A stretch of 64,000 nucleotides of DNA from positions 3,133-67,132 of the forward strand of contig JBHHWH010000001.1 in NCBI GenBank assembly GCA_046756405.1, read 5' to 3'. This DNA is from Acidimicrobiia bacterium. GTDB lineage: Bacteria > Actinomycetota > Acidimicrobiia > Spongiisociales > ZC4RG35. Shown one piece after another: positions 1 through 64,000 of this stretch. Numbering within the stretch: the first letter of the stretch is position 1; each line of letters begins with the position of its first letter. The notes below the pieces were generated by a model that was given only the letters and a program-made list of their open reading frames with translations, did not search any database and had not been told where the DNA came from. The position numbers were made by a program, and so were the translations under genes.

Positions 1-61
1 TCTCGCTCATCGGTCTCTCTCACGCAAGGCGTCGAGCCTACCGACGGAGGGTACACGCCCC

Positions 62-1114
62 CTACAGGCCAGCGGAAGCGATCAGTGCTCCGCCGATGAC
101 CCGCTCGTCGTGATAGAAGGCAACAGTCTGGCCGGGAGCGATGGCCTTCTGGGGAGCAGCAAAGTGCACGGTGGTACCGTCGAGGACAGCCTCCACCGCC
201 TCCCCGTGGGCCCGGTACTGGGCTAGTACCTCCCCATGGGGGAACTGACCGTTGGTCCCTGTGAGCTGGACCAGCTCGATCTCGCTGACCTCTAAGTCTT
301 GGCGACCGCCCAGCACCACAGTGTTGGTCGCGGCGTCGATGCGGACCACGTAGCGGGGCTCGCCGATGGCGGGGATGCCGAGACCGCGGCGCTGACCGAC
401 GGTGAAATCGACGATCCCGCGGTGCTCCCCGAGAACGTTCCCGGTGGTGTCGACCAGCTTTCCGGGGGCGAACACCTCGGGAGCATTGCGGCGGAGGAAC
501 TCCCGGTAGTCACCGTTGCCGACGAAACAGATCTCCATCGACTCCGGCTTTGTGGCGGTGCGCAGCCCGAGTTCGCCTGCGATGCGCCGCACGTGCGCCT
601 TGGTGTATTCCCCTACCGGGAAGCGGATCCGGTCGAGCTCGCGCTGGGTGAGCATGGAGAGGACGTAGGACTGGTCCTTGGCCCTGTCAGCGCCCCGCAG
701 CAGCTCCCAGGTCCCTTCGATGTATCGGGTCCGAGCATGGTGGCCGGTCACCAAGACATCGCAGCCGAACTCGTCGAGACGGCGAAGGAGCCGGTCGAAC
801 TTGACGGTGCGATTGCACTCGATGCACGGGTTCGGGGTGCGCCCCGAGGCGTAGTCGCCAATGAACAGGTCCACCACGCCGGCGTGGAACTCCTCGGTGT
901 AGTCGAGCACGTAATAGGGGATGTCCAACACGGCGGCGACCCGCCGAGCATCCTCAGCGTCGGAGACGGTGCAGCACCCTGCCGTTGGCGCCTCCCCGTT
1001 GGGCCCGGACCACAGCTTGAGGGTGACGCCTATGACTTCGTGACCGGCATCCTTCATGAGCGCCGCCGCCACCGAGGAGTCCACGCCCCCTGACATGGCT
1101 ACCAGCACCTTCAT
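62..1114 (-). CDS. mnmA: tRNA 2-thiouridine(34) synthase MnmA. Likely start is the internal Met at MKVLVAMSGGVDSS; the ORF continues upstream to 1276.
   Basis: PP-loop motif SGGVDSS near the N-terminus, conserved Cys residues, and overall MnmA-like sequence. The ATG at 1114 overlaps the upstream iscS stop (ATGA). Confidence 0.88.
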   Translation of the reverse strand: MKVLVAMSGGVDSSVAAALMKDAGHEVIGVTLKLWSGPNGEAPTAGCCTVSDAEDARRVAAVLDIPYYVLDYTEEFHAGVVDLFIGDYASGRTPNPCIECNRTVKFDRLLRRLDEFGCDVLVTGHHARTRYIEGTWELLRGADRAKDQSYVLSMLTQRELDRIRFPVGEYTKAHVRRIAGELGLRTATKPESMEICFVGNGDYREFLRRNAPEVFAPGKLVDTTGNVLGEHRGIVDFTVGQRRGLGIPAIGEPRYVVRIDAATNTVVLGGRQDLEVSEIELVQLTGTNGQFPHGEVLAQYRAHGEAVEAVLDGTTVHFAAPQKAIAPGQTVAFYHDERVIGGALIASAGL

Positions 1115-2244
1115 CGCAGCTCCTCCACCAGCCCTACCACCATCCCGGCGGCCTGTTCCGCCTCTTCGGCGGTGGTGTTCCAACCGAAGCTGAACCGGAT
1201 ACTCTCCCGGGCCTCCTCGGCGCTGAGCCCCATCGCCTCGAGGACATGGGAGACGGTGGCCGCACCCGAGGCGCACGCTGACCCTGCCGAGGCCGCCACC
1301 CCGGCCTGATCGAGACGCATGAGCAGGCTCTCGTTGTGCACTCCGGGGAAACGAAGGTTGAGGTGGTGAGACGACCGGCCTTCAGCGGGGGTGTTCACCA
1401 CGGCGTCGGGAATGGCAGCGAGTAGCCGCTTCTCGAAGTCGTCGCGGATCGCCCCCACCTTGGCGCGGAACCGCTCCCGGTCGGCCACGGCGGCCTCGAG
1501 GGCAGTGGCGAACCCGACCGCACCGGCCACGTCGTGGGTGCCGGAGCGGCGGCCTAGCTCCTGACCTCCACCGTGGAGCACTGGCTCCAGAGGAGTGCCG
1601 GAGCGGACATAGAGGATCCCAGCTCCCTTGGGCCCACCAAACTTGTGGGCGGTGATCGAAGCCAGATCGACGCCTAGGGCCCCCACATCGATCTCTTCTG
1701 AGTTGACAGCTTGGACTGCATCGGTGTGAACCATCACCTCGGGGTCGGCCTCATGAACAGCGCGGGCGATGGCAGCCACGTCCTGGAGGGTGCCGGTTTC
1801 GTTGTTGACCAGCATCACCGACACCACCGCCGTGATCGGGGTGAGAGCCTCCACTACCCGATCAGGACTGACCCGACCTTCCGAGTCCACACCAACGATG
1901 GTGACAGGATGGCCGAGGCGATCGAGGAAGTAGGCGGTCTCCAGCACCGCCTCGTGCTCGGTAGCCACCGTCACCAGACCGGCACGCGGCAAAGAGCTGA
2001 ACACCACACCCTTGATAGCCAGGTTGTCCGACTCTGTGCCCCCGGAGGTAAAGACAACCTCCCGATGATCGGCGCCGATGAGGGCAGCGATCTGCTCCCG
2101 GGCCTCCTCCAGGGCGTTCTTGGCCCGTCTGGAGATCCCGTGAATCCCCGACGAGTTGCCGAAGACGTCGGAGGCGTAGGGGGACATCGCCTCCCAGACA
2201 CCGGGACGCATCGGAGTGGTGGCGGCGTGGTCAAGGTAGATCAT
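1111..2244 (-). CDS. iscS: Cysteine desulfurase (IscS/NifS class V aminotransferase).
   Basis: MIYLDHAATTP N-terminus, PLP-lysine region SITAHKFGGPKG, and the SSGSACASG active-site loop. Translationally coupled to mnmA, the typical actinobacterial pair. Start taken at the Met of MIYLD. Confidence 0.85.
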   Translation of the reverse strand: MIYLDHAATTPMRPGVWEAMSPYASDVFGNSSGIHGISRRAKNALEEAREQIAALIGADHREVVFTSGGTESDNLAIKGVVFSSLPRAGLVTVATEHEAVLETAYFLDRLGHPVTIVGVDSEGRVSPDRVVEALTPITAVVSVMLVNNETGTLQDVAAIARAVHEADPEVMVHTDAVQAVNSEEIDVGALGVDLASITAHKFGGPKGAGILYVRSGTPLEPVLHGGGQELGRRSGTHDVAGAVGFATALEAAVADRERFRAKVGAIRDDFEKRLLAAIPDAVVNTPAEGRSSHHLNLRFPGVHNESLLMRLDQAGVAASAGSACASGAATVSHVLEAMGLSAEEARESIRFSFGWNTTAEEAEQAAGMVVGLVEELR

Positions 2245-2710
2245 GGTGACAAGACCAATTGTCGCACCGGTTAGGCGTTGGGGACAGTCGGATCCGCCGC
2301 CGGCACCTTTGATTCGGTGGTTTTCTCTCCACCGTTTCTCAAGAGGAGCCCGCAGGATGACCACCGAGATGCCCCTTCCTCCCCGAGTCGCGGCCACCTG
2401 GTGGTGATGCGGGCGTCGAACGCCGGAGACTTTCTCCAGGACTGTCAGTCCCGGGACTCGTCGGTCCAGACTCTGGACCGGAGGCTGCCGAGATCCGGGC
2501 CATGGAGGAGTCCCTGGAACTCTGGGGATACGTGGTTCAGGGTGACTACCTGAGCTGGCACCTATTCGGGTGGCTGGCCGTCAGCGGAAGCGTCTCCCCG
2601 GACGCCCTAGAGGAGTACGGGAAAGACCTTGGGGACCGCCTCCTCGAAGCCCAACCCTGAAACGACTCGTCGGCCTCTCTCTCCAAGGCGAGGGAGGCGT
2701 CCCCGGCCTG

Positions 2711-2760
2711 GTTCATAGTTCACCCAGCGGTTACCTACCCGAAGGGTGGCGGTTACCTGC
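2711..2760 (+). promoter_or_regulatory. Candidate PHO-box-like direct repeats upstream of pstS.
   Basis: GTTCATA-GTTCACC-cagc-GGTTACC-(15 nt)-GGTTACC lies 45-95 nt upstream of the pstS GTG start. The 7-nt units resemble the actinobacterial PhoP-box GTTCACC repeat with roughly 11-nt phasing (2729 and 2751 are 22 nt apart). Confidence 0.35.
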
Positions 2761-2804
2761 CCTCCGTACCGTTTCCATTAACAGCAAATGGGAGAACGGT
2801 TCGA

Positions 2805-3797
2805 GTGAAAGCAACGGTAGGAATCCTTGTCACGGCCCTGCTCGTGGCTGCGTGTGGAGGCAGCAGTGCTCCGGAGACAGGGGACCAGGCTGGCGGCGCC
2901 ATCGTCATCTCCGGCTCGTCGACTGTGGAGCCGGTGTCGGCTCGCGTCGCCGAAACCTATGGAAGCGAGCGCCCCGAACTCAGCATCTCCGTGGACGGTC
3001 CGGGCACTGGAGACGGCATGAAGGTGTTCTGCGCCGGCCAAGCCGACATAACGGGCGCTTCCCGGCCCATCAAAGAGCCCGAGATCGAGACCTGCAACCA
3101 GAACGGGGTGACGTTCATCGAGATCCCGGTGGCGATCGACGGCCTCAGCGTTCTCACCTCGCATGACAACGACCTGGTTGCATGCCTCGCCCCGGCCGAC
3201 CTCTACGCTCTCGTGGGCCCCGAGTCCATCGGATTCGGAACCTGGGGCGACGCCAACGACCTGGCTGCCGAGCTGGGTGCCGCCAACGCCCCCTATCCGG
3301 ACGTCCCGTTGGTGATCACTGGACCGGGTGAGGAGTCGGGCACTTACGATGCCTTCGTGGAGATGGTCCTAGAGGACATCGCCGAAGAACGCAGCCAGGA
3401 AGCGGCTACCCGTCCGGATTACACCGCCTCGGCCAACGACAACGTCATCATCGAGGGAATCTCAGGCTCCGACACTTCCCTCGGCTGGGTGGGCTACGCC
3501 TTCTACATTGCCAACCAGGACAGGGTGAAGGCCCTGGCCATCGCCGGTGGCGAGGGCTGCGTGGAGCCCACGCCGGAGACGATCGCCGATGGCAGCTACC
3601 CGCTCTCCCGGACCCTATACATCTACGTGAGCGTGGAGAAGGCACAGTCGAAGCCGGAAGTGGCCGACTTCGTCGACTTCTACCTCTCCGACGAGGGCCT
3701 GAAGGCGGTGGACGACGCCGGATACGTCCGCCTAGACGACTATGACCCCTCCCGCCAAGTTTGGGAGACCCGGACCCCCGGCCACCGCGAAGGATGA
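2805..3797 (+). CDS. pstS: Phosphate ABC transporter substrate-binding lipoprotein PstS.
   Basis: Lipobox LVAAC-GGSS, then ISGSSTVEP, GTGDG and the overall PstS fold signature. GTG start, with a GGGAG SD 10 nt upstream. Confidence 0.9.
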   Translation: MKATVGILVTALLVAACGGSSAPETGDQAGGAIVISGSSTVEPVSARVAETYGSERPELSISVDGPGTGDGMKVFCAGQADITGASRPIKEPEIETCNQNGVTFIEIPVAIDGLSVLTSHDNDLVACLAPADLYALVGPESIGFGTWGDANDLAAELGAANAPYPDVPLVITGPGEESGTYDAFVEMVLEDIAEERSQEAATRPDYTASANDNVIIEGISGSDTSLGWVGYAFYIANQDRVKALAIAGGEGCVEPTPETIADGSYPLSRTLYIYVSVEKAQSKPEVADFVDFYLSDEGLKAVDDAGYVRLDDYDPSRQVWETRTPGHREG

Positions 3798-4729
3798 GCC
3801 GAGAGGCCCCCAGCAAACCCTTGCTAGCCTCCTCCCTGGCAGGGGATCCGAGGCGGACCCGCCGAGAACAGCGGGTTCGCCTCATGCTGGTGATGGCCGC
3901 CGCAGCGTCGGTCATGGTCTCGGGGGCGATCCTGGTCACCCTCGCGGGGAAGGCCTGGGACTTCTTTCGCGCCGTCGACCCGGCAGCCCTGTGGACGGTC
4001 GGCTGGTTCCCCCGCCGTGACCTCTACGACCTCCTGACCCTCGTGTCGGCGACGGCCCTGATCGCCGGGGTGGCCATGGTGGTGGCAACGCCGCTGGGCT
4101 TGGGCTCGGCCATCTACCTCTCGGAGTACGCCCGGCCAGCCGCCCGGAGGGTGTTGAAGCCTTCCCTCGAAGTGCTGGCCGGCGTCCCTTCGGTGGTGCT
4201 GGGATACTTCGCCCTCACCTGGATCAGCCCTGAAATCATCCAGCGGCTCTTCGGTGGTGGAGTCTTCTCCATGGCCGCCGCCGGCCTCGGCGTCGGGGTA
4301 TTGGTGACCCCGCTGGTGGCCTCGGTCTCAGAAGACGCCATGGGGGCCGTCCCCTCCGACCTCCGCAACGCCGGATTCGGCCTCGGGGCTCGACGGTCGG
4401 CGGTCGTGCGGCGGGTGGTCGTACCAGCCGCCCTTCCCGGCATCGTCGCCTCGCTGATCCTCGGCGTCTCCCGGGCTATAGGAGAGACGATGGTCGTGTT
4501 CATGGCCGCGGGCGCGGTAGGGGGAGCCCTTCGAAGCTTCGACCTGTTGGGACCGGGCCAGTCGATGACGGCGGCCATGGCTGCCCTGGCCGTGGGCACA
4601 GATCAGGTCGCCGGATCTGGGCTTGCCTTCGAGAGCCTCTTCTTCGTGGGGCTCCTTCTGTTCGTGATGACCCTGGGGCTCAACATGGCAAGCAACCGCT
4701 TGGTCCGCAGGATGAGGGACCGCTACTGA
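3794..4729 (+). CDS. pstC: Phosphate ABC transporter permease PstC.
   Basis: Multi-TM permease with an EAA-like loop, immediately downstream of pstS. ATG overlaps the pstS stop (ATGA). Confidence 0.88.
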   Translation: MSREAPSKPLLASSLAGDPRRTRREQRVRLMLVMAAAASVMVSGAILVTLAGKAWDFFRAVDPAALWTVGWFPRRDLYDLLTLVSATALIAGVAMVVATPLGLGSAIYLSEYARPAARRVLKPSLEVLAGVPSVVLGYFALTWISPEIIQRLFGGGVFSMAAAGLGVGVLVTPLVASVSEDAMGAVPSDLRNAGFGLGARRSAVVRRVVVPAALPGIVASLILGVSRAIGETMVVFMAAGAVGGALRSFDLLGPGQSMTAAMAALAVGTDQVAGSGLAFESLFFVGLLLFVMTLGLNMASNRLVRRMRDRY

Positions 4730-5688
4730 TGGCGCTCCGCACACCCGCCGTGGACTCCACCGAAGCTGTAGGCGCCGCCCTGAGGGGCCGCCGCACGCGC
4801 ATCGGCGAAGTCGGCTTCCAACTACTGCTTCTCAGCACACTTCTGGCAGCGCTGCTGATCCTCGTGGTGTTGATCGTCGATGTGGTAGTCGGTGCCATAC
4901 CGGTGTTCGCCGAACGGGGACTCGGGTTCATCACTAATCCCCTGTCCCTGGATCCCACCTCCGCCGGCGTCTACACCGCCGTCCTCGGCTCCCTCGGACT
5001 CAGTGCCGTCGTAATTCTGGTGTCCTTCCCCGTCGGCATCGGCGCCGCCATCTACCTGGCGGAATATGCTCCCGACAACCGGCTCACCCGGTTCATCGAC
5101 ACCAATATCCGCAATCTGGCAGGAGTCCCCTCCATCGTCTACGGCCTCTTGGGCCTGGCCATCTTCGTTCCCTTGGTGGCTGCCGTCGGCCTGGGGGGAC
5201 CTCCGGGGGTGGAGGGCAGGAACCTGTTCGCCGGAGGGCTGGCCCTGGCCACGCTGGTGCTCCCCATCGTGATCATCACCAGCGTGGAGGCCCTCCGGGC
5301 CGTTCCTTCAGACCTTCGCATGGCCGCCTACGGCGTCGGTGCCACCCAGTGGGAGGTGATCCGACACCATGTGCTCCCAGTCGCTGCCCCGGGGATCCTC
5401 ACCGGGACGGTGCTCACCCTGGCCCGAGCCTTCGGTGAGACCGCCCCGCTGCTGATGGTCGGGGTAACTACCGGGTACTTTCAGGCGGGTACCGGTGTGG
5501 GTCTCTTGGACAGGCTCACCGGGAAGTACACCGCACTGCCCGTCACCGTGCTCTCTTGGTCACGCCAGCCGGGGGGAGGTTTTCAGGACCATCTGGCCCC
5601 GGCCGCCATCGTCGTCCTGCTTGTCGTGTTGCTGGGAGCCAACGCAACGGCGATCATCCTGCGCAATCGCTACGAGAGGAAAGGGTGA
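4729..5688 (+). CDS. pstA: Phosphate ABC transporter permease PstA.
   Basis: Second permease of the pst operon. The start overlaps the pstC stop by 1 nt (TGATG). Confidence 0.88.
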
Positions 5689-6554
5689 GCTTGAACACGA
5701 GGACTAACCCGCCGATTCGGCCGGACGCGCCGCCCGAAGAGGATCAAGCGGCTCACCACACAGAGGGCAACGAGGGCCGCGAGGTCGTCTTCGACATCGA
5801 GAACCTCACCGTCTACTACGGCGACTTCCGCGCGGTCGCCGAGGTGAGCCTCCCGGTCTACGCCCGGGAGATCACAGCCCTCATCGGGCCCTCGGGATGC
5901 GGCAAGAGCACGGTCCTTCGCTCCCTCAACCGGATGAACGACCTGATCGAAGTCGCCCGGGTCGAGGGTCGGGTTCTCTACCACGGGGTAAATCTCTACG
6001 ACCCCAAGGTTGACGCGGTAGAGGTCCGCCGGCACATCGGCATGGTCTTCCAGAAGCCCAACCCGTTCCCCAAGTCGATCTATGAAAACGTTGCTTTCGG
6101 GCCCAAGATCGCAGGCCACAAAGGCAACCTCGACGACGTCGTAGAAGACTCGCTGCGCAAGGCAGCCCTGTGGGAAGAGGTGAAAGACCAACTCGACGGC
6201 CATGCCTACGCTCTCTCGGGAGGCCAGCAGCAGCGACTCTGCATCGCCAGGGCGATAGCCACCAGCCCCGACGTTCTGCTCATGGACGAGCCAGCCTCCG
6301 CCCTAGACCCCATAGCTACCCTTCGCATCGAAGAACTGATGCTCGAGCTGAGGCGTCACTACTCCATCGTGATCGTGACCCACAACATGCAACAGGCCGC
6401 CCGGGTAAGCGACCGCACCGCATTCCTCAACGTCGACGTGGGAGAGGACGGCCAGCGCACCGGCCGCCTAGTGGAGTATTCCGAGACTGACCGCCTGTTC
6501 ACGAACCCCTCCGAGAAGGCCACCGAGGACTACATCACGGGGCGGTTCGGATGA
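5685..6554 (+). CDS. pstB: Phosphate ABC transporter ATP-binding protein PstB.
   Basis: Walker [13 protein letters not shown] signature LSGGQQQRL, and Walker B LLMDEP. GTG start overlaps the pstA stop (GTGA). Confidence 0.9.
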
Positions 6555-7240
6555 GCGAAGTTCGCAGCCAGTTCCATGCTGCCATGGAGGAGCTGGAGAC
6601 CAGGCTCGTAGAGATGGCAGAACTTGCCACCCACCAGATCAAGGAGGCCGTGGCCTCCCTGATATCCGGAGACGTGGACCGCGCCGAAGCGGTGGTGGCC
6701 TCCGACGATGAGATAGACGAGATCTACCTCGAAGTAGAGAACCGCTGGCATGAGGTCATGGCCCGCCAAACGCCGGTGGCGTCGGATCTCCGTCGGATGA
6801 CCCTGATCCTCTCCGCCAACCACAGTCTGGAACGCATTGGCGACCAGTCGGTCAACATCGCCCAGGTGGTCAAGGCCACCGCCGGGCTCCCCCGCCGAGA
6901 GACCATCCTGTTACACATCCGGGAGATGGCAGCCATGGTGACCGACATGCTGGCTGTGGCGATGGAGGCTCTGGCCAGACGGGAGCTGTCCCTGGCCCTT
7001 CGCCTCCCTGAGATGGACGACCCGGTGGACTTGCTCAACCGCAACATGTATCGGGAAGTAGCCGACTGTGGTGAAGATCACGATCTACTGGAGTGGGCCC
7101 TGCGGATGCTGCTCGTAGCCCGGGCCCTGGAACGTGTCGGCGACAGGGCTGTGGACATTGGCGAACAGGTAGCGTTCCTGCTGACCGGCGTCTTCCGGGA
7201 GTTCTCCAACGACAGTTCCATCAATCTCGATGCCGGCTGA
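6551..7240 (+). CDS. phoU: Phosphate signalling complex protein PhoU.
   Basis: Two PhoU repeats (E..R.GD motifs: [10 protein letters not shown] and [10 protein letters not shown]). ATG overlaps the pstB stop. Confidence 0.9.
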
Positions 7241-7922
7241 GGTCCGCGTTCTGGTCGTCGAAGACGAAGAGTCCCTCGCCGAGTCGATCGCTTACAACCT
7301 TCGCCGCGAGGGATTCACCCCGCAGATCGTCACCGACGGCAGTCAGGTGCTCGGTGCCGTGCGGGTTGACCCTCCCAGCCTGATCCTGCTGGACCTGATG
7401 CTGCCAGGGATGAACGGGCTCGACGTGCTGCGCGCCCTCCGCGCCGAGAAGTCAGCCGTCCCGGTGATAATCGTCACCGCCAAGGACACCGAAGCCGACG
7501 TGGTGGCCGGCCTGGAATTAGGCGCCGACGACTACGTCACCAAACCCTTTTCCATGAGAGAACTCCTCTCCCGGATCCGGGCCCTCCTCCGTCGCACCAG
7601 ACCGCCCGAGAGAAGGCGGATGGTGCTGAGGGGCGGACCCGTGGTGATGGATCTCGACCGCCACGAGGTGACGGTCCATGGAGATCCGGTGAAGCTCCGC
7701 CCCAAGGAGTTCGAGCTTCTCGAGGCGCTGCTGACCCGCAAGGGAGACTTGGTACCGCGGGATGTGCTATTGGAGGAGGTATGGGGATACACCTTCTTTG
7801 AGGACACCAAGACCCTCGATGTCCATGTGAAACGGCTCCGATCGAAGATCGAAGAGGACCCGGCGAACCCGATCCACATCGTCACCGTGAGGGGTTTCGG
7901 CTACAAGTTCGTCGATGACTGA
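7230..7922 (+). CDS. OmpR-family response regulator (PhoP/PhoB/RegX3-like).
   Basis: Receiver domain (VLVVEDEESL, the phospho-Asp in LILLDLMLPGMNG, and KP in VTKPF) plus a winged-helix trans_reg_C C-terminus (GYKFV). Overlaps the phoU stop. Confidence 0.85.
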   Translation: MPAEVRVLVVEDEESLAESIAYNLRREGFTPQIVTDGSQVLGAVRVDPPSLILLDLMLPGMNGLDVLRALRAEKSAVPVIIVTAKDTEADVVAGLELGADDYVTKPFSMRELLSRIRALLRRTRPPERRRMVLRGGPVVMDLDRHEVTVHGDPVKLRPKEFELLEALLTRKGDLVPRDVLLEEVWGYTFFEDTKTLDVHVKRLRSKIEEDPANPIHIVTVRGFGYKFVDD

Positions 7923-9606
7923 CCGCGTCCGGCCGTTCCGCCGCCGTCTCGTGGCCTGGTATGCAGGCATGCTCATCCTGCTCCTGGCGAGCTTCGGCGT
8001 CATGCTCTCCCGCTCTCTGGAGCGGATGCTCCTGGACCAACTCACAGAGTCCCTGGTAGGCGAGGCCAAAGCGGTGAGCCTGGCCCTACCCAGAGAAGAC
8101 TCCGCCCTTCAGGCGTCTGTCATCAACCTGGGCGAGAACCTCAGCATCAGGATCACGGTCATCGCGCCCGACGGGACCGTGCTCGCCGACTCCGACGCCG
8201 ACCCTTCGACCATGGAGAATCACGCCGGCCGCCCTGAGGTCGCTGGGGCTATCTCCGGGGACATCGGCGTAGCTTCCCGTACCAGCGCCACGGTCGGTGA
8301 GGCGCTCCGATACGTGGCGCTTCCGGTTTCCCAGGGCCGGATAGTGAGGGTGGCGGTGGCGGAGACGGACGTTGAAGCCCGGATGGCCTCGCTGCGAAGC
8401 ATATTGGTGGTTGGGGGCGTGATTACCGGCCTGGTCGGATTGGTGGGAATCGACCTGGTGGGTCGTGCGGTGACCCGACCCCTGGAACAGCTCACAAGCG
8501 CGGTGAGTGAGGTTGCGGAGGGTGTCGAAGCGACGACGGCCATCGCCTCGTCGGGAGTAGCGGAGTTGGATCGCTTGGGGGAAGCAGTGAAGCGTCTCGC
8601 CTCGGAGGTGGCCCGCCGGGTAGACCAGCTCAGCCGGGAGCGAGAACTGCGGGATGTGGTCCTTTCGGCCCTAGACGTGGGCGTCGTGCTGGTGGAAGAA
8701 GCAACAGTCGTCTACACCAACCCGGCGGCCCGGGAGATTCTCGGCACCGAACCTGCAAACGTCTCCCAACTTCATCCGGCACTCCTCCAGGAGTTGATTC
8801 GGCTCGCCTCGTCGCAGGACACCGGGGGAAGCGGAGAGTTTGAGACCCCGACCGGTGTCGTCGTGGCCTCGGCTCTGCCGCTCTCCGAGACGGACCAGAT
8901 CCTCCTCACCCTCACCGACGTGACCGAGGCCCGCAGGGCTGACGCCGTTCGCCGCGACTTCGTCTCCGCCGCCTCCCACGAGCTCAAGACCCCTGCGGCG
9001 GCGATCCAGGCCGGAGCTGAGACGGTGATACGGGCCTTGGAGGACGACCCCGAGGCCGCCGACTACTTCGCCCGCAGGATCGAGGCGGACGCCCTGCGGC
9101 TCTCCCGGATCGTGGCGGACCTACTCGACCTGTCCCGATTGGAAACCCAGCACCTCATAAGGGAGCCGGTGGCGCTGGACGGGGTGATCCGGGATGAGGC
9201 GGAGAGGCTGGGCTCGGTACCCGTGGATTTGGCCGTCGACGCCGAGGAGCACCTGGTCGTTGAAGGGAATGCGTCGGACCTGGGCCTTGCCGTGCGCAAC
9301 CTCTTGGACAACGCCGTCCGCTACACCCAAGCGGGAGGCCATGTCCAGGTGAGACTGACCTCCAGTAACGGCGAGGCGATCGTCGAAGTCATCGACAACG
9401 GGGCCGGGATTCCCGCTGCCGACCTGCCTCGCATCTTCGAGCGCTTCTACCGGGTGGACGAGGCCCGCTCCCGCCGCACCGGAGGGACCGGGCTGGGACT
9501 GGCCATCGTCAAGCACGTGGCTGAGCAGCACGGCGGCCGGGTGGAGGCGGAGAGCGTCCTCGGCCAAGGGTCTACGTTCCGCATCATCCTGCCCATTGCG
9601 GAATAA
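7915..9606 (+). CDS. Sensor histidine kinase (PhoR/SenX3-like), partner of the preceding regulator.
   Basis: N-terminal TM helices, the HisKA H-box ASHELKTPAAAI, and HATPase_c N/G boxes (DNAVRYT, DNGAGIP, GGTGLGLAIV). Start overlaps the regulator stop. Confidence 0.85.
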   Translation: MTDRVRPFRRRLVAWYAGMLILLLASFGVMLSRSLERMLLDQLTESLVGEAKAVSLALPREDSALQASVINLGENLSIRITVIAPDGTVLADSDADPSTMENHAGRPEVAGAISGDIGVASRTSATVGEALRYVALPVSQGRIVRVAVAETDVEARMASLRSILVVGGVITGLVGLVGIDLVGRAVTRPLEQLTSAVSEVAEGVEATTAIASSGVAELDRLGEAVKRLASEVARRVDQLSRERELRDVVLSALDVGVVLVEEATVVYTNPAAREILGTEPANVSQLHPALLQELIRLASSQDTGGSGEFETPTGVVVASALPLSETDQILLTLTDVTEARRADAVRRDFVSAASHELKTPAAAIQAGAETVIRALEDDPEAADYFARRIEADALRLSRIVADLLDLSRLETQHLIREPVALDGVIRDEAERLGSVPVDLAVDAEEHLVVEGNASDLGLAVRNLLDNAVRYTQAGGHVQVRLTSSNGEAIVEVIDNGAGIPAADLPRIFERFYRVDEARSRRTGGTGLGLAIVKHVAEQHGGRVEAESVLGQGSTFRIILPIAE

Positions 9607-9634
9607 CGGCCGGACACACGCGTTCGCTCGCTAG

Positions 9635-10540
9635 ATGAGCCAGCCCCTCAACGAAGAACGCCCCACCTTGGGACGATTGGACGCGGTCACCACCCGCGAA
9701 GGTGCCGGGTTTCTGGTCCACCGCCCCTTCCCCACCGCCCGCCTCGACCACATCGGGCCTTTCCTGCTGCTCGATGAGATGGGGCCGGTGGACAACGCCC
9801 CCGGGGAGGCCAAGGGAGCGCCGGATCATCCCCACCGCGGCTTCGAGACGGTCACTTATGTCCTCGCCGGGGAGATCGAACACAAGGACTCCCAGGGCAA
9901 CAAGGGCCTGATCACCCCAGGGGACGTGCAGTGGATGACGGCCGGAGCGGGGATCGTCCATTCGGAGATGCCGTCACAGAAGATCCTCAGCCGGGGCGGG
10001 AAGGCCCACGGTTTCCAGTTGTGGGTGAACCTGCCCAAGAAGGCGAAATGGAACCGGCCCCGGTATCAGGACCTCCACGCCGAGGACATGCCGGTGGTGG
10101 AGTTCGATGGCGGGTCGGCGGTGGTGATCGCCGGACACACCCACGGGGCGGACGGTGTGGCCGACACCTACCTACCCATCACCTACTTCCACCTCAAGGT
10201 CTACCCCGAAGAAGAGGTGACCCTGGAGATCGAACCGGACCACCTGGTCTGGATCTACTTCTTTCGGGGTGGTGGGTTGATCGGAGCCAACCGGGTGCCC
10301 TCAGACCGGGGTCAGATAGCGGTCTTCGAGCCCAGAGCCGGAAAGCTCACGCTGATCGGCGGCACCGAGGGCCTGGAGGCGATGGTGGGAAGTTCGCAGC
10401 CCCTCAACGAGCCGGTGGCCCGCTACGGACCCTTCGTGATGAACACCCGGGAGGAGATCATCCAGGCCTTCGAGGACTATCACTCGGGCAAGATGGGCTC
10501 CATCGAACCCGAACTCAGCCCCAGCATGAGGGGGGAGTGA
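9635..10540 (+). CDS. Pirin family protein.
   Basis: Cupin metal-site motif HPHRGFETVTY with downstream conserved E/H residues, and a bicupin-length protein (301 aa). Confidence 0.85.
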   Translation: MSQPLNEERPTLGRLDAVTTREGAGFLVHRPFPTARLDHIGPFLLLDEMGPVDNAPGEAKGAPDHPHRGFETVTYVLAGEIEHKDSQGNKGLITPGDVQWMTAGAGIVHSEMPSQKILSRGGKAHGFQLWVNLPKKAKWNRPRYQDLHAEDMPVVEFDGGSAVVIAGHTHGADGVADTYLPITYFHLKVYPEEEVTLEIEPDHLVWIYFFRGGGLIGANRVPSDRGQIAVFEPRAGKLTLIGGTEGLEAMVGSSQPLNEPVARYGPFVMNTREEIIQAFEDYHSGKMGSIEPELSPSMRGE

Positions 10541-10610
10541 ACGATCCGCCGATAGCCGATACAGCTATCATGTCAACGGTGTCAGGTATCACGTCGGTGG
10601 AGAACAGCAG

Positions 10611-10928
10611 GTGACGGACCGCCAACGCCGAACCTGGACCTTTCTCACCAATCACGCCAGGGTCCTCATCCTCATCGCGCAATCTCCCGGAATTCGGCTG
10701 CGTGACCTCGCAGCACAAATCGGCATCACCGAACGTGCCGCCCAGCGGATCGTCTCCGAGCTGGAGTCGGCCGGATATCTCTCCCACGAAAAGGAGGGGC
10801 GCCGCAACCGCTACCACCTCCACCCCGAGGCCCATCTCCGCCACCCCCTGGAACAGGACATCGAGGTAGGCCAGCTCCTCGATCTGTTCGTCGACCGCTC
10901 ACCGTCGCGACCGATCGACCTCAGCTGA
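10611..10928 (+). CDS. Winged-helix transcriptional regulator (ArsR/MarR-like HTH).
   Basis: 105 aa; helix-turn-helix segment LRDLAAQIGITERAAQRIVSELESAGYL. Confidence 0.55.
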   Translation: MTDRQRRTWTFLTNHARVLILIAQSPGIRLRDLAAQIGITERAAQRIVSELESAGYLSHEKEGRRNRYHLHPEAHLRHPLEQDIEVGQLLDLFVDRSPSRPIDLS

Positions 10929-11005
10929 GGCACGGCGTGACGGTGTAGAGACCACCTCCCGCTCGGCTCCAACGGCGGGCGAGACTCACCGCAGGATCGA
11001 TACGG

Positions 11006-13198
11006 TCAATACCGGCTTTGGCTGGGGAGAGTGACAACGGCCACCGGAATCTGGGTTCTCTCCAGGATGTAGTTGACGCGGTGACCGAAGAAGGGCCGCC
11101 CGGTGACAGCCCTACTCGATGCTCCAATGGCCAGGAGGTCAAAACCGCCCTGGTTGGCGAGGGCGACGATCTCGGCCTCCGGGTTAGCAGCGATCTTCAC
11201 TATTCCCTCCACCGTGGCGCCGAGTCGAGAACCCAATGCGGCCGACTCCGCTACCAGCTCCTGACCGGTGAGCAGCGCATCGTTGGAAGTGAGGGTGTCG
11301 AACATGGCACCGCTACCGGTGGGTCGATTCACGAAGTGAACCGCGGCCGCGCTGCCCGAACTCCCCGCCGCGATAGAGAACCCCAGCTCAGCGGCGGCAC
11401 GCGAGGTTCGGCTGGCTACCACAGGCACCAGCACGCGATTCGGCAAGCCCTCGGCGACCGAAGCTCTTTCGGGAAGTCGCACCACCAAGGTCGGCAGGTC
11501 GACGAGGCTGAGAATCCTGTCGACCACATTTGAGAACACACCCGCCGATCGCCGCTCGTCGGCCGAAGCTCCCACTACCAGTAAGTCGTATCCAAGACGG
11601 GACTCCCTGGCAATGGCGGCCGCCGGATCCGTTGACACCACACGCAACACCCGGTGTCGGATCGAGCCCAGATCTAAATCGACCTGAGTGGGATCGGAGC
11701 TGGAAGCCTTACGGCGCCGGCCCCACATCGAACGGCCAGCAGGCACATCAACGGCGAGGACAGTGACATCCGGGTCTTCGAAGACGCTGGAGATTATCCG
11801 CGCCGCGTACCGACTGTTGGCACCACCCCTCGTAGGCAAGAGTATCCGGCGGCTACCGAGGATCTCCGAAGCCTCCTGCATTGCCTCCCGTTCGAGTCTT
11901 CCTGCCTCCTCAACGGGGATCTCCCAGCCGCTGACCACGGCCCGAAGGAGCTGCGGTGCCAGCAGCGACGTTGCGATCGCGGCCACCACCAGCACCGTGT
12001 ACCCGGTCTGGCTGATCACCGACAGGTTCAGGGCCACCAGGGCGACCACGATGCCCATCGCACCCAGGGCGGAGAGACCAGAGCCGAGGGCCAGAGCCTC
12101 GCGCCCTCGCACACCTCCGAACCGGCCTCCGACAATCGTCCCCGCGAGCTTGGCAGCTACGGCAAGGAAGATCAGACCCACGGCTAACAGGGCGGGGGTA
12201 GGAGAGGCAAGGAGACCGACGTCGACCTGGAGACCGCTGAAGGCGAAGAAAATGGGGGCGAAGATCGCTGCGGTCACAGTCTCCAGAGTTCGGCGGACCT
12301 CGGGTAACTGGTGCCTTGTAGAGGCGAGGAGAATCCCGACCACGAAGGCTCCGAGTATCGCTTCAAGCTGGAGCACCTGGGTAATCCCTGCTCCAATGAG
12401 CGCTGCCACGACGCTAACGGTCAACGCGGCGTTGAGTCCCGATCCGCGATCGAGGATGACCCGCATCACGCGGTCAAGAATCCATCGTCCCGCGGTCGCT
12501 GCCAGCACCAACAGCAGGACCAAGCCACCGAACGAGCGCGCCAGAAGATCTGGTCGGAACCCGTCCAGGGCAACTCCGGTCAAGCCGGCCAGGACCAGCC
12601 AGCCAACAGCGTCCATGGCCATCCCGGCGGCCAGGGTGATCTGACCGAAGTTGCGCCGCAGCAACCCCATGTCCTGAAGGATCTTGGCCACCACCGGTAG
12701 GGCAGAAACGGAGAGGGCCAGGGCGAAGAAACCGACAAACGTCGGACGGTCGCCCAGTTCGCCGACGAAAGAGTCCGGAACCAAGAACGCCACCGCTCCC
12801 ATGGCCGCCAGCGGTACCAGGAAACCCCCCGCCGACACCCAGGCGGTCGCCCTGCGGAACCTGGCGATAATCGCCAGATCTGTCTCGTAGCCGATCACCA
12901 CCAAAAGCAGGATCACACCGATCCAGGCGAGGGCAAATACGATCGATGTCACGACCTCGTCGCCGAAGATCCAGTCGTAGAGATCGGGGGCGGCACGACC
13001 GAGAATGCTCGGTCCGAGAATCACACCCGCTACCAGCTCCCCCACCACCGCCGGCTGGCCGGCTCTTTTCATCAGCCCGCCCAGGGCCCGGGCGATACCG
13101 ATGAGGGCTACTAACTGCACCAGCAGCACCAGGATCTGGTGTTCGCTGAGGGGTGGTGCGGTACCCCCTGAAACCTGTCCGAGGAGGCTCGGATACAT
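11006..13198 (-). CDS. CPA2-family cation/proton antiporter fused to C-terminal universal stress protein (USP) domains.
   Basis: N-terminus QPAVVGELVAGVILGPS and about 12 TM helices typical of Kef/Nha CPA2. The roughly 300-aa C-terminus has tandem USP-like alpha/beta segments (RILLPTRGGANS..., VLVPVVASRTSRAAA...). Confidence 0.8.
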   Translation of the reverse strand: MYPSLLGQVSGGTAPPLSEHQILVLLVQLVALIGIARALGGLMKRAGQPAVVGELVAGVILGPSILGRAAPDLYDWIFGDEVVTSIVFALAWIGVILLLVVIGYETDLAIIARFRRATAWVSAGGFLVPLAAMGAVAFLVPDSFVGELGDRPTFVGFFALALSVSALPVVAKILQDMGLLRRNFGQITLAAGMAMDAVGWLVLAGLTGVALDGFRPDLLARSFGGLVLLLVLAATAGRWILDRVMRVILDRGSGLNAALTVSVVAALIGAGITQVLQLEAILGAFVVGILLASTRHQLPEVRRTLETVTAAIFAPIFFAFSGLQVDVGLLASPTPALLAVGLIFLAVAAKLAGTIVGGRFGGVRGREALALGSGLSALGAMGIVVALVALNLSVISQTGYTVLVVAAIATSLLAPQLLRAVVSGWEIPVEEAGRLEREAMQEASEILGSRRILLPTRGGANSRYAARIISSVFEDPDVTVLAVDVPAGRSMWGRRRKASSSDPTQVDLDLGSIRHRVLRVVSTDPAAAIARESRLGYDLLVVGASADERRSAGVFSNVVDRILSLVDLPTLVVRLPERASVAEGLPNRVLVPVVASRTSRAAAELGFSIAAGSSGSAAAVHFVNRPTGSGAMFDTLTSNDALLTGQELVAESAALGSRLGATVEGIVKIAANPEAEIVALANQGGFDLLAIGASSRAVTGRPFFGHRVNYILERTQIPVAVVTLPSQSRY

Positions 13199-13280
13199 CA
13201 GTGCAGCGCCCAGCTGGATGCGATCCGCCAGCGGCGCGCTGGACGGCTACGAGAGCGCCGCCTACCTGGTCGGCCGCTTA

Positions 13281-13335
13281 CATACGAATGACTATTGACG
13301 ATATAGATGTCGTGATACTACTGTCGGCTGATGTT
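13281..13335. promoter_or_regulatory. AT-rich island in a divergent intergenic region (candidate bidirectional promoter).
   Basis: About 55 nt at roughly 40% GC in a roughly 70% GC genome (catacgaatgactattgacgatatagatgtcgtgatactactgtcgg), containing TTGACG and TATAGAT-like hexamers. It lies between the divergently oriented antiporter and USP/CBS genes. Confidence 0.3.
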
Positions 13336-13395
13336 GAACCGGGACTTGCCATCCCGAGGCCCAGCAAGCCTACTCAGCCCTTCGGGGACCATGAG

Positions 13396-14364
13396 ATGAC
13401 AAGCGGACCCGACGGCCGTGCAGAGGCTGGAGACGGGCTTCCGAGCGACGGATTCGACTCGATTCCCTTCCCCTTCCGGGTCGTCTGGGCCGGTACCGCC
13501 CCAGCCCGAGACCTGGCGCGAGCCCTTGGCGGAGGCTTCGCATCCCAGGCTGAGCACAATCTTGCAGCATCGTGTGTCAAAGCTCGAGCCACCTTGGTGG
13601 TAACCCGGGCCATCACCCCTTCGAACCTCTGCTCGATGGCGGCGCCGTACGAGTTCACGCCCTCGCAGACTCGGCTGATCGTCGCCGCTGTAGCGGGAGG
13701 ACCCCACTCTCTGCTGGCCGCCAGGGTGGCACAGCGCCTCTCCGAACAGCTAGGCGTCCCCGCCTATGCCGTCTGCGGATACGGGCCGGCCAGCCTCCGG
13801 CGAGAAGCCGAGGATGTCCTCGCCGGCATCACTGCTCGGATACCCGACCTCGAGGTCAGGGCCATACGGGTCCCGCGCCCGGCGGCCATCGTTGAACGAC
13901 TACCGGCGAGCGCCCTGGTCGTCGTAGGCGCTCCCGGCGGCAACTGGCTGGAACGCCGGTTCTTGGGGCCTGGGGCACGAATACATTCCCGAGCTCCCGG
14001 CGGGGTGATCGTCGTAAAGGAAGCCCCGGCTCGTGTCTTTCAGGTCATGCGCCCTGCCCCGGCCTTCAGCCCCGACATGAGTGCGTCCGATGCTGCTTTC
14101 CTCGCCGGAAACCGAAGCGTCATCGTCGCCGACGGCGAACGTCTCCTCGGGGTGGCGCCAGTCCAGGCGCTGGCTGAGGCACCGAAGGAAGCCGCACTGC
14201 GAGAGCTCGCCGAGCACCCCGTCTTCTTGATGGCTACGGACCTCACCGAACGAATCGCGGAGATAGCCAGTCGTTGTGGCAGCGGCCCCATCCCGGTGGT
14301 CGACGCCAGCGGTCATCTGGTCGGAGCCGTGGAGGCTTCGGACACATCGAGGCGCTGGATGTAG
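13396..14364 (+). CDS. USP-like plus CBS-pair domain protein. Start is uncertain; alternatives are 13288 or 13636.
   Basis: Central USP-like segment (LIVAAVAGGPHS...LVVVGAPGGNWLERRF) and a C-terminal CBS-like pair (PVFLMATD..., IPVVDASGHLVGAV). GGGGA lies 7 nt upstream of the ATG at 13396. The ORF-track N-terminal extension runs through the AT-rich promoter-like DNA. Confidence 0.45.
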   Translation: MTSGPDGRAEAGDGLPSDGFDSIPFPFRVVWAGTAPARDLARALGGGFASQAEHNLAASCVKARATLVVTRAITPSNLCSMAAPYEFTPSQTRLIVAAVAGGPHSLLAARVAQRLSEQLGVPAYAVCGYGPASLRREAEDVLAGITARIPDLEVRAIRVPRPAAIVERLPASALVVVGAPGGNWLERRFLGPGARIHSRAPGGVIVVKEAPARVFQVMRPAPAFSPDMSASDAAFLAGNRSVIVADGERLLGVAPVQALAEAPKEAALRELAEHPVFLMATDLTERIAEIASRCGSGPIPVVDASGHLVGAVEASDTSRRWM

Positions 14365-14425
14365 CGGGCCCGAAGTTACAGCCTCCCCCTCTCACCGGAC
14401 ATCCCAGCAACAACCCTCACGCGCT

Positions 14426-14454
14426 GAGGAGCCCGGGAAGGGACCGGGCTCCTC
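14426..14454. terminator. Putative bidirectional terminator hairpin between convergent genes.
   Basis: Perfect 11-bp stem GAGGAGCCCGG / CCGGGCTCCTC with a 7-nt loop, sitting between the convergent USP/CBS gene and the anti-sigma gene. There is no U-tract, which is common in high-GC actinobacteria. Confidence 0.4.
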
Positions 14455-14471
14455 GGCGTGGTGAGGCGCGA

Positions 14472-15146
14472 TTACGGCTTGTAGTCGTCGGCCTGGTCGG
14501 GGATTGTGGTGTCGGCGCTGTCGGCCTCGTCCGGCAGCACGGTGTCAGGATCGGCCTGGTCCGGTACGACCTCCTCTGGGACGATCTCGGCGTTGTCGTC
14601 GGCAGTGTCCAGACCCTCCGAGGCCTTGCCGTCGGAAGCAGTATCGGCCACGTCCGATCCGAAGTCTTCGCCGGTGGTGGGATCCGAGTTTTCGATCACA
14701 TCGGTCACCGCCTTCGCGACATCGTCGGCGGCGTCGTCGGGTCCCGGTATCTCGACACCGATGAAGTCGAAAGCCTGGGCCGCCCAGGCTTGTGCCGGGT
14801 CGGGCAAGTTGCCGGTGGCAGCGAAACCGCCGGCCGTCGTGGCGAGGGCCACGGAGCCGATCAGCAGCTTCCCGAGGAAGGACGAAAGGATTGTGCTCAG
14901 CATGATGCGTCGCCTCCATCTCATGGGTAGGGGTCTTCCGGCCCGGAACCTGGTCCGGGTCGGGACGCCAGAAGCACGGGTCACCTCGACGGCCAGAGAG
15001 GCCGGGAGACCGGTGTCGTAACCGGTCACCGTCGAGTCCGACAGGGTCCCGAGCAGGTTTGTCACCTGATCATCGAGATCAGGAACGGATTCGCCGGCGA
15101 GAAACCGGTCGATCGTTTCGTCGAGTTGTCGCTTCGAGCGTCTCAA
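14472..15146 (-). CDS. Putative membrane anti-sigma factor with an acidic repeat-containing extracytoplasmic tail.
   Basis: Its start overlaps the stop of the upstream ECF sigma gene by 4 nt. It has an N-terminal cytoplasmic segment of about 80 aa, one TM helix (IMLSTILSSFLGKLLIGSVALATTAGG) and a D/E-rich C-terminus with degenerate PDxAD repeats. No zinc HxxxCxxC motif is present. Confidence 0.5.
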   Translation of the reverse strand: MRRSKRQLDETIDRFLAGESVPDLDDQVTNLLGTLSDSTVTGYDTGLPASLAVEVTRASGVPTRTRFRAGRPLPMRWRRRIMLSTILSSFLGKLLIGSVALATTAGGFAATGNLPDPAQAWAAQAFDFIGVEIPGPDDAADDVAKAVTDVIENSDPTTGEDFGSDVADTASDGKASEGLDTADDNAEIVPEEVVPDQADPDTVLPDEADSADTTIPDQADDYKP

Positions 15147-15823
15147 TTCACCTCCGTTACCGACGGAGACGACGAAATCCCTACGCCTTTGGTGAGATTC
15201 TTTCTCAGACGGCGGATCGCCCGATGCTGTAGCGATTGCACCGCCCCGGGGGTCTTTCCCATGATCGCGGCGATCTCGGTTATACCGAACCCCCCGAGAA
15301 CGCGCAGGACCATGACTTCCCTCTGGTCCCTTGAGAGGGTGGAGAGGATCGCGTCAACCTCCTCTCGGTCGAAGGTCTCCATGGCGGCGGATTCGGCAGA
15401 CTCGACGGGAGTGTCTGCTGCGTCGAGGAACTCGATGGCGGTTGGGTCTTCACGACGCCTTCCCCGCCTGCGGCGCTCGTCAATGATCCGATGGTGAGCG
15501 ATGGTGAACACCCAGGAGCGGAATCCCGAATACTCACCCGAGAAGCGTCCAATGCTGCGAGCCACCTGAAGCCAGATCTCCCCAGCAAGGTCGTCCGGAT
15601 CCGCCGCCCCCTGACGCCGCAGATACCCCCTGAGGACCGGGTCGATCTCGGCCACCAGCAGCTCCCAGGCCCACTCGGCTCCGGCCCGGGCCGCCTCCAG
15701 GACGGCACCGAACACCTCGCTGGACAGCGAGGGTGGAGTCCTGGCCTTGCCGGAGTCGGTCACGGTCACCTGAGTAACCGACGCGACCGGCCCTCTCCTT
15801 ACGGGGTCTCCGGGAGCACCCAC
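15143..15823 (-). CDS. ECF-family RNA polymerase sigma-70 factor.
   Basis: Region 2 (EIWLQVARSIGRF...FRSWVFTIAHHRIID) and region 4 HTH (LSRDQREVMVLRVLGGFGITEIAAIMGKTPGAVQSLQHRAIRRLR). Confidence 0.85.
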   Translation of the reverse strand: MGAPGDPVRRGPVASVTQVTVTDSGKARTPPSLSSEVFGAVLEAARAGAEWAWELLVAEIDPVLRGYLRRQGAADPDDLAGEIWLQVARSIGRFSGEYSGFRSWVFTIAHHRIIDERRRRGRRREDPTAIEFLDAADTPVESAESAAMETFDREEVDAILSTLSRDQREVMVLRVLGGFGITEIAAIMGKTPGAVQSLQHRAIRRLRKNLTKGVGISSSPSVTEVN

Positions 15824-15995
15824 GCCCTTGGAATCGGCGCGCCTACGGCGTTGACTGAGGGGTTTGTGGTGTTATCCGACCCCCAGGTACGGGTAGGCAT
15901 CGATCGGGCCGGAACTGAGCGCCAGGACGCGGACTCGGGGACAGGCAGAGCCGGGACCGTTGGTAGCCTCCGGCCTCCGGCGAATTGGAAGGATC

Positions 15996-16973
15996 ATGGA
16001 GTACGTGCGTCTCGGCGCGTCGGGCCTCAAGGTGTCCCGCATCTGTTTGGGAATGATGTCCTATGGCGACCCCGGATGGAGAGACTGGGTGCTCCCCGAG
16101 GACGAGGCCGAGCCTCTGGTGCGGGCAGCGGCCGACGCCGGTGTCACCTTTTTCGACACCGCCGACATGTACTCCCGGGGAGTCAGCGAGGAGGTAACAG
16201 GACGTCTTCTTCGCCGCGTCTTTGATCGCCGGGAAGATTACGTAGTGGCCACCAAGGTTCGCTTTCCCATGGGTGAGGGGCCCAACGACAGTGGCCTCTC
16301 CCGGGGACACATCCTTGACGCGGTGGACGCATCCCTGCGCAGGCTCGGCGTCGACCACATCGACCTCTACCAGATCCATCGTTGGGACGACTCCACGCCA
16401 ATCGAAGAGACGATGCAAGCCCTCGACGATTGCATCAGGTGGGGAAAGGTCCGCTATATCGGAGCCTCCTCCATGGCGGCATGGCAGTTCGCCAAGGCCC
16501 AGCACACCGCCGACCGTGGCGGTTGGACCCGGTTCATCACCATGCAGAACCACTACAACCTCCTCTATCGGGAGGAAGAGAGGGAGATGATCCCCCAGTG
16601 TCTGGACATGGGAGTGGGCCTGCTCCCCTGGAGCCCCCTCGCCCGGGGCCTTCTCGCCCGGCCCGTCGCGGAGCGGGCAGCCACCAAGCGCGGTGCCATC
16701 GACCAGTTCACGCCCCAGTGGTATCCCGACGACGAAGCCGGCCGGGCCATCATCGGCGCCGTGGGAGAGGTGGCGGCGAACAGGGAGATCAGCCGAGCCC
16801 GGGTGGCTCTGGCCTGGCTGCTCTCCAAGCCAGCGGTGACGGCACCTATCGTCGGGGTCACCAAGATGTCCCACCTGGAGGATGCGGTCGCCGCCGTCGA
16901 GCTGACCCTGGAGGGTGAGGAGATCGAACGGCTGGAGTCGCCCTATCGAACCAGGCAGGTAGCCGGCCACTGA
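15996..16973 (+). CDS. Aldo/keto reductase family oxidoreductase.
   Basis: MEYVRLGASGLKVSRICLGMMSYG N-terminus, DTADMY, and conserved K (VVATK) and H (LYQIHRWD) catalytic-tetrad positions. Start chosen at the Met of MEYVRLG. Confidence 0.85.
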   Translation: MEYVRLGASGLKVSRICLGMMSYGDPGWRDWVLPEDEAEPLVRAAADAGVTFFDTADMYSRGVSEEVTGRLLRRVFDRREDYVVATKVRFPMGEGPNDSGLSRGHILDAVDASLRRLGVDHIDLYQIHRWDDSTPIEETMQALDDCIRWGKVRYIGASSMAAWQFAKAQHTADRGGWTRFITMQNHYNLLYREEEREMIPQCLDMGVGLLPWSPLARGLLARPVAERAATKRGAIDQFTPQWYPDDEAGRAIIGAVGEVAANREISRARVALAWLLSKPAVTAPIVGVTKMSHLEDAVAAVELTLEGEEIERLESPYRTRQVAGH

Positions 16974-17183
16974 GCCTTACGCTCGGTGCCTCCGGCGGTG
17001 CAGGCCGACAACTCAGCCATCAGCAGTCGAGGGGCGGCGACACCCACCAACACTGAGACGGTGAAAGTCTGCCTATTCATAGGCGCGTAGCGGATCGCCG
17101 GCCCTGGAGCATCAGGCGAGCCTAGACCCGGAGCGTGGGTCTCACCCTTACTCCGGCAGGATTGGCTGGACGGAAGCGACCGG

Positions 17184-18776
17184 CTACTCCGACGATCGAA
17201 TCCCGGCTCGGCTCGGCGACCTGACGGCGTGGAGATCGCAGGCGAACGCCCACCTCTCCCCGTCCCGCTCGAACCGAAGAGCACCTCCCGCGGCAGCAGC
17301 GACGGTGCAGGCATAGCTGATGCCGAGGCGGTCGCCTGCCTCCGGGGGCATCACATCGGGCCGCACCAGAAGACTCCACGTCCTATCGAGGGGGGTCTCC
17401 GAATCGATGTCAGGTCCCGGACCTAGGTCCCACAAGCGAAGACGGACCCCTTCGCCGACCCGCTCGGCGGAAAGGGTGACAGGAGGGGTGCCGTGCTTGA
17501 GCCCGTTATCGATCAGCTCGCTTAGGGCCACAGCAAGAAGTTCCGGTTCACAGCGAACAGTCGAGTCGAGCTCCCCCTCGATCACCAACACCGAGCTCAA
17601 GCCAGGGCGAGCCGGAATCACATGCTCGTCGATCAGCTCCCGGACCGTCACCATCGTCTCCGGCCACTCAGGAGCCCGTTGCAGCCTCAGCATCGAGCTG
17701 ATCCTGTTGAGAAGCCTTTCAATCCGAGCCCCGCCTTCCCGTATGGCCTCAGCAGCCTCTCGCAGCTCCTCGTCCTCCAAGTCCCCTTTGGCTATCAACT
17801 CTGAATAGGCGATGACCGGCGACAGAGGGGTCCTGAACTGGTGGTTGGCCGACTCCAAGAACCGCCGGTGCTGCTCTCCGGCCACCACCTGACTGGTCAC
17901 ATCCTCGGCGTACACCATCAGCATTGGAGGCTCGCTCGCAATCCGATCATGGGACATTCCAATCCGCAGGAACGTCTGGCGACCGTTGGCAGACCTCGTC
18001 ACATAGAGAGAAGGCGACCCCGGGTCTCCCGATGCCCCTACCCGCCGCAGTACTTCTCTCAAGTTCTGTGGGGGTCCATCCGAAGGTGTGGCCTCTGTGA
18101 CCGACGAGAGATCGGGCTCAGTGAGGCCAAAGCGTCGCGCCGTCTCATTGGCAAATAGGCAGCTCAGTGATTCGCAGTCGTACAGGGCGAAACCAATTGA
18201 CGCCTCCTCGGCGATCCGCGCTGCAAGGGTAAGGGCCCGAACTGACTCCTCTTGCCAGTGCTCGGAGAGGGCACGACTCCACAGCAGCAACCCTATGAAG
18301 GCCAGAAAGACGCCCAGCCTGACGACACTCGTGCCGGTCACATCATCGGCCAACGCGATCACTCCCAGATAGGAGACCGTGGCGGCCATCGTGAGTCCGA
18401 TGAGCCTTCGCACCGGACCGGTCACCGTCTCCCAGACGACCACGATCAGCATGGAGAAGAAGAGCGGGCTCTCCGTGCCCCCATCCAGCGCCACCAGAGC
18501 GCCCGCCAGCCCCAGCGACCCCGCTCCTCGAAACATGCATACGTGTCCCCTAAGCCCCGACTTCACCCGTCCAGCAAGAACGTTCAAACTCGCTCGCCAC
18601 GCCCACAGAGCCCCGGCTACCACCAGTACGCCGACGGGCCGCAGCACGTCACCGAACACGACGAGCGCCAGGACATGCATGGAGACGATCGGTCCGACAG
18701 GATCAAACCGCTCGATCCACGACTGCCAGCGGGGTCTTCGGGCTTCGATAATCGAAAAGCGACCCTCTGGATGCAT
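17184..18776 (-). CDS. Membrane-associated sensor histidine kinase (orphan; no adjacent response regulator).
   Basis: Several N-terminal TM helices and a PAS-like linker. HisKA H-box NHQFRTPLSPV and HATPase_c boxes (LIDNGLKHG, DLGPGPD). Start chosen at the ATG at 18776 (MHPEGRF...), because the further upstream ORF translation is Arg/Pro-rich junk. Confidence 0.8.
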   Translation of the reverse strand: MHPEGRFSIIEARRPRWQSWIERFDPVGPIVSMHVLALVVFGDVLRPVGVLVVAGALWAWRASLNVLAGRVKSGLRGHVCMFRGAGSLGLAGALVALDGGTESPLFFSMLIVVVWETVTGPVRRLIGLTMAATVSYLGVIALADDVTGTSVVRLGVFLAFIGLLLWSRALSEHWQEESVRALTLAARIAEEASIGFALYDCESLSCLFANETARRFGLTEPDLSSVTEATPSDGPPQNLREVLRRVGASGDPGSPSLYVTRSANGRQTFLRIGMSHDRIASEPPMLMVYAEDVTSQVVAGEQHRRFLESANHQFRTPLSPVIAYSELIAKGDLEDEELREAAEAIREGGARIERLLNRISSMLRLQRAPEWPETMVTVRELIDEHVIPARPGLSSVLVIEGELDSTVRCEPELLAVALSELIDNGLKHGTPPVTLSAERVGEGVRLRLWDLGPGPDIDSETPLDRTWSLLVRPDVMPPEAGDRLGISYACTVAAAAGGALRFERDGERWAFACDLHAVRSPSRAGIRSSE

Positions 18777-18983
18777 CTTCGTTACCCCACTTGCCGCCAA
18801 AACCAGATGACCGGCGACTCCGAGACGCGCCAGGCCCGGCCTCCCCCGTCGGCGACGCCGGCTCCACCTTCCTGGCACGCCGGCCGCCGACGGGTTCGGT
18901 CGGACAGGACACCCCTCCTCGCGGTCGCCCGGAGAAAGCTGGAGACCCATGCCTGCCCTTCGCCCGCGCCACCGGGATTCGGG

Positions 18984-19076
18984 TCAGCTCATGTCGCTGA
19001 TGGAAGCGAGGGCGGGAAGAGCGACTGAAAGTGCGCTGGCAAGAGCAAGCACAAACACGGTGACACGGCGTCGCAT
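18984..19076 (-). CDS. Candidate 30-aa small membrane peptide (MRRRVTVFVLALASALSVALPALASISDMS).
   Basis: ATG preceded by a canonical SD AAGGAGGTG at 7-nt spacing. The peptide has an Arg-rich N-terminus and one hydrophobic helix. It lies between the large SARP regulator and the orphan histidine kinase on the same strand. Confidence 0.3.
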   Translation of the reverse strand: MRRRVTVFVLALASALSVALPALASISDMS

Positions 19077-19177
19077 TGGGGCACCTCCTTGAGTCCGGCT
19101 GTTTTTCACAGCCGAGTATGCGGAGACCCCGTCTCCCAGATGTCTCACATTTCAGGGCGGACCGCCAAGACCTTCCG

Positions 19178-22100
19178 TCACGAGGCCCGATATCTGGTCC
19201 CCCGGGTGGCGAGGCGGCAACCAGCCTCGCGCAGCGCCTTCAAGTCGCGTCCCACCGTCGAGGCACTCACCCCTAGTGCCTCGGCGAGCTGTTCGATCGA
19301 GGGCAGTGCCCCCTGGTTACGGGCTTCGGTCACGAGCCTCTGCAGTCGGCGGCGCCGCCGCTCCACGGGCGACGGAATCTCCTCGTCATCGGGGTGGGCA
19401 ACGGTCCAGATGACATGCACCAGCTCGCCGGCGGCGAGGGGTCGACCCAGGGGGCTTCCCATCGCGGGCAGCATCACCTCGATCTGTCGGGGTGAGACCC
19501 GCTTCCAGGTCTCGACGATCTCAGCATGCTCTGGGACTCGCTCCAGCGCCTTCGCTCGCTCGTCGTCCGTAAGCCCTTCCAGGGTGGCAAGGAGTAAGCG
19601 GTGGGCCTTCTCGGCAGCACGCCGGGCTTCCTTGACCTCACCGGCCGCCGCGGCGGCGACGGAATGCCGGTGGTGTACCAGATGGGCACGCTCGACCCCC
19701 GGCACGAGCTGGTCGACTGCTTGGCGGGCAGTGGCGAGGGCGGTGTCTACGTCTCCGATGGCCAACAGGACTGCCCCGCGGATAGAGAGCAGCTCCACGC
19801 CCAGGGAAGCTTGAGCGGTCTCCCGGCACACGACATCAGCTTGGTCGAGGACGGCCAGGGCCTCCTGGTGCCTTCCTGAGCCCAGATACAACAAGGCCAG
19901 GGAACGAAGGTGCTGACCCTCGAGGGAACGGTTGCCGCTCCCGCGAAGCTTGTCCAGGCTCTCGGCGAGGAGTTGGCCTGCTTCGTCGTTCCGACCCTCG
20001 AGGAGGGCTGCCCCGGCCAGGATCTCCAAGCATTGGGCCTCTCGGGCGGGATCACCGATGCTCACGAATTGGTTCATCGCCCGCCGTGCATCGGCTCGGG
20101 CCCGTTCAGCGTCGCCGAGGAGGCTGAGACGGACCGATGCTGCGTTGACAAGCACCATCGATTCACCGCGACGGTCGCCGAGATCGGAGAAGACGTGCGC
20201 CGCCTGCCCATAGCTGGAGAGGGCCTCCGCTACCTGACCCATGTAGTAGTGGAGGTTGGCTTGGTTCACCAGATTTACACCCTCGCCATGGCGATAGCCG
20301 ATCTTCCGGCAGATCTCGATAGCAGTCCCGTAGCGGGCCAGCGATCCCGAGGCGTCGCCCAGCTGGCGAAGGGCGCGCGCCTCGATGCCCAAAACCTCTG
20401 CTTCACCGCGGAGATCGTCGAGTTCCCCGAAGAGAGAACGCGCACCGGTCAGATGCGGAAGCGCATCGGTGCACCGCTGCACTTCGACCAGAGTGCTACC
20501 CAACTCGGTGTGGGCCTGAGCTCGTATCTGATCGTCGTCGGCTGCTGAAGCCACCGCCGCTTCCAACTGGGATACCGCACGCAGGGGGTGCCCCGACCAG
20601 CGCAGACAGGTACCCAATGCCACCAGGGCCGCCGCCAACGCACCTTGGTCACCCCGGAGACGCTCCACCTCCACGGCGTGGCGAGCCGCCTCTTCGGCCT
20701 CGGCGAAACGGCCCAAATGAGCAAGGAACCAAGCCCTTCGCCGTTCGAGATCGCCCTCCAAAGCGGGGTTGGTCTCGACGAGGGTCATCATCTCCTCAAT
20801 CACCTCGCCCTGTTCGCTGCGAAGGCCCAACACGTCAAGGACGAACTCCAGGTGGCCAGCCACTCGGTATCGTTCCTCCGGCGCCCACATCGCCCGCGTT
20901 GCTGCCAGATGGGCTGCCCGGAAGTGCTGGCGGGCGGTCGCAAAGGCGTGAAGCTCCTCGGCCCGGAGGCCCGCATCGAGTAGGAACCGAGCTGCCCGCT
21001 CAGGGATCCCGCCCTCCCAATAGTGGTGGCCCAGGGCCGCCACATCTTCTGAGCTGATTTCGACCAATGCCTCCGCCACCCGGCGATGCAACTCGGTGCG
21101 GAGACCCTCCTCGAGACCCTCGTAGACGACCTGGCGTACTAGGTCGTGGGCTATCCGATAGAGGCCAGGACCCGCCTCTTCGAGGAGCCCACGATGAACG
21201 AGATCCTCGACGGCATCCAGCAGCGAAACCCGGGGGGATCCACTGACCGTCTCCAGTACTGCCAGGTCGGCGACACCACCGCACACCACGGCGACCTCGA
21301 AAACTGCTCGGGCGTCTTGGCCGAGCAGTGAGACGCGAGAGTCGACGACCGACCTCACCCGGGGGGCGACCGGGACCCTTCGGCCGGCGAACTCCTTCTC
21401 GAGAACTTCGCCTGGATCACCACCGGTCTCGAATAGACCCTGGTCACGGAGGGTCAGCAACGTCTCCAACGTGAATAAGACGTTCCCGCCGGTCTGGCGG
21501 TGCAGGCGGACTGCCACCGTCGGATCCAAGTTGGTCAAGCCCAGGATGGTCTTGACCATGTCGCCAAGCTCGAAAACGGACAAAGGCGAGAGCACGACTC
21601 TCCCCAGGCCTGCAACACGGTCCAGATCGCGGAGGAGGTCCCACACCTCCATGTCACTTCGACCTTCCTCGCTCCTGTAGAGCAGGAGCAGCAGGACGCG
21701 CGAACCGGGAAGCCGAGAGCCGAGCTGGGCGAGCACACCGAGTGTGTCCCGGTCGACCCAATGCACATCATCGAGAATCACCAGATGCGGGGCGATCCGG
21801 CCCAAGGCTCCGATCGTGGTGACGAGCGCCTCCTGCATCCGCGTCGACTCCTCCGCCGGACGCAGCGGGGTCGATCGAGAAGACGCTGGCTGCCGTCCCC
21901 CGAGGAAGGGGGCGAGTCGCATGGCCTCTCCAAGCCAGACCGGCTCGAGTTCCTCGGCGAGCTGCTCAGCCCTGAGAGGGCTGATTGACTCCAATACCTC
22001 AGCCAGCGGACCGAAGGGGCGAACGGTCCCCTCATCGCAAGTACCCCAACTGACTTCGAATCCACGCCAGCGGGCGGCGTCTGCCGCCTCCAGGGCCAGC

Positions 22101-23074
22101 CGGGTCTTGCCGATGCCGGGTTCCCCCTCCACCAGCACCACGCCGCCATGGCCGGCGAGCACCCGCTCCATGGCGCTGACGATGGTGCGCCGCTCCTCTT
22201 CTCGCCCGACAAAGGGAGTGCCGGACCGAGCACCCAACACGGAGGCGCGTTCCTCACCGCCCAGCGGCCGGATCGCGGCTCGCCGCTGCTTGAGGATTCG
22301 CCGGTACAGATCCACAGTGGGCTGGGAGGGCTCGGCACCCAGCTCCTCGGCCAGCACCGACCTGCACCGTTCGAACTGCTGCACCGCTTCGCTGGTACGC
22401 CCCAGAAGAAAGCAGAGCCGCATGACCTCCTGGTGTGCTTCTTCGCGAAGGGGATCGTGGTGGGTGAGCCGTCGAGCGTGGGCCAGAGCCTCTTCGTAGT
22501 CACCGTGGGCTTTGGTCACTTCAACGAGACGGCTCAGAGCCGCAAGGTAGCGCTGTCGGTAATGGTCCTGTTCGACGGTCACCCAGTCGTCGAAGAACCC
22601 TGCAAGGAAGTCGCCTCGATACAGCTCAACACAGGTACGCAGGGCCGCGGCGTCTCCGGAGCGGCTCAGGACGGAGTCACGCCGTGATATCTGGAGAGAC
22701 TCAAAGATCACATCGAATTCCTCGACGTCCAGCCAGTAGGGGACCGAAGTGTCGAAGCTGAGAGTGTCCGCCGTGGTCACCAAATGTGCCTCTTGATCGC
22801 CGCCCACCGTGTCCTGTATCTGCCACAGAGTGTGGCTGAGCCGACGCCGCGCCCGCCCCTCAGGAAGATCGGGCCAGAACAGACCGGCGAGGAAGTCTCT
22901 TTGTAGAGGTCGGCCCCGGTGCATTGCGAGATAGGCGAATAGCGATCTCCCAGAACGTGAGGCAATCGGCGCCAACGGCCTGCCCCCGCGTTCCAAGAAG
23001 AAGCCACCGAATAGGTATACCCGCAGCGGATCCATGACATCCATCCTGGCCGTCGGCCGAGCCGGGCCCAGCAC
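19178..23074 (-). CDS. Large multidomain transcriptional regulator: N-terminal SARP/BTAD (OmpR-type winged helix), P-loop NB-ARC/AAA ATPase, TPR repeats, and a C-terminal DeoR-like HTH.
   Basis: N-terminus LRVYLFGGF...LFAYLAMHRG...YRGDFL (SARP, AfsR/DnrI-like). Walker A GEPGIGKTRLALEAA, and a long TPR-like alpha-helical region. The C-terminal segment PSIEQLAEALGVSASTVGRDLKALREAG is HTH-like. GTG start. My hand indexing near the start codon was off by 1 nt. Confidence 0.8.
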   Translation of the reverse strand: MLGPARPTARMDVMDPLRVYLFGGFFLERGGRPLAPIASRSGRSLFAYLAMHRGRPLQRDFLAGLFWPDLPEGRARRRLSHTLWQIQDTVGGDQEAHLVTTADTLSFDTSVPYWLDVEEFDVIFESLQISRRDSVLSRSGDAAALRTCVELYRGDFLAGFFDDWVTVEQDHYRQRYLAALSRLVEVTKAHGDYEEALAHARRLTHHDPLREEAHQEVMRLCFLLGRTSEAVQQFERCRSVLAEELGAEPSQPTVDLYRRILKQRRAAIRPLGGEERASVLGARSGTPFVGREEERRTIVSAMERVLAGHGGVVLVEGEPGIGKTRLALEAADAARWRGFEVSWGTCDEGTVRPFGPLAEVLESISPLRAEQLAEELEPVWLGEAMRLAPFLGGRQPASSRSTPLRPAEESTRMQEALVTTIGALGRIAPHLVILDDVHWVDRDTLGVLAQLGSRLPGSRVLLLLLYRSEEGRSDMEVWDLLRDLDRVAGLGRVVLSPLSVFELGDMVKTILGLTNLDPTVAVRLHRQTGGNVLFTLETLLTLRDQGLFETGGDPGEVLEKEFAGRRVPVAPRVRSVVDSRVSLLGQDARAVFEVAVVCGGVADLAVLETVSGSPRVSLLDAVEDLVHRGLLEEAGPGLYRIAHDLVRQVVYEGLEEGLRTELHRRVAEALVEISSEDVAALGHHYWEGGIPERAARFLLDAGLRAEELHAFATARQHFRAAHLAATRAMWAPEERYRVAGHLEFVLDVLGLRSEQGEVIEEMMTLVETNPALEGDLERRRAWFLAHLGRFAEAEEAARHAVEVERLRGDQGALAAALVALGTCLRWSGHPLRAVSQLEAAVASAADDDQIRAQAHTELGSTLVEVQRCTDALPHLTGARSLFGELDDLRGEAEVLGIEARALRQLGDASGSLARYGTAIEICRKIGYRHGEGVNLVNQANLHYYMGQVAEALSSYGQAAHVFSDLGDRRGESMVLVNAASVRLSLLGDAERARADARRAMNQFVSIGDPAREAQCLEILAGAALLEGRNDEAGQLLAESLDKLRGSGNRSLEGQHLRSLALLYLGSGRHQEALAVLDQADVVCRETAQASLGVELLSIRGAVLLAIGDVDTALATARQAVDQLVPGVERAHLVHHRHSVAAAAAGEVKEARRAAEKAHRLLLATLEGLTDDERAKALERVPEHAEIVETWKRVSPRQIEVMLPAMGSPLGRPLAAGELVHVIWTVAHPDDEEIPSPVERRRRRLQRLVTEARNQGALPSIEQLAEALGVSASTVGRDLKALREAGCRLATRGTRYRAS

Positions 23075-23263
23075 CGGCCCGCGCTACCCAAGGACTCTAC
23101 CCATCCAGGGGTGGCCGGCAAGAGACTGGCAGGTGATCCGCCCGGGGGCCCTCTCACCACCAGGTCATGTCGACGGCTAAGAGCCCTACCGACCTCGTAC
23201 AGACGAGAGTCCAAGGCGGAGCCGACTGGATAGCGATTCCGGGCTGGTTGGGTAATCGCCCCG

Positions 23264-24043
23264 TCAGTCCGTAGCCCAGAACTCCTCGAGGCGAGCAACA
23301 AACCGGTCGGGGTCGACCAGATGGGGGTAGTGGCCGAGACCGTCCCACACCTCCACCGTCGCCGAAGAGACGAGTCCGGTCAGCCATGAGGCGTAGCCAG
23401 GACCGGGATCGATGCCATGGATCGCCAGGTAGGGGCAGGCAATGGGCGCCAGTGCCTCCTCCACCATGGCGGACACCTCCTGGGCAGGGGACTCGAGGAT
23501 CGGTGTCCAGATCCCCAATACGACCTCCTGGTCTGGGTTGCGGTTGGTCTCGAGTCGTGCCCTCTCCTCGTCGGGGAGAGCATCCCCGTAGAGCTGGCCG
23601 AAGAGACCAGCGATCACCATGGGGAAGGACTCCGGATCCGCCAGAGCCGGAGCCACCTCGGCTAGCTGCGCCTGGAACTCGTCGAGCTTGAGCGGCTGGT
23701 CGACGTTCACCACCGAGCGAGCGGGGAACCCTCCCGCCAGGGCGCTCACCACCGCCCCACCCAGAGAGTGGCCCACCAGGCGGGGATTAGAGATACCCTC
23801 GGCCATTGCCACCGAGGCAACATCACCGGCCATAGAACCCAGGTCGTAGGAGGGCCCTTTGTCAGAAGCGCCATGACCGCGTAAGTCTGGAACGATCACC
23901 CGATATCGGTCGGCGAGGCGGGCAGTGACAGGATCCCAGCTCCGACCCGACTCGGTGATCCCGTGGACCAGGATCACCGGATCTCCGACACCTCCAACCT
24001 CGTAGTGGATGGTGGTCCCGTCCGGGGACGTTGCGATCGGCAT
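23264..24043 (-). CDS. Alpha/beta hydrolase fold protein.
   Basis: ILVHGITESGRSW, the nucleophile elbow GHSLGG, and the overall alpha/beta hydrolase pattern. Confidence 0.8.
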   Translation of the reverse strand: MPIATSPDGTTIHYEVGGVGDPVILVHGITESGRSWDPVTARLADRYRVIVPDLRGHGASDKGPSYDLGSMAGDVASVAMAEGISNPRLVGHSLGGAVVSALAGGFPARSVVNVDQPLKLDEFQAQLAEVAPALADPESFPMVIAGLFGQLYGDALPDEERARLETNRNPDQEVVLGIWTPILESPAQEVSAMVEEALAPIACPYLAIHGIDPGPGYASWLTGLVSSATVEVWDGLGHYPHLVDPDRFVARLEEFWATD

Positions 24044-24090
24044 CAGTTCCTCCTAATCAGTCTGGCGGGAACCCTATTCGCGGCGGGCGA

Positions 24091-24594
24091 TCAACGCTTC
24101 CAATCACGCCAGTCGCGCCACGTAGGTTCGGAACAGCTCCCCGGCCTCGGGGTCGGCGATGGAAGCAAGGAGCGCCGCGGCGTCATCTCTCGGGTCGAAC
24201 ACACCGGGATCCAGAAACGGGCATCCTCTGCGGCGACACGGAGATCACAGGCGGCAGCCAGCACCACCGCACCACCAACGCAGTGCCCTCGAATGGAGGC
24301 CACGGTGATTTGGGGCAACGCGGCCAGGGAGTCGGCGGCCACTCGACCCAAGTCGGCGGTCTCATCGGGCGTCGATTCGAACTCTTCTGCGAAGGCAGGC
24401 AGGTCGGCACCCGCCGAGAAGTTGGGTCCGGAGCCCTCCAGGACTACCACCCCCACCTGGTCCTCGGCGTTCAGGCTGGTACACACTGCAATCAACTCGC
24501 GAAGGAGATCAGGCGAGAGGGCGTTTAGCTTGTCGGGTCGGTTCAACATGACCCGGGCAACCCGTCCTTCCACGTTGAACTCAACCAGGGACAT
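24091..24594 (-). pseudogene. Truncated enoyl-CoA hydratase/isomerase (crotonase) remnant.
   Basis: The first roughly 135 aa are crotonase-like (VARVMLNRPDKLNAL...NFSAGADL...IRGHCVGGAVVLAAACDLRVAAEDARF). The frame then runs into non-protein-like sequence, and only about 150 nt remain before the next gene, so the C-terminal half of the fold is missing. Compare the intact paralogue at 28781-29572. Confidence 0.5.
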
Positions 24595-24644
24595 CGACCC
24601 TCCTCACGTTCCCAATGGCCAACCACCCTAGAAGACACCGCGCC

Positions 24645-25613
24645 TCAGACGGTGATGACGACCTTGCCCCGGGCGTGGCCCTCCTCCAGATAGCGGATCG
24701 CCTCAGGCACCTCCGCGAGGGTGTAGACACGATCGATGACCGGAGCCAGCTCACCGGAAGCCATCCAACCGGCCAGGGTCTCGAGATCCTCGCGCCTCGC
24801 CTGGGCCAGCATGGGAACCATGCGCGGCGATCCGATCAGTGAGCCAACAGCAACCTTGGCCAGGTGGACGATCGGCCCGATCCAGTCGCCCATCTCGACG
24901 GCGCCCACCGCCACATACACCCCGTCCGGCTTCAGTACCCGCCGGTAAGCCGAGAGGGTCTTCGTGAAGACGGTGTCGAAGATGACGTCGTAACGACGGT
25001 CGGTCGCAGTGAAATCGTCCCGGGTGTAGTCGATGACCTCGTCGGCACCGATCGACCGCACCATTTCTAGGTTTCGAGTGCTGGTCACCCCGGTGACTTG
25101 GGCACCTAGCGCCTTGGCGATCTGCGTGGCACAGGTCCCAACCCCGCCGGAGGCACCATTTACCAAAACCCGCTGACCCGGTCGGAGACGGGCCTTGTCC
25201 CTCAATCCCTGGAGGGCCGTAAGGCCCGCCACCGGCACCGCGGCCGCAGCTTGGAACGAAATCCCGACGGGTTTGATCGCCAGCGCGTGCTCGGACGCTG
25301 CTACGTACTCGGCGAGGCTGCCCGCCACTTCACCGAAGACCTCGTCGCCCGGTTGGAACCGACTTACATCCCGGCCCACCGCCTCGACGACCCCGGACAT
25401 GTCGGCGCCGCGACGTTGCCGTTTCGGCCTTCCGAGTCCGGTCTGGAGCCGGACCAGGCGGGGCAAGCCCCTCATGTAGTGCCAGTCGAGGGGGTTCACT
25501 GAGGCGGCCCTAACCTTCACGAGCACCTGGTCATCGCCCACACCCGGCGGGTCCACCTCCTGGAGGCGGAGCACATCGGGAGAGCCGTACTCGGAATGGA
25601 CTATCGCCTTCAA
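24645..25613 (-). CDS. Zinc-independent MDR-family NAD(P)H quinone oxidoreductase / alcohol dehydrogenase-like protein.
   Basis: GroES-like N-terminus (MKAIVHSEYGSPDVLRLQEV...VLVKVRAASVNPLD) and the Rossmann motif VLVNGASGGVGTCATQIAKALGAQV. Confidence 0.85.
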   Translation of the reverse strand: MKAIVHSEYGSPDVLRLQEVDPPGVGDDQVLVKVRAASVNPLDWHYMRGLPRLVRLQTGLGRPKRQRRGADMSGVVEAVGRDVSRFQPGDEVFGEVAGSLAEYVAASEHALAIKPVGISFQAAAAVPVAGLTALQGLRDKARLRPGQRVLVNGASGGVGTCATQIAKALGAQVTGVTSTRNLEMVRSIGADEVIDYTRDDFTATDRRYDVIFDTVFTKTLSAYRRVLKPDGVYVAVGAVEMGDWIGPIVHLAKVAVGSLIGSPRMVPMLAQARREDLETLAGWMASGELAPVIDRVYTLAEVPEAIRYLEEGHARGKVVITV

Positions 25614-25704
25614 GGACTCTCCTGGTACCGGTGAGGTGCTGGACCGACCCTACCCGGGCCCGTCCCTTGACGGGACCGATGATCTCAGGGATACTCCCCG
25701 CTTC

Positions 25705-25743
25705 ATGAAGTTCCACGGTCCAGCCCTCATCATCATTCCGTAG
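25705..25743 (+). CDS. Candidate Ile-rich leader peptide MKFHGPALIIIP (12 aa) for attenuation control of cimA.
   Basis: ATG...TAG mini-ORF ending in three consecutive Ile codons (ATC ATC ATT). It runs directly into overlapping alternative hairpins and a terminator-like stem-loop about 100 nt upstream of the cimA start. Confidence 0.45.
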   Translation: MKFHGPALIIIP

Positions 25744-25778
25744 GCGCATACGTCGTCCTACGGCGTGTGCGCCGCCCC

Positions 25779-25810
25779 AGCCCTTCGGAAGACCCGGAGG
25801 GCTTTCTGTT
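25779..25810 (+). terminator. Putative attenuator terminator upstream of cimA.
   Basis: 10-bp stem AGCCCTTCGG / CCGGAGGGCT (one mismatch) with a 5-nt loop, followed by TTCTGTT. It is preceded by the overlapping alternative stems CCGTAGG...CCTACGG and GGCGCATACG...CGTGTGCGCC (25738-25772). Confidence 0.45.
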
Positions 25811-25839
25811 ACCCCTCCGACCTCCCCAGGAACCACACG

Positions 25840-27468
25840 ATGTATGACAAACGCACCATCGAGATCTACGACACCACCCTCCGCGACGGCACCCAACAGG
25901 AGGGTATTTCGCTGACGGTTGGCGACAAGCTGGCCGTGGCCCGCCTCCTCGACGAACTCGGCGTCGCCTACATCGAAGGCGGCTGGCCCGGTGCCAACCC
26001 TAAAGACGACGAGTTTTTCGCCCGTGCCCGCCGCGAGCTCGGGCTCGAGAACGCAACCCTGGTGGCCTTCGGCTCCACCCGCCGACCCCGAAGTCACGCT
26101 GATGACGACCCCCAGCTTGCCGCCCTTCTCGCCGCTGATACCGAGGTGATCTGCCTGGTCGGCAAGGCCTGGGACTACCACGTCGAACACGCTCTACGGG
26201 CCAGCCGGGATGAGGCGCTGGCCATGGTGGAGGACTCTGTGGCCTATCTACGCGGTCAGGGAAAGCGGGTGTTCTTCGACGCCGAGCACTTCTTCGACGG
26301 GTACCGCTCCGACTCCGACTTCGCACTAGCCGTCCTCCGAGCCGCGCGCGATGCCGGAGCCGAGAGGATCATCCTCTGCGACACCAACGGTGGCTTCCTC
26401 TCCCACGAGGTGCAGCGCATCGTAGGCGAAGTGGGCGAGGCCCTGGGTGATGCCACCCTGGGATGCCATTTCCACAACGACACCGGCATGGCGGTAGCCA
26501 ACTCCATCACCGCGGTCCTCGAAGGAGTCCACCAAGTCCAGGGATGCATCAACGGCTACGGGGAACGCACCGGCAACGCCGACCTGTGCTCACTGATCCC
26601 CAACTTGGCGGTGAAGATGGGCCTTGAGGCCCTTCCCGAAGATCGCCTGGCCAAGCTGACCATGATCTCCCACCACGTGGCCGAGATCGTCAACCAGACC
26701 CTCGACCCTCACCTTCCCTATGTCGGCGCCTCGGCCTTCACCCACAAGGCGGGGCTGCACACCTCAGCGCTGGCGAGGCGGCGTGATGCCTACGAGCACC
26801 TCGACCCGGCAGTGGTCGGTAACGGCACCAGGGTGGTGGTCTCCGAGCTTGCGGGACGGTCGACGGTGCTGGCCAAGGCCGAAGCCCAGGGTCTCGAGCT
26901 CAGCCCCGGAACAGCACAGCAGCTCGTCGACAGGATCAAAGAGCTGGAACACGAGGGATACCAGTTCGAAGCCGCCGACGGATCCTTCGAGCTTCTCCTC
27001 CGCGAAGCCCAGGGATGGAGCCAGGACTTCTTCCAACTGGAGTCCTACCGGGTTTTCGTGGAGCATCGCAACGGCGAGGTGGTGGCCGAGGCCACCATCA
27101 AAGTCCGTGTCAATGGTGAAAGGGTTGTCGCCACCCGGGAGGGAGACGGGCCGGTGAGCGCCCTCGACCGGGCCCTTCGGGCAGCCCTGGGCGACGCCTA
27201 CCCTGAACTTGAGGGCATCCGGCTGATCGACTACCGAGTCCGGGACCTCGACTCCTCCGACGGCACCAGCGCCCGGGTACGGGTCCTCTGCCAGCACTCC
27301 GACGGCCTCCGAACCTGGGGCACCGTCGGAGTCCATGAGAACATCATCGACGCCTCCTGGGAAGCCCTCGTCGACGGAGTCGTCCTCGGTCTGCTCTATG
27401 GGAGGAACGGCCAGTCTGTTGGCCAGCGCTCAGGCAACCAGAGCCGGCCAGGACGGAAGATCTCATAA
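25840..27468 (+). CDS. cimA: (R)-citramalate synthase (CimA; LeuA/HCS family).
   Basis: IEIYDTTLRDGTQQEGISL...IEGGWPGANPKDDEFF closely matches the N-terminus of characterised CimA-type enzymes. TIM-barrel HxH metal site (CHFHNDTGMA) and a C-terminal LeuA-dimer regulatory domain. AGGAA SD 8 nt upstream of the ATG. Confidence 0.85.
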   Translation: MYDKRTIEIYDTTLRDGTQQEGISLTVGDKLAVARLLDELGVAYIEGGWPGANPKDDEFFARARRELGLENATLVAFGSTRRPRSHADDDPQLAALLAADTEVICLVGKAWDYHVEHALRASRDEALAMVEDSVAYLRGQGKRVFFDAEHFFDGYRSDSDFALAVLRAARDAGAERIILCDTNGGFLSHEVQRIVGEVGEALGDATLGCHFHNDTGMAVANSITAVLEGVHQVQGCINGYGERTGNADLCSLIPNLAVKMGLEALPEDRLAKLTMISHHVAEIVNQTLDPHLPYVGASAFTHKAGLHTSALARRRDAYEHLDPAVVGNGTRVVVSELAGRSTVLAKAEAQGLELSPGTAQQLVDRIKELEHEGYQFEAADGSFELLLREAQGWSQDFFQLESYRVFVEHRNGEVVAEATIKVRVNGERVVATREGDGPVSALDRALRAALGDAYPELEGIRLIDYRVRDLDSSDGTSARVRVLCQHSDGLRTWGTVGVHENIIDASWEALVDGVVLGLLYGRNGQSVGQRSGNQSRPGRKIS

Positions 27469-27731
27469 CCCAGGACCACCGATAGGGTCGGCGGTGGAAC
27501 CCTGGAGGAGACCACGACCGACCACAAAGCGAGCCCCAACCCCACGGGCATCGGGCCGAAGTTGGCCACCGGCACCCTCATCGGCACTGCGCTCGGTGCC
27601 ATTTTCGGCGTGACCATCGGCGATCTGAGCGCAGGGGTCCTGCTCGGAGGCATGATCGGGCTGGGCTCGGTGCTCCTCTGGAACGCGGTCGAAGACGACT
27701 GAACTCCCCCGGCCCTGCACGAACCCAGAGG

Positions 27732-28145
27732 CTAGGGCGCGGAGCTGAGCTGCTGGATAAGTCCGTAGATGTCCCCCAGGACCCAGACTTCACGGATCAG
27801 CCCATCCTCGATGGTGAACACCGCGGCACCGGCATACTCGAATCGCCTTCCGGTAGGCGCCAGGCCAAACACCTCCCCTTCGTGAGTGCCGGTGTAGGAG
27901 AGCAGAGCGAAGGTCTTATCACCCTCGCTAATGGTCTCGGTGACCTCATTGTGGAAGTCGGACGAGAACGACTGGATGAAGTCCACATAGTCCCCGAGCT
28001 GGTCGAATCCCACCTTGACCTGGCCGAGAGACCCCCGGAACCGGATGTCGGGGTGGAGGAACTCGGAGAAGACCGTCTTGTCGAATCGGTTCCACATGTC
28101 TTCGTAGAACCGTTCGATCAAGGCGAGGTGCTGGGGGTTCGCCAC
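27732..28145 (-). CDS. SnoaL-like / NTF2-fold (ester cyclase-like) protein.
   Basis: 137 aa with the typical SnoaL-like N-terminus (LIERFYEDMWNRFD) and a cone-shaped alpha+beta length. Confidence 0.55.
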   Translation of the reverse strand: MANPQHLALIERFYEDMWNRFDKTVFSEFLHPDIRFRGSLGQVKVGFDQLGDYVDFIQSFSSDFHNEVTETISEGDKTFALLSYTGTHEGEVFGLAPTGRRFEYAGAAVFTIEDGLIREVWVLGDIYGLIQQLSSAP

Positions 28146-28184
28146 CCGCCGAGTCTACGGGTGTACCCCCCTAGATCGGATCTC

Positions 28185-28222
28185 GAGGCCTTTTCCCCTA
28201 CGCGCGTAGGGTAAAAGGCCTC
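28185..28222. promoter_or_regulatory. 38-bp imperfect palindrome in a divergent promoter region (candidate operator).
   Basis: GAGGCCTTTTCCCCTACGCG|CGTAGGGTAAAAGGCCTC, with one mismatch in 19 bp per arm, centred on GCGC. It lies between the divergently transcribed SnoaL-like gene and the membrane-protein gene. Confidence 0.35.
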
Positions 28223-28277
28223 TGGTCGACCGGCTCACCGTCGCCGACGATGGCATCGAAGCGAAAGATAGGGTCAC

Positions 28278-28760
28278 ATGACGACAGGGGCTTTGATTCT
28301 GCGGTGGATACACATCGTCGCCGGAGGTGCCTGGCTGGGCGCTGTGGTGATGGTCGTGTTCGTCCTCGTGCCTTCTATAAACCAGCTCGGTGAGCCGCGA
28401 CGCGGATGGTTCACGGACGCTGTGTTTCCGAAGGTCTTTCGGCTCGCCTCGGTACTTTCGGTGACGGTGGTCATCACCGGGCTGGCGTCATACCTGGAGC
28501 GGGTCGGGTGGCAGCTCGAGCTGAGACCGTTGACGTCGGGCCGGTGGGGATGGTCCATCCTCATCGGCGGTCTGCTGGCTTTGCTCCTGACGGTGTTCCA
28601 CTTCGTCGCCGAAGGCCGGCTCGCCCCTCACATCAGAGGCACAGGGTCCGCGCCGATGAGCCCGCGTGGGCTGACGGTGTTACGGATCGCCCCCCGGGTA
28701 GGTCTGGCGATCCTCCTGACCGTCGTCTTCCTGATGACGTACGCCGTCCACGGAACCTGA
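28278..28760 (+). CDS. Hypothetical integral membrane protein (4 predicted TM helices).
   Basis: Hydrophobic segments IHIVAGGAWLGAVVMVVFVLV, LASVLSVTVVITGL, ILIGGLLALLLTVF and VGLAILLTVVFLM. No recognisable catalytic motif. Confidence 0.55.
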   Translation: MTTGALILRWIHIVAGGAWLGAVVMVVFVLVPSINQLGEPRRGWFTDAVFPKVFRLASVLSVTVVITGLASYLERVGWQLELRPLTSGRWGWSILIGGLLALLLTVFHFVAEGRLAPHIRGTGSAPMSPRGLTVLRIAPRVGLAILLTVVFLMTYAVHGT

Positions 28761-28780
28761 AGTGGCGGACCGCCGTCCGT

Positions 28781-29572
28781 TCAACGCCCTTTGAACTCGG
28801 CCTGGCGCTTCTCCACGAAGGCGCGGACCCCCTCGACCGCGTCCTCGGAGGCGAAGGAGACGGCGAAAGCCTCCTTCTCCACCTCGAGGGCCTCTTCCAT
28901 CGGCCGGCCCCATCCGTCGTTGAGGGCCCGCTTGGCCGCGCCCAGGGCAACCGTGGCCTTGGTGGCCCAGTCGGCGGCGTCGTTGAGGGCCACTTCGAGC
29001 AGCTCGTCGGGGGTGGTCACCTTGTCGGCGTATCCGATGGCAAAGGCCTCCTCGGCGTCGATGTGACGTCCGCTCATCACCAGCTCCTTGGCCCGTTGAA
29101 ACCCAACAACCCGGCCCAGCCGCTGGGTACCCCCGGCACCAGGGATGATCCCCAGCAGAATCTCGGGCTGGCCCACCTTGGCGTCGTCGGCCATATAGCG
29201 GAAGTCGCAGCCCAGCGACAACTCACAACCACCGCCCAGCGCATATCCGTGGACGGCAGCGATGGTGGGCTTGGGGAGTCGCTCCAGAGTGGCGATGGAT
29301 TGGAGAAGGGCGTAGGCGGTCATCTCCCTGCCGCCCGCGTCCATGACCGCTTTGAAGCCCTTGATATCCGCTCCGGCGGCGAAGTGGGGTTGGCCGGTGA
29401 CCACCACCGCCCGGATGGCGGGGTCCTGGCAGGCCTCGAAGGCCTCCCCAAGCTCCGAGGCGAGCTGTTCGTTGAGAGCGTTCACCGGAGGCCGGTCGAG
29501 GCGGACCAGGGCTACCGCCCCTTCCACCGTGACCGACACGTATTTCAAACCGAGGATTTCTGTCCATGTCAT
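28781..29572 (-). CDS. Enoyl-CoA hydratase/isomerase family protein.
   Basis: Full-length crotonase fold with the oxyanion-hole region FAAGADIKGF...HGYALGGGCELSLGCDFR and catalytic-acid region ILLGIIPGAGGTQRL. Start taken at the Met of MTWTEILGL. Confidence 0.85.
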   Translation of the reverse strand: MTWTEILGLKYVSVTVEGAVALVRLDRPPVNALNEQLASELGEAFEACQDPAIRAVVVTGQPHFAAGADIKGFKAVMDAGGREMTAYALLQSIATLERLPKPTIAAVHGYALGGGCELSLGCDFRYMADDAKVGQPEILLGIIPGAGGTQRLGRVVGFQRAKELVMSGRHIDAEEAFAIGYADKVTTPDELLEVALNDAADWATKATVALGAAKRALNDGWGRPMEEALEVEKEAFAVSFASEDAVEGVRAFVEKRQAEFKGR

Positions 29573-29582
29573 GGAGACGAAT

Positions 29583-32318
29583 CTAGACGGCTGGTGCCGG
29601 CCGGGCGGCGGGAAGGTCTCGCATCGCCGGTTGACGTTCCGGGGGGAGGGGTTCGATGCGCATCCTGGCATCCACCACGCTCACTCCTCGCCCGGGTTCG
29701 AGCACCTTGACCGGGTTGAGGTCCATCTCCGCCAACTCAGGCACTTCGGCGATCAGCGCCGATACCCGACACAGGGTCTCTACCAGGGCGTCGACGTCGC
29801 CCTTCGGCTGGTTGCGATAACCCTCCAACAGCTTCGACCCCCGGGTTTCGGCGATCATCTCGGCGGCGTCGGTGTTGGTGATGGGATGGGCGCGGAAGGC
29901 GACATCTCCCAACAGCTCCACGTAGATGCCGCCCAACCCGTACACGACCAGGGGACCGAAGTTGGGATCGAGGGTCATCCCGATCAGGGCCTCGTGTCCA
30001 CCTTCGACGAACTCCTGGACCAGCACCCCTTCAGCGTCTTCCACCGCCGAGATGACCCGCTGGTAGGCATCCGCCACCGCCTGGTCGCCCTCTACGCCGA
30101 TTACCACCCCACCTACATCTGACTTGTGCGTGGCCGCAACGGAGATCACCTTCAGCACTACAGGGCCGCCGATCTCTCCAGCCGCGGCCACTGCCTCCTC
30201 CGGACTGTGAGCAACCCGGGAAATAGGCCTGCGGAGTCCGGCGGAGGCCAGGATCTCTTCCACTTCCGCCGGCTCCAACCATCCCCCCGCTTCTCCGAGA
30301 CGCTCCAGGGCCTGGTCCACTACCCGACGGATCACTTCTACGGCCTCGGGGTCGAGTCGCCGCTCCTCGCCGGGATCCCGCCGCCGCCAGCGCCCATAGC
30401 GGACCGCCCGGGCCAGGGCCAGGGCGGCGTCCTCGGGAAAGACGTAGGTAGGAATGGAACGGGCCTTCCCTTCCCCTGCCAGAGCTTGAGCAGCCTCACC
30501 GCTCATGAAGACCGACAGCAGGGTCACCGGACCGTCGTATCTGGCCTGACAGTCCCGCAGCACAGCAGCAACCGCGTCGGAGCCTTCGGGCGAGGTAGGG
30601 ACGTAGATGACCATCACCGAATCCACCTCGTCCGAGCGGAGAAGGAGATCCGTGGCGTGACGAAACTCGTCGGGACCTCCCGAGGCAATCAGATCCACCG
30701 GGTTGGCGATGGACGCCTCTGCGGGCAAGGCGGCGCCGATGGCCTCGCCGAGGGCGGGAGACAAGGAAGGCAGCACCAGCCCGCTGGCCTCCAGAGCGTC
30801 GGCGGCCAGGATCCCCGGACCGCCGGCGTTGGTCACGATCCCCACCCGGACACCCCGGGGCACCGGCTGGTTGGCGAGCAGGTTGGCGGCGCCGAACAGC
30901 TCCTCGATGGTGTCCACCCTGATGACTCCTGCCTGACGGAACACGGCATCCACCGCTACGTCCGAGGAGGCCAGGGCCCCCGTATGCGACGATGCCGCCC
31001 GGCTCCCTGCCTGGGTACGGCCGGCCTTCACCGCCACGATGGGCTTGCGGCGACCGATACGCCGGGCGATGCGACTGAACTTACGCGGAGCGCCAAAGGA
31101 CTCCAGGTAGAGGGTGATCACGTCGGTCTGGGGATCGTCCTCCCAGGCGAGAAGCAGATCGTTGCCGCTGACGTCGGCCTTGTTCCCCACGGAGACGAAC
31201 TGAGAGATGCCGATGTTGTTGCGGCTGGCGTAGTCAAGGATCGCCACACCGAGGGCACCGGACTGGCTGGACATCGCTACGTTGCCTGCCGGGGGGTAGA
31301 TCGGTGAGAAGGTGCCGTTGAGTCGTACCGAAGGAGCGGTGTTGATCAGCCCCATGCAGTTGGGTCCCACCATGCGCATCCCGTACCGGCGCACGATATC
31401 GACCAGCTCAGCCTCCCGAGCCACCCCCTCCTCACCCACCTCGGAGAAGCCGGCGGAGATGACCACGATGCCTCGAACTCCCGCCTCGCCGCACTGGCGG
31501 GCCACCTCGAGGACAGACCCCTGGGGGATGACGATGAAGGCCAGGTCGACCTGGTCGGGAACGTCACCGATGGTGGGGTAGGCCCGTACCGACCGCACCA
31601 CCGGAGAGCGCGGGTTGACCGGGTAGAGGGGCCCGGTGAAGCCCGAGCTCAGCAGATTGCCGAAGAGCTTACCGCCGATGGAGTCGGGGTCGTTGGAGGC
31701 GCCGATGACCGCCACCGCCCGGGGGAAGAAGAGGGGTAGCACCGAAGCCGCCACCGCCCGCCGCTCCCGCTCCGCTTCAGCGGCCACGGCCCTCTCCGAG
31801 GGCTCAACAGGGAAGTCGACGGAATACACGCCTTCCTCCACGGTGCGGTGAAGCTCGTAGCCCGAGTTGCGGAAGACCCGCATCATCTGCCGGTTCTCGG
31901 CCAGGACATAGGCCTTGAACCGCTCGATCCCCTGGTCGCGGGCGTAGGTGGTGAGCAGTTCCAGGAGTTTCGTGCCCAGGCCCCGCCCCTGATGGTCGTC
32001 GGCCACTGCGAAGGCCACCTCGGCTACGAGAGAGTCGGGATCCTCCCGGTCGTAACGGCCCACGGCAACGATCTCCCCTTCGATCTCGGCTACCAGGGCC
32101 ATACGGTCCTCGTAGTCGACGTTGGTGAAGTGGGCCACTTCCCCGGGGTCGAGGGAATGTTTGATCCGGAAGAAACGGAAGTATCGGGACTGGGGGCCGA
32201 GACGCTCGAAGAAGGAGACGATGCCGTCTGCGTCGGTGGGGCGGATGGGACGGACCCGGGCGCCGCCTCCGTCACGGAGGACCACGTCGAGCTGGTACGC
32301 GGAGGGGTATTCGGCCAT
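29583..32318 (-). CDS. Bifunctional protein: N-terminal GNAT acetyltransferase fused to an ADP-forming acyl-CoA synthetase (CoA-binding, succinyl-CoA-synthetase-like and ATP-grasp domains); Pat/PatZ-like protein lysine acyltransferase.
   Basis: The N-terminal roughly 190 aa is GNAT (VADDHQGRGLGTKLLE). It is followed by CoA-binding AVIGASNDPDSIGGKLF, the ligase-CoA domain, and a C-terminal ATP-grasp (VVLKVISVAATHKSDVGGVVIGVEG). 911 aa. Confidence 0.8.
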   Translation of the reverse strand: MAEYPSAYQLDVVLRDGGGARVRPIRPTDADGIVSFFERLGPQSRYFRFFRIKHSLDPGEVAHFTNVDYEDRMALVAEIEGEIVAVGRYDREDPDSLVAEVAFAVADDHQGRGLGTKLLELLTTYARDQGIERFKAYVLAENRQMMRVFRNSGYELHRTVEEGVYSVDFPVEPSERAVAAEAERERRAVAASVLPLFFPRAVAVIGASNDPDSIGGKLFGNLLSSGFTGPLYPVNPRSPVVRSVRAYPTIGDVPDQVDLAFIVIPQGSVLEVARQCGEAGVRGIVVISAGFSEVGEEGVAREAELVDIVRRYGMRMVGPNCMGLINTAPSVRLNGTFSPIYPPAGNVAMSSQSGALGVAILDYASRNNIGISQFVSVGNKADVSGNDLLLAWEDDPQTDVITLYLESFGAPRKFSRIARRIGRRKPIVAVKAGRTQAGSRAASSHTGALASSDVAVDAVFRQAGVIRVDTIEELFGAANLLANQPVPRGVRVGIVTNAGGPGILAADALEASGLVLPSLSPALGEAIGAALPAEASIANPVDLIASGGPDEFRHATDLLLRSDEVDSVMVIYVPTSPEGSDAVAAVLRDCQARYDGPVTLLSVFMSGEAAQALAGEGKARSIPTYVFPEDAALALARAVRYGRWRRRDPGEERRLDPEAVEVIRRVVDQALERLGEAGGWLEPAEVEEILASAGLRRPISRVAHSPEEAVAAAGEIGGPVVLKVISVAATHKSDVGGVVIGVEGDQAVADAYQRVISAVEDAEGVLVQEFVEGGHEALIGMTLDPNFGPLVVYGLGGIYVELLGDVAFRAHPITNTDAAEMIAETRGSKLLEGYRNQPKGDVDALVETLCRVSALIAEVPELAEMDLNPVKVLEPGRGVSVVDARMRIEPLPPERQPAMRDLPAARPAPAV

Positions 32319-32467
32319 GACACAAACCTAATGGGTGCGGGTTCTCATCAACACCCACCCCAAGCGCCAGCCAGCGGTAGACTTAGCGAGGAATTATGGG
32401 GGAGTCACGAGGGTTCCCCCTAAGTCAGCGGGGAGGCGCTTAGGAGACTTCGTTCACCACCCGTCGT

Positions 32468-32519
32468 GGGGCCCGGGCCCGGTTCCTCGCCCCTCCCCCA
32501 CCCCCCCGGCTCGGGCCCC
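32468..32519 (-). terminator. GC-rich hairpin immediately 3' of tRNA-Leu (candidate tRNA terminator or processing structure).
   Basis: GGGGCCCGGGCC ... GGCTCGGGCCCC (11 of 12 bp) with a C-rich loop. It starts 17 nt downstream of the tRNA CCA end on the minus strand. Confidence 0.3.
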
Positions 32520-32535
32520 ACGACTTCTTCGCGTC

Positions 32536-32626
32536 TGGTGCCCGGGGTGGGTCTCGAACCCACACGGGCCGGTGAGGGCCCAAGGGGGTTTAAGCCCCTC
32601 GCGTCTACCGATTCCGCCACCCGGGC
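32536..32626 (-). tRNA. tRNA-Leu (anticodon UAA), class II with a long variable arm and an encoded CCA.
   Basis: The reverse complement reads GCCCGGGTGGCGGAATCGGTAGACGCGAGGGGCTTAAACCCCCTTGGGCCCTCACCGGCCCGTGTGGGTTCGAGACCCACCCCGGGCACCA. It has a 7-bp acceptor stem, a D-arm identical in pattern to bacterial tRNA-Leu (UGGCGGAAU.GGUAGACGCG), an anticodon loop CUUAAAC, and a T-arm GGTTCGAGACC. Confidence 0.8.
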
Positions 32627-32633
32627 ACGGGTC

Positions 32634-33512
32634 TCAGCGTAGATCGAGAAGACGATTGGCCGCACCGTCGAGGGTGTCCCGCTCCGATATCACCGCCTCT
32701 TTGGCGTCCAACGCGAGCATCACCCCCTCGGCGACCAACGCTCCACCCAGAATCACCGGCGCCCGGGCCGGGTCCAGGCTGGGGATCTTCCTCGTCTCCT
32801 CCAAGGTCAGGGTGGCTAGGCCTTCGACCAGGCCCACCAGCCGCTCCCGCCTAATGCGGTGGCCATGGACCGTCTCCCGCTCGTAGACGGTGAGTTGGAG
32901 GTCGATGGCGGCCAGGGAAGTCCAGGTCCCCGCCACCCCCACCAGGGTTCCCGGCGGGCGAAGTTCGAGAGGGGAGAGAAGCCCGGCTAGGTGACGGCGA
33001 GCGACGGCCAGCTCCTCCGGGGTGGCGGGACGGTGGGGCAGATGGGTCTCGGTGAGGCGAACCGACCCCACATCCACCGAGAACTCGGCATCGGCGGTGA
33101 CCAGCTCGGTGCTCCCCCCACCGATGTCGCACACCACCACAGGCGGCTCTAGATCCCAGCCGGCGGTGGCGCCCTCATAGGCGAGACGGGCCTCCTCTTC
33201 GCCCGTTATGAGAGTGGGCCGCACCCCAAGGGCCTTCTCGGCTAAGTCGAAGAACTCCTCCCGGTTGGTAGCGTCCCGACAGGCCGAGGTGGCGATGGCC
33301 TTGCGTACCTCCACCCCATGGGTATCCATGAGGATCCCGTAGCGGCGTAGTACGGGGACGGTGCGGCCAATCGCCTCCGCGGACAGCCGACCGCTGGCGT
33401 CCACCCCCCTACCCAGCCCGGTTACCTCCACCCAACGGCCGGTCTCGGTGCCTCCCCCCGTGATAAGGAGCCGCATCGAGTTGGTGCCTATGTCGACGAC
33501 ACCCACCCTCAT
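32634..33512 (-). CDS. ppx: Exopolyphosphatase / guanosine pentaphosphate phosphohydrolase (Ppx/GppA family).
   Basis: ASKHA-fold N-terminus MRVGVVDIGTNSMRLL and a second phosphate-binding motif VVCDIGGGSTELV. Confidence 0.85.
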   Translation of the reverse strand: MRVGVVDIGTNSMRLLITGGGTETGRWVEVTGLGRGVDASGRLSAEAIGRTVPVLRRYGILMDTHGVEVRKAIATSACRDATNREEFFDLAEKALGVRPTLITGEEEARLAYEGATAGWDLEPPVVVCDIGGGSTELVTADAEFSVDVGSVRLTETHLPHRPATPEELAVARRHLAGLLSPLELRPPGTLVGVAGTWTSLAAIDLQLTVYERETVHGHRIRRERLVGLVEGLATLTLEETRKIPSLDPARAPVILGGALVAEGVMLALDAKEAVISERDTLDGAANRLLDLR

Positions 33513-34027
33513 GACCGCCTCACCCACTTCGGGTTCTGCTCGCCATCGACGACGCAGAGCTCCTCGCAGTCGAGGGGCTCGATCCAGGCTGCCACCAACT
33601 CCCCCACCGGGTTCTCCCTACCTGCCCGGGTGTGGGCGTAGTGAGCGTGGAGGCACTTCACCCCCGAAGTCGTACCCCCGACTCCGCCGCGAGGTGTGGG
33701 TCCATCTCCTTCGGGAAGGAGGCCGTCCCGTTCGGCGGCGTAGCTGCGATGGGCATCGTCGAGGGCTGCGGCGAAGGCCCGGTCGGCCTCGGCTTTCGCC
33801 TCCATCCGCTTCACACCCCCGGCAGCCTCGAGACGGCCGATACGGAAAGACGCCAGGGGGCAGGTCAGCCAGTAGAGGGTGGGGAACGGGGTCCCATCGT
33901 CGAGGAGGGGCGGAACCCTAACCACCACGGGTAAGCCCAGATGGCAGCGGGAGACCACCTCGGAGGAGGCCCGCAACGGGCGTCCGATCTGGACTTCGAC
34001 GACCAGGCGGTCGTCAGGGACGGTCAC
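33509..34027 (-). CDS. DUF501-family protein (Rv1025-like).
   Basis: 172 aa. Conserved Cys/His cluster (CHLGLP...YWLTCP...KCLHAHYAH...CEELC). Its position between ftsB-like and ppx mirrors the mycobacterial eno-Rv1024-Rv1025-ppx arrangement. Confidence 0.7.
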   Translation of the reverse strand: MTVPDDRLVVEVQIGRPLRASSEVVSRCHLGLPVVVRVPPLLDDGTPFPTLYWLTCPLASFRIGRLEAAGGVKRMEAKAEADRAFAAALDDAHRSYAAERDGLLPEGDGPTPRGGVGGTTSGVKCLHAHYAHTRAGRENPVGELVAAWIEPLDCEELCVVDGEQNPKWVRRS

Positions 34028-34029
34028 GG

Positions 34030-35807
<1,778 letters not shown>

Positions 35808-37139
35808 TCAGGTCCCGGCCGACGACTCGAAGCGAGCTATCGCCCGTCGCAGGGCGATTTCGGGGTCGACGCCGAGGTGACGGCCCAAGTCCACCACGGC
35901 TAAGAGCAGTTCTCCCAGACCCGACTCGGGCACCTGGTCGAGCGTCGCTTCGACGACAGCAAGGCGCTCTTTCACCGTCGCCAGCGCCTCGGCTACTCCC
36001 CCAGTGTCGAGGCCTGCCTTGGCTAACCGGTTCTGAATCTTCGCTGCCCGGTGCAGGGCAGGCATCCCCTCGGGGACGCCTTCGAAAAGGGGCCACTCCC
36101 CCGCATCTCCCCGCTCCTCGGCTTTGATCCGATCCCAGTTCGACTTGACCTCGGCCGCCGAGCCCACCTCCACGTCCCCGAACACGTGGGGGTGGCGGCG
36201 TACCAGCTTGCGCCGCATCACTTCGGCGGCGTCGTCGATGTCGAAGGCACCTGCCTGACGGGCGATCACGGAATGGAAGAGCACTTGGAGGAGCACATCT
36301 CCCACTTCGTCCTCCACGGCGGCGTAGGCGACCCAGTCGGGGTCCTCGTCGTCGAGCCGGCTGATGGCTTCCACAAGCTCGTAGGCCTCCTCCACCAGGT
36401 TCTTCACCAGGCTGTGGTGGGTCTGTTCCCGGTCCCAGGGACACTCCTCCCGCAGCCGCCGCATCACCTGCACTGCCCCGATCAGACCCCCGGGCTCAGC
36501 GTCGATGAAAAGCGAAGTGCGCGGCCCTGCCAGGGACGGATCCACCTCTCCGGGAGCGACCTCCAGCACCTGTTGGGTCGAGGTTCCCACATCGACCAGG
36601 ACTCGTATCTTCGCCTCCTCGTCCACCACCCGGCCTACGGCGATGCAGGCGTCGGCGAGCACTTCGGGGCTGTCGACATGACCTATGACGGTCGGCACCG
36701 CCAGTACCAGCGGGTCGGGGAGGCGCTGCCCGTTGAGCACCTGGAGGCCCCGGTCTAAGGGGTCGTAGCCCACCTCGGCGACCGCCGCGTCGACGAAGCT
36801 CTCTGCTGGGATCACCTCTACCTCCTCGACGGCGTCGAGGAGTTTCCTCACCGCGAACTCACCCACCAGCGGGCTGCCAGGAACGGCGTAGACCACGGGG
36901 CCTTTGCGGGACAGCTCCACTACCCGTTCCACGATCGCCCGGTAGACGTCCTCGAAGCTGTCATGGGCCTGGTAGAGGTCGTCGCAGGTAATGACCGGGC
37001 GGAGAGCGGCGAGCTGCGCCGCGGCTGGATGGTCGTCCGTTCGCAGCACCACGGTGCGGTCGAGATCGGCCAGTAGCTCCCGCACCGATTCGGGAAGACG
37101 GTCGAGGTCGCCCGGCCCGAGGCCGGTGACCGTGATCAT
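35808..37139 (-). CDS. mazG: MazG nucleoside triphosphate pyrophosphohydrolase with an N-terminal tetrapyrrole-methylase-like domain (YabN-like architecture).
   Basis: C-terminal MazG motifs (MRRLREECPWDREQTHHSL...EAYELVEAI...EVGDVLLQV...RRHPHVF, duplicated). The N-terminal roughly 220 aa is a TP_methylase-like fold (ITVTGLGPGD). It is adjacent to eno, as mazG is in mycobacteria. Confidence 0.85.
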   Translation of the reverse strand: MITVTGLGPGDLDRLPESVRELLADLDRTVVLRTDDHPAAAQLAALRPVITCDDLYQAHDSFEDVYRAIVERVVELSRKGPVVYAVPGSPLVGEFAVRKLLDAVEEVEVIPAESFVDAAVAEVGYDPLDRGLQVLNGQRLPDPLVLAVPTVIGHVDSPEVLADACIAVGRVVDEEAKIRVLVDVGTSTQQVLEVAPGEVDPSLAGPRTSLFIDAEPGGLIGAVQVMRRLREECPWDREQTHHSLVKNLVEEAYELVEAISRLDDEDPDWVAYAAVEDEVGDVLLQVLFHSVIARQAGAFDIDDAAEVMRRKLVRRHPHVFGDVEVGSAAEVKSNWDRIKAEERGDAGEWPLFEGVPEGMPALHRAAKIQNRLAKAGLDTGGVAEALATVKERLAVVEATLDQVPESGLGELLLAVVDLGRHLGVDPEIALRRAIARFESSAGT

Positions 37140-38068
37140 GCCTCCGGTGGGATCACCCGGGGCTGCGGCACCGCCTCCCAGGTGCCATAGCTCTCGTCGA
37201 CGCTGACCTCGGCCTGAGCAACCCTGTCCAGGAACCAGGCATTGATCTGGCCACCCACCGCTTGGTCCTTGAGGAAGGTGACGACCTCCTCCACGGAAGG
37301 CATATCGTCCGGATTGGGGTCGGTGCGTTCACTGACGAAGATGATGTGGTAGCCGAACTGGCTCTGCACCGGCGTGTCGTACACCTCGCCGACGGGTGCA
37401 ACCATCAGGGCCTGGGCAAACTCTTCCACATAGCGGGAGGGAGTGTCGCAGCCCAGATCGCCGCCGCTGGCGCCACTGGCCGTGTCGAGGGACAGCTCCT
37501 GGGCGAGGGCTGCGAAGTCCTCACCGTCAGCCAGCCGGTCGAGAACCGTCTGAGCCTCTTCTTCCGTCTCCGCCAGGATGTGGGAGGCGCAGACGTTGGT
37601 GAAGTTGAGGGCCGCGGTCTGGAACTCGGCCTCCACCTGCTCCTCGGTGGGCTCGGGAGCGTCAGTGAGGAAGACCGCCCGGAGGGCGTTGTTGATGACA
37701 CCCTGTTCGGCGACTCTCCTCAGGAACTCCTCGGTGACGCCGCGGGTGGCCACGAAGTCTTCGCGGCTCTCTCCCGGGGCAGCGGCCTGGGCGAAGATGT
37801 TGTCGGCCTCGGCGCTGATCTCGTCCTCGGAGACAGCTATGCCGAACTCCTCTTCGGCAGCCTGGGCGATGATCTCCCATTGAATGAGAAAACCGAGGAA
37901 CTGGGCGAACTGGTCTTTGGCGATGGTGGCTTCCTCACTGTTTATGAGGGATTCCACTTCACCGACGGTTATCTCGGCTCCGTTGACAGTGGCGGCGAGG
38001 GCGTTGGAGCCACCACAGGCGGCGACGACGAGGCCGAAGACGGCTAGGAGGAGGGTGAGCTTCTTCAA
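37136..38068 (-). CDS. Parvulin-type peptidyl-prolyl cis-trans isomerase lipoprotein (SurA/PrsA-like).
   Basis: Lipoprotein signal MKKLTLLLAVFGLVVAAC (TTG start with an AAGGA SD). The C-terminal rotamase motif is ...SQFGYHIIFV. The ORF-track start at 38146 (GTG) would overlap mfd by 16 nt, so the internal TTG was chosen. Confidence 0.65.
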   Translation of the reverse strand: MKKLTLLLAVFGLVVAACGGSNALAATVNGAEITVGEVESLINSEEATIAKDQFAQFLGFLIQWEIIAQAAEEEFGIAVSEDEISAEADNIFAQAAAPGESREDFVATRGVTEEFLRRVAEQGVINNALRAVFLTDAPEPTEEQVEAEFQTAALNFTNVCASHILAETEEEAQTVLDRLADGEDFAALAQELSLDTASGASGGDLGCDTPSRYVEEFAQALMVAPVGEVYDTPVQSQFGYHIIFVSERTDPNPDDMPSVEEVVTFLKDQAVGGQINAWFLDRVAQAEVSVDESYGTWEAVPQPRVIPPEA

Positions 38069-38130
38069 CAGGGGATCCTTTACCAAGGGGGACGCGACGA
38101 TGGTAGGGGTGGGCCGGGATTTAGGGAAGA

Positions 38131-41100
38131 TCACTCCTCCGGCCACATCTGGCGGATGAACCCGATCAGGTCTTCCACCAGGGGCTCACCGGCGTGGATG
38201 AACAGCACCCCCTCTTTGGCCCGGAGCACAGCCTGGCCGCGGAGGCGGGCGAGCCGCACCTCCTGGGAGGGTTTGAGATCCACCGGGGAAAGCCGGATCT
38301 CGTGACGGAGCTTGACGATCTCGGACAGCCCCACACGGATCGCCTCCACCCGGAGCCGGGCCAGCTCCACCAGGGCCTGAGCCGCAGGAGGAAGAGGCCC
38401 GTAGCGATCCTCCCATTCGGCGGCCACATCGTCTACCTCGGGATGGGTGGTGGCCACCGCCAGGCGCCGGTAGGCCTCGAGCCGCTGCTCTTGGTCGGTG
38501 ACGTAGTCGTGGGGCAGGTGGGCGTCGACGGGGAGGTCGATGCGGATCTCCACCGGCTCCGCCTTCTCGATCGTGTTACCGGACATCTCCGCCACGGCCT
38601 CGGCCACCAGCTCGGCGTAGAGGTCAAAGCCCACCGCGGCAATGTGCCCGGACTGCACCTCGCCGAGAATCGACCCGGCCCCGCGAATCTCCAGATCTCT
38701 GAGGGCGAGCTGGAATCCCGAGCCCAGATCAGTCGCCTCCCCGATGGCCTCCAGACGCCGGTAGGCGTCCTCGGTTAGGGACCGGTCGGCGGGGTGAAAC
38801 AGGTAGGCGTAGGCCCGCTGGCTGGACCGGCCCACCCGACCCCGAAGCTGGTAGAGCTGAGCCAGGCCCAGCAGGTCGGCCCGTTCCACGATGAGGGTGT
38901 TCACCTTGGGCAGGTCGAGACCCGACTCGATGATGGTGGTGGCCACCAGCACGTCGTACTCGCCCGCCCAGAAGTCGATCATCACCTGCTCTAGCTGGCC
39001 TTCGGACATCTGACCGTGGGCCACGGCATACCGGGCGCCGGGGACGAGTTGTCGGAGCCGGGCCACCGCCCGGTCTATGGATTGGACCCGGTTGTGGACG
39101 TAGAAGACCTGGCCCTCCCGCAGCAGCTCCCGGCGGATCGCCGCCGAGACCGCCTGCTGGTCGTAGGGACCCACGTAGGTGAGGATGGGATGGCGGTCTT
39201 CGGGTGGGGTGCGGATGTGGGAGACGTCCCGGATTCCGGTGAGGGCCAGCTCCAGGGTGCGGGGTATGGGCGTCGCCGTCAGGGTGAGCACATCCACCCC
39301 TACCTTGAGCCGCTTCAAGGCATCTTTGGCGGCGACACCGAAACGCTGCTCCTCATCGATGACCAACAGACCGAGGCGGCGGAAGGTGATGTCGTCGGAG
39401 AGGAGGCGGTGGGTTCCGATGACGATGTCCACCTCCCCGGTGGCCAGCCCGGCGACCACCTTCCGCTGCTGGGCGGGGGTGAGGAACCGGGACAGCACCT
39501 CCACCCGCACCGGGTAGGGGGCGAACCTCTCGGTGAAGGTCTGGTGGTGCTGCTGGGCGAGGAGGGTGGTGGGGCAGAGCACCGCCACCTGGAAGCCATC
39601 CTGGACCGCCTTGAAGGCGGCGCGCAGCGCCACCTCGGTCTTGCCAAAGCCGACGTCCCCGAAGATGAGACGGTCCATCGGCTTCGGAGATTCCATGTTC
39701 GCCTTGACTTCAGCGATGGCCCGTAGTTGGTCGGGGGTCTCCTCGTAGGGAAAGGCAGCGTCCAGCTCCTGCTGCCAGGGGGTGTCCGGGGGGAAGGCGT
39801 GACCTTCAGCCAGGGCTCGTTTGCGGTGCAGCTCCACGACCTCAGCAGCTACCGCCGCCACCGCCTGGCGCACCCGTGACTTCTGCTCCGACCAGTCCTT
39901 TCCCCCCATCCGGGAGATGCGGGGAGCCTCGCCGCCGGTGTACTTCTTCACCGCGGCGAGTTGGTCGACAGGCACATATAGCTTGTCGCCACCGGCATAG
40001 GCGATCACCAGATAGTCCCGCTCCACTCCCACGATGGTCCGGGTCACCAACCCTTCGAAGCGGCCGATGCCGTGCTGGTAATGGACCACATAGTCGCCTT
40101 CGACCAGGTCGGCGTACTGCTCCCGGGGTCGGGCGACGGCCCTTCCCGCTCGACGGTGGGCGCGGCGCCTGCCGGCAATCTCCCGCTCTCCCAGCACCGC
40201 CACCCCTAGGTCGGGGGCGACGAAGCCCCGGTGGATACCCCCGGGGATCACTGCCGGACGTCGGTTGAGGAGCCCTTCGAGCCGCTCCAGGACCAGGCCC
40301 TGTTCGGCGAGGACGGAGGCAACACGATCTGCGGCGACTCCTCCGTCCATCGCCACCACCGGGGTGACGCCCTTCTCCTGGAGTCTCTTCAGTCCCACAG
40401 CCACCGACTCCGGCTCGCCGGCAACGGCGTCGAAACCGGTGATCCGCACCACGGGGTCGGCGGGACCCGTGGGCGCGGATGGCACACCCAGAAAGCGGCG
40501 ACGGTCAAGAATGTTCTCCAGGTCGAGGAAGAGGGCCGGGTGCTCTCCCGCCTCCGGTGCCGACTCCCCCCAGGTGGGCGCGAGGGCGGCGGCCAGTTCC
40601 GACTCCTCCTTGATCAGGTCCCGGCTGCGGTCTACGGATCGACTGGGTTCTATCACCACCAGGTGGGCGGTGGCCGGTAGCTCGTCTACCAGCGTGTGCT
40701 CTCCAGCGAGCCAAGGCAGCCAGGACTCAATCCCGGGGAAGAACTGGCCTTCGACAATCCGGTCCCAGGTGGAAGCGGCCCAGGGCTCGGCTGCCACCAG
40801 GTCCTGGGCCCGTTCCCGGACGAAGGGGTCAGGTCGTAGCTCCCGCGCCGGATAGGCAACTAGCTCCTCGACGATCTGCTCGGAGCGCTGGGTGGCCACA
40901 GAGAAGCGGCGGATCTCCTCGATCTCGTCACCCCAGAAGTCGAGACGCAGAGGGTGGTCCGCCTGGGCGGGGAAGACATCCACTATTCCGCCTCGGATGG
41001 CGAACTCGCCCCGGGCCTCGACCCGATCGGTGCGGTGGTAGCCGGCGGCAGCCAGGACCCGGGCCAGCTCGCCGAGGTCCACTTCGTCGCCGGGCCGGAG

Positions 41101-41487
41101 CCGGAGCGGGGCGACGGGCGAGGGGCTGAGACGCTGCACCGCGGCCCGGGTGCTCGCCACCACGATCACTGGCTCCCCTGAAGCGAGGAGATGACGGGCG
41201 CGGGCGCGGCGGGCCATGGTGGTGGTATTGGGCGAGACGTGCTCAAAGGGGAGCGTCTCCCAAGCAGGGGCCGGGACCACCCGGTTGGTGAACAGGGCCA
41301 GATCGTCCACCAGCTCCTCGGCTTCAACCTCTCCCGGGGCAACGACGAGCATGGTCTCCTCGATCTGACTGAACAGCCCGGCCAGGGCGAAGGCGCGTCC
41401 GGAAGGCGCCACCGCCCACACCGAACCCATCTCCGGCAAGGGCGCAGCGCGCCACACCTCGAGAAGGGGAGCTAACGGAGCCCTCAT
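38131..41487 (-). CDS. mfd: Transcription-repair coupling factor Mfd.
   Basis: 1118 aa. UvrB-homology N-terminus and the RNAP-interacting CarD/TRCF domain (HGIGRFEGLVTRTIVG). SF2 helicase motifs are DRLIFGDVGFGKTEVAL, DEEQRFG, LTLTATPIPRT and QLRGRVGR. A TRG motif and the C-terminal TRCF domain are also present. Confidence 0.95.
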   Translation of the reverse strand: MRAPLAPLLEVWRAAPLPEMGSVWAVAPSGRAFALAGLFSQIEETMLVVAPGEVEAEELVDDLALFTNRVVPAPAWETLPFEHVSPNTTTMARRARARHLLASGEPVIVVASTRAAVQRLSPSPVAPLRLRPGDEVDLGELARVLAAAGYHRTDRVEARGEFAIRGGIVDVFPAQADHPLRLDFWGDEIEEIRRFSVATQRSEQIVEELVAYPARELRPDPFVRERAQDLVAAEPWAASTWDRIVEGQFFPGIESWLPWLAGEHTLVDELPATAHLVVIEPSRSVDRSRDLIKEESELAAALAPTWGESAPEAGEHPALFLDLENILDRRRFLGVPSAPTGPADPVVRITGFDAVAGEPESVAVGLKRLQEKGVTPVVAMDGGVAADRVASVLAEQGLVLERLEGLLNRRPAVIPGGIHRGFVAPDLGVAVLGEREIAGRRRAHRRAGRAVARPREQYADLVEGDYVVHYQHGIGRFEGLVTRTIVGVERDYLVIAYAGGDKLYVPVDQLAAVKKYTGGEAPRISRMGGKDWSEQKSRVRQAVAAVAAEVVELHRKRALAEGHAFPPDTPWQQELDAAFPYEETPDQLRAIAEVKANMESPKPMDRLIFGDVGFGKTEVALRAAFKAVQDGFQVAVLCPTTLLAQQHHQTFTERFAPYPVRVEVLSRFLTPAQQRKVVAGLATGEVDIVIGTHRLLSDDITFRRLGLLVIDEEQRFGVAAKDALKRLKVGVDVLTLTATPIPRTLELALTGIRDVSHIRTPPEDRHPILTYVGPYDQQAVSAAIRRELLREGQVFYVHNRVQSIDRAVARLRQLVPGARYAVAHGQMSEGQLEQVMIDFWAGEYDVLVATTIIESGLDLPKVNTLIVERADLLGLAQLYQLRGRVGRSSQRAYAYLFHPADRSLTEDAYRRLEAIGEATDLGSGFQLALRDLEIRGAGSILGEVQSGHIAAVGFDLYAELVAEAVAEMSGNTIEKAEPVEIRIDLPVDAHLPHDYVTDQEQRLEAYRRLAVATTHPEVDDVAAEWEDRYGPLPPAAQALVELARLRVEAIRVGLSEIVKLRHEIRLSPVDLKPSQEVRLARLRGQAVLRAKEGVLFIHAGEPLVEDLIGFIRQMWPEE

Positions 41488-41495
41488 AACCGCGT

Positions 41496-41523
41496 ACCTA
41501 ATGCACCAGGGCCCCTATATGGA
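41496..41523. repeat. Copy 1 of a repeated roughly 30-nt motif, core CCCTGGTGCATTAGGTACG read on the minus strand, ending 7 nt before the mfd ATG.
   Basis: Minus-strand read: CCATATAGGGGCCCTGGTGCATTAGGTACGCGGTTATGAGGGC. It shares 19 identical contiguous nt plus flanking similarity with 48675-48715. Confidence 0.4.
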
Positions 41524-41551
41524 CCTTTGCGAAAAAAGGAAGGCCTCTCCC

Positions 41552-42523
41552 TCACTCCAGCAGCCCTTCGAAGCGGAACCACTCCAATGTCCGACGCAGG
41601 GTCTCCTCGATTGGGGTGTACACGAGGCCCAGCTCCCGGGTAGCCAGCGATCCGTCGTAACGGTGCCCGAACCGGATCACCCGGACCATCTCCCGGCACA
41701 GCGGCGCCGTCCGCCCCAGCAGCCCGAACACCCCTCCTACCAGCGTCCCCACCACCGACAGCGCCGCGGGAGGTATCCGCCGGGGACGCAGCTCTCTGCC
41801 CATCACCTTCGACAGCAGGTCCACCGCCTCCTCCATCGATAGGCTCACCCCAGAGAGCAGGTAGCGAGCACCGGGCCGTCCCCGCTCCGCGGCAAGGAGA
41901 TGGCCCCGGGCGCAGTCGTCGATGTCCACCAGGGAGAGATGGGTGTCGATGACAAAGCGGAGCCGGCCCCGGGCCGCGGCGAGGAGTATCGACCCGGTGC
42001 CGGTGGCGCGGCCGGGCCCCTGCACCGATGACGGGTTCACCACCACCACCTCCAGCCCGTCTGCCCCAGTGAGAGCGACCCGCTCGGCAGCATGTTTGGA
42101 GCGTTCGTATTCGGAGAGATACCAGCCTCGATGGCGGCTGTGCTCGGCCCCCAGGGTCCCCTGCTCCTCCCCAATGGTGACCGCCGAGGAGGTGTGGACC
42201 AGCCTCGCCACACCTGCTTGCCGACAGGCCTCCACCACCCGCCGGGTTCCCTCCACGTTCACCTGCCACATCAAATCCGAATCCCCGGTGCATAGCTCGT
42301 TGATCCCGGCGATGTGAAACACCCATTCCGCTCCGTCGACCAGAGCATCAACTGCGTCCCCGTCGAACAGATCGCCGGACACGGTCTGAGCCCCTAGCTC
42401 CTCCAACTTCGCCGAGGCTTCGCCCGAGCGGGCCAGTCCCGCCACCTCGTGACCGCCAGCTACCAGGTGTCTCACCACCGCCGTTCCGACCACTCCGGTG
42501 CCGCCGGTGACGGCGACCCTCAC
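41552..42523 (-). CDS. NAD-dependent epimerase/dehydratase (SDR family).
   Basis: Rossmann motif VAVTGGTGVVGTAVVRHL, and YxxxK in YERSKHAAE. Confidence 0.8.
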   Translation of the reverse strand: MRVAVTGGTGVVGTAVVRHLVAGGHEVAGLARSGEASAKLEELGAQTVSGDLFDGDAVDALVDGAEWVFHIAGINELCTGDSDLMWQVNVEGTRRVVEACRQAGVARLVHTSSAVTIGEEQGTLGAEHSRHRGWYLSEYERSKHAAERVALTGADGLEVVVVNPSSVQGPGRATGTGSILLAAARGRLRFVIDTHLSLVDIDDCARGHLLAAERGRPGARYLLSGVSLSMEEAVDLLSKVMGRELRPRRIPPAALSVVGTLVGGVFGLLGRTAPLCREMVRVIRFGHRYDGSLATRELGLVYTPIEETLRRTLEWFRFEGLLE

Positions 42524-43101
42524 GTCTTGATCTCGCTGGGCTCAGACCGGGTCACGTACCAGAACGAGGACAGGTATCCCCAAGCGGAGCCCAGGGTCAC
42601 AATCACTGCTAGGAGCATCACGTACTGGTCCAGATACCACAGGCCCCACCGCTCGGGAAGACGGAGGAAGGCCAGGAAGAGGGCAAGGAACTGGAAAACG
42701 GCCTTGAGCTTGCCCCAGGTGGAAGGCTTGATCAGCCCTCCTCCGTGGGCGGCGACGCCGCGGAGGGCCATGACGATGAACTCCCGGAAGATGATGACCG
42801 CCGCGGCCCAGATCGAGACCCGGTCCACCGAGACCAGCGCGATCAGGGTTCCGGTGACCAGCACCTTGTCGGCGGTGGTGTCCAGGAAGGCCCCCAGGGT
42901 GGTGCCCCCCGTGGTGCGACGGGCCAGGTAGCCGTCGAGGAAGTCGGTGAACACCGCCACGGCGAAGAGGGCAGCGGCATAACCGAAGCGGTGTTCGATC
43001 TGCTCGGCGCGGGCCAGCGCCATTATCGGTACCACCACGACGATTCTCGACAGGGCGAGCGCGTCAGGAACGGAGATTCTGCTCCTCCTCGACTTGGACA
43101 T
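42520..43101 (-). CDS. CDP-alcohol phosphatidyltransferase (PgsA-like).
   Basis: CDP-OH_P_transf motif DFLDGYLARR...GAFLDTTADKV on a multi-TM protein. Start at the Met of MSKSRRS. The TGA stop overlaps the downstream epimerase start. Confidence 0.75.
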   Translation of the reverse strand: MSKSRRSRISVPDALALSRIVVVVPIMALARAEQIEHRFGYAAALFAVAVFTDFLDGYLARRTTGGTTLGAFLDTTADKVLVTGTLIALVSVDRVSIWAAAVIIFREFIVMALRGVAAHGGGLIKPSTWGKLKAVFQFLALFLAFLRLPERWGLWYLDQYVMLLAVIVTLGSAWGYLSSFWYVTRSEPSEIKT

Positions 43102-43142
43102 GCCGATGATAAGCCGCCGGCAGGCCCATGGCCGAAGCCGTC

Positions 43143-44618
43143 TCAGGCCCAGTCGAAGGAACGCTTTAGGGCCTCCGTCCACCGGCCGTGGAGGTGGTCC
43201 CTTTCGGTTTCCTCCATTTCTGGCGTCCAGCGCCGATCCGCCTCCCAAAGGCTGCGCAGCTCGTCGGTTCCCGACCAGAACCCGACCGCCAGGCCAGCGG
43301 CGTAGGCCGCACCCAGAGCGGTGGTCTCAGCGACTTTGGGACGCACTACATCGACGCCCAGCAGGTCGGCCTGGAACTGCATGAGAAGCTCGTTGGCCGT
43401 CATCCCCCCGTCCACCCTCAGCTCCGCCAGCTCCACCCCCGAGTCGGAGACCATGGCGTCGAGGACGTCCTTGGTCTGATAGGCGGTGGCCTCCAGGGCG
43501 GCTCGGGCGATGTGGCCTTTGTTGGTGAACCGGGTGAGGCCGACGATCACACCCCGGGCGTCGGCCCTCCAGTGGGGGGCGAACAGCCCGGAGAAGGCAG
43601 GGACGAAGTAGACGTCACCGTTGTCCTCGACGCTGGCTGCTAGTTCCTCCACCTGGGGGGAGGTCTCGATGATCCCCAGGTTGTCCCGCAGCCACTGGAC
43701 GAGAGATCCGGTCACCGCTACCGAACCTTCCAAGGCGTAGACCGCCGGCTCATCTCCGAGGCGGTAGGCGACCGTTGAGAGCAAACCCGAAGTGGAGGGG
43801 ACCGGGGAGGACCCGGTGTTCAGCAGCATGAAGTTGCCGGTGCCGTAGGTGTTCTTAACCTCTCCGGGATCGAAGCAGACCTGACCGAACAGGGCCGCCT
43901 GCTGGTCGCCAAGCACCGCGGCGAGAGGAACTCCTTCCAGCGGTCCGGTGCAGTTTCCGATCACCCCCGACGAAGAGACGATCTCGGGCAGCATCGCCGT
44001 GGGAACTCCGACCTCCAGTGCCAGGTCCGAATCCCAGGTGGCGGTGGCCAGGTCCATGAGCAGGGTGCGGGAGGCGTTGGTGATGTCGGTGACGTGGCGG
44101 CCGGTCAGATTCCATACCAGCCAGGAGTCGATGGTGCCGAAGGCGAGCTCGCCCCGAGCCGCCCGGTCGTGGAGATCAAGGTGGTCGAGGAGCCAACGCA
44201 CCTTGGGCCCGGAGAAGTAGGTGGCCAGGGGCAGCCCGGTGCGGGAGCGGAACCGGTCGGGTCCCTCGTCTCCCTCGAGTTCTCGGCAAAGCTCCGCGGT
44301 GCGGGTGTCCTGCCAGACGATGGCGTTGCCCACCGGCTCCCCGCTGGCCCGGTCCCAAATGACGGTGGTCTCCCGCTGGTTGGTGATCCCGACCGCCGCC
44401 AGGTCGCCGGGGCCGACACCGGCCTTCTCCAGGGCGGCTACAACCACCTCGGTGGTCCGGGTCCAGATCTGAGCCGGGTCGTGCTCCACCCACCCGGGCT
44501 GGGGGAAGATCTGGTCGTGCTCCCGCTGGTCGACGGCCACCACCCGTCCGGCATGGTCGAAGATCATGAATCGGGTGGAGGTGGTGCCCTGGTCGAGGGC
44601 GCCTACCAACTCAGGCAT
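43143..44618 (-). CDS. glpK: Glycerol kinase.
   Basis: N-terminus [16 protein letters not shown], plus [13 protein letters not shown] and the FGGY C-terminal domain. 491 aa. Confidence 0.95.
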
Positions 44619-45189
44619 CCTTGCCCCTTCTGGCCGCCATCTCGACGGCCTTCTCCCGATCCTCGAGCCACTGCTCCACCACCGCAGCCGCGTCTGACAC
44701 CATGGCCTCCACCTCCGATCGTTCGCTCGGTTTGAAGTGGCTGAGAACGTAGTCGGCAGGGTCCATGCCGCGGGGAGGGCGACCCACCCCCACCTTGAGG
44801 CGCGAGAACTCGTTACTTCCCAGAGCCTTTTCCAATGAGCGGATTCCGTTGTGGCCTCCGCTCCCCCCGTCCACCTGGAGGCGGAGACGGCCGAAGGGCA
44901 GGTCGATATCGTCGTGGACTACGAGCAGGTCCTCGAGGGCTATCCCGTAATAGTCGAGGGCGGCCTTCACCGGCCCGCCCGACTCGTTCATGAAGCTGTT
45001 GGGAACGAAGAACAGGGTCCGGTCCGGTCCCGAACCCCAGCGAGCCTCGAAGCCCCGGAGACGCCGGGGTGACCGACCCAGAGCCTCCCCCAGGTGGTCA
45101 AGGACACGGCGGACCACCTCGTAGCCGAGATTGTGCCGGGTGCCTTCGTAGTCGGCTCCAGGGTTGCGGAGGCCGACGACGGCCCGCAC
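44611..45189 (-). CDS. pth: Peptidyl-tRNA hydrolase.
   Basis: [19 protein letters not shown] (catalytic His) and [11 protein letters not shown] start at 45189, just after the rplY stop; the ORF-track upstream extension is Arg/Lys-rich junk. Confidence 0.88.
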
Positions 45190-45193
45190 CGGG

Positions 45194-45865
45194 CTACTCG
45201 CCGCCTTCGCCTTCTGCCTCTTCCCCGGCAGGCTCCTCGCCCTCCGCGGCCTCTTCGCCTTCCGCAAGCTCCTCCTCCTCGAGTTCCTCGGCTTCCTCTT
45301 CGACCTCGGCCATGGGATGGGAGACGGAGACGACCACCGCGTCGGGATCTTCGAGGTAGGTGACACCTTCGATCTCGGGAAGGTCAGAGATGCGCAGCGA
45401 ATCACCGATCTCCAACTCGGAGACGTCGAGCTCGATGAAAGCGGGGATCTCCGTGGGCAGGGCTTCGATGCTGACCTGGCTCCGGGAGGGGCTTAAGATC
45501 CCACCCTCGCGCACTCCCACCGGGGTGCCTTCGAAGTGGACAGCCACCTCGGCGGTGACCCTCTGGGTCAGGTCGATGGTGACAAAGTCGATGTGGCGGT
45601 ACTCGTTGCGGTAGGGATGGCGGTCAATGACTCGGGCCATGGTGGTCAGCGTTTTGCCACCTTCGACCTCGAGTCTGATGATGGCGTTGGTCCCGGCCTC
45701 GGTGTGGAGAGCGACGTGGAGGTCGTGGGCATCCACCGCCACCGGGATCGGCTCGACGTCCTTGCCGTAGACGACGGCAGGCACCAGACCTTGGCGCCGG
45801 ATCCGGCGGGACTCCCGGGAACCCGGGGTGCGACCCACCTGGGCGCGCAGGCTGACTTCCGACAT
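45194..45865 (-). CDS. rplY: 50S ribosomal protein L25 / general stress protein Ctc, with an acidic C-terminal tail.
   Basis: L25 N-domain (LRAQVGRTPGSRESRRIRRQGLVPAVVYG) and Ctc beta-barrel C-domain, followed by an E/A-rich tail. Confidence 0.9.
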   Translation of the reverse strand: MSEVSLRAQVGRTPGSRESRRIRRQGLVPAVVYGKDVEPIPVAVDAHDLHVALHTEAGTNAIIRLEVEGGKTLTTMARVIDRHPYRNEYRHIDFVTIDLTQRVTAEVAVHFEGTPVGVREGGILSPSRSQVSIEALPTEIPAFIELDVSELEIGDSLRISDLPEIEGVTYLEDPDAVVVSVSHPMAEVEEEAEELEEEELAEGEEAAEGEEPAGEEAEGEGGE

Positions 45866-45902
45866 GAAACAGCTCCTTGGAGAAAGATGGGGTGGAAGTC
45901 AA

Positions 45903-46517
45903 TTATCGCGCCCGCGCCTCGGTTCCGCCAGACGAGAGCCGGCTGATCCAGGCGATGGTGCCATCCACGTAGCGGTCGGAGAGGGACTCAAGGGCCCATC
46001 CTCCACCCTTCAACCCGTGGCCGGCCCCTTCGAGGATCTCCACATCGGCGTTACGAAGGGAAGCAATGTGCTCCTCAAAGAGGTCCATGCGAGCCAAGGC
46101 GTCCCGTGTGCCCTGGAAGAAGAGCATCGGCACCTGGATTCGGGGCAGGTGCTCGATACGCAGCTTCTCCGGCTTCCCTGGGGGATGGAGGGGATAGGCG
46201 TAGAGGATCACTCCGTCGCAGGGATAGCCCTCGGCGGCGAGGCGGGTGCCGATCCGCCCTCCCATGGACCGCCCGGCGAGGAACAGGCGGTCGACCTTTG
46301 GCGCCAGTTCGTCGGCGGCGTCCCGGTGAGCCTCTAGGAGCTTGTTCACATGATCGGGGCGCTTCGACCCCCGTTCGACGTAGGGGTAATTGAAGGCGTG
46401 GACCGTATAACCCGCGGCCTCCAGCCCTTCCCTTATCCGCGCAATGAGGGGATGGTCCTTGTTGGTGCCCGCCCCGTGGGCGAGGAGGATTCCTGTAGCT
46501 GGGGTTTCGGTTTCCAT
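45903..46517 (-). CDS. Alpha/beta hydrolase (dienelactone-hydrolase-like / KANL3-type).
   Basis: LLAHGAGTNKDHP and the nucleophile elbow GRSMGG. Start at the Met of METETP. Confidence 0.7.
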   Translation of the reverse strand: METETPATGILLAHGAGTNKDHPLIARIREGLEAAGYTVHAFNYPYVERGSKRPDHVNKLLEAHRDAADELAPKVDRLFLAGRSMGGRIGTRLAAEGYPCDGVILYAYPLHPPGKPEKLRIEHLPRIQVPMLFFQGTRDALARMDLFEEHIASLRNADVEILEGAGHGLKGGGWALESLSDRYVDGTIAWISRLSSGGTEARAR

Positions 46518-46579
46518 GTGTGGCCATTCTGGCGCGGGGAACGGGCACACAAGCGCCAGCCGCCGTTACCGTCCCCTCG

Positions 46580-47257
46580 ATGCAGCTCGTCGTCCACAAC
46601 ACCCCCGAGGAGTTGGCCCGCGCCACGGCCGATCGCATCGCCTCGCTGATCCGCGGGGCCGGCGACGCCTTCTCCCTGGGCCTGGCCGGAGGAAGCACTC
46701 CGGCCGCCACCTACCGGCGCCTCGCCGAGGAGTCCCTTGAGTTGGGCCACGTCCAGGCCTGGCTGTCGGACGAGCGCTGGGTTCCGCCGGACGACGAGCG
46801 CTCCAACGGACGTATGGCCGCGATGACCCTCATCGATCGTGTGGGGGTCACCTTCCACCGGCCCCCTTGGGGTGCCGGGATGTCGCCCGCCGAGTCCGCC
46901 GCGGAATACGAGGCGGTGCTCCGCAGCATCCATCGGGCCGGCCCTCCTCATCTGGTGCTCCTAGGCCTGGGCGAGGATGGGCATACGGCTTCGCTGTTCC
47001 CCGGGACCCAAGCCCTCGAGATGGCGGAGCGCTGGTTCGTGGCCAACAAAGTTCATCAGCTTGGGGAGACCCGGCTCACCGCTACCTATCCGTTGCTGTG
47101 GTCGGCACGGCGGCTGATGGTGCTGGCCGTCGGCGAGCGGAAGGCCGAGGCGTTGAAAGAGTCCCTGGACGGGACCACCCCCGCCGGACGATTGATGGAA
47201 GGAGAAGCAGAAGTCGAATGGCACGTCGACACCGCCGCCGCATCCCTCATCTCCTGA
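46580..47257 (+). CDS. pgl: 6-phosphogluconolactonase.
   Basis: SLGLAGGSTP and LLGLGEDGHTASLFPG motifs. Start at the Met of MQLVVHN. Confidence 0.8.
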   Translation: MQLVVHNTPEELARATADRIASLIRGAGDAFSLGLAGGSTPAATYRRLAEESLELGHVQAWLSDERWVPPDDERSNGRMAAMTLIDRVGVTFHRPPWGAGMSPAESAAEYEAVLRSIHRAGPPHLVLLGLGEDGHTASLFPGTQALEMAERWFVANKVHQLGETRLTATYPLLWSARRLMVLAVGERKAEALKESLDGTTPAGRLMEGEAEVEWHVDTAAASLIS

Positions 47258-48066
47258 CGGCCTTTGCCCTGGTCCTCGCTGCCTGTGCGGGGAGTTCCCA
47301 GGCAACCACGACCACCTTTCCCCCGTCGACCACCACGGGTCCCGGCTACGAGGTCGGTGAACCCTTGGGAGGTATCGACGCCGAGATCCTGATCCCAGAG
47401 GGGGAAGGCCCCTTCCCCACGGTGGTCCTCGTCCACGGCGGGGGGTGGATCAGCGGGGAGCCCGCCTTCATCCGAGGGCTGGCGCTGTTCCTGACCGAAG
47501 CCGGCTATCTGACCATCAACACCGCCTACCAGCTCTCCAGCTTCGACAACCCCGGCTATCCGGCTGCCGTCGACGATGTGGCCTGCGCGGTCCGCAACGC
47601 CGCCGTGTACCCGCAGGGAGACGGGACAGTCACCCTGGTCGGCTACTCCGCGGGGGCTCAGATAGGTGCTCTGGTCGCCCTGACCGGAGACCGGTACGGG
47701 GCCGACTGCCCGGTGGAAGGGAGCGGTCTGCCCGACCGCTTCGTGGGGCTCGCAGGGCCGTACGACACCGACCGGATCGGCCGAGCGATCCTCCCCTTCT
47801 TCGGCGACAGTCCCACCAACCTCCCCCAGGCCTGGGAGGACGGCAACCCGCGGCGCCAGACCGCCGAGAACCCTGACCTGAAGGCGCTGATCGTCTACGG
47901 GGATATCGACCGGCTCGTCCACCCGGCCCTGGCCGTCGATTTCTATGAAGGACTCCTCGAAGGAGGGGTCGACGCCACCCTCCAGGAGGTCGAGGGAGCC
48001 GAACACTCCGACATGAGCGACCCGGAGGTGGTGGGCGACATCATCCTCTCCTGGCTGGAGGGCTAG
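47218..48066 (+). CDS. Secreted alpha/beta hydrolase lipoprotein (esterase/lipase-like).
   Basis: Lipoprotein signal MARRHRRRIPHLLTAFALVLAAC. Oxyanion HGGGW and nucleophile elbow GYSAGA. This start overlaps the pgl 3' end by about 40 nt, so the true start could be slightly different. Confidence 0.7.
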   Translation: MARRHRRRIPHLLTAFALVLAACAGSSQATTTTFPPSTTTGPGYEVGEPLGGIDAEILIPEGEGPFPTVVLVHGGGWISGEPAFIRGLALFLTEAGYLTINTAYQLSSFDNPGYPAAVDDVACAVRNAAVYPQGDGTVTLVGYSAGAQIGALVALTGDRYGADCPVEGSGLPDRFVGLAGPYDTDRIGRAILPFFGDSPTNLPQAWEDGNPRRQTAENPDLKALIVYGDIDRLVHPALAVDFYEGLLEGGVDATLQEVEGAEHSDMSDPEVVGDIILSWLEG

Positions 48067-48075
48067 CCTGGCGGT

Positions 48076-48447
48076 GTGCTGAGACGGATCGGTCTCACCT
48101 TTGGTCGCTTTGTCGGACTGGCGGTGACGCTGTATGGCTTGTGGTTGTTGGGGGTGACGGTTTTTCACCTCCTCACCGGCCCGGCCGATTACGAATCGAG
48201 CCTGATCGTGGTACTCATTCTGGGCTCTGGCGCTTTGTCGGCAGCGGGTGGCATCATCTACCTCCTGAGCTTCGACGGCTCACCCGCTTGGCGCAGCCGT
48301 AGGATCCGAGCCTGGGCGGTGGCATCGATGATCGTCGGAACCCTGCTCCCCAATAGCCTCAGCTTCTTCCTCTTCCCGATGACGCTGTTGGTCACAGCGA
48401 CGGTGGTATTCGACCGTTCCCTTATGGGTACGGATCAGGCGGCATAA
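48076..48447 (+). CDS. Hypothetical small membrane protein (3-4 TM helices).
   Basis: Hydrophobic helices FVGLAVTLYGLWLLGVTVF, LIVVLILGSGALSAAGGIIYLL and LSFFLFPMTLLVTATVVF. Confidence 0.5.
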   Translation: MLRRIGLTFGRFVGLAVTLYGLWLLGVTVFHLLTGPADYESSLIVVLILGSGALSAAGGIIYLLSFDGSPAWRSRRIRAWAVASMIVGTLLPNSLSFFLFPMTLLVTATVVFDRSLMGTDQAA

Positions 48448-48524
48448 CGCCAGCCGGGATCGCGTTCCCCATCCCACCACATCCGAATGTGATTGACAGC
48501 AGCGTCAGCAAAAGGAGGAGAGCC

Positions 48525-48608
48525 GTGGCGAGAGTGATCATCGTGGGAGACGGAGCGGGGGGACTGTCCGCGGCATTGTTCCTGGCCAAGAACGGCCACG
48601 AGGTCTAA
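48525..48608 (+). pseudogene. Remnant N-terminus (27 codons) of an FAD/NAD(P)-binding oxidoreductase.
   Basis: Intact SD AAAGGAGGAG, then a GTG start 7 nt later, then VARVIIVGDGAGGLSAALFLAKNGHEV followed by a stop. This is the GxGxxG Rossmann dinucleotide-binding start only; no downstream domain is present. Confidence 0.4.
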
Positions 48609-48674
48609 GTCTTCGGACGTCCCACAAACCCTCCTCAAGGTCAGGATGTCGCGATCACCACTTGAAACCACCCC

Positions 48675-48703
48675 CATATCCGGACCCTGGTGCATTAGGT
48701 ACG
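48675..48703. repeat. Copy 2 of the repeated motif CCCTGGTGCATTAGGTACG, read on the plus strand.
   Basis: Plus-strand read: CCATATCCGGACCCTGGTGCATTAGGTACGAGGGTTAGAGGCC. It aligns with the minus-strand read of 41496-41535, lying just past the FAD-oxidoreductase remnant and antisense to the 3' end of the short ALDH gene. Confidence 0.4.
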
Positions 48704-48707
48704 AGGG

Positions 48708-49553
48708 TTAGAGGCCCTTGGGGTGCCAGACCGTCTTGGTCTCGGTGAAGGCGGCGATCAGGTAGGGGCTTTGGTCGGGGACGTTGCTCGGGGCCACCAC
48801 CCGCTTCACGTTGTGGACCGCACCCTCCTGGATCCGCAGTAGCTGTTCCGGAGTGGCCCCGGAAGCGTCGATGGCATTCACATCCATGTGGTCGGCGAGG
48901 ACTGGCACCAGCTCCTCCTTGAAGCCGGTGAGGATGTTCACCACACCTCCGGGCACATCCGAGGTGTCCAGCACCTCGGCCAGGTCAACCGCCGCCATCG
49001 GTGCCTCCTCGGAGGCCAGCACCACCACCGTGTTTCCCGGGACCAGGATCGGTGCCAGGCGGGAGATGAGACCCAAAAGCGCCGGACGTTCCGGTGCCAC
49101 CAGTCCCACCACCCCGGTCGGCTCGGGTGAGGAGATGTTGAAGAAGGGCCCTGCCACCGGGTTCAGGTTCCCGTAAATCTGGGCGAACTTGTCACACCAG
49201 CCGGCGTACCAGACCAGCCGGTCGACCGATTCGGTCACCTCGCGGCGGGCGGCCGCCGGGGTGGCGCCCAGGTCCCGGAGGTGGTCGACGAAGGTTCCTC
49301 GCCGGTCCTCCAAGGTCTCGGCGATCCGGTAGAGGATCTGGCCCCGGTTGTAGCCGGTGCGTCCTGCCCAGCCCTCCTGGGCCTTTCGGGCGGTGCGGAC
49401 CGCGTCCCTCAGGTCCTTGCGGCTGGCCTGGGCGACCCGGGCCAGCACCTGACCGTCGGCGCCCAGGGCTGGATAGGACCTGCCCGACTCGGAGCGAGGG
49501 AACTTGCCCCCGATGTAGAGCTTGTAGGTCTTCTTGACCGCCAACCGGGCCAT
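48708..49553 (-). CDS. Truncated aldehyde-dehydrogenase-like protein (NAD-binding half only; lacks the catalytic Cys/Glu region).
   Basis: Aligns to the N-terminal and cofactor-domain half of the adjacent ALDH (WYAGWCDK matches YYAGWADK; PGNTVVVLASEE matches AGNTVVLKPAET) but ends before the ELGGK and Cys motifs. Its ATG overlaps the upstream ALDH stop (ATGA). Confidence 0.7.
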   Translation of the reverse strand: MARLAVKKTYKLYIGGKFPRSESGRSYPALGADGQVLARVAQASRKDLRDAVRTARKAQEGWAGRTGYNRGQILYRIAETLEDRRGTFVDHLRDLGATPAAARREVTESVDRLVWYAGWCDKFAQIYGNLNPVAGPFFNISSPEPTGVVGLVAPERPALLGLISRLAPILVPGNTVVVLASEEAPMAAVDLAEVLDTSDVPGGVVNILTGFKEELVPVLADHMDVNAIDASGATPEQLLRIQEGAVHNVKRVVAPSNVPDQSPYLIAAFTETKTVWHPKGL

Positions 49554-51025
49554 CAGTGCACCCCGTCCAGGTAGGCAAGGAGACCGTGACGGCCGCCCTC
49601 GCGTCCGAAGCCCGACTCCTTGTAGCCACCGAAGGGCGAGGTGGGGTCGAACTTGTTGTAGGTATTGGCCCACACCACACCGGCCTTCATCCGGTCGGCC
49701 ATCCACAGGATGCGGGAGCCCTTCGTAGTCCACACCCCAGCGGACAGGCCGTACGGGGTGTTGTTGGCCTTCTGTACCGCCTCGTCGGGGGTGCGGAAGG
49801 TAAGTATGGAGAGCACCGGACCGAAGATCTCCTCCTGGGCGATACGATGCGACTGGGACACCCCGGTGAACAGGGTGGGCCTAAACCAGAATCCCCGCCG
49901 GGGAAGGGGACAGTCTGGCTGGTACATCTCAGCGCCCTCGGCCTTGCCCGCCTCCACCAGCTCGGAGATCTTTTCCAACTGGGCGCGGCTGTTGATCGCT
50001 CCGATGTCGGTGTTCTTGTCCAGGGGGTCGCCCACCCGAAGGGTGGAGAGACGCCGTTTCAGCTTCTCCACGAACCGGTCGTGGATGTTCTCCTGGACGA
50101 AGAGGCGGCTGCCGGCACAGCAGACATGGCCCTGGTTGAAGAAGATCCCGTTTATCACCCCTTCGATGGCCTGGTCAAGGGGGGCGTCTTCGAAGATGAC
50201 GTGGGCGGCTTTGCCTCCCAGCTCCAGGGTGAGGCTCTTGGAGGTGCCGGCGAGGCGCGACTGGATGATCTTTCCCACCTCCGTCGATCCGGTGAAGGCG
50301 ACCTTGTCCACATCGGGGTGGCCCACCACCGCGGCACCGGTGGCGCCGGCGCCGGTGACAACGTTCAGCACTCCGGGGGGCAGACCGGCCTCGGTGGCGA
50401 TCTGAGCGAAGAGTAGGGCAGTCAGGGGGGTGGTCTCGGCGGGCTTGAGCACCACAGTGTTCCCAGCGGCCAGGGCAGGAGCCACCTTCCAGGCCAGCAT
50501 CATCAACGGGAAGTTCCACGGGATGACCTGGCCCGCCACCCCGAGGGGTCTCGGATTCAGGCCGGGGAAGGCGTACTCCAACTTGTCGGCCCACCCGGCG
50601 TAGTAGAAGAAGTGGGCGGCCACCAGGGGAAGGTCCACATCCCGGGACTCCTTGATCGGCTTGCCACCGTCGAGGGTCTCCAACACCGCCAGTTCCCGGG
50701 ACCGCTCCTGGATCATTCGGGCGATGCGGAACAGGAACTTGGCCCGCTCCTTCGGTGGCATCGGGCCCCACACCTCGGTGAAGGCTCGCCGGGCGGCGGC
50801 CACGGCGTCGTCCACGTCGGCGGGGCCCGCCTCTGCCACCTCGGCGAGGGTCTCCTCGGTGGCCGGGTTGATGGTGGGGAAGTACTTCCGCGACCGGGGA
50901 CGGCGGAATTCGCCGTCGATGAACAGCCCGTAGCGGTCGTCCACCGAAACGACGGCGGTGGACTCCTTCGACTCCGCATACTCCCAGAGGAGGGGCTCGT
51001 GGCGGGTGGTGGGAACTTTGGGCAT
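49553..51025 (-). CDS. NAD(P)-dependent aldehyde dehydrogenase.
   Basis: PWNFP, GNTVVLKPAE, LELGGK and FFNQGHVCCAGSR (catalytic Cys) motifs. 490 aa. Confidence 0.9.
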   Translation of the reverse strand: MPKVPTTRHEPLLWEYAESKESTAVVSVDDRYGLFIDGEFRRPRSRKYFPTINPATEETLAEVAEAGPADVDDAVAAARRAFTEVWGPMPPKERAKFLFRIARMIQERSRELAVLETLDGGKPIKESRDVDLPLVAAHFFYYAGWADKLEYAFPGLNPRPLGVAGQVIPWNFPLMMLAWKVAPALAAGNTVVLKPAETTPLTALLFAQIATEAGLPPGVLNVVTGAGATGAAVVGHPDVDKVAFTGSTEVGKIIQSRLAGTSKSLTLELGGKAAHVIFEDAPLDQAIEGVINGIFFNQGHVCCAGSRLFVQENIHDRFVEKLKRRLSTLRVGDPLDKNTDIGAINSRAQLEKISELVEAGKAEGAEMYQPDCPLPRRGFWFRPTLFTGVSQSHRIAQEEIFGPVLSILTFRTPDEAVQKANNTPYGLSAGVWTTKGSRILWMADRMKAGVVWANTYNKFDPTSPFGGYKESGFGREGGRHGLLAYLDGVH

Positions 51026-51027
51026 GG

Positions 51028-51981
51028 TCAGGCCTCGGTGAAGTAGTCGGGGGACGGATACCGACCCGTCTCCAGCCAGCGAATCTGCATCAGCACGTCG
51101 TTGAGGAGCGACGAGGCGCCGAACCGAAACAGGTCAGGCGTCATCCAGGCGGCGCCCAGGGTCTCGTGGAGAACAAGGAGATATTTGATGGCGTCCTTCG
51201 AGGTCCGGATCCCCCCGGCCGGCTTCATCCCCACCAACACCCCGGAGGCGTCGTGGAAGTCGCGGATCGCCTCCAGCATCACCAGCGTCACCTCCAGGGT
51301 GGCGGCCGGGGAGACCTTTCCGGTGGAGGTCTTGATGAAGTCGGCTCCGGCGGCCATGGCCAGCATCGCCGCCCGGCGCACGCTGTCCAGAGTCCCCAGC
51401 TCCCCGGTCTCGAGGATCACCTTCAGATGGGCTTCACCGCAGGCCTCCTTGACCCGGCGGATCTCGTCGAAGACCTTGAAGTAATTGCCGCCGAGGAACG
51501 CACCGCGGTCGATGACCATGTCGATCTCATGGACCCCTAGGGCCGCCACCCGCTTCGCCTCCTCCACCTTCAGGTCGGTGTCGGCCATCCCGGAGGGGAA
51601 GTAGGTGGCGACACTGGCCACCTTGACGCCGGAGCCCTCCGTGGCGTGGAGGGCGTAGGGGACCATCGCCGGGTAGACACACACCGCGGCCACCGGCGGC
51701 ACCGAAGGGTCGGTGGGGTCGGGCCGGATCGCCTTCGCCGCCAACTGGGCCACCTTGCCCGGGGTGTCCTTTCCCTCCAGGGTGGTCAGATCCATCATCC
51801 GCACGATGAGGTCGAGGGCAGCCCGCTTCGAATCTCGCTTGATGGATCGCCGGGAAAGGGCGGCTACCCGTTCGGCCACCCCGACTTCGTCCACGGAGGG
51901 AACGCTACGGAGAAAGGTGCGAAGGGTGGGCGTGGTGATCCGATCCGGCAGGATCGAGGTGCGAGTCTGGGCGAGGGTCAC
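51028..51981 (-). CDS. deoC: Deoxyribose-phosphate aldolase (long type-2 DeoC).
   Basis: Schiff-base lysine region ADFIKTSTGK and the TIM-barrel DERA pattern (VAAVCVYP...). The TGA stop overlaps the ATG of the downstream ALDH. Confidence 0.85.
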   Translation of the reverse strand: MTLAQTRTSILPDRITTPTLRTFLRSVPSVDEVGVAERVAALSRRSIKRDSKRAALDLIVRMMDLTTLEGKDTPGKVAQLAAKAIRPDPTDPSVPPVAAVCVYPAMVPYALHATEGSGVKVASVATYFPSGMADTDLKVEEAKRVAALGVHEIDMVIDRGAFLGGNYFKVFDEIRRVKEACGEAHLKVILETGELGTLDSVRRAAMLAMAAGADFIKTSTGKVSPAATLEVTLVMLEAIRDFHDASGVLVGMKPAGGIRTSKDAIKYLLVLHETLGAAWMTPDLFRFGASSLLNDVLMQIRWLETGRYPSPDYFTEA

Positions 51982-52009
51982 GGCACCTTCAATGCTAGGG
52001 AGTCCGCCG

Positions 52010-53095
52010 TCAGGCGCCAGCGGAGCCCAAGTAGCGGAGGGTCAGATCCTGGTTGAGGGTCATGTCCATGGTGAATTCGACCAGCTCGTTAATGGTCTCG
52101 TCGGGCATGGCCACGTCCATGGTGAAGTGAATCGAGCTAGTGATCTCCGCACGCTGCACGATCCCGCTCTCCGGGTCGAGCCGGCTCGTCGACGCGGAGC
52201 GGCTCGGGTCGATGGTGAAGAGAAACTTCATCGCCTCGGTTAGTGCGGTCATCTCCGCTTCCTCCTCCTCGGTGGCGTCCTCGGGGAGGAACGCCTCGAA
52301 GAACCCGGCCAAGAACTCGCCCAGGTCGAACTGGATCTGAGAGGTGAAGGTGTTGGCCTCGATGACGAAGACCTCGACACCGTCGACCTCGTCTGTGCCG
52401 ATTACCCGACCTTCGATGGTGGTAACCACCGGCTCGTCGCCGAAGGGCATCGGGGTTTCGATCGTCTCGGTCCACGTGTCGCCGACCGTCACTTCGTCGT
52501 CGGGAAGGGGTGGACCGAAGAAGCTCTCGATCTGAGCCCCTGGCATCGAACCTCCCCCCAGAAAGTCCATTCCTCCCAGCAGGTCATCGCTGCCGCCGGG
52601 ATCAGGGATCACGTTGCCCTTCTCATCAATGATGATCGTGGCCTCGACCGGTTCCAGGACGGCGAAGTCGGGCGCCTGGTCGGGATCGACGAGCTCACCG
52701 TCAACAGTTCCGCTCACTTCGACGCCTTTGAACTCGCCAGTGATGGTGATGGCGTAGGTTCCCGGCTCCGGTCCGGCGGCGACGTCGTAGGCGAAGGTGG
52801 CAGTCGCCTCCATGCGCAGATCAGCCTCTCCGGGGAGCTCGTCGCCGTCCACGGCGGACGGATCGCCTGAAGAGGTCATGGCGATGTCCTGAACCAGGAT
52901 GACTTCGTACGTGAACGTATCCCCCGCCTCGAGTGAGTAGCTGAGCCGTATCGCCTCGGGAACAGCCGCTTCCGAGGACGATGATGGCCGGTCCCCTCCA
53001 GAGGGAGGCGTCGTTGCCGTGGTCCCACCCGCACCGCAAGCGGTGAGAACCAGGGCAAGGGCGACAGCAGAGCGGGTAAGTGGGGAATTCACCAC
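52010..53095 (-). CDS. Hypothetical secreted lipoprotein (acidic, Thr/Asp/Glu-rich).
   Basis: Lipobox LVLTAC-GAGG. No recognisable enzymatic motifs. It heads the minus-strand run lipoprotein-deoC-aldH-aldH'. Confidence 0.55.
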   Translation of the reverse strand: MVNSPLTRSAVALALVLTACGAGGTTATTPPSGGDRPSSSSEAAVPEAIRLSYSLEAGDTFTYEVILVQDIAMTSSGDPSAVDGDELPGEADLRMEATATFAYDVAAGPEPGTYAITITGEFKGVEVSGTVDGELVDPDQAPDFAVLEPVEATIIIDEKGNVIPDPGGSDDLLGGMDFLGGGSMPGAQIESFFGPPLPDDEVTVGDTWTETIETPMPFGDEPVVTTIEGRVIGTDEVDGVEVFVIEANTFTSQIQFDLGEFLAGFFEAFLPEDATEEEEAEMTALTEAMKFLFTIDPSRSASTSRLDPESGIVQRAEITSSIHFTMDVAMPDETINELVEFTMDMTLNQDLTLRYLGSAGA

Positions 53096-53118
53096 TCCAG
53101 GTTATCGGCGATCCGGAG

Positions 53119-54060
53119 ATGAACCCTGAACCCGGTTATGTTGTCGCCTCCGTGAATCCGTGGACACCCCTTGTGGCAGCCACCATCGGCTGGGCTTCGT
53201 CGGCGGTGCTCACCCGCACCCTCCTTTTGCGGGGAGTTGATGCCCTGACGGTGGTGCCGTTACGAATGGTGTTCGCCATAACTGCCCTGGGCGTCGTGAT
53301 CGCTCTCACCGGAAGGTTCGGCACCCGGGATCTACGAGCATGGAGGCGGGGGGCGATCCTCGGTGTGGTAGGCATGGCCATCCCGATGCTGCTGATGACC
53401 TTCGGCCTGGAGGACCTGCCGGTGAGTATCGGTGGGCTTCTCATCGCTCTGATCCCCTTGGCAACGGTGGGCGCAGCTCACTTCCTGGTCGACGGTGAGC
53501 GTTTTGTTGCCCGCTCCCTGCCGGGGTTGTTGCTGGCCCTGGTCGGCTCCGGCGTCCTGGTGGGCCTTGGGGGGAACACGATCGAAGGGGTAGGCAATCT
53601 GTGGAGGGGAGTTCTGCTCACCGTTGTCGGGGTGATCAGTGCGGGCTTCGGGGGTGCGCTGAGCCGCCGGTATGCCATGGAGATATCCAGCGACGAGTTG
53701 GTCCTGCCCCAGTTCGCTGTCGCCGCGGTGGTGCTCCTCACCCTGACCCCACTTTTCGGCATACAGGAGGTCTCGTCCATCGGCGCCGTCAACTGGCTGC
53801 TGGTGGCCGGTGTCGGTGTGGTGGGGACCACCCTCCCGTTCACCTCGCTCCTCATCGGAGCGGCCATAAATCCAGCGTCGCGCCTGGCCCTCATCGGGTA
53901 TGCGGTTCCGGTGGGGGCGGTGCTTTTGGCGGTGATCTTCCTCGGCGAGTCGCTCACCATCGAGGTGGTGGTGGGAGCAGTGCTGATAATCGGCGGGGTG
54001 GTACTGGCCGAGAAGTACGGCAAACACGTGCCAGCTCCAGGAGTGGCGACCGCCCGCTGA
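53119..54060 (+). CDS. DMT-superfamily (EamA-like) transporter.
   Basis: Ten predicted TM helices in two EamA-like halves. The start is uncertain: Met at 53119, or a GTG a few codons later. Confidence 0.75.
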   Translation: MNPEPGYVVASVNPWTPLVAATIGWASSAVLTRTLLLRGVDALTVVPLRMVFAITALGVVIALTGRFGTRDLRAWRRGAILGVVGMAIPMLLMTFGLEDLPVSIGGLLIALIPLATVGAAHFLVDGERFVARSLPGLLLALVGSGVLVGLGGNTIEGVGNLWRGVLLTVVGVISAGFGGALSRRYAMEISSDELVLPQFAVAAVVLLTLTPLFGIQEVSSIGAVNWLLVAGVGVVGTTLPFTSLLIGAAINPASRLALIGYAVPVGAVLLAVIFLGESLTIEVVVGAVLIIGGVVLAEKYGKHVPAPGVATAR

Positions 54061-54172
54061 GGCGGTCGGTGGACGGAACGCTCCCTATGGCAGTGCGGCG
54101 TAGAGTTCCCACTCGCCGGTCGGCGACAACTCCGCCCAACTCGGCTCCGACAAACTCTACCCTACGCCCTCC

Positions 54173-55831
<1,659 letters not shown>

Positions 55832-55899
55832 TCGTATCCGGGCAGCATCAGGGCAAACCCCTATTCCCGTGACCCTCGCGGTGCAATAGGGTCCCTCAT

Positions 55900-56109
55900 A
55901 TGCAACGAACAGGCAGGGTCATAACCGGATTCGCCCTGGTGGCGGCGGGCGTAGCCATGCTGGCGCTGCCCGGACCGGGCCTGGTGACCATCGCCGCCGG
56001 GCTGGCTCTGTTAGCTCGCGACCTCCGCTGGGCGGATCGCCTCCGCCAGCGGCTAGGAGCCGCCGAGTCCTACAGGCGGACGAGCCCTCAGGATCAGGAG
56101 GGCGGATAG
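55900..56109 (+). CDS. PGPGW-motif small transmembrane protein.
   Basis: 69 aa with a hairpin pair of TM helices around LALPGPGLVTIAAGLALLARDLRWADRL. Its 3' end overlaps the convergent sodN end by 16 nt. Confidence 0.5.
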   Translation: MQRTGRVITGFALVAAGVAMLALPGPGLVTIAAGLALLARDLRWADRLRQRLGAAESYRRTSPQDQEGG

Positions 56110-56501
56110 ACCCCCATCCCCTTGGCCTTTTCGGTCTGCCAGAAGATGTCGGCGATCTCGTCGATCAGAGCGATCAGCTTCTCCCCTTCGGCGGGGTCCA
56201 TCGACTTCTTGGCATCACCGGCCTGGTGGATGGCCCGCCAGAAGAGATCATCAAGCTGGGGGAACTGCTCCCGATGCTCAGCGGTGAAAAAGTCGGCCCA
56301 CAGCACCATCAGATGGTGTTTGACCTCCTCCGCACGCTGCTCTTTGATGAAGACGGCCCGGTCCCTGAAGACCGGATCGTCAGAGGCCTGGTATTTCTGG
56401 GCGACCTTGAGGACCGACATGGCCTCGATTTTCGCCTGGGCCGGGTCGTAGACCCCGCAGTAGAGGTCACAGTGGGCATGGGCAATCGTGACTTGGCGCA
56501 T
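56094..56501 (-). CDS. sodN: Nickel-containing superoxide dismutase precursor (NiSOD).
   Basis: Ni-hook motif HCDLYCGVYDP immediately after a 9-aa propeptide MRQVTIAHA, and a 4-helix-bundle length (135 aa). AGGAG SD 5 nt upstream of the ATG. Confidence 0.85.
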   Translation of the reverse strand: MRQVTIAHAHCDLYCGVYDPAQAKIEAMSVLKVAQKYQASDDPVFRDRAVFIKEQRAEEVKHHLMVLWADFFTAEHREQFPQLDDLFWRAIHQAGDAKKSMDPAEGEKLIALIDEIADIFWQTEKAKGMGVYPPS

Positions 56502-56553
56502 CTCTTCTCCTTCCCTTATGGCCGACGGCGGAGACCATACTCCGCCTCCGACC

Positions 56554-57498
56554 ATGACGATGAGACGCTTCCGGGTGGCCGAGCAATCGATGCTGCCCAC
56601 CCTCCGCCCCGGCGAGGAGATAGTCGCCACCGACTCCAGGCCGGCCCGCCCCGGCGACCTGGTGGTGTTTTCCCATCCTGACCGAAACCACTTCTGGATG
56701 GTGAAGCGGATGGTCTCCCCACGAGAGCCGCTGGAGCAGGGACTGGCCTGGGTGGTCTCGGATAATCCGGAGGTCACCCGGGCCGACTCCCGCACCTTGG
56801 GACCGGTACCGCTGGCATCGCTGATGCCGGTGGTCACCCGTCTCGATGAGGGAACCTTCGTCGAGGCCTGCCGGCTCCTGGAAGCCGAAGACCAGGCCCT
56901 GGCGAAGGCCCTGGAGGTGTATGGGATCCCTGAGTTCTGGCGGCGTCGGGAAGGGCTTCCAACCCTGGTGTGGCTGATCCTTGAACAGCAGGTCTCCCTG
57001 GCCTCGGGTCTGGCTACTTACCGGCGTCTCGGGGAGGCCCTCGGAGAGATGACCGCCGAAGCCCTCGCCGGCCTCGACGTGGACGGCCTCCGTGCCCTCG
57101 GTATCACCCGCCAGAAGGCCGCCTACCTGGTGGAACTGGCTGGAGGCGTGATTCGCGGAGAGGTAGATCCGGACTCATGGGGAAAGCTCTCCTATCCCGA
57201 AGCCCGGGAGCGTCTACTGGCCCTGCGCGGTGTCGGTCCCTGGACCGCCGACACCTACCTCCTCTCGGTGGCTGGCCATCCGGACGTCTTTCCCACCGGG
57301 GACCGGGCGCTCCAGGTGGGGACAGCCGAGGTTATGGGTCTGAGTTCGGTACCCGACGTTGAGGAGCTGGAGATCCTGTCCCAACCCTGGCGGCCGGTGC
57401 GGGCGGTCGCAGCGCGGATCATTTGGCATGCCTACCTGGCAGCACGGGGGAAGGCCGAACCCGCCGACCCTGTGCACGGGCCTTCGAAAACGGCGTAG
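56554..57498 (+). CDS. Fusion protein: SodX-type S26 signal-peptidase-like domain (NiSOD maturation protease) plus an AlkA/Mag-like HhH-GPD domain. Start is uncertain within 56518-56560.
   Basis: The N-terminal roughly 100 aa carry the S26 Ser/Lys dyad pattern (SMLPTLRPGE...VKRMV...SDNP...DSRTLGPVP). Residues about 120-336 match the AlkA C-terminal HhH-GPD fold (LRGVGPWTADTYLL...DVFPTGDRAL, ARIIWHAY). Divergent from sodN with only about 50 bp between the start codons. Confidence 0.7.
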   Translation: MTMRRFRVAEQSMLPTLRPGEEIVATDSRPARPGDLVVFSHPDRNHFWMVKRMVSPREPLEQGLAWVVSDNPEVTRADSRTLGPVPLASLMPVVTRLDEGTFVEACRLLEAEDQALAKALEVYGIPEFWRRREGLPTLVWLILEQQVSLASGLATYRRLGEALGEMTAEALAGLDVDGLRALGITRQKAAYLVELAGGVIRGEVDPDSWGKLSYPEARERLLALRGVGPWTADTYLLSVAGHPDVFPTGDRALQVGTAEVMGLSSVPDVEELEILSQPWRPVRAVAARIIWHAYLAARGKAEPADPVHGPSKTA

Positions 57499-57511
57499 AG
57501 TCGGTTATGTG

Positions 57512-57925
57512 ATGACCGAGTTCATCGTCACGATGGAGAACCGCCCCGGGCGTCTGGCCAGCTTGGCTGAAGCCCTGGCGGCCTTCGGGGTCAACATCGA
57601 AGCGCTGGCGGCCTACGCCAACGACGGCACCGGAACGGTGCGCCTCATCGTGAGCGACGCCCCCACCACCCGTCACGTCCTCGACGACGCCGGCCTCCAC
57701 TTCGAGGAGAACACGGTCCTCACCGCCCACCTCCCCCACCGGCCCGGCGAGCTGGCCCGACTAACCCGCTCCCTGGCCGACGCCGGGGTGAATATTGAGG
57801 CCCTGTACATCCTCAAATCGAATCACGACGGAGTGGAGCTGGCCATCTCCCTGGACCAGCCTCCTTCGGCGGTCCCCGAGCTCGAAGTGACGGGGGGAGT
57901 GCTCTCCCTGCCCAACTCCGGGTAG
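57512..57925 (+). CDS. ACT-domain-containing protein (tandem ACT repeats).
   Basis: 137 aa with two segments of the form ...ENRPGRLASLAEALAAFGVNIEAL... and ...LPHRPGELARLTRSLADAGVNIEAL.... Confidence 0.6.
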   Translation: MTEFIVTMENRPGRLASLAEALAAFGVNIEALAAYANDGTGTVRLIVSDAPTTRHVLDDAGLHFEENTVLTAHLPHRPGELARLTRSLADAGVNIEALYILKSNHDGVELAISLDQPPSAVPELEVTGGVLSLPNSG

Positions 57926-57952
57926 CCGGGGTCCGTTCGTAAACTGCCGTCG

Positions 57953-59047
57953 ATGCGCATCGCCATTGCCAGCGTGGTTGCGCTCGGGCTCCTCGTGTCG
58001 GCGTGTTCCCCAGCAGCGACGGAGACCTCCGTAGCAGCCACCGGGACCCAGGCGCCGACCACCACTACCACCAGCACCACTGTCCCGCCGACCACCACCT
58101 CAGCGCCGGCCACCTCCACGACCACCACTCTCCCGCCGGGCGACGTCTCCCCTATCAACGGCCTCGAGGTGGAAGACGAGGCGCTGATGAATCGTCGGGT
58201 GCTGGCGGTGAAGATCGACAACCACCCCAGGGCCAACCCCCAGTCGGGCATCGACCAGGCGGACATGGTCATCGAGCTGATGGTGGAGGGGATCACCCGC
58301 TTCATCTCAGTGTGGCTCCAAAGTGATGCCGAGTATCTGGGTCCGATCCGCTCGGCGCGTCCCACCGATCCGACCCTGCTCCGGGCCTTCAACGAGCCGA
58401 CCTTCGCCATTTCGGGTGCCCAACAGTGGGTCCAGATCTTGGTCCGAAGCAAAGATGTTCGCCTCATAGGCGAGGTCAGGCCAGCCATGTTCCGGATCTC
58501 GTCGCGGAAGGCGCCGCACAACCTCTACGGGGACACCAACCTGATCCGCGAATACGCCGACCAACTCGGCTACCCAGACGAACCGCCGACGGAACCGATC
58601 TGGAGCTTCGGGCCGGTGCCCGAGGACGCAGCCGTGGCCACCTCGGTGCGGATCGACTTCCTGGGCCAGATCGTCCGCTGGACCTGGGACGAGGAAAGCG
58701 GCCTCTACCTGAGGACCGCCTACAACCGCGAGTCGACGTACCGCAATGAGGATGGCACCGAGGGGCGTGTCGGAGTGCCGGTGCTGGTAGCCCTCTACGT
58801 GGAGCAGTACACCGCCTACCCGCCCGCGGGCCAGAGCGGAACCCCCCTTCCCGCCTCCCGAACCCTCGGCTCGGGCAAGGCCTTCGTCTTCGCCAATGGC
58901 AAGGTCGTCGAAGGGACCTGGACGCGGGGGTCGGAGGACGAGTGGTTCCGCCTCACCTACCCCAACGGCGAAGAACTGTCCGTCCCGCCGGGGAAGGTGT
59001 GGGTCTCCCTGGTCCCTGTCACGCGAGGCCTCACCTACTCCGACTAA
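57953..59047 (+). CDS. DUF3048-domain lipoprotein.
   Basis: Lipobox LLVSAC, a Thr/Pro-rich linker, then DUF3048 N/C-domain hallmarks (RVLAVKIDNHP...ADMVIELMVEGGITRF...). Confidence 0.7.
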   Translation: MRIAIASVVALGLLVSACSPAATETSVAATGTQAPTTTTTSTTVPPTTTSAPATSTTTTLPPGDVSPINGLEVEDEALMNRRVLAVKIDNHPRANPQSGIDQADMVIELMVEGITRFISVWLQSDAEYLGPIRSARPTDPTLLRAFNEPTFAISGAQQWVQILVRSKDVRLIGEVRPAMFRISSRKAPHNLYGDTNLIREYADQLGYPDEPPTEPIWSFGPVPEDAAVATSVRIDFLGQIVRWTWDEESGLYLRTAYNRESTYRNEDGTEGRVGVPVLVALYVEQYTAYPPAGQSGTPLPASRTLGSGKAFVFANGKVVEGTWTRGSEDEWFRLTYPNGEELSVPPGKVWVSLVPVTRGLTYSD

Positions 59048-59049
59048 CT

Positions 59050-59098
59050 TTTCTGTGCGGGTTTACGGCTGGTTTTGGCCTGAAGATCCGCACAGAAA
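59050..59098. repeat. Inverted repeat / hairpin IR-A (TTTCTGTGCGG-27 nt-CCGCACAGAAA) in the leader of SBP gene A.
   Basis: 11-bp perfect stem with a 27-nt loop. It starts 3 nt after the DUF3048 stop and ends 17 nt before the SBP-A ATG. It is nearly identical to IR-B. Confidence 0.6.
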
Positions 59099-59115
59099 GG
59101 TCTTGAGAGGGCGAG

Positions 59116-60852
59116 ATGCGACTGAGCGTGGCGGGGTTGGCACTGATAGTGGCGTGCACCGCGGTGCCGGCGCCGGAGACCACCATCTCCACCGAGGCGG
59201 CATCGACGACGGTGGCGCCGACGACCACCACCACGATCCGGCCGGTGCCCGACCCGGAGTTCACCATGCGGGTCTCGGTGGGTTGCATGCCTTTGTTCGA
59301 CTTGATCATCGCCGAGCTGTCGATTGTGGAGTGTCCCGAATGGGGTATGCCCCTCCAGCCCTCCCTCTACCGGCTGGTCCCTCCCACCGCCACCTTGGTC
59401 CCCCTCCTCGCCGCCGACCCGACCCCTCCCCTGGGCCAGGCCACCGACGACGGCTGGGAGATCGTGGTGACCTTGCGCCAGGGGGTCACCTGGAGCGACG
59501 GCACCGTCGTGGATGCCGAAGACGTCGTCTACACGTATCAAGTCTTGAGTGACCAAGCCCCCTGGCGTTTCTCTTACACCGTGGAGGCGATTGACGACTT
59601 CACCGTCCGCTATGTCTGGGAAGAGAGGCCTACCACAAACATCTGGCAGTTCGAGGCCGCCCTGGCCCCCATCTTCTCCGCCGACTTCTGGGGAGCCCAG
59701 CAGGAACGACCCGAAGGTGGTTTCGGCTTCACCCCCGACCTCGAGCCCACCGCGATCCCCACCACCGGCCCCTACCGTCTGGCCGAGGTAGACGACGACT
59801 TCGAAGGCTGGATCCTGGAGGCAGTCCCCGCCTGGTGGGAGGCAGGCTCGTCGTTCACCGTGTGGCGTAACGGGTCGGTCCGCTATCGCAATCCCAACCT
59901 CGGCCTCGACGAGACCTACGGAGAGCCGGAAGGCGATGTGATAGCCGAGTGGACCGTGGGTCCCTACGCCTCCCGGGTGGAGTACTCGGTGTTTGGTGGC
60001 GTAAACGCAGAGATAGATGCTTTCCGAGAAGGTGACATCGACCTGATGCTCAGGAGCGTGGACTTCCCCTCGGGCATCCCCGACCTGGGGGCAGCCGCGG
60101 GGCTGGTGAGAAGCGTTCTCGGTGTCGACGTAGTGGTCTTCGAGTTCGATGCTCCTCCCTTCGACAATGTCGCCGTCCGCCGGGCCGCCGCCTGCGCCTT
60201 CGACCCCCAAGTCCTGGTCGGGAAGGTCCTTCCCGGCAAGGTCCTTCCCCCCACCGGATGGGGTGTCGGCCTCGGACCCTGGTGGGAGGACGCGTCCCTC
60301 GACTGCGAAGGAGTGGGGACGGGGAACATCCTCGAGGGGGTTCCCGTGGCAGGAGTTCTGGTCCGGCCCCCGGAGTACTCCCCGATACCGGCTGCCGTGG
60401 CCGCGGCGGTCTACGACTGGCTGGCTGGCCTGGGTGCTGAGCCCATCGACGGTTTCATCGAAATGGGCAGCATCTTCGATGATGACAGCGTGGCCGAGTT
60501 CACCGTCTTCGGGCTCGGCATCGACCCCGTACGTTTGATCACCAACCCTCGCGTCCTCATCGACACGGACATCGGCTGGCAACCTCCTGAAGCGGTCGCC
60601 CTCCTCGACCAGATTCGCAGCGCCTACGACCTGGAGACCGAACAGGCCGCCTACCGGGAGCTCCAGCAACTCGTCGCCGACCAGATCCCAGCGGTTCCTG
60701 TGCTCCGGCAGACAATGGTGGAGGCCTTCAACACCCACACCATCCTCCCGCCCTTCGTCACACCCACCGAAGACGGCTACACCACACCCCTCATCGGCGG
60801 TCTCCGGAACTGGGAGTCATGGGTCGTCCCCGCCACCCGTCAAGCCCCCTGA
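59116..60852 (+). CDS. ABC transporter substrate-binding lipoprotein, family 5 (peptide/nickel/opine type), paralogue A.
   Basis: Lipobox LIVACTA. SBP_bac_5 hallmarks include VTWSDGTVVDAEDVVYTY, GPYRL and large bilobal size. No permease or ATPase genes are adjacent. Confidence 0.8.
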   Translation: MRLSVAGLALIVACTAVPAPETTISTEAASTTVAPTTTTTIRPVPDPEFTMRVSVGCMPLFDLIIAELSIVECPEWGMPLQPSLYRLVPPTATLVPLLAADPTPPLGQATDDGWEIVVTLRQGVTWSDGTVVDAEDVVYTYQVLSDQAPWRFSYTVEAIDDFTVRYVWEERPTTNIWQFEAALAPIFSADFWGAQQERPEGGFGFTPDLEPTAIPTTGPYRLAEVDDDFEGWILEAVPAWWEAGSSFTVWRNGSVRYRNPNLGLDETYGEPEGDVIAEWTVGPYASRVEYSVFGGVNAEIDAFREGDIDLMLRSVDFPSGIPDLGAAAGLVRSVLGVDVVVFEFDAPPFDNVAVRRAAACAFDPQVLVGKVLPGKVLPPTGWGVGLGPWWEDASLDCEGVGTGNILEGVPVAGVLVRPPEYSPIPAAVAAAVYDWLAGLGAEPIDGFIEMGSIFDDDSVAEFTVFGLGIDPVRLITNPRVLIDTDIGWQPPEAVALLDQIRSAYDLETEQAAYRELQQLVADQIPAVPVLRQTMVEAFNTHTILPPFVTPTEDGYTTPLIGGLRNWESWVVPATRQAP

Positions 60853-60857
60853 TGTAA

Positions 60858-60910
60858 CCTTTCTGTGCGGGTTTGCGGACCGTTTTGGCCTGAAGACCCG
60901 CACAGAAAGG
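60858..60910. repeat. Inverted repeat / hairpin IR-B (CCTTTCTGTGCGG-27 nt-CCGCACAGAAAGG) between SBP gene A and SBP gene B.
   Basis: 13-bp perfect stem with a 27-nt loop. The loop is 22/27 identical to that of IR-A. It is followed by an identical tcttgagagggcgagATG leader. Confidence 0.6.
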
Positions 60911-60925
60911 TCTTGAGAGGGCGAG

Positions 60926-62605
60926 ATGCGACTGAGCATGGCGGGGTTGGCACTGATAGTGGCGTGCACCGCGGTGCCGGCTCCCGAGACCACCACAACC
61001 ACCAAGGCGGCATCGACGACGGTGCCGCCCACCACCACGACGGTGGCGGTCACGACAGCGGTTTGGGCGGCGGATCCGGACTTCACCCTCCGGGTGGGTG
61101 TAGAGGCCGGAGAGGCCGACGCCTACGGCGTCCCCCAACAGCCCTCCCTCTACCGGCTGGTGCCCCCCACCGCCACCCTGATCCCTCTCCTCGCCGTCGA
61201 GGCCGAACCTCCCCTGGGTCACGCCACAGACGACGGCTGGGAGATCATCGTCCCCCTCCGTCCCTGGGTCACCTGGGACGACGGCACTCCCGTGATTGCC
61301 GGAGACGTCGTCGCCTCCTTTCAGCGAGGAGCCTACGCCCGTGGGCTGGACCTTCTCCGCGCCGTGGAAGCCGTGGACAACCACACCGTGCGCCTCCTCT
61401 GGGAGGAGCGGCCCACCATCGAGGAGTGGCAGCTAGGAGTGGCCCTGGCCCCCATCGTTCCCGCCGGCTACACACCGGAGGCGACCGACCTCCCCACCAC
61501 CGGCCCCTACCGCCTCGCCGAAGTCGACAGCGACGGCTGGGCTCTGGAAGCAGTGTCCGGGTGGTGGGAGGCGGGCTCCACAATCACCGTGTGGGAGAAC
61601 GCCGCCGTCGCCTACCGTAACCCCACCCTCGACCTCAAAGAGACCTACGGCGAGCCCGCGGGAGAGGTGGTAGCCGAATGGACCCTGGGCCCCTACGCCT
61701 CCCGGGTCGAGTACCGGGTGTTCGAGGACTTCAACGAGATCAGTGTCGCCGTAGTGAACGGCGACCTCGACCTCGTCCTCAGCAAGCAGACAATCTCTCG
61801 GGGTCTACAACTGAGCTTCCTCGAACTAGACGACTGGGCCTTCACCGGAGGTCCGAGCAGCACCCTCTACTGGGTCGCCTTCAATACGCTGAAGAGACCC
61901 TTCAACGATCTGGCCGCCAGACGGGCCGCAACCTGCAGCTTCGACCCCCAATTCCTGGGGGAGACGGTGCTGGCAGGCGCGGGTATCCCTGCGGGTTGGG
62001 GAACCGGTCTCGGCCCCTGGCAGACGACCGCTGAACCGGTATGCGGCGCACAACGAAACCCGGGCATCCTCGAGGACCACAAGGTGAAGACGATCTCGCT
62101 GGGACCCGGATACAACCCCCTCGCAGCAACTTCCGGACTCTGGGTTGGAAAGTGGCTCAGCGATCTCGGCGCCGATGTGCTTCCTTACCCAGGATCGGAC
62201 AGCTCCCCATGGCGGATGGCCGAACAGCTCGCCGATCCCGAGGCCTGGAATGTCGCCATCATAAGCACCGAGATCGACCCGATACGGCTAGTCATCGACC
62301 CCGAGGAAGTGTCACGGGTCACCGGCTGGCATCCACCCGGTGCCCGCCTCCTCGCCGAACTCACCCACAACGCCTACACCCTCGCCACTGCCCAGGAGGC
62401 CACGAGGAGGCTCCAGCAGCTCTGGGCAGAGGATGTGCCTTCGGTCCCCCTGTTCCAGTGGAGATTCATCGAGCTCTTCAACGTCTCCACGATCGCCCCG
62501 CCCTTCCTGAGCCGGGACGGCGACGGCTACACCACCCCCCTCCTCGACGGTCTGCAGGCCTGGGAGTCCTGGGTGATCCCCGCCACCCGTCCCGCAGGCG
62601 GCTGA
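60926..62605 (+). CDS. ABC transporter substrate-binding lipoprotein, family 5, paralogue B.
   Basis: The first roughly 45 codons (signal peptide plus Thr-rich linker) are nearly identical at the DNA level to paralogue A, then diverge. VTWDDGTPVIAGDVV and GPYRLAEVD motifs are present. Confidence 0.8.
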   Translation: MRLSMAGLALIVACTAVPAPETTTTTKAASTTVPPTTTTVAVTTAVWAADPDFTLRVGVEAGEADAYGVPQQPSLYRLVPPTATLIPLLAVEAEPPLGHATDDGWEIIVPLRPWVTWDDGTPVIAGDVVASFQRGAYARGLDLLRAVEAVDNHTVRLLWEERPTIEEWQLGVALAPIVPAGYTPEATDLPTTGPYRLAEVDSDGWALEAVSGWWEAGSTITVWENAAVAYRNPTLDLKETYGEPAGEVVAEWTLGPYASRVEYRVFEDFNEISVAVVNGDLDLVLSKQTISRGLQLSFLELDDWAFTGGPSSTLYWVAFNTLKRPFNDLAARRAATCSFDPQFLGETVLAGAGIPAGWGTGLGPWQTTAEPVCGAQRNPGILEDHKVKTISLGPGYNPLAATSGLWVGKWLSDLGADVLPYPGSDSSPWRMAEQLADPEAWNVAIISTEIDPIRLVIDPEEVSRVTGWHPPGARLLAELTHNAYTLATAQEATRRLQQLWAEDVPSVPLFQWRFIELFNVSTIAPPFLSRDGDGYTTPLLDGLQAWESWVIPATRPAGG

Positions 62606-62612
62606 TCCGACT

Positions 62613-62659
62613 TTCTGTGAGTGTTTTTGCGCGCCTACACGCGGAAAGCGCTCACAGAA
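62613..62659. repeat. Inverted repeat / hairpin IR-C (TTCTGTGAGTG-23 nt-CGCTCACAGAA) between SBP-B and the amidase gene.
   Basis: Stem of 9-11 bp sharing the TTCTGTG/CACAGAA core with IR-A and IR-B, but with an unrelated loop. It begins 8 nt after the SBP-B stop. Confidence 0.5.
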
Positions 62660-62682
62660 CAAAACCGGGTAGCGTCCTGGCC

Positions 62683-63978
62683 GTGTTTGGCGTCACAGCA
62701 ACCGATCGCGTGAGAGAAGCCCTGGAACGGGCCCATGCCACCCAGGAGACCCTCAACGCCTTCACCCACATCGACGACGAAGGCGCCCTGGGCCGGGCCG
62801 CCGAGATTGACCAACGGATCAACGAGGGCTCCTACGCCGGGCCTCTGGCCGGGATCCCAATCGCCCTCAAAGACCTGCTCGACCAAGAAGGCCAGGTCAC
62901 GACCTGCGGCTCCGCCTTCTACCGCCGCCATGCCGACAAGGACGCCGCCTGTGTCGAGGCCATCGAGGAGGCGGGCGGGATCATCATCGGACGAACCGGC
63001 CTCCACGAGTTCGCCTTCGGCTTCTCCTCGGAGAACCCCCACTGGGGCCCGGTGCGCAACCCGTGGGACCCCAACACCTCCTCGGGTGGTTCCTCGGGAG
63101 GGTCGGCGGTGGCGGTGGCCGCCGGGATCACTCCAATAGCCATTGGCACCGACACCGGCGGCTCGGTCCGCGTCCCCGCCGCCCTCTGCGGCACCTTCGG
63201 GCTCAAGGTCACCTACGGGCGGATCCCCCTCGACGGCGTCTTCCCTCTGGTGCCCTCGATCGACACCGTGGGTCCTCTGGCCGACTCGATAGAACATCTC
63301 GACCTCCCCTACAGGGCGATGTCAGGCGACGATACCCCTGAGCCGGAGCCCCGTTCCCTCAGGCTCGGGGTCCCCCAGCCCTGGTACGACGAGGCTCCCT
63401 TGGCCGAAGACGTATCCGCTGCCTTCGGCGCGGTCATCGCTGCCCTCCGAGAGATGGGCCACCAGGTCCACACCATCGAGATGACCGAGGCCGTCCCCTC
63501 GCAGAGGATCTGGAACGCCATCGCCGAAGAGGTCCGGGAGGTACACCGGCCCTTCCGTGAACGGGGTGAGCGGTACGGGGACGACGTCGCCCACCGTCTC
63601 GACGACGCCGAGCAGGTCACCCCCGAGGAAGCGGCCGAGGCCCGGACCTGGCGGCAGCGTCTGCGCGACCAGTTTGCCGACGCCTTCGCCACCGTGGACT
63701 TCCTCATCACCCCCACGGTTCCGGTGCGCCGCAAGGTGATCGGAGAGGAGCGCCTACTGGGCCGCCACTACCGGGCCGTACTCTCCTACTTCACCGCCCT
63801 GGTCAACCACTCCCTCCACCCCGCCATCGCCCTGCCCCTCACCGGGAGCGGGGCGCCACCGGCTTCCCTTCAAGTGATCGGGCCCCGCCACTCCGAGGCG
63901 GCTCTGCTCGGGTTCGCACGAGGGTTGGAGGCCGACGGAATCTCCCGGTTCACAACGCCCCCTGGGGAATACCCGTAG
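62683..63978 (+). CDS. Amidase-signature family enzyme (GatA-like amidase).
   Basis: Ser-cisSer-Lys triad region GGSSGGSAVAVAAG...GTDTGGSVRVPAALCG and lysine in IPIALKD. GTG start proposed at 62683. Confidence 0.8.
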   Translation: MFGVTATDRVREALERAHATQETLNAFTHIDDEGALGRAAEIDQRINEGSYAGPLAGIPIALKDLLDQEGQVTTCGSAFYRRHADKDAACVEAIEEAGGIIIGRTGLHEFAFGFSSENPHWGPVRNPWDPNTSSGGSSGGSAVAVAAGITPIAIGTDTGGSVRVPAALCGTFGLKVTYGRIPLDGVFPLVPSIDTVGPLADSIEHLDLPYRAMSGDDTPEPEPRSLRLGVPQPWYDEAPLAEDVSAAFGAVIAALREMGHQVHTIEMTEAVPSQRIWNAIAEEVREVHRPFRERGERYGDDVAHRLDDAEQVTPEEAAEARTWRQRLRDQFADAFATVDFLITPTVPVRRKVIGEERLLGRHYRAVLSYFTALVNHSLHPAIALPLTGSGAPPASLQVIGPRHSEAALLGFARGLEADGISRFTTPPGEYP

Positions 63979-64000
63979 AACCAGACGCGGATAGACTTTC

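Follow-up and report, generated by a model that had tools for sequence, protein, structure and literature searches.

A short intergenic cassette before mfd and its inverted copy at an ALDH/FAD gene junction in an Acidimicrobiia bacterium

In Gram-positive bacteria and Actinobacteria, the LexA (Cheo/SOS) box reads CGAAC-N4-GTTCG. Concerted evolution by ectopic gene conversion is usually documented for rRNA operons, tuf genes, IS elements and gene families, over hundreds of bases of homology. REP/BIME/REPIN repeats are short imperfect palindromes located at gene ends, in the gaps between convergent genes and within operon spacers; they form families of tens to hundreds of copies per genome and come with a RAYT transposase. 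Putative mobile promoters (PMPs) are homologous 50-100 nt stretches directly upstream of non-homologous genes; most families have two members, and ‘random duplications mediated by recombination’ were proposed as their origin (Matus-Garcia et al. 2012, PMC3488235). Leaderless actinobacterial genes carry a TANNNT motif ∼12 nt upstream of the start (PMC3160421).

We analyzed a 64-kb stretch of DNA (the window) from an uncultured Acidimicrobiia bacterium. An exact string search locates the 19-mer CCCTGGTGCATTAGGTACG exactly twice in the window, at 41493-41511 on the minus strand and at 48685-48703 on the plus strand, with no third site at ≤3 mismatches; it was absent from 100 dinucleotide-preserving shuffles, and the number expected by chance is thus 0. 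Rather than being lone motifs, the 19-mers are embedded in the longest and best inverted repeat of the window (arms 41482-41522 and 48674-48714, 41 nt, 83% complementary). The two copies, termed c1 and c2, are inverted relative to each other and 7.15 kb apart, and both have a G+C content of 57%, compared with ∼65% for the window. The identical strings, their wider similarity and their AT-richer surroundings had been described in an initial annotation, and all three are borne out, as are the strings it quoted. Its coordinates are correct to within 1 nt for copy 2, whereas those for copy 1 are ∼13-16 nt too high (the quoted minus-strand string runs from 41522 to 41480, not from 41535 to 41496). 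The copy number in the source genome is two within the 64 kb searched, and a 17-mer scan of 185,579 species genomes returned only 16 matches, each single, unrelated and due to chance.

With a probability of roughly 0.6 for the reading as a whole, we consider the two 19-mers to be the cores of two old paralogous copies of a 45-58 nt intergenic cassette that is confined to a single clade of uncultured Acidimicrobiia and whose inverted copies would be kept alike by conversion and would have the functions proposed below. The initial annotation had offered a fragment of a small duplicated element as a fallback, which is essentially right. The cassette is found in four related Acidimicrobiia genomes, with c1 and c2 in the window genome (W), in R (L019; c2 at 9645-9702, c1 at 17400-17457) and in S (c1 in L018, c2 in L104), and with c2 and a third copy, c3, in T (L105), whose sampled sequence does not include the mfd region, so that c1 is tallied in W, R and S. 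A covariance model search of the relatives and sequence comparison place site c3 at 46518-46580 (minus strand) in the divergent spacer between 6-phosphogluconolactonase and Abhydrolase_11 genes (Abhydrolase_11 ATG at 46517-46515, CAGAAT box at 46531-46526); the cassette copy at this site is clear in T, and W shows no more than a faint and diverged likeness.

The cassette consists, in order, of a T-run/CGC(C)AAAG box, a hairpin P1 (a CATATG-like loop closed by a G+C-rich stem of 5-7 bp), a 3-nt spacer, a palindrome P2 and CGCGGTT. P2 has the ancestral form GAACCTnAGGTTC and the form GTGCATTAGGTAC in the source genome, and its right half is the −10-like TAGGTA. In c1, P1 is the hairpin or palindrome GGTCC-ATATAG-GGGCC (41510-41525, minus strand, with one T·G pair; alignment columns 7-11 pair with 18-22), and P2 is GTGCAT-T-AGGTAC (41494-41506, minus strand), by sequence and alignment a lineage-specific ‘type II’ form of the ancestral palindrome. 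In an alignment of eight related sequences, the same ones from which the structure was read, 83% of the cells pair, compared with 75% in shuffles (1/500) and 20-47% with slid partners, and three of the five P1 pairs show compensatory two-sided changes across copies. Folding energies of the cassette are no better than those of shuffled sequence. On the ALDH-sense strand, P1 is followed by a U tract of at most three U, and the mfd-sense strand has no such tract; the only terminator-like call is a weak, separate hairpin with a T-run further upstream (41553-41539), near the end of the epimerase-family gene that precedes c1.

Copy c1 (41488-41545, minus strand) comprises the T-run and CGCAAAG box, P1, P2 and CGCGGTT, as defined by the covariance model R1 (55.8 bits at 41488-41531), the alignment and blastn (window positions 41538-41479 versus c2 of R, 85% over 60 nt). 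It fills the 64-nt gap between the stop codon of an NAD-dependent epimerase/dehydratase-family gene (41552-42523, minus strand, assigned by Pfam) and the ATG (41487-41485) of mfd (38131-41487, minus strand), which encodes a transcription-repair coupling factor of 1118 aa. The gene contains the Pfam domains UvrB_inter, CarD_TRCF_RID, DEAD, Helicase_C and TRCF and has homologues with 75-91% identity at 100% coverage, and an N-terminal alignment with the relatives agrees with its start position. Copy 1 had been said to abut the mfd start, and c1 is indeed its immediate 5′ flank.

TAGGTA is located at 41500-41495, with the previously noted spacing of 7 nt to the mfd ATG and its first T at −13, and judged from the sequence a leaderless mfd promoter at c1 is plausible. 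As in the known leaderless promoters of Actinobacteria (PMC3160421), the box is correctly positioned, reads TAGGTT, the consensus, in the S orthologue, and is not accompanied by a Shine-Dalgarno sequence before mfd; TANNNT also clusters at −12/−13 of other window genes (for example, TAGGTT before the gene at 29583-32327). The position is kept in the mfd orthologues (TAGGTT-7-ATG in S, TAGGAA-7-GTG in R), and −10-like boxes lie 6-11 nt before the conserved starts of mfd, metG and the hydrolase gene in the clade. In contrast to those promoters, the final conserved T of TANNNT is missing from TAGGTA in W and from TAGGAA in R, and the identical region far exceeds what a −10 box needs. A consensus scan called no sigma-70-type promoter at c1 or c2. 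Promoter constraint as the cause of the 19-nt identity was rejected: the identical part is mostly spacer and lineage-specific P2, and orthologous mfd promoters differ there. We envision c1 as a compact terminator-promoter spacer, in which P1 would end transcripts of the upstream FGGY kinase, CDP-alcohol transferase and epimerase genes, and TAGGTA (TAGGTT in S) would serve mfd as the −10 box for an mRNA with no leader or almost none.

Copy c2 (48673-48708, plus strand) is 5′-truncated and retains the right part of P1, P2 and CGAGGGT. R1 scores it with 43 bits at 48665-48708, and its homology to c2 of R starts at 48673. It is located between two convergent (tail-to-tail) gene ends and ends at the stop codon (48708-48710) of a short ALDH-family gene (48708-49553, minus strand); there is no start codon after c2. 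Described initially as antisense to the 3′ end of this gene, the copy is in fact positioned just downstream of the stop codon, and the similarity reaches into the gene by its last ∼7 nt only. On the other side, the reported 27-codon FAD-oxidoreductase remnant is real: Pfam and comparison with the relatives identify a FAD/Pyr_redox_2 pseudogene remnant (48525-48608, plus strand, 27 codons and a stop) that shares 87% identity with the first 31 residues of a 183-aa gene found intact in a relative; the gene is intact in R, S and T. The intervening 68 nt of filler or decayed DNA (48605-48672, plus strand) take the place of 494 nt of R that span the bulk of the FAD gene and, from c2, the T-run, the CGCAAAG box and the left P1 arm. 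This comparison indicates that the left side of c2 in the source genome was cut by the same deletion that destroyed the neighboring FAD gene. In the relatives, c2 may act mainly as a hairpin terminator common to the convergent ALDH operon and FAD gene, with its −10-like box facing the antisense strand of ALDH. In the source genome, where its left half disappeared together with the FAD gene, it is probably a relic undergoing decay and could be a weak antisense promoter at most; overall, c2 is more likely to be a terminator or a relic than a promoter. Between W and R, c2 is conserved to the same extent as the region on average (∼84-85%), and hence its conservation does not by itself demonstrate selection on c2.

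Searching the 64 kb of W with R1 returned c1 and c2 only (the next match has 11.8 bits, E = 0.08). In 783 kb of relatives, the model matched the c1 and c2 orthologues and two additional sites only, a copy preceding metG in L102 (43.8 bits) and another at the start of the hydrolase gene in T (21 bits, E = 8.5e-4). Since c1 and c2 are common to several related genomes, the duplication predates these species. Like a PMP family (PMC3488235), the cassette precedes non-homologous genes (mfd, the Abhydrolase_11 gene in T and metG in L102) and has two members in the window, and the origin proposed for PMPs would fit; unlike PMPs, the window pair (41 nt, 83%, ungapped) falls below the 50-nt criterion, c2 is upstream of no coding sequence, and all cassette copies reside within one ∼14-kb neighborhood.

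Comparison of the copies over 40 columns revealed that c1 of W matches c2 of R at 34 positions, compared with 28 for its orthologue, c1 of R. c1 of S matches c2 of T at 30 and c2 of S at 28 positions, compared with 24 for c1 of W and 21 for c1 of R. P2 is of ‘type II’ at both loci in W and R and of ‘type I’ at both loci in S. Within lineages the copies thus share derived states and are more alike than orthologues, and so concerted evolution (gene conversion) would explain the 19-nt identity; we infer that this identity stems from shared ancestry combined with concerted evolution. Repeated short-tract conversion among nearby copies, by ectopic recombination or templated repair, would homogenize the cassette and leave 19 nt identical while the flanks differ. 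As in dispersed repeats undergoing ectopic conversion, similarity is higher between paralogues of one genome than between orthologues of different genomes, and an identical core is bordered by diverged flanks; in contrast, the substrate here (∼45-60 nt, ∼85% similar) is near the lower limit for RecA-dependent exchange. On this account, the repeat pair is genuine but reflects rather ordinary genome evolution in this bacterium.

Part of the within-lineage similarity could come from co-evolution with a DNA-binding protein instead of gene conversion. In its full form, this alternative holds that P2 (GAACCTnAGGTTC with CG..CG flanks) is the operator of one dimeric transcription factor co-regulating mfd, the ALDH/FAD junction, metG and the hydrolase gene, and that operator-factor co-evolution made the copies alike. 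The perfect 13-bp palindrome occurs four times in 979 kb and never in shuffles, each time in an intergenic region (c1 of S, c2 of T, before metG in L102 and in the hydrolase spacer of L034), and P2 keeps its sequence from locus to locus and between genomes whose ALDH identity is as low as 66%. With its flanks, ancestral P2 reads CGAAC-CTnAG-GTTCG, resembling a LexA box, and it precedes a DNA-repair gene. However, the spacer is 5 nt and not 4 nt long, the window is not enriched in conventional N4 boxes, and the left half-site is degenerate in W and R (4-5 of 12 specified positions differ), in W amounting to loss of the left half of the LexA-like box, with c1 of R keeping only two of the six palindromic pairs. 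The placement of P2 relative to the start codon is inconsistent: it overlaps the −10 box at mfd, precedes the −10 box by 5-12 nt in L102 (metG) and L034 (hydrolase gene), and follows a stop codon at c2. There is no adjacent regulator gene, and the fixed distance between P1 and P2 argues for copying of a unit, not for independent operator evolution. We therefore regard the operator explanation as unlikely.

A small non-autonomous mobile element (REP/REPIN- or MITE-like), moved in trans by a transposase and inserted separately near gene ends at c1, c2, c3 and metG, would account for the patchy distribution among close relatives: the cassette precedes metG in L102 and is absent there from L100/L101, W and R; T has it at the hydrolase start, where W and R lack a clear copy; and it is missing from the mfd and ALDH loci of relatives at ∼80% identity. 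As in REP/BIME/REPIN repeats, the palindromes are short and imperfect, are found in similar locations and keep their structure with a variable stem sequence, and the L102 copy is a REPIN-like doublet of two inverted P2 units around a P1-like hairpin. We nevertheless find such an element improbable: sampled genomes hold two to three local copies (two in the 64 kb of W) and none outside the shared neighborhood, the species-wide scan yielded chance matches only, and no transposase or RAYT-like gene is seen nearby. We could not recognize terminal inverted repeats or target-site duplications, and at each site the cassette replaces a spacer of similar length without adding to it.

Similarly improbable is the initial suggestion that the mfd promoter, copied to c2, fires there as an antisense or orphan promoter and yields RNA antisense to the ALDH operon. 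c2 has the same −10-like box as c1, reads the consensus TAGGTT in R and persists in four lineages; yet no conserved ORF follows it, the S and T copies read CAGGTT, everything upstream of mid-P1 is deleted in W, and neither its conservation nor the promoter scan sets c2 apart. A single neutral micro-duplication, in which an ancient filler copy at a rearrangement junction drifted and left 19 nt undiverged by luck, is very improbable: although the c2 spot is rearrangement-prone (gene content between the short ALDH and a BD-FAE hydrolase varies among relatives, with either the FAD and a membrane gene or a 291-aa unknown gene) and the right cassette edge, GGTTA|GAGG, may be a microhomology junction with the ALDH stop region, the copies group by lineage and not by locus, P2 switched type at both loci together in W/R relative to S, c1 of W has the T-run/CGCAAAGG form of c2 of R and not that of its own orthologue, and P1 carries compensatory changes. 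The region around c2 had been described as decayed, but the short ALDH gene bordering it is not: its ORF, Pfam assignment and homologues define an intact, conserved gene of 281 aa, belonging to a family of 280-282 aa with hundreds of full-length homologues, and its ATG overlaps the stop codon of a 490-aa ALDH gene (49553-51025) by a single base.

The 19-mer CCCTGGTGCATTAGGTACG is present twice in the window, at 41493-41511 on the minus strand (copy c1) and at 48685-48703 on the plus strand (copy c2), within an inverted repeat that is longer than any other in the window (41482-41522 versus 48674-48714; 41 nt, 83% identity). The repeat is real and not a product of chance: no third site is found in the window at up to three mismatches, and the 19-mer is absent from 100 dinucleotide-preserving shuffles. 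Re-reading of the window returned the strings quoted for both copies in the initial annotation, where the coordinates of c1 had been placed ∼13-16 nt too high. Both copies have a G+C content of 57%, compared with ∼65% for the window. The unit exceeds the 41 nt visible in the window, as c1 and the c2 copy of the related genome R align over 60 nt (85% identity), including a T-run and a CGCAAAGG box. A longer segmental duplication, also considered initially, is at odds with the finding that similarity ends after ∼60 nt. The best explanation of the repeat, in our view, is local duplication of an intergenic (terminator-promoter) cassette whose copies have been kept uniform through gene conversion. 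It falls within an already known kind of element and is not a new kind.

Copy c1 fills the 64-nt gap between a gene of the NAD-dependent epimerase/dehydratase family (41552-42523, minus strand) and mfd (38131-41487, minus strand), which encodes the full Mfd domain set in Pfam and whose product aligns with its relatives from residue 1. Copy c2 is located between two convergent gene ends, with the stop codon (48708-48710) of a short ALDH-family gene (short ALDH; 281 aa) in its right flank. Short ALDH is intact and shows no decay: hundreds of homologues are 280-282 aa long and match at 100% coverage, and one base of its ATG also belongs to the stop codon of the 490-aa ALDH gene that precedes it. 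The neighboring FAD-oxidoreductase remnant (48525-48608, plus strand; 27 codons and a stop, a premature TAA) was rightly recognized as such; it is a genuine pseudogene and shares 87% identity with residues 1-31 of a 183-aa FAD/Pyr_redox_2 protein that relatives have intact. The lesson for annotators is that short ALDH is genuine, and that decay of the FAD gene is specific to the strain.

The best protein matches of the window are found in Acidimicrobiia metagenome-assembled genomes. We compared the window genome with the relatives R (loci L017/L019; short ALDH 95% and Mfd 91% identical to the window proteins), S (L018/L104; 91 and 89%, respectively), and T (L105, GCA_012961555.1; short ALDH 92%). 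R is syntenic with the window along the entire ALDH-to-mfd stretch at ∼85% nucleotide identity. Copies of the cassette precede mfd in R and in S, and a c2-like sequence (TTTTTCCGCAAAGGCCCACATGCGGGCCCTGGTGCATTAGGTTCGGGTTAGAGG) is found in R between the stop codons of short ALDH and of the FAD gene, the same place at which S and T carry c2. This occurrence of c1 and/or c2 at the same loci in R, S, and T shows that the pair is older than these lineages and that of the window. In the relatives L100-L102 (∼80% identity) the same genes are syntenic, the mfd spacer measures 176-220 nt and is unrelated in sequence, and the DNA beyond the short ALDH gene is likewise unrelated to the window.

The 183-aa FAD gene is intact in R, S, and T and a pseudogene in the window genome only, where 68 nt (48605-48672) stand in for 494 nt of R; the loss takes in the greater part of the FAD gene together with the T-run, the box, and one arm (the left) of the first hairpin. 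This replacement indicates that the window c2 is a 5′-truncated copy. The FAD gene is convergent with short ALDH in the window genome, R, S, T, L020, and L022, runs in the same direction with overlapping stop and start codons in relatives of 68-72% identity (L028, 6110-6670; L035, 780-1335), and is replaced in L100-L102 by a 291-aa gene of unknown function. This variation marks the spot as a rearrangement hot spot. A working antisense promoter at c2 had been envisaged, but no start codon follows c2, and its conservation between the window and R (∼85%) equals the regional background. Together with the truncation, these findings lead us to regard the window c2 as a probable relic, or at most as a weak antisense promoter.

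Alignment of eight copies over 44 gap-free columns reveals a fixed order of parts: a CGC(C)AAAG box, a hairpin (P1), a 3-nt spacer, a second palindrome (P2), and CGCGGTT, after which c1 runs into the mfd start and c2 into the ALDH stop. P1 is formed by columns 7-11 and 18-22, which pair around a CATATG-like loop, and P2 by columns 26-31 paired with 33-38. The P1 stems vary while pairing is kept (GGCCC/GGGCC, CTCTCA/TGAGAG, GCTCCCA/TGGGAGC, and GGTCC/GGGCC with one T.G pair), and three of the five P1 pairs have changed on both sides. Paired cells amount to 83%, compared with 75% in shuffles (1 of 500 reaches 83%) and with 20-47% when the partners are slid by 1-3 columns, in a sample of only eight related sequences from which the structure itself was read. 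Single-sequence folding of either copy, on either strand, does not beat shuffles. In the window only a tRNA reaches the gathering score of an Rfam 15 model, and the cassettes of the window genome, R, S, and T return no credible Rfam match at E ≤ 1-10.

P2 is found in two forms. Type I is the perfect palindrome GAACCTnAGGTTC. S c1, T c2, L102, and L034 carry it, and S c2 has a nearly perfect version; the perfect form occurs four times in 979 kb, always in intergenic DNA, compared with no occurrence in shuffles. Type II reads GTGCATTAGGTAC or GTGCATTAGGTTC in both window copies and in R c2 and is more degraded in R c1. P1, a G+C-rich stem of 5-7 bp with compensatory changes, is positioned where the upstream operon should terminate (c1 and the L102 copy) and between convergent genes (c2), and on the ALDH-sense strand it is followed 3′ by CUUUG in window c1, R c2, and T c2. 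Location and CUUUG sequence make a hairpin terminator the best inference for P1. The U-tract is short, the mfd-sense strand has no U-run, and a terminator scan calls one weak hairpin only, which lies elsewhere (41553-41539). An attempt to tell which strand is transcribed by comparing G.U with C.A pairs in P1 was abandoned, as the observations are too few and contradictory (L102 copy).

To locate further copies we used a covariance model built on the 44 alignment columns. In the window the model detects two copies only (55.8 and 43 bits), the next-best match scoring 11.8 bits (E = 0.08). In 783 kb of related loci it returns the c1 and c2 orthologues and two other sites. One is in L102, between the stop of an EamA-family gene and the start of metG (43.8 bits), and has the same P1-P2 register. 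This element (L102, 5450-5509) is a composite in which two inverted P2 copies (CGAACCTGAGGT ... ACCTCAGGTTCG) flank a GCCC-AAATAC-GGGC hairpin, and it is missing from the same spacer in L100, the window genome, and R. The other site, c3, is found in T (L105, 2999-3042) in the spacer of the divergent 6-phosphogluconolactonase and Abhydrolase_11 genes (21 bits, E = 8.5e-4), and its P2 region is of type II. Here the hydrolase gene is called as starting at the ATG of CATATG. The cassette overlaps the 5′ end of the gene and thereby encodes its first ∼10 codons (MGPGASETRR). The hydrolase N termini in the window genome and in R (METETPATG and MANKKSKIG) are unrelated to that of T, and the corresponding site bears only a faint resemblance to c3. 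In L034 the same spacer harbors a type I P2.

All copies seen map to one ∼14-kb neighborhood comprising metG, the ALDH operon, the 6-phosphogluconolactonase/hydrolase genes, and mfd. No copy is found in the ∼56 kb of the window outside this neighborhood or, again outside it, in ∼100 kb of close relatives, and an nhmmer profile of five copies finds nothing new besides the L102 site. The 17-mer CCTGGTGCATTAGGTAC, scanned against 185,579 species genomes, gave 16 single matches, roughly what chance would produce; all are in unrelated taxa and none is from Acidimicrobiia. In IMG/VR, one viral contig (L103, 513-530) matches an 18-mer exactly and once; this match lies in low-G+C coding DNA, shows no flanking similarity, and was dismissed as chance.

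The copies cluster by lineage and not by locus. Over 40 aligned columns, window c1 shares 34 with R c2 and 28 with its orthologue R c1; S c1 shares 30 with T c2 and 28 with S c2, compared with 24 with window c1 and 21 with R c1. The P2 type has switched jointly at both loci, being type II in the window genome and R and type I in S, and in its T-run/CGCAAAGG part window c1 agrees with R c2 and not with R c1, which has CTATTCCGCCAAATG. These features are the signature of concerted evolution, probably by way of short-tract gene conversion or templated repair between copies that lie close together. The identical core consists mostly of the spacer and the lineage-specific P2, and since orthologous mfd promoters differ there, promoter constraint alone is insufficient to account for 19 identical nt. 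A single neutral duplication without conversion would leave copies to drift apart, but the observed copies group by lineage and show compensatory changes in P1. A perfect 19-base repeat at seemingly unrelated loci can thus arise without a shared regulator, by local duplication and sequence exchange. The cassette illustrates cleanly, on a very short substrate (∼50 nt) and in the poorly studied class Acidimicrobiia, how a promoter/terminator spacer can be reused and evolve in concert.

P2 could alternatively be the operator of a dimeric regulator. However, its left half is degenerate in the window genome and in R, its position relative to starts is inconsistent, and it is linked to P1 in a fixed manner. 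The cassette is not a LexA/Cheo box (CGAAC-N4-GTTCG): its spacing is N5 in S, T, L102, and L034, and the window has lost the dyad, with GGTGC as the left arm; N4 boxes with at most one mismatch number 4 in the window, versus 2.8 expected. IdeR, Rex, NrdR, ClgR, CRP, and dif-like sites presumably do not fit P1 or P2 in half-sites or spacing and were dropped. The repeat should not be taken as a regulon signal without genome-wide counts.

A mobile element of the REP or MITE type would account for similar sequences at separate loci, but copy number is low and strictly local, the neighborhood genes encode no transposase domain, and neither terminal repeats beyond P1 and P2 nor flanking direct repeats are seen. 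The cassette resembles REP-type repeats in form, not in copy number (2 in 64 kb). Functionally, the closest match is provided by putative mobile promoters, for which two upstream regions of the same genome must align over at least 50 nt at ≥80% identity, each copy ending no more than ∼50 nt ahead of a coding sequence and the two coding sequences being non-homologous (PMC3488235). The window pair falls short of this definition: it spans 41 nt at 83% identity because c2 is truncated, the 60-nt match being obtained only with R c2, and c2 is upstream of no coding sequence. Copy c1 abuts the mfd ATG, whereas c2 abuts the ALDH stop. The hydrolase copy in T and the metG copy in L102 are positioned as in that definition, in other genomes.

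In S and R, a 10-codon open reading frame extends from the ATG of CATATG in P1 to a TGA overlapping the mfd start as ATGA or GTGA (L018, 1764-1799; L019, 17427-17462). The cassette might then be a self-contained, locally propagating module made up of a CGCAAAG-box promoter, a leaderless mini-ORF (CATATG to TGA), and a factor-binding P2, such that a 55-nt unit copied before a gene would supply transcription, translational coupling, and regulation together. We consider this very improbable. The window genome lacks the frame, having ATA TAG at this place, and a run of nine open codons is statistically unremarkable. A 7-kb inversion bounded by the repeats was rejected, as gene order and segment orientation are the same in the window genome, R, T, and the ∼80% relatives L100-L102. 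An invertible DNA switch was rejected on account of this uniform orientation and because no recombinase is encoded between the repeats, where the genes (L25, Pth, FGGY kinase, and others) have metabolic or housekeeping roles.

The locally duplicated cassette carries a −10-like box at mfd. TAGGTA (41500-41495, minus strand) ends 7 nt before the mfd ATG, with its first T at −13, an A at position 2, and A instead of T at position 6, and an AGG triplet is all that is available as a Shine-Dalgarno sequence. The box keeps its position in three of three mfd orthologues (TAGGTA-7-ATG in the window genome, TAGGTT-7-ATG in S, and TAGGAA-7-GTG in R). In Actinobacteria, TANNNT is found ∼12 nt upstream of leaderless starts (PMC3160421). 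Comparable layouts are common in the clade, with TACCAT 11 nt before the mfd ATG in L100-L102, TACCCT 6-9 nt before the metG ATG in the window genome, R, L100, and L102, and CAGAAT-8-ATG or TAGATT-7-ATG at the hydrolase gene. Within the window, TANNNT clusters at −12/−13 before several genes, and other genes carry an AGGAGG Shine-Dalgarno. The gene at 29583-32327 (minus strand), coding for a 914-aa Pat-like GNAT and ADP-forming acyl-CoA synthetase protein, is preceded at 32328-32345 (minus strand) by CATTAGGTT-TGTGTC-ATG (consensus TAGGTT, first T at −12), and this site shares the heptamer ATTAGGT with the repeat. The conserved box position, these layouts, and the actinobacterial precedent make it plausible that the mfd mRNA is leaderless or nearly so. 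Points against this reading are the missing final T of TAGGTA and TAGGAA and a sigma-70 consensus scan that calls no promoter at c1 or c2. The promoter reading of the initial annotation thus holds as plausible for the mfd copy, where the box position is kept, but not for c2, which is truncated and followed by no start codon. For mfd expression in these bacteria, a testable prediction is a leaderless transcript with a TAGGTN box.

The window metG (54150-54200, plus strand) has two in-frame ATGs 21 nt apart, each following a (T)ACCCT/CCCTAC box, and R has one start only (L019, 4235-4260). The 5′ end of the gene has thus undergone a small duplication or extension in the window. Two tandem paralogous genes for family 5 solute-binding proteins (SBP_bac_5; 59107-60852 and 60917-62605, plus strand) share blocks of 70-91% nucleotide identity, and the 30 nt before each ATG match at 29 of 30 positions.

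Follow-up and report, generated by a model that had tools for sequence, protein, structure and literature searches.

An in-frame, conserved fusion of a SodX-like protease with a short Mag-type DNA glycosylase, encoded divergently from the nickel superoxide dismutase gene in uncultured Acidimicrobiia

The closest described counterpart of the N-terminal part of the protein considered here is SodX, the cognate peptidase that cleaves, and so activates, the nickel superoxide dismutase (Ni-SOD) preprotein (PMC8346466; PMC3919588). As known from S. coelicolor (SCO5255) and Prochlorococcus, and as represented by the family model TIGR02754, SodX is a minimal S26 core of roughly 90–100 amino acids with a Ser/Lys dyad; it has no membrane anchor, its gene is divergent from an adjacent sodN (PMC3919588, PMC8346466), and the propeptide of its substrate ends in a small-X-small site ahead of His1. 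For the C-terminal part the nearest counterparts are the short Mag-type DNA glycosylases, namely B. halodurans Mag (PDB 2H56), D. radiodurans AlkA2 (2YG8/2YG9) and S. pombe Mag1 (3S6I) and Mag2 (4HSB/4B21), which have a two-lobed, all-helical HhH-GPD fold of some 200–230 residues and do without the N-terminal domain of AlkA. The gene described here joins the two types in one protein. Neither a SodX-glycosylase architecture nor any other fusion involving SodX is described in the literature searched; what is new is the domain architecture, both halves being of ordinary and well-known enzyme types.

The window analysed, a stretch of 64,000 nucleotides from a metagenome-assembled genome (MAG) of an Acidimicrobiia bacterium, contains at 56094..56501 on the minus strand a sodN gene for a Ni-SOD precursor of 135 residues. 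In profile searches the product scored 134.8 bits against Sod_Ni of Pfam (PF09055; E = 3.2e-39, cutoff 25) and 131.9 bits against TIGR02753 of NCBIfam (cutoff 90), and judged by its sequence this is a bona fide Ni-SOD gene. It begins MRQVTIAHA|HCDLYCGVYDP, that is, with a propeptide of nine codons (MRQVTIAHA; 56475..56501, minus strand) whose Ala-X-Ala end (AHA) abuts the mature His1, followed by the Ni-hook HCDLYCGVYDP (56442..56474, minus strand), so that the nickel ligands His1, Cys2 and Cys6 lie directly behind the predicted cleavable propeptide. Both hook and propeptide had been called in a first-pass annotation of this DNA, and both are present where it placed them, in a gene that scores above the curated cutoffs. 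Position 5 of the hook is Tyr rather than the Pro of the canonical pattern HCxxPCGxY, and each of the 26 related loci has either Tyr or Phe there. All 26 also keep the AHA|HCD junction, including the lineage with a stand-alone sodX (see below), in which the propeptide is of 12 residues as against nine in the window. The sodN genes that adjoin the related fusion genes and stand-alone sodX genes are 76–86% identical to that of the window.

Read divergently from sodN, on the plus strand, is an open reading frame that opens at a GTG at 56488 but for which homology puts the start at the ATG at 56554, giving a gene (sodX::mag; 56554..57498) for a protein of 314 residues. An alternative start, the ATG at 56560, corresponds to the 312-residue NCBI product (P0001; ACE5F5_00280, “hypothetical protein”, MAG Acidimicrobiia bacterium), which is 100% identical to the fusion product. 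Along the reading frame there occur in turn the motifs SMLPTL (containing Ser12), VKRMV (containing Lys51), SDNP and DSRTLGPVP, and then LRGVGPWTADTYLL and DVFPTGDRAL. The junction between the domains falls at residues ~94–98 (nt ~56833–56850), some 40 nt upstream of the 56880–56900 originally proposed, and the two halves are joined there end to end without a linker: stand-alone glycosylases from other classes and phyla align from about residue 97 onwards (that of Auraticoccus, “MPLDAEAF...”, for instance, with “RLDEGTF...” of the fusion), and the junction sequence P-V-V-x-R-L-D-x-x-T-F is conserved among the fusion proteins. No conserved Ala-X-Ala that might serve as a self-cleavage site at the junction was found across residues 84–100. 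An AF2 model of the full-length protein has a pLDDT of 93.1 and a pTM of 0.88, with pLDDT falling below 50 at residues 310–314, in a C-terminal tail (...EPADPVHGPSKTA; 57469..57495, plus strand) that is of low pLDDT and predicted to be disordered; the tail follows a semi-conserved pattern, EPxDP..H.....A, of which the Ala is the last residue in 71 of 120 sequences.

Residues 1–96 (56554..56841, plus strand) constitute the SodX-like S26 protease domain, with the codons of the catalytic residues Ser12 and Lys51 at 56587–56589 and 56704–56706 respectively. The domain scores 29.7 bits against Peptidase_S26 (PF10502; gathering score 22.9), and its best match in NCBIfam is to TIGR02754 (sod_Ni_protease; E = 6e-11, covering model positions 2–88 of 90), though at 42.6 bits this lies below the trusted cutoff of 63.25 for that family. 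Of the earlier assignment, membership of S26 stands, as does SodX in the sense of the best-matching family; the syntenic stand-alone relatives discussed below themselves score between 28 and 73 bits with the same model, most of them below 63.25. The AF2 model of the domain (pLDDT 92.9) matches the catalytic-core fold of LepB, SpsB and S. pyogenes SipA with TMq values of 0.75–0.80, as compared with 0.57–0.65 for LexA/UmuD. Searching the PDB by sequence with this domain returned only insignificant matches to signal peptidases (E ~0.8–1), and no solved structure of a SodX was present among either its sequence or its fold matches. Boxes B, D and E of the type I signal peptidases are conserved (SM.P, VKR and SDN…DSR). 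Unlike those enzymes, the fusion has neither a transmembrane segment nor beta-sheet domain II, and its protease is predicted to be cytoplasmic and dedicated to a single substrate. All 103 sequences that extend to the site have Ser12, the remaining 17 of the best 120 database matches having starts miscalled at Met13, while Lys51 is found in all 120, as are Asp78 and Ser79 of box E. The N-terminal half is, in short, a minimal S26 peptidase fold with a Ser/Lys dyad, in which the tail of the stand-alone form (…R-Y-W-P…) has been replaced by a glycosylase of 210 residues.

That glycosylase occupies residues 97 to ~305 (56842..57468, plus strand) and is of the short Mag/AlkA2 type. It scores 46.4 bits against HhH-GPD (PF00730; cutoff 26.2), its HhH hairpin, G226-V-G228, runs from 57229, and the codon of its catalytic residue, Asp250, is at 57301–57303. 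Gly226, Gly228 and Asp250 are each kept in 120 of the best 120 database matches, and Asp250 aligns with the catalytic Asp of 2H56 and is equivalent to Asp238 of E. coli AlkA. The PDB sequence matches of this half are led by 2h56 (E = 7.7e-16, spanning residues 24–212 of 233), followed by 4hsb, 2yg8, 3s6i and 1diz; E values run from 7.7e-16 to 9e-10 for the short Mag-type enzymes and reach 9e-5 for AlkA itself (1DIZ). By fold, it matches Mag2, Mag1, DrAlkA2 and BhMag with TMt values of 0.75–0.88 over 195–211 columns, although it is only 22–26% identical in sequence to the solved structures and differs from all of these enzymes in bearing an N-terminal protease. Despite belonging to the same superfamily as AlkA it is not an AlkA orthologue, scoring 26.3 bits against the AlkA equivalog model NF007641 (cutoff 229), and the TBP-like N-domain of AlkA is absent, an unrelated beta-barrel protease being found at the N-terminus instead. 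The first-pass annotation had read this half as a continuation of about 215 residues with the HhH-GPD fold but without the AlkA N-domain, and had asked whether the catalytic Asp was retained; it was right on the first two counts (lack of the N-domain being normal for the short subfamily), and the Asp is invariant. The C-terminal half is thus a complete short Mag/AlkA2-subfamily glycosylase, as predicted from profile, alignment and fold.

The best 120 database matches to the whole protein are without exception fusions of ~300–320 residues, 54–74% identical to it, most of them matching both PF10502 and PF00730; more broadly, the fusion is conserved at 47–74% identity across many Acidimicrobiia MAGs, all known members of the family coming from uncultured organisms. 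For comparison at the level of the locus, 23 related loci were collected, 19 of them from GTDB species representatives with a full-length match and four from exact-protein look-ups. Every one has an intact ORF of 299–325 residues and a divergent sodN beside it, usually at a distance of 45–63 bp, and the order of genes is EamA-metG-PGPGW-sodN|fusion-ACT-DUF3048. In a sister lineage of Acidimicrobiia the corresponding position is taken by a stand-alone sodX of 100–119 residues (EamA-metG-PGPGW-sodN|sodX), and it is because of this shared position that the N-terminal domain is the positional orthologue of SodX. These loci have the Ni-hook, the AHA site and the intergenic CCGACCATACTCC motif in common with the fusion loci; the stand-alone proteins are 45–57% identical to the fusion N-domain, have TIGR02754 as their own best NCBIfam match, and in some cases carry the NCBI or JGI name “nickel-type superoxide dismutase maturation protease”. 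The survey of orthologous sodX genes that had been recommended at the outset thus finds them stand-alone in the sister lineage and fused in the 23 related loci. Both halves are under purifying selection, dN/dS being 0.11–0.26 in the least saturated pairs, with medians of 0.31 (N-domain) and 0.27 (C-domain).

Four further loci (L024 and L030 from Nitriliruptorales, L075 from Knoellia and L078 from Gemmatimonas) were picked as candidates because their tblastn matches seemed to reach upstream of residue 97, but in none of them does an S26 motif precede the glycosylase, which stands alone in all four, and the fusion was therefore found only in MAGs of Acidimicrobiia type. A pre-fusion state, in which sodX would be followed by a separate glycosylase gene or a stand-alone glycosylase would precede ACT-DUF3048, was not found when 60 loci of stand-alone glycosylases were searched by tblastn with the window's sodN, metG and DUF3048 as queries, and for this reason the route by which the fusion originated can only be inferred. 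It would have arisen once, in one lineage of Acidimicrobiia, from a linker-free join in which the final beta-strand of SodX runs straight into residue two or three of a glycosylase that had previously stood alone.

Taken together, these observations show that 56554–57498 is a genuine and evolutionarily fixed gene fusion, and they make it probable, with some confidence, that its product is a cytoplasmic protein with two functions. The SodX half would cut the nine-residue propeptide from the divergently encoded Ni-SOD precursor after Ala-His-Ala, thereby exposing His1, which would bind nickel through both its free amino group and its side chain, along with Cys2 and Cys6. The glycosylase half, for its part, would flip damaged purines, probably alkylated or otherwise modified, out of DNA and use Asp250 in cleaving the glycosidic bond of the flipped base. 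In the most economical view the two activities work independently, the fusion merely locking their co-expression; both would be those of low-abundance enzymes, expressed from a weak or absent Shine-Dalgarno sequence beside a strongly translated sodN.

It is necessary to weigh against this reading several others, of which the simplest is that the fusion is not real. The window does derive from a MAG, and a lost stop or frameshift could in principle have merged adjacent sodX and glycosylase genes, as the first-pass annotation had allowed when it proposed the fusion. However, such an artefact of assembly or sequencing is untenable because the same uninterrupted ORF recurs in 23 loci that were assembled independently and in different studies, as well as in the best 120 matches; no relative has a stop at the junction, the junction sequence is itself conserved, and those database entries that seem shorter are truncations of the same fusion at contig ends or by frameshift. 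The possibility is effectively refuted already, and its remaining likelihood is vanishingly small. Scarcely more probable is that the N-terminal domain is something other than SodX, either a self-cleaving S24 module like that of LexA/UmuD or a signal peptidase of generic type with some other substrate. A weak match to PF00717 (S24) does exist, at 20.2 bits against a cutoff of 23.3, and precomputed PF00717 matches are recorded for some homologues. Against this, the catalytic Ser comes as early as residue 12, which leaves no N-terminal segment upstream of it to carry a cleavage site; a transmembrane anchor is absent, the fold is nearer to S26 than to S24, SodX is the best family match, and by position the domain is orthologous to a sodX adjoining sodN.

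Somewhat more weight, though still not a great deal, attaches to the remaining two alternatives. One is that one half is enzymatically dead, the C-terminal half, like Mag2, binding DNA or abasic sites without catalysis, or the S26 domain being a structural appendage of the glycosylase that replaces the AlkA N-domain. The top structural matches of the glycosylase half are to S. pombe Mag2, which binds abasic DNA but is not known to excise bases, and a domain that has kept its catalytic Asp need not be active as a glycosylase; on the protease side, the SodX score falls under the trusted cutoff. This reading is nonetheless unlikely, given that no full-length member departs from Ser12, Lys51, Asp78, Ser79, Asp250 or the glycines of the HhH hairpin, that dN/dS is similarly low in both halves, and that the ever-present sodN retains a propeptide requiring removal. 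The other, which is if anything slightly less likely, is that the two functions are coupled, the glycosylase domain tethering or regulating the protease so that the fusion serves regulation and is not simply a pair of independent enzymes. DNA-bound glycosylase would then position SodX or gate it allosterically, and Ni-SOD activation would be tied either to the nucleoid or to lesion sensing: SodX held on the nucleoid could process nascent SodN co-translationally, or binding to DNA damage could gate Ni-SOD maturation, and in either event SOD maturation would be functionally paired with base-excision repair. Gene fusions frequently signal functional links, and this one is stably kept down to 47% identity, always beside sodN. 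Moreover there is no linker, and the pTM of 0.88 indicates that AF2 is confident of the arrangement of the domains, suggesting a fixed packing in the model by virtue of which the halves could be functionally non-independent. On the other hand, the sister lineage manages at the same locus with a stand-alone SodX of 100 residues, and SodN maturation therefore needs no DNA-binding domain; nor would a mere tether need the full catalytic set of the glycosylase, which is invariant.

Should the coupling hold, it would represent a post-translational link between the detection of DNA damage and the maturation of an antioxidant enzyme, and the locus suggests, by way of hypothesis, that those soil and sediment Acidimicrobiia that carry the fusion co-regulate, or even couple, their superoxide defence and base-excision repair; if the halves act independently, as is likeliest, it is no more than a neat case of domain fusion. 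In either case the protein may be of practical use. We know of no published in-vitro enzymology of SodX, and a naturally fused, conserved version may express more easily than the stand-alone form, while the set of fusion orthologues helps to define what a minimal cytoplasmic S26 peptidase requires. The labels attached to the family are inconsistent (“DNA-3-methyladenine glycosylase II”, “S26 family signal peptidase” or “hypothetical protein”), and in about one-seventh of the entries the miscalled start at Met13 removes the catalytic serine from the annotation, so that genome surveys scoring “sodN without sodX” would miss the protease in the fusion clade.

The intergenic region between the two divergent genes (56502..56553) is of 52 bp when the fusion is taken to start at the ATG at 56554, in agreement with the figure of about 50 bp first given, and a gap of ~45–63 bp is seen in 21 of the 23 related fusion loci. 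A scan of 56300–57700 for generic sigma-70 promoters and terminators detected no element, and it was solely by comparing locus with locus that a conserved motif, GACCATAC(T/C)C, was recognised at 56533..56543 (minus strand); every one of the 22 aligned fusion loci has it, as does each of the three stand-alone-sodX loci. Its reverse complement includes TATGGT, which precedes the sodN ATG by some 35 nt and is followed by the sodN Shine-Dalgarno sequence AAGGAG, and from this placing TATGGT is probably the -10 element of the sodN promoter. On the other side, a gene for an ACT-domain protein (57509..57925, plus strand; Pfam ACT, 9e-14) begins 10–13 nt past the fusion stop; it is a conserved neighbour, found also after the fusion in four of the related loci (L001-L004), and probably shares an operon with the fusion gene.

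The sodX::mag ORF lies on the plus strand, 52 bp from sodN, and ends at 57498. It opens with a GTG at 56488, but as all homologues start M(x)MRRF its real start must be the ATG at 56554 (314 aa) or that at 56560 (312 aa), the latter matching the NCBI annotation, P0001, an Acidimicrobiia MAG protein labelled "hypothetical protein" and 100% identical to the fusion. All the motifs that the first-pass annotation quoted in describing a SodX-like peptidase fused to a glycosylase are present in this ORF, and profile searches of both halves, which it had recommended, gave matches to Peptidase_S26 (residues 4-54) and HhH-GPD (residues 139-280), both above the Pfam gathering score. The best family match of the N-domain (residues 1-96) is TIGR02754, the NCBIfam Ni-SOD maturation protease, for which residues 7-94 cover nearly all 90 model positions (E 6e-11), yet its 42.6 bits fall short of the trusted cutoff (63.25), so that the SodX equivalog test is failed.

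The annotation had also allowed that a stop codon or frameshift might have been lost at the junction. A search of 5.8 billion proteins with the fusion gave 1,248 matches at E <= 1e-5, the best 120 of which are all about 300-320 aa long with 54-74% identity, most of them containing both Pfam domains. When one genome per GTDB species was scanned, a full-length match (47-58% identity) was found in at least 19 species, a lower bound as only the best 80 loci were counted; all 19 are represented by MAGs, mostly labelled Acidimicrobiia, the Acidobacteria label carried by two being assumed to be an error. The ORF is uninterrupted (299-325 aa) in these 19 loci and in four more from an exact-protein look-up, and the junction sequence P-V-V-x-R-L-D-x-x-T-F is conserved. 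With the frame intact in 23/23 related loci, the proposed in-frame fusion is upheld, and an assembly or sequencing artefact can be regarded as practically out of the question. Four short entries near the top of a search with the N-domain (P0121-P0124) were considered as separate genes and rejected, being truncated or frameshifted copies of the fusion. Database labels are inconsistent ("DNA-3-methyladenine glycosylase II", "S26 family signal peptidase", "hypothetical protein"), and no paper in the searchable library describes S26/SodX combined with HhH-GPD; the families of the two halves are both well known, but within that literature the combination is a new domain architecture, confined to a single clade of uncultured Acidimicrobiia.

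The AlphaFold model of the N-domain (pLDDT 92.9) resembles the catalytic cores of S. pyogenes SipA, E. coli LepB and S. aureus SpsB (TMq 0.75-0.80) more closely than LexA, UmuD or lambda cI (TMq 0.57-0.65). All 103 sequences that cover the position have Ser12 (box B, SM.P), the other 17 gene calls beginning at Met13, the M of that motif, while Lys51 (VKR) and Asp78 and Ser79 (box E) occur in 120/120; a catalytic Ser at residue 12 leaves no space for a membrane anchor or a LexA-type cleavage segment. The calls from Met13 (P0047, P0053, P0054, P0063, P0068 and 12 others) drop the catalytic Ser and account for most entries lacking a Peptidase_S26 match; such entries would pass for plain glycosylases, and their genomes would be counted as lacking sodX.

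The C-domain (residues 97 to about 305) aligns along its entire length to B. halodurans Mag (2H56, E 7.7e-16), S. pombe Mag2 and Mag1 and D. radiodurans AlkA2, whereas its alignment to E. coli AlkA is weak (9e-5) and the AlkA equivalog test is failed (26 bits against a cutoff of 229). The full-length model (pLDDT 93.1, pTM 0.88) superposes on the same four Mag-type structures with TMt 0.75-0.88. Both HhH glycines, G226 and G228, and Asp250, the counterpart of the AlkA/Mag catalytic Asp whose retention the annotation had suggested checking, occur in 120/120 sequences. The AlkA N-domain is indeed missing, as had been remarked, but there is nothing abnormal in this: the short Mag/AlkA2 subfamily lacks it by nature, so its absence is no truncation. 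Judged from sequence and model, protease and glycosylase alike appear capable of catalysis.

Stand-alone glycosylases from other actinobacterial classes and other phyla (38-50% identity) begin to align at query residue ~97, that of Auraticoccus starting MPLDAEAF… opposite R96-L-D-E-G-T-F of the fusion, while stand-alone SodX ends …RVVFRYWPP… against …PVVTRLDEG…. This comparison implies that the last beta-strand of SodX abuts residue 2 or 3 of the glycosylase with no linker, the pattern expected of stop-codon loss or a short deletion between neighbouring genes, though no pre-fusion arrangement was found among the loci available. The junction falls at about 56833-56850, some 40 nt upstream of the earlier estimate.

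The neighbouring sodN (56094-56501, minus strand; 135 aa, N-terminus MRQVTIAHA-HCDLYCGVYDP) matches Pfam Sod_Ni at 3e-39 and exceeds the NCBIfam sodN equivalog cutoff (131.9 bits against 90). Its 9-residue leader ends in Ala-His-Ala, which conforms to the small-X-small pattern of a classical signal-peptidase site. The canonical Ni-hook of Streptomyces and cyanobacteria is HCxxPCGxY, with Pro5; the window's sodN fails this test, its hook (56442-56474, minus strand) being of the form HCDL(Y/F)CGVYDP seen also in the 23 related fusion loci and in three loci with stand-alone sodX. Position 5 is Tyr or Phe, not Pro, in 27/27 sodN genes examined, a trait common to both lineages within these Acidimicrobiia.

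A divergent sodN is present in 23/23 related fusion loci, usually 45-63 bp upstream (83 bp in one and, across an assembly gap, 206 bp in another), within a common backbone EamA-metG-PGPGW-sodN|fusion-ACT-DUF3048. The 206-bp value, in L015, results from a scaffolding-gap artefact of that MAG, where a run of N at ~1600-1700 is flanked by a duplicate of the opening ~45 nt of the fusion gene. When residues 1-98 alone were searched against 1.84 billion representative proteins, the closest non-fusion relatives were stand-alone proteins of 100-113 aa (45-57% identity), for which TIGR02754 is again the best NCBIfam match (28-73 bits). Three of their genes, on long contigs of other Acidimicrobiia MAGs, occupy the identical position, EamA-metG-PGPGW-sodN|sodX, and share the hook HCDLYCGVYDP, the AHA|H cleavage site and the intergenic CCGACCATACTCC motif, while the genes downstream differ. 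The N-domain is thus the positional orthologue of sodX, and the suggested survey of relatives for stand-alone sodX, together with the best family match, bears out the SodX identity first proposed; that it is some other S24/S26 module seems very improbable.

SodX cleaves the Ni-SOD preprotein and so activates it (PMC8346466, PMC3919588). Most likely the Ser12/Lys51 dyad cuts off the SodN leader, leaving His1 free to bind nickel, and the C-domain serves base-excision repair as a monofunctional glycosylase of the Mag type. Independent, co-expressed activities are the most probable case, and as an overall explanation this can be held with reasonable confidence. That one half is dead is unlikely, given that the catalytic residues are invariant and constraint is equal on both halves: Nei-Gojobori dN/dS is 0.11-0.26 in the least saturated pairs for both domains alike, with medians of 0.31 (N-domain) and 0.27 (C-domain), all of these values being only indicative as dS is near saturation in many pairs. 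Functional coupling or tethering, at which the model's confident, fixed domain packing hints, is if anything slightly less likely still, as the sister lineage gets by with a stand-alone SodX. The fusion is clean and conserved, yet mechanistically it is probably just two ordinary enzymes in one chain.

As to expression, sodN has a strong Shine-Dalgarno sequence, AAGGAG, whereas none lies within reach of the fusion gene's ATG, in keeping with a catalytic protein of low abundance. The motif GACCATAC(T/C)C (56533-56543) is strictly conserved, and is found also in the sodN|sodX intergenic region (25 related loci); its reverse complement includes TATGGT, which lies some 35 nt ahead of the sodN ATG and is probably that gene's -10 promoter element, in which case the -35 region would fall within the fusion gene's first codons. 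For the fusion gene, no promoter of its own was identified. A conserved ACT-domain gene starts 10-13 nt past the fusion stop and is followed by DUF3048, a close spacing that suggests an operon; both are conserved beside the fusion. In the window the plus strand here encodes an ACT-domain pair protein, a DUF3048 putative lipoprotein and a family-5 solute-binding protein, SBP_bac_5 (57509-59047 and 59116-60852), the last two with Thr/Pro-rich linkers behind a signal sequence. The SBP_bac_5 family includes nickel- and peptide-binding proteins, but the gene was not seen in four related fusion loci (L001-L004), leaving a nickel link unsupported.

The fusion's disordered C-terminal tail (57469-57495, residues ~306-314) follows a semi-conserved RG(R/K)xEPxDPxxxHxxxxxA pattern and ends in Ala in 71/120 homologues; that it mimics a signal-peptidase product appears unlikely, the -3 position not being small. 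Three high-GC frames, at 53954-55129, 56094-56837 (the portion upstream of 56501) and 59044-60738, all on the minus strand, were rejected as genes; these spurious antisense or extended ORFs (247-564 aa) overlap metG, the fusion gene and the SBP gene. The PGPGW-family small membrane protein (55900-56109, plus strand; 69 aa, PF09656 at 1.5e-15) is convergent with sodN, its 3' end overlapping the sodN stop by 16 nt, and was called at this position in the fusion loci L001, L003 and L004, not in L002, and in the three stand-alone-sodX loci.

What the first reader, a model, noticed from the sequence alone, without database searches (positions are those of the whole stretch)
59041..62682. Three related long hairpins (core TTCTGTG...CACAGAA) punctuating a tandem duplication of family-5 solute-binding lipoprotein genes
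IR-A (59050-59098) and IR-B (60858-60910) are near-identical: 11-13-bp perfect stems, 27-nt loops that are 22/27 identical, and an identical tcttgagagggcgagATG leader. DNA identity continues through the first roughly 45 codons of both SBP genes (signal peptide plus Thr-rich linker), while the rest of the proteins have diverged to roughly half identity. A third hairpin with the same stem core but a different loop (IR-C, 62613-62659) follows the second SBP gene. None of the hairpins has a U-tract. Conserved 5' modules on diverged paralogues suggest either gene conversion or selection on a shared regulatory or RNA-processing element. Candidate roles are an operator palindrome, a processing or stabilising stem-loop, or an attenuator. 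The two SBPs are orphans, with no permease or ATPase nearby.
Basis: seen in the sequence. Interest (0 to 1): 0.65.

Follow-up and report, generated by a model that had tools for sequence, protein, structure and literature searches.

The report
Dispersed stop-codon hairpin repeats flanking binding-protein genes
The three hairpins are real, but they are local copies of an apparently undescribed family of conserved intergenic hairpins that sit just after stop codons of many unrelated genes in Acidimicrobiia, so they are not a switch specific to the two binding-protein genes.

Summary
Three hairpins, TTCTGTG-N33-CACAGAA, fill the three gaps of a co-directional DUF3048 / SBP / SBP / amidase array, against 0.01 expected by chance. 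They have no U-tract and no Rfam match.

They are not private to this locus. Pattern scans and a covariance model found about 25 more copies in Acidimicrobiia MAGs and metagenome contigs. These lie beside unrelated genes (mdh, topA, glnA, folD, sufC, uricase, rplA), 0-15 nt from stop codons. All share:
- an invariant foot, CC(T)TTCTGTG...CACAGAA(C)GG;
- a constant length;
- a 22-25 bp stem with strong covariation.

This is a lineage-specific repeat of the REP/TRIT kind. The most likely role is a stem-loop in the transcript that forms or protects RNA ends. That role is inferred, not shown.

The near-identical 5' modules of the two SBP genes reflect two things. Gene conversion acts within a genome: paralogues are 94% identical there, against 80-87% between genomes. 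Purifying selection acts on the hairpin, ribosome-binding site and signal peptide.

The SBP-locus copies are unusual within the family. They lie in the opposite orientation, keep a conserved loop, and sit exactly 18 nt from the ATG. A locus-specific, co-opted role therefore stays open.

The parts
57953..59047 (+). DUF3048 lipoprotein gene. Its stop codon TAA (59045-59047) touches the first paired base of hairpin IR-A.
   Evidence: Pfam DUF3048 N- and C-terminal domains. Signal peptide with lipobox, MRIAIASVVALGLLVSAC.
59047..59101 (+). Hairpin IR-A. Family foot CTTTTCTGTG...CACAGAAAGG, stem of about 22 bp with G.U pairs, apical loop GGUUUU.
   Evidence: -35 kcal/mol, z -4.8; 60.7 bits to the family model.
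59102..59115 (+). Leader with the ribosome-binding site (GAGAGGGCGAG). The ATG lies 18 nt after CACAGAA, the same distance as in four related genomes.
   Evidence: alignment.
59116..60852 (+). SBP1, a family-5 solute-binding lipoprotein. It is the orthologue of the amidase-adjacent SBP of L001 and L004 (60-68% identity).
59045..59231 (+). First copy of the gene-conversion tract: hairpin, leader, signal peptide and the start of the Thr-rich linker.
   Evidence: 91% identical to 60855-61041 over 187 nt, against 70-79% for the rest of the genes. The module groups by genome.
60857..60911 (+). Hairpin IR-B. Its foot is perfectly palindromic, CCTTTCTGTGCGGG...CCCGCACAGAAAGG.
   Evidence: -40.1 kcal/mol, z -6.6; 66.9 bits.
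60855..61041 (+). Second copy of the gene-conversion tract.
60926..62605 (+). SBP2, a paralogue 49% identical to SBP1. It has no close orthologue among the relatives found (about 51% to the L002 SBP).
62613..62659 (+). Hairpin IR-C. It has the same invariant foot but a different, compensated interior (AGUG.../...CGCU). It is orthologous to the hairpins between SBP and amidase in L001 (5427-5474) and L004 (1992-2039).
   Evidence: -35.6 kcal/mol; 42.4 bits.
62683..63978 (+). Amidase gene (AtzE-like amidase-signature family). The likely GTG start is 23 nt after IR-C.
   Evidence: Pfam Amidase 3.5e-93 and NCBIfam AtzE-family hits below the curated cut-off. Start read from the sequence.

Best explanation
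**What it is.** The three hairpins belong to a dispersed, lineage-specific family of palindromic elements of about 55 nt in Acidimicrobiia. Members share an invariant stem foot, CC(T)TTCTGTG ... CACAGAA(C)GG. They also share a stem of 22-25 bp whose interior differs between copies but stays paired, a nearly constant length, and no U-tract.

**Where members sit.** They occupy short intergenic gaps 0-15 nt from stop codons of unrelated genes. In kind this resembles the REP elements of enterobacteria and the TRIT motif of mycobacteria.

**What happens at this locus.** One copy fills each of the three intercistronic gaps of a co-directional, probably co-transcribed array: DUF3048 lipoprotein, SBP1, SBP2, amidase.

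**Most likely mechanism (inferred, not shown).** The element is transcribed and folds into a very stable stem-loop. That stem-loop forms or protects RNA ends. It could act as a factor-assisted terminator or pause site, or as a barrier to exonucleases after processing. Neighbouring cistrons could then reach different steady-state levels. The invariant foot would be the contact for a protein that is still unknown.

**The IR-A/IR-B similarity.** It has a separate cause. Gene conversion between the paralogues homogenises a tract of about 190 nt (hairpin, RBS, signal peptide, start of the linker). Strong purifying selection on that module acts on top of it.
For: **Shown: the hairpins are real and non-random.** Three copies against 0.01 expected. 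Folding energies are -35 to -40 kcal/mol, z -4.5 to -6.6.

**Shown: the family is dispersed.**
- A strict pattern hit four different Acidimicrobiia/Actinomycetota MAGs at non-homologous loci.
- A looser pattern gave about 20 genuine metagenome copies.
- The covariance model R1 found three further diverged copies inside those loci. That is roughly one extra copy per 50-70 kb.

**Shown: the stem is under selection.** On 27 non-redundant copies, 85.6% of cells pair against 73.4% in shuffles. There are 92 double-sided changes against 40.5, and 0/500 shuffles reach the observed values. Sliding the 3' partners drops pairing to 30-49%. Column pair 15/48 reads CG 14, AU 10, UA 2.

**Shown: neighbouring genes are unrelated.** They include mdh, a luciferase-like oxidoreductase, topA, glnA, folD, sufC, uricase, HIU hydrolase, rplA and an M42 peptidase.

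**Shown: position and orientation.** The CACAGAACGG side lies 0-7 nt from a stop codon in nearly all non-SBP copies. The other side lies 0-14 nt from a stop in convergent pairs. In tandem contexts orientation relative to transcription is 9:0.

**Shown: orthologous retention.** The foot is kept while the interior is replaced, as in IR-C against L001/L004 and downstream of sufC in L019/L024.

**Shown: gene conversion.**

**From the literature.** TRIT is a sequence-conserved palindromic hairpin with a very narrow position near stop codons and 147 copies. [quoted passage not shown]

**From my own knowledge.** REP hairpins stabilise upstream mRNA, for example in malE-malF.
Against: - No transcript data exist, so the RNA-level role is pure inference.
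- In Mycobacterium tuberculosis, predicted TRITs and I-shaped hairpins overlap only 2-4% of mapped transcript 3' ends (bioRxiv 10.1101/2022.06.01.494293). The closest analogue therefore has no proven terminator function.
- G.U pairs outnumber A.C pairs 25:9 on the strand written CCTTTCTGTG..., regardless of gene orientation (6:2 in tandem contexts where that strand is antisense to the mRNA). This hints weakly at a DNA-strand property.
- The SBP-locus copies face the opposite way from all other tandem-context copies.
- In L001 and L004 the hairpin stands upstream of the SBP gene in a divergent intergenic region, with no upstream cistron to terminate or protect.
- Copy number per genome was never measured. 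The window holds only these three copies in 64 kb.
Confidence: 0.5

Rival explanations
1. The element works at the DNA level, as a REP/MITE-like repeat. A dedicated enzyme, such as a RAYT/IS200-type single-strand transposase, would copy or maintain the hairpins by recognising the foot. Their place after stop codons would reflect where insertions are tolerated, and they would do nothing specific for SBP expression.
For: - The foot sequence is invariant across non-homologous loci and genomes.
- The element is a dispersed singleton, with one tandem pair at L027 17-139.
- folD carries a copy downstream in two contigs, in opposite orientations and with different neighbours.
- The wobble bias of 25:9 follows the motif strand, not the mRNA strand.
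Against: - The REP-type GTAG/CTAC tetranucleotide is absent.
- No transposase lies in the window or the loci examined, although they were not searched exhaustively.
- No target-site duplications are evident.
- Copies persist at orthologous sites across dS of about 0.6, with foot and pairing preserved. That implies selection rather than decay.
- The 9:0 orientation bias relative to transcription is hard to explain at the DNA level, because GC skew shows no link to motif orientation.
Confidence: 0.22
2. At the SBP and amidase genes the hairpin has been co-opted as a gene-specific 5' element. It could be a 5'-UTR or intercistronic stem-loop that protects the downstream message from 5'-end-dependent decay, or that binds a regulator. 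In that case the first reader's regulatory reading holds for these copies even though the family is generic.
For: - The hairpin is kept exactly 18 nt before the SBP ATG in the window, L001, L002 and L004.
- Its loop (GUUUUGG) is conserved and the first 17 codons show almost no synonymous change, despite dS of about 0.6.
- It is present upstream of the SBP gene in L001/L004, where the upstream gene is divergent.
- It is absent downstream of the L002 SBP, which is followed by a convergent gene.
- Its orientation is opposite to all other tandem-context copies.
- G.U against A.C is 11:3 on the mRNA strand at these loci.
Against: - The same family lies after unrelated genes.
- The hairpin does not occlude the RBS.
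- The region after the hairpin has no significant structure (z -0.6 to -2.0) and no covariation.
- There is no Rfam family.
- Conservation of the leader and signal peptide can be explained by translation-initiation and lipoprotein-export constraints plus gene conversion.
Confidence: 0.15
3. The hairpins matter mainly as recombination substrates. Repeated, near-identical 55-nt palindromes flanking the SBP genes would promote unequal crossing-over (the tandem duplication), deletion, and exchange of SBP alleles as cassettes.
For: - The duplication unit of 1810 nt runs from hairpin to hairpin.
- L001 has lost the hairpin plus the 5' 1.5 kb of one paralogue.
- A tad gene cluster sits between the paralogues in relatives, next to the hairpins.
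- Between L001 and L004, divergence jumps at the two hairpins. The flanks are 92-97% identical and the SBP gene about 74%. SBP dS is 0.52, against 0.24 for the amidase and 0.11 for tad.
Against: - This does not explain the family's presence after single-copy housekeeping genes, the covarying stems, or the invariant foot.
- Between the window and its relatives, SBP dS equals the flank dS (0.53-0.69 against 0.54-0.73). The SBP genes are mostly just fast-evolving proteins there, with dN/dS of about 0.43.
Confidence: 0.08
4. The elements are ordinary transcription-control sites: canonical intrinsic terminators or attenuators, or an operator palindrome for a dimeric regulator.
For: They are stable hairpins in intergenic gaps, with palindromic TTCTGTG/CACAGAA half-sites.
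Against: - No U-tract follows on either strand, and the terminator scan finds nothing at the hairpins.
- The 33 nt between the 'half-sites' covary as a stem, which an operator spacer would not do.
- Most family members lie at 3' ends of genes, including between convergent genes, not in promoters.
Confidence: 0.05

Closest known systems
TRIT (Tuberculosis Rho-independent terminator motif) of Mycobacterium, found with RNIE (Gardner et al. 2011, PMC3152330)
   Same: Both are actinobacterial, and both conserve sequence as well as structure. Both are palindromic and hence potentially bidirectional, lack a U-tract, and sit in a very narrow position range around stop codons. Both are dispersed next to unrelated genes. 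TRIT has 147 copies in 4.4 Mb, about one per 30 kb. Here the rough estimate is one per 50-70 kb.
   Different: The sequence is different, and TRIT is reported as restricted to Mycobacterium. TRIT centres at about -8, overlapping the stop codon, whereas these elements start 0-15 nt after it. This family also has a strictly constant length, a variable covarying interior and a marked orientation bias. TRIT's own function is unproven: its overlap with mapped transcript 3' ends is minimal.
REP/BIME elements of Enterobacteria and Pseudomonas, with their RAYT transposases
   Same: Both are short imperfect palindromes repeated in extragenic space, often between genes of one operon, including binding-protein genes of ABC systems. 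From my own knowledge, REPs stabilise upstream mRNA and serve as join points of tandem duplications.
   Different: There is no GTAG/CTAC foot motif. Copies are mostly single rather than paired (REPIN/BIME). Copy number appears to be tens, not hundreds. No RAYT gene was seen. The family is conserved across different MAG lineages rather than being species-specific.
Intercistronic RNase III processing hairpins, for example in phage T7 early mRNA and rRNA operons
   Same: Both are stems of about 22-25 bp (two helical turns) that punctuate a polycistronic transcript. After cleavage, such hairpins leave stable 3' structures. This comparison rests on my own knowledge only.
   Different: No cleavage evidence exists here. 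RNase III sites are not defined by an invariant foot sequence and are not dispersed after stop codons genome-wide.
Inverted pairs of DNA uptake sequences (Neisseria DUS, Pasteurellaceae USS) that double as terminators
   Same: Both have a short invariant word present as an inverted pair downstream of genes.
   Different: Here the spacing is fixed and the interior is a continuous covarying stem. Competence is not known for this lineage. Abundance is far below DUS/USS levels: three copies in 64 kb.

Membership tests
REP/BIME (RAYT-associated repetitive extragenic palindromes) | Short imperfect palindrome confined to extragenic DNA | tested here: met
   All copies lie in intergenic gaps and no confident coding frame spans them. 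Hairpin folding is shown.
REP/BIME (RAYT-associated repetitive extragenic palindromes) | Many dispersed copies in one genome (typically tens to hundreds) | tested here: inconclusive
   The window holds only the three clustered copies in 64 kb. Three extra copies turned up in about 150 kb of loci that had been ascertained for one copy each. No whole genome could be scanned.
REP/BIME (RAYT-associated repetitive extragenic palindromes) | Conserved GTAG/CTAC tetranucleotide at the foot of the hairpin | tested here: not met
   The foot is CC(T)TTCTGTG / CACAGAA(C)GG in all 27 aligned copies.
REP/BIME (RAYT-associated repetitive extragenic palindromes) | A RAYT (Y1 transposase) gene in the genome, itself flanked by REPs | not testable with these tools
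   Only 64 kb of the source MAG and short loci were available. None of the neighbouring genes examined is a transposase.
TRIT (mycobacterial conserved terminator-like motif) | Sequence- and structure-conserved palindromic hairpin with a narrow position at gene termini and no U-tract | tested here: met
   compared with the description in PMC3152330.
TRIT (mycobacterial conserved terminator-like motif) | Matches the TRIT consensus or model; reported only from Mycobacterium | not tested
   No TRIT model or sequence was available here. The Rfam scan gave no hit at the hairpins. The hosts here are Acidimicrobiia. This is treated as an analogue, not a member.
Canonical intrinsic (Rho-independent) terminator | G+C-rich hairpin followed directly by a U-tract | tested here: not met
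   The hairpins are followed by GGTCTTGAGAGG or CAAAACCGGG. The terminator scan reports only two unrelated sites, against 2.1 expected.
Known cis-regulatory RNA (riboswitch, leader or attenuator in Rfam 15) | Score at or above a family's gathering threshold | tested here: not met
   Only one tRNA passes in the window. At E<=10 the hairpins draw only spurious microRNA-precursor hits, 24 bits against a gathering score of 98.
Transcription-factor operator palindrome | Conserved half-sites in promoter regions of a regulon; spacer not required to self-pair | tested here: not met
   The spacer covaries as a stem. Most copies lie at 3' ends of unrelated genes, including between convergent genes.
Integron attC sites / gene cassettes | R''/R' core sites (RYYYAAC ... 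GTTRRRY) at the stem foot; array next to an integrase | tested here: not met
   The foot sequence does not fit the core-site consensus. The array lies in a syntenic housekeeping context (metG, deoC, DUF3048) shared with relatives.

The most novel reading that the evidence does not exclude
Acidimicrobiia would possess a dedicated, sequence-specific system acting on stop-codon-proximal hairpins. An unknown protein would read the invariant foot (CCGUUCUGUG/CACAGAAAGG, with a conserved mismatch that sets orientation) at the base of a stem of fixed length, and would end or process transcripts there. That would be a second, independent actinobacterial case beside the mycobacterial TRIT, and it would suggest that factor-guided hairpin termination or processing replaces U-tract terminators in high-GC lineages. 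At the SBP/amidase locus the element would have been turned round and co-opted as a 5' module, kept uniform between paralogues by gene conversion.
Probability: 0.2. Interest if true: 0.65.

Novelty: new member of a known kind. Interest (0 to 1): 0.4.

Why it matters
How high-GC Actinobacteria end and punctuate transcripts is unsettled. Canonical U-tract terminators are rare, and the only conserved terminator-like motif known, TRIT, is confined to Mycobacterium and has no proven function.

A second hairpin family in a distant actinobacterial class shows that such elements are not a mycobacterial oddity. This family is unrelated in sequence but similar in placement. It also has clear covariation, an invariant foot, a fixed length and an orientation bias.

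The family gives a defined motif, and a covariance model, for three practical uses:
- mapping RNA ends in metatranscriptomes;
- searching for the binding factor;
- improving operon and terminator annotation in Acidimicrobiia MAGs.

For the finding as stated, the result is mostly deflationary. The hairpins are generic intergenic furniture rather than an SBP-specific switch. The locus remains a tidy example of gene conversion of a 5' module between fast-evolving paralogues.

Tried and rejected
- **Rfam.** Gathering thresholds over the whole window, and E<=10 over 58900-62800, gave nothing relevant.
- **Exact-protein look-up of SBP1.** It is not on record, because the deposited protein starts four residues later.
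- **Strict genome-collection pattern.** It was tuned too closely to the SBP-locus copies. By my reading it matches essentially none of the independent metagenome copies.
- **Chance or unrelated hits, set aside.** L009 is a set of Acinetobacter tandem repeats. L011, L015, L025, L033 and L034 have no inner pairing. The only viral hit, L035, is AT-rich and not a hairpin.
- **Strand of folding from energies.** This was rejected as evidence, because the search pattern fixed G/T on the left arm and so favours the + strand. I used only the unconstrained columns, which give 25:9 overall but are not significant within gene-context classes.
- **Replication-linked orientation.** GC skew of the loci, oriented by the motif, shows no trend.
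- **A second conserved structure pairing the RBS with codons 14-18.** RNAalifold predicts one, but the covariation term is unfavourable (+2.12). Single-sequence z-scores are only -0.6 to -2.0.
- **Promoter scan.** No sigma-70-like sites lie in 57800-62900. This is uninformative for Actinobacteria.
- **Literature.** No paper links Acidimicrobiia with REP-type repeats.


Full report
**1. The observation**

The pattern TTCTGTG-N33-CACAGAA occurs three times in the window and nowhere else, at 59051-59097, 60861-60907 and 62613-62659, all on the + strand. Shuffles give 0.01.

Each copy sits in a gap of 68-80 nt between co-directional genes:
- a DUF3048 lipoprotein gene (57953-59047);
- SBP1 (59116-60852);
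- SBP2 (60926-62605);
- an AtzE-like amidase gene (about 62683-63978).

The tract between the perfect stems is 22/27 identical, the leader is identical, and a 187-nt tract is 91% identical. The rest of the two genes is 70-79% identical in DNA and 49% in protein.

One correction is needed. The '27-nt loops' pair further through G.U pairs, so each element is a stem of about 22-24 bp with an apical loop of 5-6 nt. The energies are -35, -40.1 and -35.6 kcal/mol, z = -4.5 to -6.6.

No U-tract follows any hairpin. Rfam has no match. The only ABC transporter in the 64 kb is pstSCAB-phoU, so the SBPs are orphans as far as the window shows.

**2. Source and orthologous loci**

SBP1 is 100% identical to a protein of an Acidimicrobiia MAG. 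Only five close homologues exist among 5.8 billion proteins. Their contigs show the same neighbourhood.
- L002 carries DUF3048, hairpin and SBP, followed by convergent tad genes.
- L001 and L004 carry divergent tad genes, then hairpin, SBP, hairpin and amidase.
- L002 and L004 come from the same sample and abut with a gap of about 56 nt when mapped on L001. They are very probably one genome, with the tad cluster between the two paralogues.

The hairpin is present at every corresponding position. Three points matter for the interpretation:
- In L001 and L004 it stands upstream of the SBP gene although the preceding gene is divergent.
- It is absent after the L002 SBP, whose stop is followed at 2 nt by a convergent gene.
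- The distance from CACAGAA to the SBP ATG is 18 nt in all four genomes.

**3. The hairpin is not private to these genes**

A strict pattern scan of one genome per species hit four different Acidimicrobiia/Actinomycetota MAGs. Each hit was at a locus unrelated to the SBP genes.

A looser pattern over JGI metagenomes returned 25 contigs. About 20 of them carry genuine copies, 14-17 of which are non-redundant. The remainder lack inner pairing and match the number of chance hits expected.

The consensus is c-C-T-TTCTGTG-NNN-GTTT-[variable stem-loop]-AAAC-N'N'N'-CACAGAA-C-GG-t, almost always 47 nt from TTTCTGTG to CACAGA.

On 27 non-redundant copies the proposed 25-pair stem has these properties:

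| Measure | Observed | Control |
|---|---|---|
| Cells paired | 85.6% | 73.4% in shuffles |
| Double-sided changes | 92 | 40.5 in shuffles |
| Shuffles reaching the observed values | 0/500 | n/a |
| Pairing after sliding the 3' partners | n/a | 30-49% |

The three positions that the search pattern left free next to the foot covary cleanly; column pair 15/48 reads CG 14, AU 10, UA 2.

Part of the apparent invariance is imposed by my search patterns (CTTTCTGTG, GTYT, CACAGAAC). The covariation and the interior are not imposed.

A covariance model (R1) finds no further copy in the window with filters off. In about 150 kb of loci it finds three additional, more diverged copies: L005 6019-6079, L013 1207-1254, and L027 79-139 in tandem with 17-77. 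This suggests roughly one extra copy per 50-70 kb, or tens per genome. That figure is an extrapolation and not a count.

**4. Context of family members**

The flanking genes are unrelated. They include malate dehydrogenase, luciferase-like oxidoreductases, topoisomerase I, glutamine synthetase, FolD (twice), SufC (twice), uricase, HIU hydrolase, ribosomal protein L1 and an M42 peptidase.

Position is tight:
- The CACAGAACGG side lies 0-7 nt from the stop codon of a gene on the opposite strand in nearly every non-SBP copy.
- In convergent gene pairs the other side lies 0-14 nt from the second stop, so the element fills the whole gap.
- In co-directional pairs outside the SBP loci, the genes are always antisense to the motif as written. 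The count is 9:0, two-sided binomial p about 0.004. The mRNA there reads stop-CCGUUCUGUG...CACAGAAAGG.

The SBP-locus copies of the relatives, and IR-C, lie the other way round. IR-A and IR-B have a perfectly paired foot, CCTTTCTGTG/CACAGAAAGG.

Because the element is nearly palindromic, its orientation is set by very few positions and could flip by two substitutions. The bias therefore points to a strand-specific constraint.

The folded strand could not be settled:
- At unconstrained columns G.U outnumbers A.C 25:9 on the motif strand.
- The split is 11:3 at SBP loci, where that strand is the mRNA, and 6:2 in tandem contexts, where it is not.
- GC skew shows no link with motif orientation.

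**5. The conserved 5' module**

The aligned module comprises the hairpin, the leader and codons 1-18.

| Comparison | Identity |
|---|---|
| Module, window paralogues | 94% |
| Module, L004 against L002 | 94% |
| Module, between genomes | 80-87% |
| Mature proteins, W_SBP1 / L001 / L004 | 60-68% |
| Mature proteins, W_SBP2 and L002 SBP against everything | about 50% |

The window pair also shares a private 3-nt insertion and private leader and foot variants. The 5' module tree therefore conflicts with the gene tree. This is the signature of gene conversion, and it occurred independently in two genomes.

Purifying selection acts as well. Synonymous divergence between these genomes is about 0.55-0.7 for the flanking genes and for SBP1. 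Despite that, codons 1-18 are 89-93% identical between genomes, with hardly any synonymous change. The rare codons CGA, TTG and GCA are kept in all five genes.

I found no convincing extra RNA structure to explain this. Constraints on translation initiation and on the lipoprotein signal peptide are the ordinary explanation.

The mature SBP domains evolve fast. Their dN is 0.22-0.29, against 0.06-0.15 for neighbouring genes, giving dN/dS of about 0.43.

**6. Mechanism**

*Shown.* This is a dispersed hairpin family with selected pairing, an invariant foot, stop-codon proximity and an orientation bias. At this locus one copy sits in every intercistronic gap. The gaps leave no room for separate promoters.

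*Inferred.* The element is transcribed, and its very stable stem-loop forms or protects RNA ends. This could happen through factor-assisted termination or pausing, or through a block to exonucleases after processing. Cistron levels would then be uncoupled, as is known for REP hairpins in enterobacterial operons (my own knowledge).

The invariant foot suggests a protein partner, as the TRIT authors proposed for their motif. The stem length of two helical turns would suit a dsRNA-binding enzyme such as RNase III. That idea is speculative.

*Against.* There are no transcript data. TRIT-type predictions coincide poorly with mapped 3' ends in M. tuberculosis. The strand evidence is ambiguous. The SBP copies are inverted and can stand without an upstream cistron.

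I therefore give about 0.9 to 'member of a dispersed hairpin family' and about 0.5 to the full statement including the RNA-end mechanism.

The rivals are:
- a DNA-level REP/MITE-like repeat (0.22);
- a co-opted, locus-specific 5' element (0.15);
- recombination anchors (0.08);
- an ordinary terminator, attenuator or operator (0.05).

**7. Comparison with known systems**

The closest analogue in behaviour is TRIT (PMC3152330), followed by REP/BIME. I do not file the family under either:
- The REP foot tetranucleotide is absent, and a RAYT gene could not be looked for.
- TRIT is defined by its own sequence model and is reported only from Mycobacterium.

It is not a canonical intrinsic terminator, an Rfam family, an operator or an attC site (see the membership table).

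**8. Novelty and verdict**

I found no description of this family, either in Rfam or in the literature. In kind it is a new member of a known class, the sequence-conserved stop-proximal palindromic repeats.

For the finding as written, the result is largely deflationary: the hairpins are generic and not an SBP switch. Three positive results remain:
- a well-supported new hairpin family in Acidimicrobiia;
- clear gene conversion of a 5' module;
- an unexplained inversion and extra conservation of the SBP-locus copies.

Interest is 0.4.

Noticed in passing
L001 685-980: Between the DUF3048 gene and the tad cluster, L001 keeps only the last ~90 codons of a second SBP paralogue (…WVIPAIRPAG*). The hairpin and about 1.5 kb of the 5' part have been deleted.
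   Followed up: partly
L002 11490-13916; L001 983-3505; L004 1-60: In the relatives a three-gene tad (TadE/Tad/TadE) cluster on the opposite strand separates the two SBP paralogues, or separates DUF3048 from the SBP gene. The window genome lacks this cluster here. The L002 end and the L004 start map 56 nt apart on L001, so they are probably one genome.
   Followed up: partly
window 59116-62605, compared with L001, L002 and L004: The SBP mature domains evolve about three times faster at non-synonymous sites than neighbouring genes (dN/dS about 0.43). Between L001 and L004 the SBP dS (0.52) is double that of the adjacent amidase (0.24). This suggests allele exchange or diversifying selection on these surface lipoproteins.
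   Followed up: partly
window 59116-59170 and 60926-60980 (codons 1-18): The first 17-18 codons are almost free of synonymous change across five genes from at least three genomes, and the rare codons CGA, TTG and GCA are retained. No significant RNA structure was found to explain this.
   Followed up: partly
L027 17-139; L013 1207-1254 and 2264-2324: Two family hairpins lie back to back in L027, in a BIME-like pair. In L013 a ~1 kb gene is bracketed by two copies, so the hairpin-gene-hairpin arrangement is not unique to the SBP genes.
   Followed up: partly
L014 2004-2064 and L018 6085-6145: folD is followed by a family hairpin in two different contigs, but in opposite orientations and with different neighbouring genes.
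   Followed up: no
L009 858-1101 (Acinetobacter pittii MAG): Three tandem units of about 98 nt each contain TTTCTGTG...CACAGA. This is an unrelated tandem repeat that matched the search pattern by chance.
   Followed up: no
window 28185-28222 and 32463-32524: Two other strong palindromes of different sequence. One has two 19-nt arms, 95% complementary, with no spacer. The other is a hairpin with 20-nt arms, 14 nt from the tRNA gene at 32539-32626 (- strand).
   Followed up: no
window 56488-57498: This ORF combines an N-terminal S26/Ni-SOD maturation-protease-like domain with a C-terminal HhH-GPD DNA glycosylase domain. The L002 orthologue sits next to a Ni-superoxide dismutase gene. The fusion looks unusual, but the start codon was not checked.
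   Followed up: no
window 2805-9606: A complete phosphate-uptake cluster: pstS, pstC, pstA, pstB and phoU, followed by a response regulator and a histidine kinase. It is the only ABC transporter in the window.
   Followed up: yes
L021 13726-13786: A good family copy (61.7 bits) lies on a contig of only 49% G+C. The family may therefore extend beyond the high-GC Acidimicrobiia. The host was not identified.
   Followed up: no
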